A stretch of 64,000 nt of DNA from Paecilomyces variotii (GCA_004022145.1 RCNU01000004.1); one strand, 5' to 3'. Positions 1-64,000 are shown, counted from the stretch's first letter. Made by a program: numbers and translations. The notes: generated from the letters alone by a model not told the origin.

Positions 1-1112
1 GAGGCTGAGGCCACATACCGACCAGAGGGGTGGAATTCGACACGACAGACTCGCCCAGAATGGCCTTCCATGGTCGCAAGAGGCTGTGACTTGTCCAAAG
101 ACCAGAGAGCAACATTTCCTTCTCCGCCTCCGGAAACGAGATTGACTGAAGATTCAGACACGTTCGAGCCAGGCAACGTAGCGCCGGGGAACCACGATAG
201 TCCTCCAACGCGGTCGTTATGACCGCGGAAATGAGCCTTCTCTTCCAAATTGGGCACTGACAACAACCTGATTCCTCCGGCCCAATTTCCCGCCGCGATT
301 GTTTGTCCATCCGGTGAAAATCGTGTGATACTGACGGGTCGCTCGCCAGCAATCTGTGAACCGTAGAGGTCGAAACCCTGAAGTTTCTCCTTGATGGCCT
401 TGCGATGCTTGATATGCGTCCGTAGAGGAATAGTCGACTCTTCCCTTTGCCTAGCAACCCGAGCCTTTGCTCGTGGTAGCGAAAAGCGAGCGATGTCTTT
501 CCGTGCTTCAAGTAGCGCATCTGTTCCCTCTGTATAGAATTCCTCTTGCTCATCGCCCTTCTCCATCTCTTCCGCCTCCGCGGTCACGCTTCGCATCTCG
601 ACATCTCCCTCTTCCTGCCTGTCCGCAAGATCTGTCAAAAGCTCTCGCAACCGATCTCTCCTGTCACCCGGACCTTCTCCGAACAGTGTGATTGGTTCTC
701 CGAGTTCTCTCAACCGTGCGCGGACTCGATTATCGTCGGTAGGAACGGCGATGGCGGCAGCTCTGCGTTTCCGCGAGAACTGCTCGAGAATAGCAGAAGC
801 TTTTTCGGGGGCGATCCCCGCAGCGCCCGTAGGAAGGTCATAGTTGCGATCGACAGCTGTTTGAGCAGATTGGTTAGAAGCGCTTCATAGACAGCATTAT
901 GGTTTGGTTGTGTACTTACGAACATTGGCCAGATCAATGCCGGTGTCTACTTCCTATCATCCAGCCACAGTCAGCTAACAGCCTTAGAGGATCGCGATAT
1001 AGGGGCTTAGAGACAATGGGAATAGCAATGGTAAGTGAGGGGAGAAATGGCACCAGTGGACTCTTACCTCTGCGGCCTCCTCTACATACGCCTGCCTCGC
1101 AGGGTGCATCAT
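1..1112 (-). CDS. PRP4: U4/U6 snRNP protein Prp4 (PRP4 domain + WD40), truncated at the window edge
   Basis: Manual minus-strand translation: [12 protein letters not shown] (ATG 1112), introns, then [38 protein letters not shown] (PRP4/SFM motif), FYTEG, and WD40 repeats ([33 protein letters not shown]). Not in the ORF track. Confidence 0.9.
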
Positions 1113-1892
1113 CTTGGCGATCTGGAAACTGTCCACTGTACCCAAACTATGCGACACGTAGTCTGAATGCGTAGTAATGAGACTAGTTTCTGGTCTCTAG
1201 TGTCTCGATGCACCTGTTGAGGCGCGTTGTGCTGAGGAAGTTGGCGTCTGGTAGGGCGATGCCGAGCTCTGGAGCTTTTTCTCGGGTGGCCGAACTGTCG
1301 GCGGGATGCTTGGCTGGCGGAACGTCATGTCCGCGCTAAGCGGCTGAGTACACCAGCACTTTATGTATATACATGGGTAAACAACCTGACTATAATTGAT
1401 GGAAAAATCTCACGTACTGTAGTGCCCGTGTGCATCTCGATGTATTTATTTCGAAGGTCAAAATAGCACGACAGAAGACTACAACTTGCCCGAACAGGAA
1501 ATCGCAAATAACTTCAGCGTCGGCTGTGAAGTCCGATCGATCGAGCTATCCGGATCTCGCTTAGCGTTACTGAATGTGCTGATAGAAAGTCCGATAAGGG
1601 AAAAAACATCAAATTCCACTAGGGCGGAACATCCCTCCTTGTTGGGGTTCGTTGGGCTTGATTCTCTGCATCTCACCTCCTTCATAGTACATACTACATA
1701 CACACTCTCCACTCATTCCTCTGACAGGCTGTGCGCGCATTACTGGGGCTGGGAGTACTTACGGCAGCGGCCGGCCGTGTTCATCAAATGCTCTTACAGA
1801 CCAACGAGCTATCACTGCTGCCGCCGGAGGGTCTTGAATTGCATGGGTAGAGACCCTGCAGTTACGAGCACGGTCATTAAGTATAGCAGCCG

Positions 1893-3237
1893 ATGATCGC
1901 GCCGACTCTCACCAGCAGAGCCTGCAGTGGCCTGCCCGCCTCTGCCGTCTCCAGCTTCTGGAGTATCGCAAGCGGCACATCCTCATCAACGTGGCTCGAT
2001 GGGCGCTCTCGGGTTTACAATGGATCGCAGTCGCATCGATTGAAGCGAACATGGACACGGTCATTCCATTCGACACTCTCACGAGACGCTTCCAAACCTC
2101 GCCTGAGCTACCGTATCGCTGCCGCATCCTCCGCCAAGGGTCGTCGCTTTCACCCGGACAAACATGCGTACAATTTCGACCCGAACGTGCAGGATGCCTT
2201 GGGCCTGCTCACTGGCACAGATCTGATTGAGAGAAAGAAACAGAGACCAGAGAGCGGGGAGGACGCCTTCTTCGTCAGTAAGGTCGGCCAGACATCATCC
2301 GGTGTCGTCGCGTTCGGAGTCGCGGATGGCGTGGGAGGTTGGACAGAATCCCGGGTTGACCCGGCAGACTTTTCGCATGGCCTGTGTAGCTACATGGCAC
2401 AGACTGCACTGGGTTGGGATATGGAAGCGGACACGCTGCATGCAAAGAACCTGCTGCAGAAGGGATATGATCTCTTGGTTGAAGATCCATCAATTCAGGC
2501 TGGTGGAAGCACAGCCTCCGTTGGAGTCGCGCAGACGGACGGTAGGGTGGAATTAGCAAAGTATGTTCTGACAAGTTCGGATTCTCGATGGAATTGCGGT
2601 AAACCTGACCTCATCTAGTCTTGGTGATTCTGGCTCAGTCCTTCTCCGCCTTGCCGCCGTCCATCACTACTCCAAACCACAGACGCACGCGTTCAATACT
2701 CCATACCAGCTTAGTATCATCCCACCGCGCATGCGTCTGCAGGCCTCCATCTTCGGGGGAAATTACCTGGAAGACCTGCCTCGTGATGCATCCGTAACGA
2801 ACATCAACATGCAGCATGGTGATATCCTCGTGCTAGCGACAGACGGTGTCTTCGATAATCTTAGCAACCAAGACCTCCTCAAAATCGTCACGACACGTAT
2901 GGTCTTGACCGGAGCGTGGACGGGAGCAGCCAATGCGGGCATTGCGATCTCAGAACATCTCGACGCGCTGACAAGACCAGGCGGCCTGGCATTACCCCCA
3001 TCTGGTGAATCATCGGAGAAGGAACGCCAGAAAGTCCCCCGTAATAGCCGCCATACTCTTCAATCTCTCCTGGCCTTATCAATCGCCGGAGAAGCCAAAG
3101 TGGCCAGTCTGGACTACCGCCGCGACGGCCCCTTCGCCAAAGAAGCCCAACGCTACGCCCCCGCGGATTGGTACCGTGGCGGTAAAGTGGACGATATCTG
3201 CGCTCTTGTCATTGTGGCCGTTGAAGAGGGCAAATGA
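1893..3237 (+). CDS. PTC7: PP2C-family phosphatase, Ptc7/Azr1-like, probably mitochondrial
   Basis: GEDAFF, GVADGVGGW, GGSTA, NLGDSG across intron 2561-2618, HAFNTPYQL, VLATDGVFDN, GGKVDDI. Ser/Arg-rich N-terminus. Confidence 0.88.
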
Positions 3238-4327
3238 ACATATCATTCCACACACACACACATATATGTATCAAGCAAGCGACTTGGAAACAAAACAAGA
3301 AAAAAAAACAAGAGGAAGGAAACAAAACAAACAACCTATATATAGAATAGAAGCACGCGCTACCTACCTCATCTTGGTGCCTTGGACGTCGTACAGTATA
3401 CGAGGGCATGCTGCATGTATCCATTCCTCAGTGATTAACCTTGCAGAAACATCCTGGTCTTGGTTCCACGAAATCATAGCAGTGCCATCTGCAAGGGACG
3501 AGGTACCTAACCAGTTACTACTGGCTTTGGCTAGTTATGTTTTTTTTTTTTTTCCTATTAATCTTTAATTTTTGCATTATTGGTGTTCCTCTTTTATATC
3601 GATTATCCTCAACGGTTGGAATTTCAAGCAAATGGCGTCGACCAAGTAAGATAAGAATTGTTTTCTCTTTTCGTTGGTTGTGTGGATAATGTATGATGAT
3701 ATCTGAAGCTGGATCTGTCTTCGACTTTCCAGCTCGTATATATATCCCTGGGGCGAGATATTCCTGAGAGATTCCAATTTCTGTTGGACAGTTTTCATTT
3801 TATACCATTTTATAACCACACCAAGACCTTTTAGTATTGAGCACTGCTACAGAATTCATATACAGTCCGCCCGTAGTAAGATGAATATATACATATACAC
3901 TACCCAATACATGATAACTCCCCCCCTTTCTTCTCAACAGAAAATGGCTTCCAAAGAGATAAATGAGATGCATAAACTCCTCCTTAAATCAAGTAAAAAG
4001 AAACAAACAGAACAAACGGTGAAATTGAATCGAACGATATGCCGTGCGTTCCATCGCATAAGATGCCGTAGAGTACAGGAGGTGCATCTGACGCGGTCAT
4101 ATTGAAGAATCGCTCCCCCAACGCCTGAGTCGATGCAAATGGTGTAATGCCAAAAGGAAGAAGAAATGCAGCACCGAACATCGTGGAGTATGAGAAGGAT
4201 GATGATCGGTTTCAGATAAACATTAGATCGACGTGGGTATATATCTCCTGCTAGATAGAACGGAGGAAATCGAATTAGAAAAAAAACAGATAGATGGAAG
4301 GTCTGATCGAAATAGCACGAATTCTCA

Positions 4328-5616
4328 TCACTCGAGTCGGTGGCTGAGAGGCGTCGATCGGACAGGTACCCCTTCAGTCGCGCGGAAGATTCGTGATCGT
4401 TTGGTGATTCCTCTCCTGAGTGACTGGGTAAGCAGCCGCTTTCAAGTATGCGACATGTAGGGTTCAACTTACTTCGTGTCCCACTCTGGCTCCCATAGCT
4501 TCGTTTCCTCGTTCCAGTTGTGACTGGGGAGTGTTAGCATTTTTGAGACGAATGATCTCAACGGGTATGGAGCGGTCTTACTGCTCGAATTTGGTCACGG
4601 TAAGGGCTTTGCTGCCATATTCTTCCTCTAGCAGTTTCGTATACTCATACGGAATCTTCACAACGACACCCTCAAAGAGACTATCGCGCAGCGGGAAGAT
4701 GTCGGTCTCCTTCAGTGATGTTAGCCTGGTTCCTCCCTGGTTGCGTAGATCTAACTCACATCGTATTGATGCTTGTCCTTGCATATCAACGCGCCTAGAC
4801 GGCCCCGAGCACGCGCTTCCTCATTCACCCGTACGGTCGTTATGTCGATAAACAAGCCCGACGACGTGTCGATCCATCTCGCATCGATGACATTGAGAAC
4901 GTCATGAGTGGACCGGATGGTGTAGTGTGGATTAACCTCGAGCATATATGTGCGCCCACCCTTGACGCCGGGGAGGTTGAAATGGTGCTCCGTCATGTTG
5001 TAATAATCGGCCAGGAAGTGCATTGTCGGCTCTGAGACCTGAACGTCGAGGTCACTATCCCATGGCAGAATCTATCGATGCGTCAGTTTGCCAACCACTT
5101 CTCTGTTATCCGCGGTTCCCGACCTTCTGGTTCCACCACCAGCCTAGCAATGTTCCATGCATAATCCATGTTTCGGCTCCCAAGTCGGCCATGGTCGATA
5201 GGTACGTCTGCATGAGGGCGGTCAAGTGCGGCAAACTCTCCGTCTCCGGCAAGGTCTCAGAGGCGAAACTGGAGGGTAAATCAGCATCGAGTCTCGTGCG
5301 TAGCCTTTTCTGTATATACGCACCGGCCATCGTAGTGAGGATGGAATCTGGATAGTGAAAAAGTTGTCTCAGTAAGCAGCTTCAAAGTTTAGAGGAAACG
5401 AGGCGCGACATACGTAGATTCATCTACTTGCTAGTCAGTGTCATTGTGCAGCGAATAATCAGGACAGGAACACTCACGAAAGTATTTCTCTGCAGGGTCA
5501 CCTCCTTTCCCACTATAATCCTTCGCCATACTAGTTCGTACACTCATAAAGTCGGCATCGCCGCGGACGAGTCCGGTGGCCGCCGCTAGCAACCCGCAGA
5601 GTCGTAGCAACCGCAT
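4328..5616 (-). CDS. LicD/fukutin-family phosphotransferase (Mnn4-related), secretory signal, multi-exon
   Basis: Signal-like MRLLRLCGLLAAATGLVRG, KYF..FHPHYDGRF, WIMHGTLLGWWW, ILPWDSDLDVQV, NVIDARWIDTSSGLFIDIT, CKDKH, IFPLRDSLFEG. The last exon and stop are uncertain. Confidence 0.85.
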
Positions 5617-7826
5617 CTCCAATTTGGCCGTTTGTTCCAAGTATTCACGATTGATGGAGGGCTATCGAAGCATGCTCAAATCCGAGTCGTTCCTAAAGAG
5701 TGAGGAGGTATCGTTCCCGTGGCGGTTCGTCGACGAGAGACAATAGAAGTAGTATCCTGCGGAGACCGGCGATAAATGAATGAATGGCAGACTGCGGGCG
5801 GACGCGGACAGAACACGCTTAGAGAGTGAGCAATAGTCGATGTTTTAGATAGCCCCGTCACAGCTGAATGAGGCAAACGAAGGACCCTTGCCCACGAGTC
5901 CCAGGCCGGAGAAATGTCGCGTGCACAGTTACGAGAATAAAAAAGGGACCGGCGAGGCTCTCTTGAGTCTAGGGCCTTGAACCACCGACACGGGTTGTCA
6001 CGAGTGTGGGGGGTTCCCGTTCAGGATCTGTCCGATCTGATGGTTACGAGCCCCTCCGTGGTCACTCTTCTTTTCTTCTGTCTCTCGATACCCAAGTAGA
6101 TAATAATAATGATTAATTATGCTGGCTCAGTCCAGTTCGAGGCCGCGAACGTGGGTTCTATAGTTAACTAACTAGCACTTCCAAAACCGATCGTGGCACT
6201 GCCTTGCAAGGAGCGAGACAATGCACGGGCGACCAGGTGGACAAGGTGGCAGGTTCTGCGACTCTATCTGCTACTTTCTTTGGATCGCCAAGATTGACCA
6301 GATCTTACAGAATCCTCCGTCCACAAACCTTGGGCGACAATGCCACATCCTCGCGCATTCTCTTGAGCTCCTATGGTAATCATAACGATGAACATCCTGC
6401 TTGCCCCAGCTTGCCGATTCCTCTCTTTACGCGTACGGAGTATAAGATCTGGCGTTATTACTTCCCCCGCTCAGAGGATCTGCTTGTCGCGGACTCTTGG
6501 CACAGTGGCCGTTTCAAATTGCTACTTTTGGCGGATAGGTCACTGTTCAGATTGGGCGATCTAATAATAAATCTTATGATGGCGCCGTAGGGGCCGCGTC
6601 AACTCGTCAGAATCCGTGGGCAGAAACCTGACTAGCGCTATCCTGCGCTCCCGGCTCGCCAGGGCACACCAGTGAATTTTCTTTTAAGCATTTAATAGTA
6701 TTATGATTTTCTCATTCCAACACTGGAGCATTCTGCAAGAAAAGCGTACTGAACATAAGCTCTGGACGCGAAAAATTGAGCGAAACAGGAATGCCGGATG
6801 GCCCCGGTTATGTCCACGTGATCTGGAGGAAACAATGGCACTGTGTAACTTACTACTCTTTAAGCTTGAAGCATGAGAACTATAACTCAACGGCTAAAAA
6901 AGCCGCGCCATATCTTTCCCTCTCAGCTGTGCGTTGATTCCAGGGGATCGAAGTCAAGGACAAAAGTAAACACACCTCAATGCCAATCATGTTGACACTG
7001 TATCTTGTCGCAATCAGCCGGATCCAAGCATGTAGCCAGGCACTATGCATTTTTACGCCTCAGGGGTGAGCAGTAACTTAACGGGCGTCTCATCTGATTT
7101 GTCATTCAAACCCAGACGTTTCTTCTCTCGAAATTATCCCCTCATACTCCGTGAAGAAAAAGTCACACGCGGGAAACGGTTCTCGTCGAACATGAGCTCT
7201 ATGTCCTCGTGAATAAAGAAGCGATAAGAAGGCTAAGAAGGCCAAGGAGGCGGAAGTCCTCCAACACACCATCAAAGAGACCAGCCACAAGCCGGAGCTC
7301 AGACTATGACGGCGCCTGGATGTATCCCCGGGAGTTCCAGATTGTCCGCTTAAGCTTTGATCGATCTTATATCTTATCAGCCCAGATCCAGACCCAGAAC
7401 AAGATGAGTTCCGACTCCGCGGTCGGAGACGGGGAAAGACAGGTCCCGGTTCACATGATCGCGGCCGTTGCGCCCCTGGCACAATGTGGGGCTGGAGATT
7501 GGTTCAAGTTGGGTTGTGAGGAGGGCAATAATGTTGAGATGTCGTTCGCCTCGAGGATGAATTAGGACTCTAGATGGTGTCTTTTCGTTCCACTCCTATT
7601 CAATTCTAGACTGCCAGGCGTCGGAGAGGCCCTCAGTTGAGTCTGAACACTTCTGATCCAACGATGCGACGAGGCCGGATCACCGTTTTGAGCTATCCCA
7701 GGATACAACGCTGAATAGTCCCGACACTCGTGCCTTGTTACATCCAATGGGCTTTACCTGATGATTCTACTACGCGTGCTCATGGGTGAGCCGGTACTCT
7801 AGGATTATACCCTATCCAGTGCAAGC

Positions 7827-10228
7827 ATGTATCCATACCCTCTTGCCAAGATGTCAGCAGATCAACAACTTGGCGACGTTGGCACGACCCAGCAGTCAGG
7901 GTCAGCTACGCAGCTTAACCGGTCGTGTGAGTCCTGCAGAGCGCTCAAAGTGCGCTGCTTACCCAACCCGGAAACACCAACCCAATGCCAGAGATGTGCC
8001 AGAACGAAACGAGCATGTATCTTCGTCGCTCCTCAAAAGCGCCGCCCGCGCAAACGGACTGATTCGAGGGTTGCACAGCTGGAGAGGGAGATGCGCGCTA
8101 TGCGCGTCCTCCTGAAAGATAAGCACCTGCCTGTAGATGAGGGCGGCCAAGATGAATACAACGAGGGGGAGGAGAGGAAGGAGGGAACAGACGAGGTCGA
8201 CTTCGGAGCTCAGGCTGGCATGAGCGTTAGAAACATGCATCCTGCTCAAGGCAGTGGCATGGTCCCTCCGAGAACGACAGACTATTCTCCTGTGTCGACA
8301 CTTCCACCTGGTAGTGCTAGTGGTGCTTCCATCGGTGCTCTGTCATTGCCAAATGCGCAGAGTAGCCACTCCTCTGATTTGACAGCAAATGAGGATGTGG
8401 TAGACCGCGGCATAATTGCGATGGAGACAGCGAGCGAGCTTTTATACCTATTTATAAAAGATCTTGCACCCTTGTTTCCGGTTGTTGTGCTACCAACAGA
8501 TACAAACGTGTCGCAGCTGCGGCGATCTAAACCAGTGCTCTTCTTATCCGTGCTTGCGGCGGCGGCCATCGCGGTGGATGCAAAACTGGCCGAGATTCTG
8601 AATCGGGAAATCGTAAGGCTATATGCGGAGCGATTTTTTGTAGAGGCGGAGAAGTCCTTTGAACTGGTTCAGTCATTGTTGATTATGATTGTATTCTCTT
8701 ATCCGCCAAACTCACCTCTGAAAATCCAGATCTACCAATATACTCATATTGCTGCGACGATGGCCCTAGAGATTGGCCTTGCCTCCAAGAAACGGGTGCC
8801 CAAGAAGCCCACATCCGGCAGGACAGGTCGAGACCTGCATGATATATTTGATGAGCATATGGCTGAACAGGCTCGCGCGATCTTAGGATGCTATCATCTC
8901 TGTTCTCAGTAAGCACTTTCCAGGCGAGATTCTAACACAAGATGAAAATTACTGACCATGAAAAAGAATTGGTATGAGAACACGTCGGCCGAACATGTTG
9001 CTGTATAACGATTGGGTGAAGGAATGCGTAAACCATCTAGCAGATTCACCGCACATCATCGATCGGCGCATGGCAACGTGGTTCGAGCTGCAGAAGATGG
9101 TTGATGAAGCAATGACATCTTTCGGCCTGGATGATACTAGCTCCACGGCACCTCTCACTGAATCCCGAGTTCAGGCCGTGCTAAGGTGGTTCGACAATCG
9201 AATGCAGGATTGGAAGAAGACCACCCCTCCGGATCTGCTCACTTGTAAGCCCGTCAAGGATGTTTCAATGGAGACGTACGCTGACTTGCTTTCTGCTAGT
9301 GCCCCTCATGGTCGAGTATCATCACACGAATCTCGCGGTATATGAACTTGCCATTGGTGAAGCATATCGTGACCCTGACGCGATCAAACGGCAACACTAC
9401 ACGCTCCCTCCTCCCGACGAAGAAGGCAGTGGCCAGCAGCAAAACGCCCCTTTAAGTGCGATTCGCATCGATATGACGATGAAGTGGCTGAATGCGGCGC
9501 GTTCCATACTCGATGTATTTCTCGGTTGTGATGCGGATACCATGCGAAAAATGCCTAATCTTATGTATACTCGGATCGTTTTGGGCCTCATGACCCTGAT
9601 GAAAATCTATTATTCAGTGCGATCAGGTGCACTTGGTGAAGTAATTGAGCCTTCAAGTGTCAACCTGGATGTGTACCTCGAGGAGATGACTAGGAGGCTT
9701 ACCGAAGCTAGTGGCGGACAGAAGTACAAGATCCCGAGTCGGTGGTTGTTTGTCGTTGGAGTCAAGGCGCGGGATTGGTACGACCGGTTCCAGCACCGTC
9801 AGTCTCAAAAAGAAGCCGGATTGCAAATCCAGCAGAAGGTTTCTGTGCAGCAGAGCATTCCAACGAACCAGTATTCAATGCCCATGCAGAGCAATTCTCA
9901 ATTCGACCCGACGGTCACGCAGCAGACAGCGGCTTTCAATGTCCAGCCTATGATGCAGCCCCTTCTCCCAGAGAACACAAGATCCTTCAATGCTCATATC
10001 CCGACGACGATTCCATGGCCGTTACCAGATGATAGCTATGTTACTCTCAGTCACCCCCCTGCATACCTACCCGGAGTAATGGCACCGCCAATGACTTTCG
10101 CGTCTTCGAATCCGCTGCCCACTTTCAGCCAGAATCAACCCTTCTTCTCTGCTGGATCAGGTATGGAGATCGATGGATGGATCCCAGATGGTGGCATATT
10201 CGGCGGTCCCAGCTTGCCAGGGTTTTAG
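7827..10228 (+). CDS. Zn(II)2Cys6 fungal transcription factor
   Basis: RSCESCRALKVRC-x8-CQRCARTKRAC binuclear cluster, coiled coil (RVAQLEREM), middle homology region, Q/P-rich C-terminus. Two introns near 8910-8970 and 9245-9300. The start may be the ATG at 7851. Confidence 0.92.
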
Positions 10229-11487
10229 TATGCGAAGCAGCAGCAATAGCGCGTGGTCAGTTCGCTCTGTATGCCTTAACGATGTCTGATGAAACTGTCG
10301 ATGTTCGACAGTCCACATACCCCGACGATATAATATTTGCAGTTCTAATGAATCCGGTGCTCTTTTTGGTCGTATATAGAAGGATAGGAATTGGTTTTGC
10401 GTCTTCTTTTGATAGCAAGGGTGTACGTACGTCAAACCCTCAAACCATATCCTAATCGAGCATGTCGCTTTCTTCCTTTCACTCCATGAAATCAACAGAG
10501 TACTCCCGTAGAGATTCAGGAAGAAAACTATGGGGAATGTAAGAAACCCAAGAGAGCTCCGGTCTGAAAGGACAGAAAAAGAATTAGTTGAGAACGCTCA
10601 TCGATTATTATTACTTCGTCTCTGTCCATGACACGTCTTTTACCCCACGCAACACGGAGTGTCGGGGATGTCGGAACTTCCGATAAGTATGGACGTTGGA
10701 CAATTGCCGCTATCCGACACCTCAATAACTGTCTGATTCAATCCGACAAAAAAATAGTTAATTATGTGATCTGATGCCAAGCAATGCACAAGAAACTATC
10801 ATATCTGCTAGTGGCTATTCGCATGCGGTTGTACATACAACTTTGACTGGGCTTCCAACCTTGGAAACAAAGGAGATAATCCGAATGAAGTTATCAGTAT
10901 ACAATATTTTGTATGGACTATTATTTCATCATTGGATACCATTATGCCTAATTTCAAAGTGCTATACTGGCGGAAAAGACGATCATACATACGGAGTTGA
11001 CCTTGGTCTCCATATCTCTCATAAGCTTCGATAGCCTTAATCACAGAGCTTGCTATGATTCCCGTTTCAAGGGAGTGTCTGCAAGATAAGTACCCGCCTT
11101 CTTGTACTCTCGCAGTATCAATCGCTTTCTTTGTCTTTGTCCGCCCCAGGTCACGTCTTTGATATGCTCATTGAATTCTGGTTAGGTCAAAGAAAGATTC
11201 CATCTGCTTGTCATCCTACTAATAAACCCCCCTGCCAAGCAAAAATGATGTCTTATATCCAAAATTTTCTCTCTGGAGGCTTGGCAGGGCGGCGCAGCCG
11301 GACCAGCCGCGAACAAAGTTCGTCACAACGCTCATCCAACGTCAGATTCAGAGACAATCTTGTCTTCTTTACATGCACTGGATCTCCAGGAGCAATACTG
11401 CGAACTCCATGTCTTCGAGTTTACCTTATCCACTGCCTATGCTAAGGACCAGAAAGTGCGGGGCATTCTGGCTAGGTCCCATTCACG

Positions 11488-12900
11488 ATGCAGTCGGCGG
11501 GACTTGAGGCCTTCGCACCACGACACGCTGGGCTGGATATCCAGCAAAACAGCGCACCAAGTCTGCCCAGGGCGAATTCCAGAAAGCATTCTGCTGTCTA
11601 CGACTATCTACAACGCAGTTCTTGGGATGGATTCTCATTTTTTCGATCGAAAGACGCTGATCGCGACGTTTCCTACCTGAGCGATCTCAGCACCAAAGGA
11701 ACGCGCAGTCACCGTCACCGTTCGCTTGATAGTGAGCTCGATGCCGTCAAGGAGGAGAACCTGAAAGATCGGGTCAGTGTTAGTCAATCCACTGGTGTGG
11801 ACAGGCTGCGGTTCAGCCTTCTGTCGTCCAGATTCGATTCGTCGATTCAAGTGGCCAACATCGAAGAGTTGTTGATCCACGACGGACCCTTCCATGATAT
11901 CGCGAACGGAGAAGTACGTGATGGAGTATGGTGGCTCGACGTGACGAGTCCCTCGAAGGAGGAGGTTGAAACGCTCTCCAGGATATTCAACATCCATCCG
12001 CTGACGACGGAGGATATCATGACCGAAGAGCCGCGAGAGAAGACGGAATTGTTTGAGAAATACTATTTCCTTTCTCTGACCTTGTCGCAGCTTTCAGACA
12101 AAGGGTCTGATCACCGACCATCTAATATGTATGCCATTGTCTTCCGGAACGGCATTCTCAGCTTCTCCTTCAGCGACAATCCGCACACTGCAAATGTTCG
12201 CCGTCGGATCAAGAACTTGAAGAGTCACTTGAATGTGACTAGTGACTGGATCTGCTATGCTCTGATGTAAGTTGGGATATTTCTTGCTTCTCCAAAATCA
12301 TTCCACTAACGTCTTGCTAGTGACGATATCGTCGATGGATTCGAGACGCTGGTTCACGAAGCAGAACGGGAGCTTGTAGCCATAGAAGATAATTACGCCA
12401 TAGCCCGTCCGGACGACGTTGGCTGGGTTCTACGGCAGATCCATGAGTGCCGCAAGAAAGTCAGCGGAGCGAGACATCTTCTTGGCGGCAAAGTCGATGT
12501 CATCCGGTCTTTTGCGCGGCGTTGCGATGAGCGTTACAGCATCACCCCATCCAGCGAACTAGGCCTTTACTTGAGCGACATCCAGGATCACGTCGTGACT
12601 ATGATGACTAGTCTTATCCAATTTGAGCAGATCCTGGCTCGCGTGCACGCGACTCTCCTTGCGCGCCTTTCGGTCGATTCTACACGCACCGGAAGCATGA
12701 CTATCAAATTCTTGAGCAAGATCAGCGTTATCGCTGCGATTCTTGTTCCGATGCAAGTCATCACCGGACTGTTTGGGATGAATACGCCTGTTCCCGGTGG
12801 CAGCACCAATGGTCTAGAGTGGTGGTTTGGGATCTTGGGGGTTATTGGAACGCTTGTCGTCGTGAGCTTGATCATCGCTCGGATGGCCAAGTTTATATAG
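11488..12900 (+). CDS. CorA-family Mg2+ transporter (Alr1/Mnr2-like)
   Basis: WWLDV, FNIHPLTTEDI..EPREKTELF, DWICYAL, intron ~12267-12320, YLSDIQDH, GLFGMN signature and two C-terminal TM helices. The start could lie upstream (~11244). Confidence 0.9.
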
Positions 12901-13068
12901 GATAGTTTACTGCAGATCTACACTTTAGATCTATACTACCTATGCTATTTCATGATACCAGCTTCCATGTTCATTGAGTTTATGAAGATCATATACGTAA
13001 CACTATGATACAGTACAATTGGGTAGTCATGCTATATAAGACAACAGAGTAGACTGTGAACATGCATC

Positions 13069-14857
13069 TCAGACTATATGAAATGCTTCCAAAGCATCCA
13101 TAAACCCTGCAACGGCACTGATACCCAGTAGTCCTCTAGTTGCGCCTCTCTTCAGGTTCTTATGGCGGTCTCTTCTATCATCTCGTGATTCTCGCCCACT
13201 GCCAGGGGGAGACTGGATCCGGACATGTTTATCCCGCGAATCGCGGGGCCGCGTATGACGGGATGGCCGATGTGCATGGTGATACTGAGGATCTGTATGA
13301 GGGCTGGAACTCATGTAGGATGGCTGGCGTGGAGACGTAGAATGCGCAGGACTCGACGACATTAGATGAGGTGAGGATCTGTCTTGCGGGCTGTGGTGGT
13401 AATACTGCTGGGGGTGCTGAGGCCGAGGGATAGATGGCGGTCGAGGATGATTGTGATAATGTTGGTGATGATGGTGATGGTGATCAGGTCCCTTCCGCGG
13501 ACGGGAATCGCGATATGACGAGCTCGACGAGTTGTGGCCGTGGTCGCTGACGTGTCCGCCGGTATGAGCATAGAATGCAGGTGGAGGCTTAATGTCTTTC
13601 GGTGGCGTCTTTGTCTCCGCGCTGGTCACGCCCTCGTCCTGTGTCTTCTGTTCGCTGCGGTCATCGCTTGAATCTGAGCTGTCCGAATCACTATCAACGT
13701 GCGCTTGGTACTTGGAATATTCCTCTCGCAACTTGGCAGCATGTTCCCTCGCCTGCTGCGAGTGAGGCTTTCTCCAATCATCCGTCGTCCCTTCCAGATA
13801 GTACCCTTTGATATCGTGGCCATCAAACTCGCTGCGGAGGCTGTCGTCGTCAGTATCAGAATCGATGGCTGGGCTGCTGATCTGGATATCTGGTATGGTC
13901 TCAAACGAGCTGCCATATGCGTCTGGAAAGCGAGTCCAAATGTGAAGTAACGAGTTGATGACCCGATCAGAGCACTGTATCATTCCTTTCGGAGAGTCAT
14001 GTATGGCACCCATGGAAGCGTCAAGGTCTGCAAGGGATGCAACGTGTATTTTGACCGGTCCACCAGTCTTGGATCTGGAATCAGCTTGTCGAGAAGACGG
14101 TATACTGTTCCGCACTGGCGGATCCCAGCCCATTAATGAGTTCATTGCATCATGCTCCGTTTCCCTGGCTTCCTGCTCTGCACGATGCCGTAAACGGTCA
14201 AGACGTCTGAGGGACCAGTATCGGACGATGACCATGTTTTGGGTGTCAGCCCTTTCTTGTGCGATCTCATCGTCGACATTGGATCCATCTCCTCTCCTGT
14301 TCTACCGTTAGTCGGTAATCGCACGGATATAAGCCGATTTCCCAACCTCTTGGCTTCTATTAGCTTACCAAGCTGCAGAACCTGCAGCATCACAGCGAGA
14401 CTGAGTTTCAGACATTCGAGTTGCGATAGAAGATAAGTGACACGATGCTTTTTGAAACACCATCTCACACGTTGCTGTACGGAGAGGCCGTGGGTAGTTG
14501 CCAGCGCTTCAGACGCTTTGAGTCTATCCAGCATATCTTCAATTTCATTCAGGATCATGTAGCCTTGGTCCGTGATCTCCCTTGCCTCCGCAAGTGCTTG
14601 GGCAGAGTGCACAGGGTCAGTTTCCCGTAATGCCTTCCCGACATGTTTGAGCGCTAACGCGAACAATGAGACTCCTTTGGAGATGCTATGGATCTCGATC
14701 CCAGAGCTTGCTATCTGACATGCCACGGCGTTGAGCAAAAGGGACAATCTGAATCCAGCATTTGCCACGCCTAGTACCGGAGCGACACTTCCTTCAAGAT
14801 GGTCTCAGCGAGAGGGATCTCCTCGTAGCATGGAAAATACTTACCGGTGTCAGTCAT
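13069..14857 (-). CDS. Hypothetical protein: helical N-terminal domain plus low-complexity His/Pro/Ser-rich tail
   Basis: Exon 1 ATG ACT GAC ACC G|gtaagt splices in frame to GSVAPVLGVANAGFRLSLLL; ORFs 14142-14768 and 13069-14235 are joined by a probable intron near 14310-14360. The N-terminus (RVRWCFKKHRVTYLLSQLECLKLSL) resembles fungal N-terminal helical domains. Confidence 0.7.
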
Positions 14858-15951
14858 CGTTACGGAGAATTATTCGTGTCCGCTCGGCTGAAATGAACTC
14901 CAGGTAAACCGAGTGTACTCGGAACACACATTTGGCTCTTATGGTAGGTGTTGGTCTGGGCCCAGGGCAAAAAGAGCATTTCAAACTATACTGGATTCTT
15001 CTGGTCTTCTGCCAGTCGATTGGTAAGTTGGCCACCGTGTGAAGCTTCTCTGTATTGTATTGGCTGTGGCCATTCCGTCAATTATCGTATTTCGCAATGA
15101 GGCTCCAAAACCTGTCGGCCACCACGGGCCTGCGGGGATATCTTTCATCGCTATTATTGGATGTAGGATGAGTAACAAGTCGCCTTAAGCCATTCAGATC
15201 AGCATCACGCAGCGCCCGGCTGAAGAACAAGTGCGCAGGGCAGGCTAAATACGAGAACGCGGTAGTCTTCTCTCGGCAGGGCGTTGATGTGGGATAGCCG
15301 GAAGGCTGATCCCGACGTCATTGGGGTTTCAATGCTTCGGTCAGCTCAGCCTCACGACTGGATAATACGATTGTCAGAAGCGATGCAGCTCTATGGTAGG
15401 GCCCTCCAGAGCACTGCTTGAGATCTCAGCTTAGATCAGCTGTCTCATGAGGTGAACCCCAAAGTGGACATCGCTCGTCTCTACTCTGCAAATATATATA
15501 ATCAACGAAATGCTTCTCACCAGTGAAATAGCCACCAATGTCATTATGTGACTTCCAACAGCGTTTGAGCTAATACAACGATCAAAAGGTCTTCAGCAGA
15601 TTGGACCATTTCTTACTGACTCACACCTACTCTTCCATACCTATCTCGAACGGCTGCAGATATGTCCGAAGAAGCGCAGTGGATATAACGAACACCAACC
15701 TAAGCCCCCATTACGATGCTCTACTAGTAGAGGCAAGCTTTCTTAGTATTTATATTACGAGACCATCTTCTAACGGAAAGGTCAGCACTACAAGTTCCAC
15801 AACGATAATCCAGAATCGGTGTCTATTTCCTGAAGCAAAATCCCGTCAATTTTTATCCAGAAGAACTATCTTTTGATAGTCGTACAGTACATAATCGATA
15901 CAAAACAGGTTAAGATCTACACAGGACAATGTACCCAAGTGAAAATAAAAT

Positions 15952-18900
15952 CTACTGCCTTACACAAACCACAGGTGCCAATTCATACCCATCATATCGA
16001 CACCGGGAAACTGGCTTCTGTGCATTCTCTGGGTCCGCCAACCAAGCAGCCGCACACAGAAAGTGCTGAAGAATGTATTCCGCCTCCTTCTCAGGCAGGT
16101 CCGGATACATGTGAATCATGTCCATATGCATTACGTTCCTGTCCTTCAAATAGGGCATCCATGACCATGCTGTTGGAGACAGATGGGTCGATCCAATCAT
16201 CTCCAGAGCCTGCTCGGGCTTTACCGTGAATGGCTCTAACAGCCAGTCGAATATTTGGCCATGGAAAAGGTCGCGGACCATAGCAATATCGGCAGTGCCG
16301 TTTTCGAATTGCGCCAGCTTGTCGAAAACTCTACCGATTGGAGCATGTTCACGAACCATCATCTCGTCCTGATCGGCTCGAATTTTGGTCAGCAATTCGA
16401 GCGCAGTTTCGTCTGGTACGACGGGAATGCGTGAAGCCGGGTTCGTGAAGGTCGGTCCATCGATTTCCATCGTGCTTGATGGTGCAGTACTTGTGTCGGC
16501 TTCCAGAGGCCACGACCGGCCGGACTGGAGGTTTAGGAAAATAGCCTCGCGTGCTCCCGAGTGTCGGACATTGACCAAGGCACAGGCAGCCATGGCGATG
16601 ATCGGGGCAGATATGCCAAAAGCCAACCGCATCTGTGTAAGATGAGGAAGGCGAACGTCGGAACTAACGATAGTTCGTGTGTACGCTGCATGCCCGGGCC
16701 CAATGATACCGTCCTCGTGCAGATGACCAAAGTACACCATATGGCCTTCCTCAATCGGGCGCCCAAAGGGCAATATGGCATCTTTAGCAGCAGAAATGCC
16801 CCGGAGCCTGCGGGCGTAAAACTCGACCGACTCGTCGGCCTCCGGAGTCGACCGATATGCATCATAGGCAGCGGCGAAATGACGGTAAGGTTGCCATGTT
16901 AACATAGGCTTCCCATCTAAAAGATGATCTAGATCCTGGAACCAGCGTCCTAGCAGTGCCCCATCGAAAATAACATGATGCATGTGCAGAATAAATCCGC
17001 AGATGGATGTCCCTCGCACAGGTAGAACGGTGAGTTTGCAGAGAGGTCCAGTCCTCGAATCAACGCAGTCCTCCGGTTGGTAGTCTATCACTGCTTTTAT
17101 GTTCTCGACTTCGGGCCCATGGATTATTTGCTGTTCAAGCCAAGATTCAAGGGGGCGCATGACTGCATAGACTGGCCTTTCGTTGTCAACAGTCGCAACC
17201 ATGCTGCGCAGTAACCCGTGTCGCCGCAGCCATGTCTCTAAGACGGCCGTTACTTGATCTGCAGTCAAAGGCCGTCGGATGATGAAAGGTATCCGGAAAT
17301 CCCAGGCACCAGGGAACGGCCGGTTCACGCCCATGAGTCCGAGGATGTCCGTCATTAGGACAAGCTCCTCGATATCATCTGCGTCGATTCCCAACTGCGA
17401 AGCAGCTATTTCCTTCTTGATATCGACAATGATGGCGCTGGTGGTCGATTGAGGTGACACAGGAAGGCTCAACTGTGCTGTTCCTTTCTTACCCAATAGC
17501 TGAGCTTGCTTCTGGACGGTATCCGCAGCCAACAAATCCTTCAGGGTGAGCTTCCATCCCTTCTTCTTCGCCAGGTTAAGGAACTGGATCTGCATCGTGC
17601 TGTCTGTGAACGTGCGAATTGGCATGTCAGGCTTGATATTCTCAGGCTCTACTCCAGAGATAGCAGACCAACAGGCCGTGAGTTCCTCACTGATGTCAAC
17701 TCTCAGTGTGGTGTCAACTCTTGAAGGAATATTGGTTGTTTGTATGTCTGATGTGGCGGGTGTACCAGAAATTTGCACACGAGACTCCGGTGTCGTATGG
17801 TTCTCTATATGACCCACCACCCATTCCTTGATTATATTTTTCTTAATCTTGCCGGAGGTAGTCGTTGGGTATTTCTCGCGGCCCAGATCATTTTGAAGGT
17901 GCAGGATCAGTTTCGGCGCGAACGACCGGCCCAGGGCTCGTATCACAGCGGACTGAAGCTCGTTGAAGAAAGCCTTGCTTTTCTCGTCGCGTGTCTCGAT
18001 GACAGCTACTGGGACTTCACCCGCAATATCATCGGGTGCTCCAACCACTACCGCACTTTTAACTCCCGGCTGACCGCATAAGCATTGTTCGATCTTCAAC
18101 GGGGAGATATTTTCACCTCCCCGAATGATCAAGTCCTTGTATCTCCCCAGTAGATAGACACAACCCTCCTCATCCATATATCCACGATCTCCAGTCGCAA
18201 ACCAAGGCACGGCTCCCTCACGGTAGCAGCTGGAATTATCTTCCTTACTACCGTCAAAATATCCATCAAAGACCGGATAACCTCCTTGGTGGAGCTCGCC
18301 GATTTCACCGCAACGCAAGGGTTCTCTGCTACCCGGAGCACAAATGCGAAGATGAGATCCCCCTTTCGCAGTCCCTAGACAGACATCGTCACCGTCCTCA
18401 GCGTTTGTAATTCTCGGGTCGTTCACATCCATCGGGTTGAATAACGTCGCAACACCTTCAGTCGTCCCGTATCCCGCAATGATCTGTTTCGCACCGAGCG
18501 ACTTGCACGTCCACAGGACATCCGGCGTGATAGGGGCTCCTCCAAGACAGATCCCGAACGGAGAGGGGAGCTTCTTGTCAGCGGTCGTTGAGTAGGTATG
18601 CATAGCGTAGACCATTGTCGGTACGCAGGCCATATACACCTTGGATCCTGACCCGAGTGCCTCGAAGGATGCCGTGACGTTAAATTCAGGACTTGGAAAC
18701 ACGACAGTTCCACCGGATACCCAAAATGTCAAGATAAACGCAACACTAAAAATGTGGAAAGAGGGCAAGTGCTGGCAGAGAGTACTTTCTGGCCCTATCG
18801 ACCAGTGATCGGCAAGTCCCAACGCCGGAGTGACGATGGTAACCGATGTATGAGGGCAGACTTTCGGGCGAGATGTTGTACCACTGGTACATAGCATGAG

Positions 18901-19524
18901 GATGGTATCATCGCGCTTTAACGAAGAAATCGAATTTGTTGTAGGAGAAGGCCCAGTCATGAGTGCAGCTAGAGTCGTCCAGCCGCGTGGCAGAGAGCCA
19001 TCTACTTCTCCTACTACTCCTGTAGAGAGAACGCATTTTACTCGTATCTGTGGCATTAATTCCGTCTCAAGGATATTCTCAATCTGGCGGGCAAGGCTGA
19101 GATTCGACACAAAGATTGACTCAGCCCAAACTTTTCTCAAAAGATACACCGCATCGGATGGTTGATTGAGGGTTCGAGGATCCAGCGGGACAAAGTGGCA
19201 TCCCAGCCGCGCACTCGCAAGAAACAAGATCGCCCATTCAATTTCATTAAACAAAAAGGTGGCGATACGATTCCCTCGCCGTACGCCCGCAGCAGCAAGT
19301 CGATGAGCTAGGCGGATACTCCCATCGCGGAGTTGAGAATATGTCCAGCGAAGAGTACCCATGCCGAGGTGATCTTTCTGATGGAGCGACATGACAGCCG
19401 TGCGATCAGGATGTCGTTGCGCGACCCGGTCGAACACAGTGACCAGATCATCTGCTGGTTCGCGTTGTCGCTCATCTTTTGATTGCGCAACAAGGCGCTG
19501 GATGGTTGTGGTCTCAATCGCCAT
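15952..19524 (-). CDS. NRPS-like enzyme, A(acyl-CoA-ligase-type)-T-C, 1190 aa, intronless
   Basis: LCTSGTTSRPK, HLPSFHIF, GYGTTEG, FATGDRG, GRYKDLIIRGGENISP, PTTTSGKIKK. T domain with FTDS; C domain HMHHVIFDG. Confidence 0.88.
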   Translation of the reverse strand: MAIETTTIQRLVAQSKDERQREPADDLVTVFDRVAQRHPDRTAVMSLHQKDHLGMGTLRWTYSQLRDGSIRLAHRLAAAGVRRGNRIATFLFNEIEWAILFLASARLGCHFVPLDPRTLNQPSDAVYLLRKVWAESIFVSNLSLARQIENILETELMPQIRVKCVLSTGVVGEVDGSLPRGWTTLAALMTGPSPTTNSISSLKRDDTILMLCTSGTTSRPKVCPHTSVTIVTPALGLADHWSIGPESTLCQHLPSFHIFSVAFILTFWVSGGTVVFPSPEFNVTASFEALGSGSKVYMACVPTMVYAMHTYSTTADKKLPSPFGICLGGAPITPDVLWTCKSLGAKQIIAGYGTTEGVATLFNPMDVNDPRITNAEDGDDVCLGTAKGGSHLRICAPGSREPLRCGEIGELHQGGYPVFDGYFDGSKEDNSSCYREGAVPWFATGDRGYMDEEGCVYLLGRYKDLIIRGGENISPLKIEQCLCGQPGVKSAVVVGAPDDIAGEVPVAVIETRDEKSKAFFNELQSAVIRALGRSFAPKLILHLQNDLGREKYPTTTSGKIKKNIIKEWVVGHIENHTTPESRVQISGTPATSDIQTTNIPSRVDTTLRVDISEELTACWSAISGVEPENIKPDMPIRTFTDSTMQIQFLNLAKKKGWKLTLKDLLAADTVQKQAQLLGKKGTAQLSLPVSPQSTTSAIIVDIKKEIAASQLGIDADDIEELVLMTDILGLMGVNRPFPGAWDFRIPFIIRRPLTADQVTAVLETWLRRHGLLRSMVATVDNERPVYAVMRPLESWLEQQIIHGPEVENIKAVIDYQPEDCVDSRTGPLCKLTVLPVRGTSICGFILHMHHVIFDGALLGRWFQDLDHLLDGKPMLTWQPYRHFAAAYDAYRSTPEADESVEFYARRLRGISAAKDAILPFGRPIEEGHMVYFGHLHEDGIIGPGHAAYTRTIVSSDVRLPHLTQMRLAFGISAPIIAMAACALVNVRHSGAREAIFLNLQSGRSWPLEADTSTAPSSTMEIDGPTFTNPASRIPVVPDETALELLTKIRADQDEMMVREHAPIGRVFDKLAQFENGTADIAMVRDLFHGQIFDWLLEPFTVKPEQALEMIGSTHLSPTAWSWMPYLKDRNVMHMDMIHMYPDLPEKEAEYILQHFLCAAAWLADPENAQKPVSRCRYDGYELAPVVCVRQ

Positions 19525-19546
19525 AATCCAGTATACTGGAAGACCA

Positions 19547-19580
19547 AGTTAGCCCTCGTGTCCAGTTAGCCCTCGTGTCC
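19547..19580. repeat. Perfect 17-bp tandem duplication (AGTTAGCCCTCGTGTCC)x2
   Basis: Read directly: copies at 19547-19563 and 19564-19580, just upstream of the NRPS-like ATG. Confidence 0.9.
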
Positions 19581-21718
19581 AAGTGATGGGACATATACAC
19601 ACCTATGGCAGGATAACGTTGAAACCAAATGATTTCCTTTTACGGTATCATCAGCAAAGGCGTTGTACGATAACGCGTTAGGCACTTATAAGGGACACGA
19701 CAAGACACGCCTAACCACGCGATAGGTGTCAGGTCCGGGGAAAAAGGGGGGGCGCTGGAGAATCTAGAGAGTTGATAATGGTTTGAGGCTAGAGCCCTAG
19801 GATTTCTCTCTCCATCGCGATTCCTCCCCCTACCTCGTATTGCATGACAGTGGAGAATGTGGACTAATATTCCTATCTTAGCTGTACTGCCCCCCTGCTC
19901 TTGATGAAGTTTCCGCGCGTTTCAACGGACCAAGGATCAGGTAAGAGATGATCAGGTGTTCGAGATTCCGCTATTGGTGCGGATCGCAGATACAGGGGCA
20001 AAGGACCAATGTTAAAAGCCCCTGGATAGATCGCTGTCAGGTTCAGAGCGGTGTGTTGATTGAACAAGTGGATTCTATTCAGCCATGGTTTTAGCATATT
20101 TGCTTAAATTAAGTTCGTCAGCTTGTCAAAGAGTCTGGCAATCCTATCTAGTATCTAGTTATTCGCCGCATTTGGACCTATCCGAAACATTCAACATGCG
20201 TTACAATGTTCTTTCGAGCTATTGTCAGACTTGACAGGTATGCGACCCAAATCTATGATGCATCGATATGCCTCTCTGTTTTCTGGACCTGTAGAGTTCG
20301 TCCGCGCTAAAACTGGGCGTCTATTTGACATGTCCCTTATGTAAAAAAGGTTCATTAGGGGAAAGCACGCGAGGAAACCAGGAGTATTATTATAAAGAAA
20401 GAATGTCAATTGGAGGTAGACATTCTGTTTGTAACAATTATACAACACCGGAATGTCGATAGATAAAAGCATAAACAAGGACCTTGCAGCTATAAATCAA
20501 TGGTTGGTAAAGATTGGCGAGATATTTAACTTCAAAGCGGGAATTATTTAATACTAGATATACTCAACAGATGATTTCCTGTTTCTGTATTACCATTTCA
20601 GCGAACTTTGCGCGTGAAATATATACCGTCACGTGATCGAATTTACCCTATCTCATCCCTTGCGACCATTATTGTTTCCTGTCAGTCAATAATACAATAG
20701 CTACTTGCAATGTTATTAACAAAGCAATTATATCTCTAACACCTCAACTTTTCATTAAATACGTGTAAACCACAGAGGCGCCAGAGGCCATAGTTTTTTT
20801 ACATCATGTGTGGAATGCGTAAACGGAATACGGCCGATCTTTGCGCTCTTGACGCAAGGAGACAGTTGATCGACATAACCACGGAGCAATCATTTCACAG
20901 CACAATGTTTTCCTAATCTCTAAGAATGGCTTTCGCGTCAAATCCAGTGTAATGTGGCGTTAGATACGCCGTAGATCTGTCCAATTGATGATCAACGAGA
21001 CATCCCGCCCGGCCATTTACTCCAGGACGAACATGGCGAACTTCTAGAGTACCTACTCAGTATGATAGTTCACAAAAGACCCACGTGGTCGGCAAGCTTA
21101 AGTCAATTGCCTTACTTGACCCGCCCAGTAGTTGACTGCATGGTTCAATCCCTCGTTGCCTCATCCCAGCTCTAACATACCATCCCTTGCCTGCGGAGTG
21201 CATTGCATGTTGTCGCTCGTCTACGCTGTATTGACTGGAAGCTAAACTAATATTATACAGGCCTTCTTACGGATTACTTCGGCGCAGATGCCACATTGAC
21301 CCGTATCTACTCACCAGCACATGTCAATTTTCATTTATCATATTCGTGGTATCGATAACGATAGGCTATATGTAGTCCAAATACCCTAGTGAATAGAGAG
21401 GCGAGAGACGGAACAGGAAAAGAGCCGCTTTTTCTTGCCCAAGTCCCCGAGCCTTGTATTTGTTTCAAAAATACCAAGCTGAACTAAGAAGAATAATAGC
21501 GTTTGACAAACCAAATAATATTGAGGTTTCATCTGATGGTATCGTGGCATTGAGAACATAAGAACTCTACTAGACAGATGCACGGAATGCTCTGAGCACA
21601 CACCAACTACATGCAGGATATGACTGAGGTATGCCACTGCATACACATACAACTGCCTGGAGCTCGCTTTCAGTAAGGTCTCACCGATATTTCCCAACAG
21701 GAAAAGATCCCAACCGAA

Positions 21719-22813
21719 ATGGGGCTGAACACGACTACCGATTACCCGAAGAAGTTTCGGATCCTGATGATTCATGGTGAGTGATATCCTACTTATCATC
21801 CCACAATCGTTGCTAACAACTAACCCTGCATCCTTACAGGATTCGCTGCTTCGGGACAGAAGTTCGAAGCAAAAGCAAGACCTATATCAGACCGCATAAA
21901 CGAATTGCTCACTCCAAAAATCATCGATGAGTTCGCTGGAGGTATTGAGTTCTTATACCCCGATGCGCCTATTGTCCTAGAATGCCCAATTGGACTGGAA
22001 GAGAGGCGCGATGACGATGCAGATGACAAGGATAAGAATGGTCAAAGCACAATCGAAGAAGAACCTAGGGACCTCTCGAATCGTGCATGGTGGTATGGCC
22101 GAGATACAATCCACGCTTATAAAGGCCTCGAAGATTCGCTCTCATCTGTGGCTACATTTATCCGCAATCGGCCCATCCATGGAGTCATTGGATTCTCTCA
22201 AGGTGCTGCAATGTCGGGAATGATTACTTCTATCCTTGACTGTCGCGACAATCCCTCAAAGGTGGCCGCCTTACGAGGGCAAGGTCTTCCAGTGGACGAC
22301 TTCCTCAATCTCCCCGGCCAGCACCCGTTGAGGTTCTTCATCGGGTGTGGAGGATATCAAGGAACACTGAAATATTACGGGAGTCTGTACGATTGGCCGA
22401 TTCAGACACCAAGTTGCCATACAATCGCCGATATAGATGGTGTTGTGGAGGATTACCGGACCATAAACCTGGCACGTTGTTTCTCCTCCGCAAAAATGGT
22501 GCACTACTTCGGTTCTCATTTCGTCCCAAGAGATCGTGCTACTGTACAAACTCTCGCGTGCTTTGCCGTGAAGAATTCTTGCAGTGGCCCCGCGTCAGAT
22601 GGTGTACCATCGGTTGCTCCTTCACTGAGTCAACCGGCAAAGAGAAATGCCAGCAAAGATAGGGATGATAATAGACTGGGCTATACAAACTCACAAAAGT
22701 CACTTCAGTCGGCTAAGAGAAGAAAGATATTCACTCTCCGCAGCCGACGAAAACAAGTTGTATCCACACGCCAGATTGTCCCCGCATTTAACCACTCATG
22801 CTTCGTTGTCTAA
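21719..22813 (+). CDS. FSH1/DUF341 serine hydrolase (LovG-like family)
   Basis: MGLNTTTDYPKKFRILMIHG|FAASGQKF (intron ~21777-21839), YPDAP, RAWW, GVIGFSQGA nucleophile elbow, DGVV and GSHFVP completing a Ser-Asp-His triad. Confidence 0.87.
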
Positions 22814-23054
22814 CGATAGGGCACATGGGCGATGAAGCTGTTAGAGGGGAATTGGGCATTAGATCTGCGAGTTAACATGAGGATATCCAGCTTATGTCTG
22901 TTTATGAGGAGTATAAAGTTGTTATATGTTGTATCTAGCATTTATTGTTACTATTGTTCTCCTTCCCAGGGGATTTACTATCGAGTTTGAACCTTGAAAA
23001 TTGTAAACGAGTATTTTTTTTTTTCTTATGCATCCAATGAGATGTATCTAGACC

Positions 23055-24424
23055 TCATGAATGTCCTTGTATAGCTCTAGGAACATATAGTTCTTCCAAG
23101 TACCGCTCTTCCTCCTCTGAAAGCTCCTTGCCCCTAGCATCCAGAGCCTCCTTTATGCGGTCGCTTGAACTGAACCCAATAATGGGAGCCGTGACCCTTC
23201 GGTTAAGCCAGGCCAAGCTCACATGGCTCATTGGCCATCCTCGAATTGTAGCAATCTCCCTTACCCTTGTTACAATACCATGTAGGTCCTGGTCACCATT
23301 GTCATATAGTGATCCGTTAGTGCTAAATGCCGCCCGTTTTGAAAATGTGCTCTGTGTTGGGTCACGGGCCAATCTTCCTGATGCCAACGGAGCCCACTGT
23401 TGAGGGAATAGGTAATTAGCACTTGTAGAACGGCGTGTTGTCAGACTTATCGGGAGACATTACAGGAATAAGGCCGATGCCTGTGAGATTGCAAAATGGG
23501 TTCATCTCGCGCTCTTCTTCCCGATATAATAAATTGTAGTGATTTTGCATTGAAATGAATTTGGTCCATCCGTGTTTCTCTGCGGTGTGCTGCAAGGTGG
23601 CGAATTGATATGTCCACATTGAACTGGCTCCAATGTAGCGGATGCACCCTGACCTTACTAGATCATCTAAGGCGCGCATTGTTTCCTCTGGTGGAACCGT
23701 TGGGTCGTATCGATGGATTTGAAGAACGTCGATATAGCTGGTGTTAAGACGCTTAAGAGATCCCTCGACGGCTTTGAAAATAGCGCTTCGTGATAGGCCT
23801 TGATACGAGTTAAAGTCTACGCGAATGATGGATAAAGGGAGAGATCTTTTTTATCGGGGTAAAACAGAAAAGAATTACATACCCCATTGGTTCACATAGT
23901 CCTTGCTTGAATCTGCCAACGCATGATGCATGGTTACCTTAGAACCAGGATCGTAGTTTTCAGAATCACAGACGACCCTATAGCACTTTGTCATGAGAAC
24001 AACCTTCTCACGAGGGATCTTGTGTGTCTGAAGGGCCTTGCCCATGACCCTCTCGGATTCGCCATTAGAATAGACATTCGCCGTGTCCCACTTGCATTAT
24101 ATTAATTTATTGCCCTAAAGGGAAAGTCTAAGTGCAAACATACCGTGTTTATTCCGCTATCATAAGCTGTTTTCAAAAGATCAAGTGCCTATCAACCAGT
24201 AAGCAGAAGCAATCACATGAGAGAACAACAGAAGGAAATACATGATCTTCGTCTAGTACCCATGGGAGCCAGCGAGAACTACCCAAGTTCATACCGCCAA
24301 GGATTGGATTTGACACTCGCAGACCGGAGTTCCCAAGTCTTCGATACTCCGCCTTCGAGCGTGCCACAGACTCGCGCAGACATTGGGGCGCTTTTGCTAG
24401 GTTTTCTAGCACTATCCTGCTCAT
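23055..24424 (-). CDS. Aldo-keto reductase, multi-exon
   Basis: [76 protein letters not shown]. Catalytic D/Y/K/H residues are visible. Confidence 0.92.
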
Positions 24425-25600
24425 GTTGGACGGAATATATGATACATTTGATGCCAGAATTCGGCGATGAATCACTGTCCTTCGGATTCACCACAGATAA
24501 CCCGAAATTTATGTTTAACCACCTCTGTCGGACAATCGACCCGAATCTTATGCTAAATGAGGGGAACTCGAACACGCGCAGATTGACACAGCTAGGACAC
24601 AGCCTAGTGTGTCCAGATTACTGTAACAACTAGTAAATCCCGACTGCAGCTGCGGAGTTGTGGCGGCTTGATTGTGTCTGTGGCTTAGCTACCCCGGCGG
24701 ACTTCATGATCACTGCGATATGGCTCCTCCTCCTTAGCCCTTCATCTTAACCCGTGAAAATCTATGCGCTTAATATTACCAATATCCTTAGCCAAGGATT
24801 GCTGTACAGGTAATTATTAATCATTCCGTGTCAGAACACCTAAAGCCCCCTTCCAGCTCTTAGTTCGAACCCCTTCCTTCGCCAAGGTTCAGTATGTAAA
24901 GTACGTCTAGTAAGTTACCAGTGGTGTTACGATACAAATACCCCCATCCGACATTGTATGTAGAAAAGTATCAAGACATGCTAAAGTCCTCACGATACAC
25001 GATTAGATTCACATTTTCTTATAAGCTGCCTTTTTCTTCTTGGCCTCACTTGTCTTTGTAAGCCTGCTTTCCCAAAATCATTGAACGAAGATAAAAATAT
25101 CCATTCCTCGTCGATGACGCATCCACTCAAGGGATAGATAGCTATCACGGATTGCCGATCCCTTTTTGAAACGAACATGCTGTTTACAAATGATGCACCA
25201 ATCTATTGCGCTGTGGGTCAATCATATGATAGACACGAGAGACTGACCACGGCTGAGTGTCACCCCTTCTTTGTCCTAGTGAAAATATTCGAGTTTTCAA
25301 GCGCCCTCGGTCAAGTTTGACGTTATTACGAACTTTGGTCAGAACTTTGATCTGAGCTTGCAAACGCTATATAATAACAAGACCATAACCCTTTTTCGCG
25401 CGTGGCAGATAAATGAGACCAACAATTTGGACCTAGCCACCCGGCAGCGGTAGGTCGGAATGGATATGTTGTCACAATTGATGAGGTGGACGGATTTGCA
25501 GGTATGATCGAGACCGAGAGACATTGAATTGCGATGAATCTGAGTACCTAATATATCGGATATGTAGTTGCCAATCGATTTAAAAAGGATATTCCGAACC

Positions 25601-28600
25601 ATGCCTGTCAATGATGCAGAAACGGTGACATACTGGCGAGAAGCTTTAGCCAGCTCAGAATATGTACCGTATCCGACTCTACCGCCGTTTGTCAATCAGC
25701 CAGTGGCAGATAAGCTGGTAGAGTACCAGTTCCCACGACCCAAGGAGCCCTCAAATAATATTACTGTACCGATTCTAGCCCGTGCTGCATGGGCCATAAT
25801 CGCCAGTCGGCTGACCGACTCGGACGATGTTGTGTTTTGTGCGACAGCATCCGCAACAAACGCGCCGGTTCTGGTGCGCGTGAAGTTGACCGACAATCAG
25901 AAGGTTTTGAAATACCTGAGATTAGTACAGCAGCAGGAACCCTATATGGTCACACTTGAGCAGGCAGGTCTACATGGAATCACCCAAGAATCTTCCGATT
26001 TTCAGAAAGCGTCCATGCCACAAACACTGCTTATCGTCCAACCGCAAAAGGACGGCAGAGAGATTGGCAACAAATTGCATCAGTCCGACGCGTACGGTCT
26101 GACAATTCATCTAGAGCTTTCTAGTGCTCAGATTAATGCTACCGCCGCCTTTGATCAGAGGGTGATTGAGCCATGGCTTGCGATTAAGCTACTTCAACGC
26201 CTTGAATTCGTGATGCAACAGCTCAGTGATGCCAGTCCTGAGCTGGAACTGAAGGATGTCGGGATCGTGCCTCCACTAGACGTGCGACAGATATGGGAAT
26301 GGAACAGTGAGGTTCCGCCAGTGGTTGAGCGATGTATCCACGACATTATCCTGGAACACGCTTCAGCGCAACCCGATGCGCCAGCAGTCTGCGCATGGGA
26401 CGGTGAGCTGACATATCGCGAGCTAGACAACCTCTCAAACCAGCTTGCCTGCCGTCTTGTTGAACTCGGTGTTGGCCCCGAGAAGGTCGTGCCGTTGTGC
26501 TCGGAGAAGTCGATGTGGACCGTCGTGGCGTGGGTTGCCGTTCTCAAAGCCGGTGGTGCTTTCGTCCTCCTAGACCCTACGCTGCCTGAGGGTCGAATCC
26601 GAAGCATTTGCCAGCAGGTGCATGCGGCAGTTGGTATAACGTCCGCCTCCTGCGAATCCAGGCTGTCTCCATTCACGCAACACATTGTCGTGCTGGCAAG
26701 GCAGGCGCTTGGGTCGCAAAATCACCAAACGTTGTCACAGATGCCAAAAGCGACCCCGAGAAACGCTGCGTATATCATCTTCACGTCTGGAAGTACAGGA
26801 GAGCCGAAAGGTTGTGTCATTGAGCATCAATCTTACTGCTCGGCAGCGTTCGGCCATGGAGCAGTACTGGGCATGAACAAAGACATGCGCGCTTTACAGT
26901 TTGGCTCCTACAATTTTGCTGGGGCGATCATGGAAATGCTGATGACCCTAATCTACGGCGGCTGTATCTGTATACCATCTGAAGAGGAGAGGGCCAGCAA
27001 CTTGGCGCAGGTAATTGGGAAGCTGAACGCCAATTGGGCCTTTCTGACTTCCACTGTACTCTCGCTCCTTCACCCAGAGAATGCCCCATCCCTGAAGACG
27101 ATCTGCGTTGGTGGCGAGCCCATCCGAAGTTCCCAGATCAGGGAATGGGCGCCAAAGGTTCACCTGCGACAGACGTACGGCAGTGCAGAGACCGCTGCTG
27201 TTGTCGCATCAGCACGGTTATATGCATCGTCAGCGGTTACCAGCGTTGGAAAAGCGACTACCGCCAGATGTTGGCTTGTTGACCCTGCCAATGTCAACCG
27301 CCTCGTGCCTGTGGGATCTCCTGGTGAGGTTTTGTTCGAAGGGCCGGTAATTGGACGCGAGTACATAGGGCAACCGGAGAAGTCTTCTGCGACCTTCATC
27401 GATGCACCATCCTGGAGATCTGAGCTGGGACGCTGCTCAAAATCGTCTCGCTTCTATCGGACAGGTGATCTTGCAGCATACAGAAGCGATGGATCCATTG
27501 AACTCCTGGGGAGGAAGGATACCCAGGTCAAACTACGGGGCCAGCGCATCGAGCTTGGGGAGATTGAACACCAAGCACGATTATCATCACCAGATGTGAG
27601 GGACGTCGCTGTAGAGCTGACTGCCCTCAATAATGGCATGGACAAAGGTCCACAATTAATAGGATTCCTGGTAATACGAGAGGCTCACGCAAAAGTAAAC
27701 GGCAGCGGTTTGCACAATGATGAACATACTCGCACTGTCATCCAAAGTGTCCGGGCCCGACTGGAGAGCGTGCTACCGCATTATATGGTCCCATCAGTGT
27801 TCGTTCCAATCCCAGCGCTTCCGTTGACAGCATCCGGAAAGACGCACCGAAAGAAACTGCGGGAAATGGGGTCTGCAATGTCAAAGGAAGAGCTGGAGGT
27901 GTTACGAACGAAGGCAGAAATGCGGCAGCCAACAACACTGGTTGAGAAGCGTTTGCAGGAGATTTGGTCCCAAGTGCTCAAGGTAGATGCGGCTACCATT
28001 GGACTTGATCACAGTTTCTTCAGTCTCGGTGGCGACTCAATCACAGCAATGAAGGTTGTGGGTGAGGCTCGCAAGGTCGGCATTAATCTGATGGTGGCAG
28101 ACATCTTCCGGCAAGATACTGTTGCAGGATTGGCTCATCAGCAGTCGCTGAACAGCGCACAAGTCAGTCAACAATTCGATGGTGTTGTTCTCGTTGAACC
28201 TGCCGTCAAAAAGATTCTTCTCGAGGAGATTGACTCTCTTGGAACTGGTCACCGTTCTACAGATATCGCAGATATCTACCCTCTGACGAGCGTTCAAGAA
28301 ACGCTTGTGGCTGCCAGTTTGGCGTGTGGAAAGTTGGCCGACTATTTCTACCTTGATCTGGATGACAAAATCAGTATTCCAGCCCTCGAAAGTGGCTGTA
28401 GCAGAGCTCTGGAGAAGTTTCCAATCCTCCGCGCATGCTTTTTCCAGCTTCAAGGAAAACTCTGGCAAGCTATTCTCAATCAACTCAGTCCGACTCTTCG
28501 CGTGGAAGATGTCAGCGGTGATATGGATGAATCCTTCAGGGACATTTGCCTCAGAGACGGAAAAACTCTTTCGCCAACTCAGCCTTTGGTCGCATTTATC

Positions 28601-29509
28601 CTACTTAAGCACAACGTGAAAGGCATGAGACTGGTTCTTCGAATGTCGCATGCTCAGTACGATGCTTTTAGCGCGCCAGTCGTTTTTCAATCGCTCTTTG
28701 ACGACGACAAAGTTTCTACTGCGCCAAGCTTCTTCAACTTCATGTCTTACACTTCTGGCCGACGTCCACAGTCAATTGCATACTGGAGCAAGTTGTTAGA
28801 AGGATCGCGTCTCACTGTCGTTGGGCCCAGACTTCCTCCTGGCAATGCCAAAGATCCTGTGCCGGAGGCGATTATAGCTAAAGCGGAAACTCATTTTCTG
28901 CAGCGTCCCGACAAGATTACTGCGGCAACTCTAGTCAGGACTGCGTGGGCTGTACTGCTGGCACATATCAGTGGTGACACTGACATTGTCTACTGTCAGG
29001 TAGTCAGCGGTCGCAACTCTGCAATGCCAGGAGTGGAAAAGATAGTGGGATGCTGCCTCAATATTGTACCTACACGAGTTGTTCTCTCCTCTTCCCCGAC
29101 GGTAGCTGAGCTGGTTCATGCCGTCCAAGAGCAGTTACTCGAGATGGGAGAAGCAGACACGCTCGGTTTCAGGGACATCGTCGAAAATTGTACCGACTGG
29201 CCAGCGACCACGAACTTCGAGTCAATGATCCATCACCGAGATATCGACGAACACCCTGAGATACAGACATCAGCGGGCGTATCACGGATGCAGGCCTTTG
29301 ATAACCCTGTCACATCCCCATGTATTTTCGTGGTATCGTACGGACGAGGCGACAAAATTAGTATCGAAATTTGCGCAAATACTCACATCATGACCATGGA
29401 GACAGCTGATGCGCTAGCTTGTGGTCTTGTTCAAATTATTGAGAAGGTAGTTAGTTCCATGCACATGCCTGTGCAGTCATTGATGGACGGTGTTGGGTTT
29501 GTTATATAA
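25601..29509 (+). CDS. Monomodular NRPS: partial C - A - T - terminal C
   Basis: N-terminal half C domain (YWREAL, AAWAII), LTYRELD, LKAGGAFVLLDP, YIIFTSGSTGEPKG, YRTGDL, GRKDTQVKLRGQRIELGEIE, LPHYMVP, T domain FFSLGGDSITAM, terminal C domain SHAQYDA. First ATG at 25601. Confidence 0.93.
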   Translation: MPVNDAETVTYWREALASSEYVPYPTLPPFVNQPVADKLVEYQFPRPKEPSNNITVPILARAAWAIIASRLTDSDDVVFCATASATNAPVLVRVKLTDNQKVLKYLRLVQQQEPYMVTLEQAGLHGITQESSDFQKASMPQTLLIVQPQKDGREIGNKLHQSDAYGLTIHLELSSAQINATAAFDQRVIEPWLAIKLLQRLEFVMQQLSDASPELELKDVGIVPPLDVRQIWEWNSEVPPVVERCIHDIILEHASAQPDAPAVCAWDGELTYRELDNLSNQLACRLVELGVGPEKVVPLCSEKSMWTVVAWVAVLKAGGAFVLLDPTLPEGRIRSICQQVHAAVGITSASCESRLSPFTQHIVVLARQALGSQNHQTLSQMPKATPRNAAYIIFTSGSTGEPKGCVIEHQSYCSAAFGHGAVLGMNKDMRALQFGSYNFAGAIMEMLMTLIYGGCICIPSEEERASNLAQVIGKLNANWAFLTSTVLSLLHPENAPSLKTICVGGEPIRSSQIREWAPKVHLRQTYGSAETAAVVASARLYASSAVTSVGKATTARCWLVDPANVNRLVPVGSPGEVLFEGPVIGREYIGQPEKSSATFIDAPSWRSELGRCSKSSRFYRTGDLAAYRSDGSIELLGRKDTQVKLRGQRIELGEIEHQARLSSPDVRDVAVELTALNNGMDKGPQLIGFLVIREAHAKVNGSGLHNDEHTRTVIQSVRARLESVLPHYMVPSVFVPIPALPLTASGKTHRKKLREMGSAMSKEELEVLRTKAEMRQPTTLVEKRLQEIWSQVLKVDAATIGLDHSFFSLGGDSITAMKVVGEARKVGINLMVADIFRQDTVAGLAHQQSLNSAQVSQQFDGVVLVEPAVKKILLEEIDSLGTGHRSTDIADIYPLTSVQETLVAASLACGKLADYFYLDLDDKISIPALESGCSRALEKFPILRACFFQLQGKLWQAILNQLSPTLRVEDVSGDMDESFRDICLRDGKTLSPTQPLVAFILLKHNVKGMRLVLRMSHAQYDAFSAPVVFQSLFDDDKVSTAPSFFNFMSYTSGRRPQSIAYWSKLLEGSRLTVVGPRLPPGNAKDPVPEAIIAKAETHFLQRPDKITAATLVRTAWAVLLAHISGDTDIVYCQVVSGRNSAMPGVEKIVGCCLNIVPTRVVLSSSPTVAELVHAVQEQLLEMGEADTLGFRDIVENCTDWPATTNFESMIHHRDIDEHPEIQTSAGVSRMQAFDNPVTSPCIFVVSYGRGDKISIEICANTHIMTMETADALACGLVQIIEKVVSSMHMPVQSLMDGVGFVI

Positions 29510-31584
29510 TTGCAGAGCTTCGATGTATGTATATTAGCACCTGTCAGGGGCAGCCAACGAATGGCCGAGCTTCAATCCATAAACGGAGTTAATAATTGTG
29601 AAACTCTCAAACCAGAACGCTCTATTTCATAGTTTAAGCAAGCTTAAAGCCGCAAGCTTCCATTCAACGACAAGAAATGTATTTGTGCCAAAATTAGTCC
29701 TTATATGGGACTTCTTGGATGACTTCATGGCCGTAGCTTGATTGGGCGCACACGTTGGGCGATACTTTGGTCGGCAGGTAGAGAAAAGTTGTTGAAAAAG
29801 AAAAAGCAGAAAGAAACGTTTCTTTTGCTGTTGACTCCTGCTTGTATTCTCCTCGTCCATGGTCGAATGTATTGGATCATCCATTGGCTAGGATCTGAGG
29901 GCACTGACGTAACTCTAGATAGATGGCGGAGGTGAACGTATCCCAAGAGATTCCTATTCAACGAATTCTCAGTATACCGGCCGAAAGGGCTTCGAAACAT
30001 CGATCTTGCTTGGTCTTCATATACGCCACGGAGCTTATAAAAGCTCACAAGGCGGAGAAGATCAACCGTATACGCCCCAAATAGCTTCGAAGAGCAAACT
30101 AAGACTAATATCGCATCAGGTAGTTCGCTCCGAAAGCCTTGAACTTTGCCCATTCTACTCTCTGAACTTTGGAGCATAAGTAACATTTTAGCACCGTGCA
30201 TCAAGCATTAGCTGTCACCCACGAAGGTTCACGATTCAGTACTCGCTTAAATATCTCGTTGTTGCACTTGGGCTTCCATGATCGAGACTCAAAGCTGCTG
30301 GGCTTCTGGAGGATTGACTGCATGGTCAATAGACGGTATTAAAGGCGGATGAAGCGCAATCAGAGTGACCTGCACGTGAATTAGGTTCATTGTTATCTTG
30401 ATACCTTGGCCATGTTCATTTCCACATCAACTTACTGCTCAGTTGTTCTGAGTCACAGTATCTCTAAACATTAGCTAGTAGTAATTGTCGACATCCTCAG
30501 AAAGAAAGACTTCATTCACAAGCCTAAATAAGAAATGAATCACCGAATGTCAACTGCCAACACCGCTGTTAACGGCAGAAATTGAGGTGCATGTCAGGCT
30601 CCCAGAGATGCTGTATATTGAGTCTCCCTTTGAACTATTGACAGATAAGTTTGGAGTTAAGATGAACTAGGAGGATGACGACTAGACTGGGCGTATCACT
30701 TAGCCTTTTCTAGATGGAGTCTGTTCAATTACTCTCAAAGCGGTCCTCAGCAAGAATAAGAGATCGATCACATACGACAGAAAAGAAGAGTTGAGGAAGA
30801 TTTAGGTCAAGACCAGTTACAATGGCTACCAGAGTGTTGACTAGACTTCTCCAAAGGGGCCATCTCGAGGGCGCCTCGAAAGGCCACGAAATCTCGAACA
30901 TCAAGATGGGAAATCACGTCTAGAATAGAGGTATCTCCAGAATCTGAATGTCTGTGCAAGAAGTGCAAATAATAATTAGCTGGAAGTTGGGTCTTCTGAG
31001 ACAATGTCTGAGCAGTCAAGCAGGTCAGTTGTTACCCCGCCAGTGCGAGGCGATCAGACCAGCCGCCCCTTATCTAAACGCGGTCTTAGCGTCCGGCCTA
31101 CCAAGGAGAGTCGGTTTACCGCTTTCGGGCAACTCCTCTGGCTTGCTTCCTCGAACCACACATCACGCAAGCTGTCAATTCATTAACGCTCTGTCTGGAG
31201 AGGCTTCGATGCCAATGCGGAGCCCAGAAGACTGCTTGAACGATCTCTGTCGGTGACGCCGGCGTCAGATTCTGCAGAATCAAGTCTGCGGAGCTCTCCT
31301 CCTGCACCGTGTCACGCTACTCCGTACCCCGTCCTTTGACGATCGACAACAGCCCACCGGGGAGCATCGGACGAGAATTACTACAATCACTGAGCGGGGA
31401 ATAGAGGAGAACTATTATACTGTGAGGTGAACAAAACCTGCGGGGGCCGTACCATCCGCGCGGATGGTTGTTCCCTCACATCCCCCGAATTCAACGGACG
31501 GCGCATGCGAGAACTTGCGAGGAAGAACGAGAGACATTGGGAAAGAGTGAAAGCAGGTAACTGGTGACGCTGCTACAATCGATA

Positions 31585-34500
31585 ATGAGCACTGGAGCGA
31601 CAACAACTGCGGCCAGCTCTTCTGACCTTCCTGCGGCTGGAGATGCTCCGCAATTGCCGTCAGAACCTGACAGTTCAGCCAGCAACAATGACCTAGCAGG
31701 TACTCAAGAGACTGGCAGTGCTTTAGATCGGTCGGCTGTCCAGCAAAGCACAGGAAACAAAGACCAGCCGGCGGATGGTGGTAGCGGACAGAGTCATGTC
31801 GAGCTGGATGAGTTTGGTCTCCCGATTCGTGTGTTCTCGAAGCCTTCACGCCCTGTAAACGATTCATTAGGGGAATCCGAAGCATTCAGTGAAGCGGCAG
31901 ATCAAATAACCGAGAAGGAGAAGCCAGGCAACAAGGAGGAGAAGCAGACGAGCAACGAAGAAAATCCATCTAGCCAGCAGTCGCAGCCGGCTGAACAGTC
32001 AAAACCTGGCAGTGAACCGAGAAAACAGATACATGCGGCGGATATCGGCACATATACGCAGTCGCAGGAGTCCAATGTGAGCTCTGGACCGGTCGATTCT
32101 GGGGCTTCCGGCGAAAGTGAAAAAGACAAAGAGACAGCAAAAGACATCTCAGCAGGAGAGAAGACGGAGGCGGACAAGACTCACCCTGAAGAGCAAGACG
32201 ACAAGCTATTGGATAAGGAGCAACAACCTCAGGCCGCTACCGCTGAGGATGCCTCGCACAGCGATCCTTCTCAGAAGCGACACAGCAGTGCCAAACCTTC
32301 GGAATGGTCGCACCAAGGACTTGTGTTGCATCACGATTCGGAGGAGGAATCGGAGGAAGAGGAGGAAGGTGATTGGCAACCCATGCCGGCTCTTGGGGAA
32401 TTTGATGTTTATGATGACTATGGCCGGCTGGTCGCTCGTGGTGCAAAGCAGGAGGACGATGAAGCTGTGTATCAAGGGCTAGGTGGAGCTGGGAAAGGAT
32501 ACACTCGAGTACAGCTTGATGAAGATGCTCAATCGGCCACTAGCATGGACGAGGATACCAGCTACCTTTTCAAAGAAAATGGTCATACTGTTGGCGTTGA
32601 TGAGGAATTGAGGGATCCTACGACCCAGCTTCAAGCCACGAAAGATCTCTTGACGGAAGGCCAGAGAATCGCGTATGTTGGTGTGACAAGGTTGTCCATA
32701 TATCAGATGGATGAGGAACTTCGGAGTATTGTGACAACGAGAGGAAGCAAAAAGGCCCTGCAAGGTGCATCGGATTCGATAAAGAAGTGGGGTCAAATGA
32801 TGATGGCTCGACTTTACGCTCATATGGACATCGACACTGCGGAACAAATTATGATTGAACAACTGGCTGATCATGGTGTGCAACCGGCAGATCTTGTTCG
32901 GCCACTGATGCAAAACGCTCGAGTTAAGAACCCGATGGCAGAGGAGCTTAACTCTCCAAAAAAGTCAACATCGATGCCTGCGTCACCGGCTTCCAGGGAT
33001 CTCGGGGCCAGTCGTTCTACTCCAACTGACGATTCCTTCGATTTATCCTCACCTCCACCCTATGAAGAGCACAAGGACGATGAATTGCCGGAAGTTCGAA
33101 CACCGTCCCAGCTCCCAACTTCGCAAAACATCGATATTGACCTTCGCTGGACCGTTCTTTGCGACCTCTTCTTGGTCCTAATTGCGGACTCCACATATGA
33201 TTCCCGCTCACGACGTCTATTGGAGAGGGTTGGTGAGGCCATGGATGTGCCATGGGTGCAGATCTGTCGCTTTGAAAAGAGAGTCATCGACGCGTTGGAG
33301 ATGCAAGAAGAAAGCGCCAATACCAAGGAAACGTGGGATGAAGCGGAGAACATGGAACAACGCCGCAAAAAGGCACTGAAGAAAAAGTACATGATAATGG
33401 GTCTCGCTACTGTGGGCGGTGGCCTAGTCATAGGTCTCTCTGCCGGGCTGCTGGCTCCCGTTATAGGCGCTGGTCTTGCAGCAGGTTTCACTACTATTGG
33501 TATCTCCGGAACAGGTGCCTTCTTGGGGGGCGCCGGTGGGACTGCTTTAATTGCCTCCGGAGCGACGCTTACAGGAAGCACGATCGGTATCAGAGCTTCG
33601 CACAGGCGTACTGGTGCTGTAAAGACATTTGAATATCGTCCTTTACACAATAACAAGAGGGTCAACCTGATTGTTACAGTTTCTGGCTGGATGACTGGTA
33701 ACGTCGACGATGTCCGCTTGCCATTCAGTACTGTAGATCCGATTATGGGCGATTTGTATTCAGTGCTCTGGGAGCCAGAGATGCTGCGAAGTATGGGTGA
33801 TACAATTAACATTCTCGCAACAGAGGTATGCGCCTTCGTTTTCCCGGTCGCGTGTCATGGCTAATTTCTTGTGTAGGCTCTGACCCAAGGACTGCAACAA
33901 GTACTTGGCAGCACTGTCCTTGTAGCACTCATGGCATCGCTGCAACTACCTATTGTGTTGACCAAGCTGGCCTACTTGATCGATAATCCTTGGAACGTGT
34001 CTCTAGTCCGTGCAAACGCGGCTGGTCTGATTCTGGCCGACTCCCTAATGGCCAGGAATCTTGGGAATAGACCTGTTACGTTGATTGGATTCTCTCTTGG
34101 CGCTCGAGTTATCTTCTCTTGTTTGAAGGAGCTTGCAAATAGAGGTGCCTACGGGCTGGTACAAAATGTGTATCTTTTCGGTTCCCCAGTTGTGGCCAAA
34201 AAGGATGAATACCTGAGAGCGCGAAGTGTCATTTCAGGTCGATTTGTCAATGGCTATGCGTCTAATGATTGGATTCTGGGGTATCTGTTCCGTGCCACCA
34301 GTGGTGGAATTATGCAAGTTGCAGGCCTTGCACCCGTACAGGGTATCCCTGGTCTGGAAAACATTGATGTCACCAATCTTGTCAATGGCCATATGGCCTA
34401 CCGTGCAGCAATGCCTCGAATTCTCCGTGAGGTTGGCTGGGAAGTGCTTGATGACGAGTTTGCGGAAATCGAGGACCCCGATCCCGAAAACCATGCTGAA

Positions 34501-35208
34501 CGGCAACGGGAGCTGATTCGAGAGATCGACGAAGCCCGCAGAGAGGCAGAGCAGAAGCCAGAGAAGAGACGCTTTGGTTTCTTCAAGCGTGGCAAGCTAG
34601 CGGAAAAGAAAGCATGGGAGACGTACGACCCGGACAAAGCCGAGACAGGGCGTCGCGATTCTGTCGACAGCTCGAGCACCAGAGCGGGAAGCGTTCTCTT
34701 TGATATTGATGCTATCCGTAACGAATTAGCAGGCGAGCAAATCGAGGTCAAGCAGCTAGAATCCACATTACCTCCTATGAAAGTGGAACTGGGTTCATCT
34801 AGCAAACCATCATCACCATCGACAGTAGAGCGACCAGCAACTATGCAACACAGCAAGAGTGCAGATGCCAGCCTTCCTGTACCTAAGATTCCCAGTTCTC
34901 CCGACACCAAGTCCCCTCACGACCCATACTCGCACCCCGAGGAAGAAGAGATCCAAATGACCTTCGATACTTCCTACAGCGGTCACGACCACCACTCTTC
35001 AACTTTCTCAAGATCGCAAGACGAATTTTCATCCCCTCCATCTTCCAGGCCAGGGCTCCATTCCTCCGCCACCATGCCTGCCGCTGTCGGTATCGGGGCT
35101 GGAGCTGTTGTAGGCGGAGCCTTGGGTCTGGGCCTCGAAGAGAATGCCTGGGCCCAGGATGATTTCGGCCATGGAGGCGACGACGAAATCCAAATGACGT
35201 TTGAGTGA
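31585..35208 (+). CDS. DUF726/TMCO4-family alpha/beta-hydrolase-like membrane protein (yeast Mil1-like)
   Basis: DLRWTVLCDLFL, YDSRSR, Gly-rich hydrophobic segment (GLATVGGGLVIGLSAGLLAP), IDNPW, RPVTLIGFSLGARVI, GHMAY. Intron 33826-33876. Confidence 0.88.
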
Positions 35209-36091
35209 GGAAGTCAAAGAGTTCTAGAAGTCGCATCGTTTTCTTTGCCCTCCCGGCTTTAGAGAAGGAGATCGGGATGAGAAAGGCTATGATCCTTATT
35301 TTAATACCCCCCACCTTTTTCTTTTCTTTTGCGTTCCGTTTTATATAAAACTCTAGACCGTCCTTGATACGCGGAGCTCGGTACGTCCGGTCAAAAAGAT
35401 GACCTTATGAATGAACTGCTACGCGAATTTGAGATATCCTTTTTCTACCTGGTTGATTGATTGGCATGCTTGAACTTGACACATGCCATTCCTGTCTTGT
35501 TTCCTCTTCTCTTATAGGGATCCTCTTTTCTCTTTTTCTGGCCAATTCTTGGGCAATCTTGCCCTTTGCATGGGATCTATATATGCAGCCTATACTTCAA
35601 CCATACAACTGAAGTTGTCCCTTTTATCCTTTTACTCTAGAGTTGGGATTAGGCGTCCGGGCGTTTTCTCTTGGCCCACTTAATACCTGTATATACTCAA
35701 ATATTCAATCTATATATCACATACCCTCTTTCTGGCATATTGATTCTTATCGTCGAGAACATGAGAGCAGCAGTAGGATTTAGCAGACATTCTCGAAACG
35801 GCAGTAAGCTTTGTGGAGCTTCCCGCACAGTGGACGGTGAATGAGTATAGGCAACACTAGGACTGGTCCTCAAGCTTCTCACCAAGCTTTGCCTTCACCT
35901 TCACCTAAAACCACTGTCGGAATCTGCTCCCACGTAGCAATCCGAGCTATCGTCAAAAACACGACAATATCATCGAGTCCTCACCGAGATCATCGTGTCT
36001 AGGTTTCTCCTATTCTAGAGTGTGGAGCATTCGCTGTTGTAGGGATTCCCTTCCCTAACCTCACCGAGATTTTGAATCTACAAGCTCCAAG

Positions 36092-37340
36092 ATGTCAACT
36101 CCAACCACGCCGACAAGATCGAAGAGGGATATCCCTGATTCGAGCCCAACGACACGTATTCAACATTCATTATTCGATGGCCTGACTGGCATGATAGCCG
36201 CGATAGAGGATACGGAACCAATCGAACCTGTCAAGGAAACTCTGGAGAAGATGAAAGACAGCCATCATCGAATCGGACCAGCCAACCCCCTCCAAGGAAG
36301 CCAAACTTCGATCGAATGTCACGCAGGCTTCACAGCTAGGTGATCTGATCTCTACCGCAAATTTACTGTCTCTTGATTACAGCTGGGATGCGGCGCATCT
36401 TTGGCAACCACCAGAGGGACCCGAGGTGCATCTTTCTGCTAGTACTAGTATGCCCATCCATCTGATAATATATTAAAATTAAGGCTAGGACTAATCTGCC
36501 TCCAGTGACTATCCTGAGAAGAATGCATGACGCCAAATTCTGGAGAAGAGATTCTTCAGAAACTCTTTCTCGAACCCTCATTAACCTCGTGCTTTTCGAC
36601 CGGTTAGAGGCTCATCAAGAAGAACTCGCTGCCAAGCAGATATCGATACGAGGAGGATACCCAGTGGAGACTCGAGTCCCTAATGGAAAAGAAATAATCA
36701 CCGGCAATGCTGACTATGCATTGGGATATGGTTCCTTTCTTGATGACCCATTCGAATGTATCTGTGTTATTATTCAGGTGAAGGACCTTAATGTCTCCCG
36801 TGGATCTACTGGGATTTCCCAAGCTGTTACCTATATGATGGGGTTGCAACAGCAGTGCATGTCTCGGAAGAATCCGAAGACTGTTGACACTGTATATGGT
36901 GTCGTCTCAGATGGTGTACTGTGGCAGTTTCTGAGGTTAAATGGCAACCTTCTACAACTTTCGGGCCCTTTTGTCATCCTTTCTCCTGCCGCGTGCGTCG
37001 CTATCAACCAGTTTCTTGATTATATTGTCAGATCGGCAATATCCCTGTCCCAGTACCCTGTTATACCCTAGCGGAACTCTCCAGCAACGAAGGGAATGGG
37101 AGATTTCCTAGCTAAGAAAGATGATAGCCTTGAAGGTATCGAAGAGTTCGAGATTCTTCGTCCTACGCCTTTTGAGGTAAAGGTAAGAGAAGTATTATTA
37201 TATCTAAAAATTTACTAAGGCTAATGGTTTTGTAGCTGGCTCCCATTAGACCAGCAGCTTCTTCTCTGGCACAGAGTCACTCTGACTCTAATGAATCTGG
37301 AACAGGTATCAAGGGAAAACACTGCAGTCAACTAACCTGA
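36092..37340 (+). pseudogene. Disrupted gene for a PD-(D/E)xK-like (restriction-endonuclease-fold) protein
   Basis: GNADYALGY..VIIQVK..SQAVTYM..VYGVVSDGVLWQFLRL pattern. Frameshift near 36255, canonical intron ~36448-36505, and in-frame TAG at 37069 followed by more open frame and another GT-AG intron. Confidence 0.55.

Positions 37341-64000: not shown

Follow-up and report, generated by a model that had tools for sequence, protein, structure and literature searches.

A small two-synthetase cluster of Paecilomyces variotii that probably joins a hydroxy acid to another carboxylic acid

What can two peptide synthetases make together when neither appears to activate an amino acid? The question is raised by four genes at positions 15952-29509 of a 64,000-nucleotide stretch of Paecilomyces variotii DNA (GCA_004022145.1 RCNU01000004.1), hereafter the window. 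They span 13.6 kb and encode an A-T-C synthetase (E1), an FSH1-family hydrolase, an AKR reductase and a second synthetase (E2). Judged from sequence, the likely role of the four genes is to couple a hydroxy acid with another carboxylic acid, using peptide-synthetase machinery without an ordinary amino acid. Each part of such a system has precedent, but no example of the combination turned up in the literature searched.

Gene content and transcription of the locus

The initial annotation had described the four genes as two divergent pairs, and their positions and orientations were confirmed by ORFs, Pfam matches and RNA contigs (Table 1). E1 (-) and FSH1 (+) diverge, as do AKR (-) and E2 (+), and the FSH1/AKR pair is convergent. 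All four genes are intact, keep their catalytic residues and are represented by spliced RNA contigs.

Table 1. Coordinates of genes, introns and intergenic regions of the cluster, in positions of the window
Feature	Position	Strand	Details
E1, single-module A-T-C synthetase, 1190 aa	15952..19524	-	coding part intronless; Pfam, ORF
E1 5' UTR intron (GT..AG)	19536..19602	-	joint 19535/19603 in RNA sets X2, X7
Intergenic E1/FSH1, divergent, AT-rich	19603..21620		
FSH1-family serine hydrolase, 343 aa	21719..22813	+	coding exons 21719-21776, 21840-22813; RNA set X2
AKR, putative DtxS3-like group, 370 aa	23055..24424	-	exons 24424-24242, 24188-24144, 24090-23883, 23798-23464, 23396-23055
Intergenic AKR/E2, divergent	24425..25459		
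E2, single-module NRPS, 1327 aa	25460..29509	+	exon 1 25460-25501 (14 codons, ATG 25460), intron 25502-25567; RNA set X7

After splicing of the E1 5' UTR, a translation check found no upstream in-frame ATG. FSH1 has a further intron upstream of its ATG (joint 21626/21699, set X2), and AKR introns are spliced in sets X2 (four) and X7 (three), intron 3 being 23799-23882. The RNA evidence consists of contigs from four of the 24 sets listed, which cannot rank the genes or show co-regulation. Set X1 was treated as DNA because it shows no intron joints; in set X6 E1 is covered and FSH1 and AKR are uncovered, a gap that is uninformative.

The cluster had also been said to lie between unrelated genes, with no PKS in the window. 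The Pfam labels of the flanks agree, but the flank includes a Zn2Cys6-like regulator gene (7803-10228), 5.7 kb left of E1, that may be a further member; none of the genome's ketosynthase matches, at least 22 in number, is on this contig. No unusual-amino-acid gene or permease was found in this cluster by Pfam scan, and the 37 ORFs of the window that were scanned gave no DMATS match. A candidate fifth gene at 29.5-31.5 kb was rejected, as only short ORFs were present there and the longest (160 aa) lacked a Pfam match. Shared promoter words in the two divergent intergenic regions were likewise discarded (21 common 9-mers against 17.6 expected, P about 0.27). E1 occurs once in the genome, while FSH1 genes number about five and AKR loci about 14. 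Since E1 is single-copy, FSH1 and AKR genes are few and E1-AKR-E2 linkage recurs in other genera, the association of these genes is more than chance.

The two synthetases and their partner enzymes

The A domain of E1 (about residues 30-570, with HLPSFHIFS and the A10 Lys in TSGKIKK) is followed by a T domain with the non-canonical motif FTDS (Ser642) and a C domain with HHVIFDG at 849-855. AMP-binding and PP-binding were recognised by Pfam, Condensation staying under the cut-off (27 vs 30.6 bits). All 29 relatives in the alignment share S642, H850, D854, K559 and K562, and the conserved T-domain serine and HHxxxD motif are those of a carrier-based A-T-C enzyme. An acyl- or aryl-acid type had been proposed for one of the two A domains, and for that of E1 it agrees with both the database matches and the model scores. 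The top PDB sequence matches are malonyl-, fatty-acyl-, feruloyl- and oxalyl-CoA ligases, and the domain scores 231 bits on an acyl-CoA ligase model vs 133 on the amino-acid adenylation model TIGR01733 (cut-off 317), so that neither its score nor its closest relatives are those expected of alpha-amino-acid activation. The AlphaFold model (mean pLDDT 79) has NRPS modules and CoA ligases as top fold matches, which are generic at 14-24% identity, and atlas searches gave automatic names only. The family comprises 61 matches across several ascomycete classes, none of the 61 from Xylariaceae, and no characterised member was found in the literature searched.

E2 fits a single-module fungal NRPS, with an NRPS-type A domain, a T domain bearing the GGDS serine and a terminal C domain. 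These are preceded by an N-terminal half-C without HHxxxDG, which aligns only downstream of that motif in the full C domains of three relatives. AMP-binding, PP-binding and Condensation all exceed the Pfam cut-offs, TIGR01733 scores 340 bits (cut-off 317), and no E or MT domain was detected in E2. In the A-domain pocket (code AGMFCGTAVK) Ala replaces Asp235, the residue looked for in alpha-amino-acid activation, which is consistent with the earlier suggestion that E2 takes a substrate other than an alpha-amino acid. Characterised hydroxy-acid A domains other than AauA-A2 have Gly at 235, a difference from the Ala of E2 that speaks against the hydroxy-acid reading. Loss of Asp235 is a mark of non-amino substrates (PMC12914822 and PMC10967133, both in part), and AauA-A2, a hydroxy-acid A domain, also has Gly there (PMC12914822, in part). 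E2 is alone in lacking Asp235 among the A domains scored in its own genome, the pockets of the others (loci L002-L008, L089-L091) all starting with Asp. The code AGMFCGTAV recurs in 39 of 193 A-domain matches, and the domains with Ala at 235 fall into a single clade (19 of the 57 tree members, support 0.99), which holds a module of a multi-module NRPS putatively sharing a contig with an AKR match. A full-text literature search and 12 of the 15 supplements of PMC4869207 gave no tie between AGMFCGTAVK and a characterised domain.

The AKR (Pfam PF00248) keeps the tetrad Asp78, Tyr83, Lys111 and His174. It is 76% identical to an Amphichorda felina protein labelled DtxS3 and 71% to the AKR portion of a gene model from Metarhizium that combines AKR and decarboxylase, both references being known by source label and gene-model content and not as assayed enzymes; identity to the shorter general type is 52-62%. 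In a tree of 41 of the 120 matches, support was 1.0 for the cluster and Xylariaceae AKRs, 0.81 on adding the Metarhizium and Amphichorda proteins and 0.57 for the wide DtxS3-like group. The AKR probably groups with reductases of destruxin-producing fungi, and reduction of a 2-keto acid is predicted. In the window and, by accession, in five further Eurotiales species and in Pyrenophora, it is linked to an NRPS whose A domain lacks Asp235. Probable DtxS3-type kinship and co-travel with E2 are the strongest support for a hydroxy-acid substrate; the supply of such an acid by the AKR, as claimed earlier, gains credit from both, while its identity stays a prediction.

Comparable pairs are known for destruxin and isaridin (DtxS1+DtxS3, DetxA+DetxB, IsdA+IsdB) and AM-toxin (AMT1+AMT2), in which an AKR beside the NRPS (DtxS3, DetxB, IsdB; AMT2) supplies a 2-hydroxy acid on which a C domain makes an ester (PMC8233208 and PMC5550700, both in part). 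Those synthetases have 4-6 modules, six with E and N-MT in the DetxA/IsdA layout (PMC8233208, in part), and yield cyclic depsipeptides, whereas E2 is a lone hydroxy-acid-type module with a half-C and a CoA-ligase-type partner.

FSH1 (PF03959, E 1e-35) has the LovG-type fold and an intact triad of Ser139 (GFSQG), Asp219 and His246. A LovG-type hydrolase is usually paired with a PKS. No reducing PKS accompanies FSH1 on this contig (none of the at least 22 ketosynthase matches), and the stand-alone reducing PKS of the same genome (contig C86) has its own divergent FSH1 gene. Hydrolases of this type usually accompany PKSs, for instance FUB4 and Fus5 (PMC10967133, in part), whereas here the partner is an A-T-C enzyme. 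At two other loci, too, E1 has an FSH1 gene as neighbour; in the 10.7-kb metagenome locus L009, which lacks E2 and AKR, FSH1 is found 0.8 kb upstream of an E1 relative of 42% identity. Of the 80 metagenome loci that contain an E1 relative, this was the one with FSH1, though many of the loci are short or distant.

Linkage across species and the question of one product

Conserved linkage, on which the proposed cluster had been staked beforehand, was found for E1, AKR and E2 across Paecilomyces, Penicillium and Aspergillus. The accession numbers of E1 and E2 differ by 2-4 in five further Eurotiales genomes or species: Paecilomyces variotii No. 5 (GAD97153/156), Paecilomyces lecythidis (E1 KAL1874629, FSH1 ..628, E2 ..627), Penicillium canariense (E1 KAJ5157771, AKR ..770, E2 ..767), Penicillium brasilianum (E1 CEJ60649, AKR ..648, E2 ..646) and A. 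turcosus (E1 RLL96530, AKR ..531, E2 ..533; second strain RHZ51501/500/498). In the three Penicillium and Aspergillus species the AKR lies between E1 and E2 and adjoins E1, giving the order E1-AKR-x-E2 vs E1-FSH1-AKR-E2 in the window; therefore the linkage has outlived rearrangement. None of the four FSH1 matches checked (150 representatives listed), which include the P. lecythidis cluster gene and one A. brasiliensis gene, mapped to position x, and Paecilomyces is the one genus in which FSH1 could be confirmed as linked to the two synthetases. A shared contig with an E2 orthologue was found for 8 of 12 close E1 orthologue clusters (58-83% identity), five by accession and three putatively. The synteny rests on accession numbers and putative shared contigs and not on gene maps, because a metagenome scan (80 of 337 confirmed stretches kept) gave no close orthologue, only 25-42% relatives.

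Nevertheless, the parts also occur separately. The AKR is beside E2 in A. viridinutans (2 apart) and adjacent to it in P. odoratum and P. lividum, where 39% E1-like proteins are on other contigs. In Pyrenophora, an AKR is 4 apart from a 53% A-domain relative of E2, and 6 of 21 Xylariaceae-type E2 matches have an AKR match putatively on the same contig; one Ustulina AKR checked was not linked to the Ustulina E2. Thus the AKR accompanies E2 even in Xylariaceae, P. odoratum and P. lividum, for which no E1 turned up. For the other 4 of the 12 close E1 clusters, no linked E2 is among the matches listed (A. pseudoviridinutans, Arthroderma uncinatum, P. taxi and one 6.7-kb contig), and one P. brasilianum strain has E1 on one contig and E2 on another. 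Since the AKR follows E2 without E1, the E2 pocket lacks Asp235 and E1 sits beside FSH1 elsewhere, the cluster seems to be built of two cassettes, one for a 2-hydroxy acid (AKR+E2) and one for an acyl group (E1+FSH1). The two synthetases may not make one product, because E2+AKR are also present where a close E1 is missing, some close E1 orthologues have no E2 among the matches listed, and the tie of FSH1 to both was verified in Paecilomyces only. Of the four-gene unit first proposed, a conserved, transcribed cluster therefore stands, while its cassettes are separable.

In the strongest form of this objection, two independent two-gene pathways share the locus and the synthetases never exchange intermediates. 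AKR+E2 would transfer a hydroxy acid to a free acceptor or dimerise it, and E1+FSH1 would place an acyl group on a free alcohol or amine, in the manner of FlvI and similar esterifying modules or of FUM10 and FUM14 fused together. Besides the separate occurrences, each synthetase has its own C domain, and a distant E1 relative (P0041) is fused to an acyltransferase domain. We consider this rather unlikely, given that E1, AKR and E2 remain within four genes across three genera at about 60% identity despite the new order, and that the AKR adjoins E1 in Penicillium and Aspergillus.

A possible route and competing readings

Kinship and linkage suggest that the AKR would reduce a 2-keto acid from amino-acid metabolism, most likely branched or aromatic (e.g. 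2-ketoisocaproate), to an L-2-hydroxy acid. E2 would adenylate this acid and keep it on its T domain, the half-C being presumably unable to condense, and E1 would adenylate a non-amino carboxylic acid (fatty, aryl or dicarboxylic) and load its own T domain, not CoA. In the least supported step, the HHxxxDG C domain of E1 would move the acyl group in trans to the 2-OH of the E2-bound hydroxy acid, giving an ester. Water, an alcohol or an amine might then accept the product from the terminal C domain of E2, and the task of FSH1 might be to release it or to clear mis-loaded carriers. Esterification of the E2-bound acid by the E1 C domain, with an O-acyl hydroxy acid as product, is given a little short of an even chance. 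The interpretation first offered for the locus is thus upheld for the cluster, the A-domain types and the probable AKR kinship, whereas the substrates, the ester, the direction of transfer and the role of the hydrolase are predictions.

Single steps of this route have counterparts. In fumonisin biosynthesis, FUM10+FUM14 transfer a carrier-bound acyl group to a hydroxyl by a C domain. C domains also move carrier-bound acyl groups to hydroxyls in FlvI (PMC8902786, in part) and in vioprolide, where an FAAL-supplied fatty acyl is joined to glycerate as an ester (PMC8949500, in part). FlvI and FUM14 acylate a free terpene or polyketide of their own cluster, whereas no such scaffold enzyme is present here, and vioprolide is made by a bacterial multi-module line. 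In the diketomorpholine systems adx/aau (AauA+AauB), a reductase likewise accompanies an NRPS with an A domain lacking Asp235, L-phenyllactate is loaded and one ester bond is made (PMC12914822, in part). AauA is one two-module protein (A-T-C-A-T-CT). Tryptophan is the substrate of its first A domain, position 235 of A2 is Gly, C1 has Arg and a prenyltransferase (DMATS) gene accompanies it; none of these features is seen here, and the present synthetases are two single modules, neither of amino-acid type.

An unlikely alternative reverses the order, so that E2 would act as starter and its terminal C domain would pass the hydroxyacyl group to an amine-bearing non-alpha-amino acid held by E1 (aminobenzoate, or a beta- or omega-amino acid), the E1 C domain then cyclising onto the 2-OH or releasing an amide. 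The model is ergot LPSB, a one-module A-T-C enzyme that activates a non-alpha-amino carboxylic acid and passes it to the separate synthetases LPSC/LPSA (PMC8902786, in part). Those partners load alpha-amino acids and form amides, and here ergoline genes are missing and it is E1, of the same layout as LPSB, that has a CoA-ligase-like A domain. Amino-acid permease genes near E1 relatives in L009 and L030, and amide-bond synthetases and aryl-acid ligases among the E1 fold matches, would fit the reversed order. Against it, the E1 pocket segment resembles plain acyl-CoA ligases, the cluster has neither unusual-amino-acid gene nor permease, and the E2 motif SHAQYD is typical of terminal C domains in many multi-module matches.

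It is highly improbable that a paper or MIBiG entry already describes the cluster by a different name: among the named E1 matches (61 listed) and close E2 matches (120 of 1875 listed) no pathway-specific name appears other than homology labels, and no such cluster was found in the literature searched, most subscription journals being outside its reach.

Variotin is made by P. variotii, and analogues by A. viridinutans. A tailoring arm for such compounds, in which FSH1 would release a polyketide acid from a PKS encoded elsewhere, E1 would activate this acid anew and E2 would load an omega-amino acid (e.g. GABA) and close a pyrrolidinone, could draw on E2+AKR in both producers, on E2 alone lacking Asp235 among the own-genome A domains scored and on FSH-type hydrolases in the fusaric acid and fusarin PKS clusters (PMC10967133, in part), but has hardly any chance given the contig without a ketosynthase match, the separate FSH1 of the C86 PKS, the tight AKR-E2 linkage pointing to a hydroxy acid and not GABA, and the absence of the word 'variotin' from the literature searched, P. 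variotii papers included.

Returning to the preferred ester, a bolder version may be entertained, though it is less likely than not. Two stand-alone NRPS modules, neither taking an amino acid, would cooperate in trans to make a nitrogen-free 'nonribosomal ester', having arisen when a hydroxy-acid module was cut, with its reductase, from a depsipeptide synthetase and joined to an undescribed, widespread fungal CoA-ligase-T-C acyl-transfer family. If true, this would give a first function to the E1 family (61 relatives) and a substrate to the AGMFCGTAVK pocket, a code common to dozens of orphan synthetases in Eurotiales and Xylariaceae. The cluster bears on the ability of a fungal C domain to link two non-amino acids in trans; it is small, complete and transcribed, and nature offers partial versions of it (AKR+E2, E1+FSH1). 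Because P. variotii, a mould common in food and fermentation, has few secondary-metabolite clusters (PMC6300479, in part), the product may be easy to find.

Gene content and transcription

The initial annotation had proposed a four-gene, two-synthetase cluster, comprising an A-T-C synthetase (E1), an FSH1-family hydrolase, an aldo-keto reductase (AKR) and a half-C-A-T-C NRPS (E2). All four were confirmed as real, intact, transcribed genes, and linkage of three of them is conserved in other genera.

Genes of the cluster and their products
Gene	Position	Strand	Length (aa)	Features
E1	19524-15952	minus	1190	A, T and C domains
FSH1 hydrolase			343	catalytic residues kept
AKR			370	catalytic residues kept
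E2	25460-29509	plus	1327	half-C, NRPS-type A, GGDS carrier, terminal SHAQYD C domain

The nearest database proteins are from Paecilomyces variotii (98-99% identity). Consistent with the reported absence of a polyketide synthase (PKS), contig C34, which carries the window and belongs to a 30.1-Mb assembly, holds none of the genome's at least 22 ketosynthase matches.

Four sequencing runs were examined, and X1, having no intron joints, was treated as DNA. Run X2 (presumed RNA) has splice joints in E1, in FSH1 and at each of the four AKR introns; it also covers E2, but lacks the 5' joint of that gene. In X7, an RNA library from a separate study, E1, E2 and three of the AKR introns have joints. 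Two gene models were fixed from RNA contigs. Each gene is transcribed and spliced; the contigs do not speak to co-regulation, and word sharing between the two intergenic regions does not go beyond chance.

One X6 contig shows a plus-strand GT..AG intron spliced within E1 (16884-16932), suggesting an antisense transcript in this run. Just 3' of the E1 stop, X2 and X6 skip 53 bases (15731-15783) with non-canonical ends AG..TC, and within the E1 5' UTR intron (19536-19602) a unit of about 16 bases occurs twice, head to tail. Between E2 and a DUF726 gene lies a minus-strand spliced transcript (29500-31500) without a convincing ORF, with an intron near 30369-30434 (X2) and a poly-T end near 30419 (X7). 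In addition, a plus-strand Zn2Cys6-like transcription factor gene (7803-10228; weak Pfam matches) stands 5.7 kb from E1, with two genes in between (one CorA, one lacking any Pfam match), and is a possible regulator. A large plus-strand gene with NACHT-like NTPase and TPR repeats (fungal NLR-like) occupies 55151-61571 at the right end.

Predicted substrate classes of the synthetases and the reductase

In line with the initial annotation, neither A domain looks to be of the amino-acid type. That of E1 is nearest to malonyl-, fatty-acyl-, feruloyl- and oxalyl-CoA ligases and scores 133 bits with the amino-acid adenylation model, far under the cut-off of 317. Since the carrier serine, HHxxxD motif and A10 lysines are kept in 29/29 aligned relatives and the structural model resembles NRPS modules, E1 is a predicted CoA-ligase-type enzyme that would load its own carrier. 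Among its relatives, a lichen (Dirinaria) protein, P0041, is fused to a PF02458 transferase domain, Aspergillus tanneri has two (P0027, P0030) with consecutive locus tags, and distant ones at L017 (2191-13537) and L020 stand beside a P450 gene and near a Diels-Alderase-like gene.

At the N terminus of E2 stands just the C-terminal half of a C domain; in three relatives this half aligns solely downstream of the active-site motif. Its pocket code, AGMFCGTAVK, has Ala in place of Asp235; of 193 matching A domains, 39 carry AGMFCGTAV, whereas 122 begin with Asp. In a tree of 57 domains taken from 38 selected proteins, the Ala-235 domains form a single clade (support 0.99); the nearest multi-module member of this clade is a fragment, P0109, on a contig of the same size as that of one AKR match. 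Loss of Asp235 marks non-amino substrates, according to the accessible parts of PMC12914822 and PMC10967133. Together with the AKR kinship, these features suggest that E2 is a hydroxy-acid module excised from a depsipeptide synthetase. Nevertheless, the characterised example in the accessible text of PMC12914822 carries Gly at 235, which counts against the hydroxy-acid assignment; no assayed domain in the literature searched matched the code, and the available portion of PMC4869207 yielded nothing on A-domain pockets.

The AKR shares 71% identity with the AKR portion of an AKR-decarboxylase gene model from Metarhizium, 76% with an Amphichorda felina protein labelled DtxS3, and 52-62% with the shorter general type. 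In a tree of 41 of the 120 listed matches, the AKRs of the cluster and of Xylariaceae fall into a single clade (support 1.0), which joins the Metarhizium and Amphichorda proteins at 0.81. The wider group reaches 0.57. In excerpts of the sources, DtxS3, DetxB and IsdB are proposed hydroxyisocaproate suppliers (PMC8233208, PMC6737921) and hydroxyisovalerate requires AMT2 (PMC5550700).

Linkage in other fungi

Linkage elsewhere was judged from accession numbers or same-sized contigs rather than gene maps. E2 shares the contig in 8 of 12 close E1 clusters (58-83% identity; 5 by accession, 3 by same-sized contigs alone), but 4 show none among the matches listed. By accession numbers, the distance between E1 and E2 is two to four genes in P. 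variotii No. 5, Paecilomyces lecythidis, Penicillium canariense, Penicillium brasilianum (1/2 strains) and Aspergillus turcosus (two strains). FSH1 lies between them in P. lecythidis, while in the Penicillium species and A. turcosus the AKR adjoins E1 and one or two further genes precede E2, indicating that gene order varies among genera with linkage kept.

The AKR-with-E2 pairing is strongly supported by such comparisons. In P. odoratum and P. lividum their accessions are adjacent, and in Pyrenophora the AKR is four accessions from a more distant E2 relative, in each case without a close E1. Among Xylariaceae-type E2 matches, 6 of 21 have an AKR match on a same-sized contig; as these are cluster representatives only, absences carry little weight. 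One Ustulina AKR examined was unlinked to E2, and the 61 E1 matches listed include no Xylariaceae protein. Xylariaceae E2 domains nest within Eurotiales and the cluster AKRs within Sordariomycete AKRs, and horizontal transfer of an AKR-E2 cassette is possible. The E1-with-FSH1 pairing is modestly supported: at L009, which holds the sole FSH1 match among 80 loci kept of 337, the FSH1 gene is placed a short way upstream of an E1 relative (42% identity) and beside an amino-acid permease gene.

Proposed pathway and alternatives

The most plausible reading of the cluster is that of an uncharacterised pathway in which a 2-hydroxy acid and a second carboxylic acid are joined; all of this chemistry is inferred. 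Tentatively, and at somewhat under an even chance, the AKR would produce an L-2-hydroxy acid to be loaded by E2, E1 would load a non-amino acid, the E1 C domain would form the ester in trans, and the E2 terminal C domain or FSH1 would release the product. The E1 C domain is favoured because the E2 half-C cannot condense and the sole complete HHxxxDG domain is that of E1. A bacterial precedent is the vioprolide C domain, which links fatty acyl and glycerate by an ester (PMC8949500, accessible part).

Doubt that E1 and E2 make one product comes mainly from the separate occurrence of AKR with E2 and of E1 with FSH1; two independent cassettes are unlikely, though far from negligible. The reverse order, with E1 holding an amine-bearing acid, is rather improbable.

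Destruxin, AM-toxin and diketomorpholine clusters share the reductase-plus-NRPS logic, and LPSB the single module acting in trans (PMC8902786, in part), but membership tests placed this cluster outside them all. The accessible text of the P. variotii genome (PMC6300479) and viriditoxin (PMC6600887) papers does not mention it. Previous characterisation elsewhere is very improbable, as the literature searched, with subscription journals and MIBiG outside its scope, holds no description. Every step has precedent, and the architecture is unusual and conserved. Orphan fungal clusters are common, and this one is cheap to test experimentally.

FUM10/FUM14, LovG and variotin are further systems for comparison; a role in modifying a polyketide made at a distant locus, for instance variotin, is the least probable reading, since the genome's stand-alone reducing PKS on contig C86 has its own FSH1. 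That PKS (KS-AT-DH-ER-KR-ACP matches; L092 and L093, 557-567 kb) and the FSH1 gene are divergently oriented; a 2OG-Fe(II) oxygenase gene follows downstream, and the locus represents a second orphan cluster.
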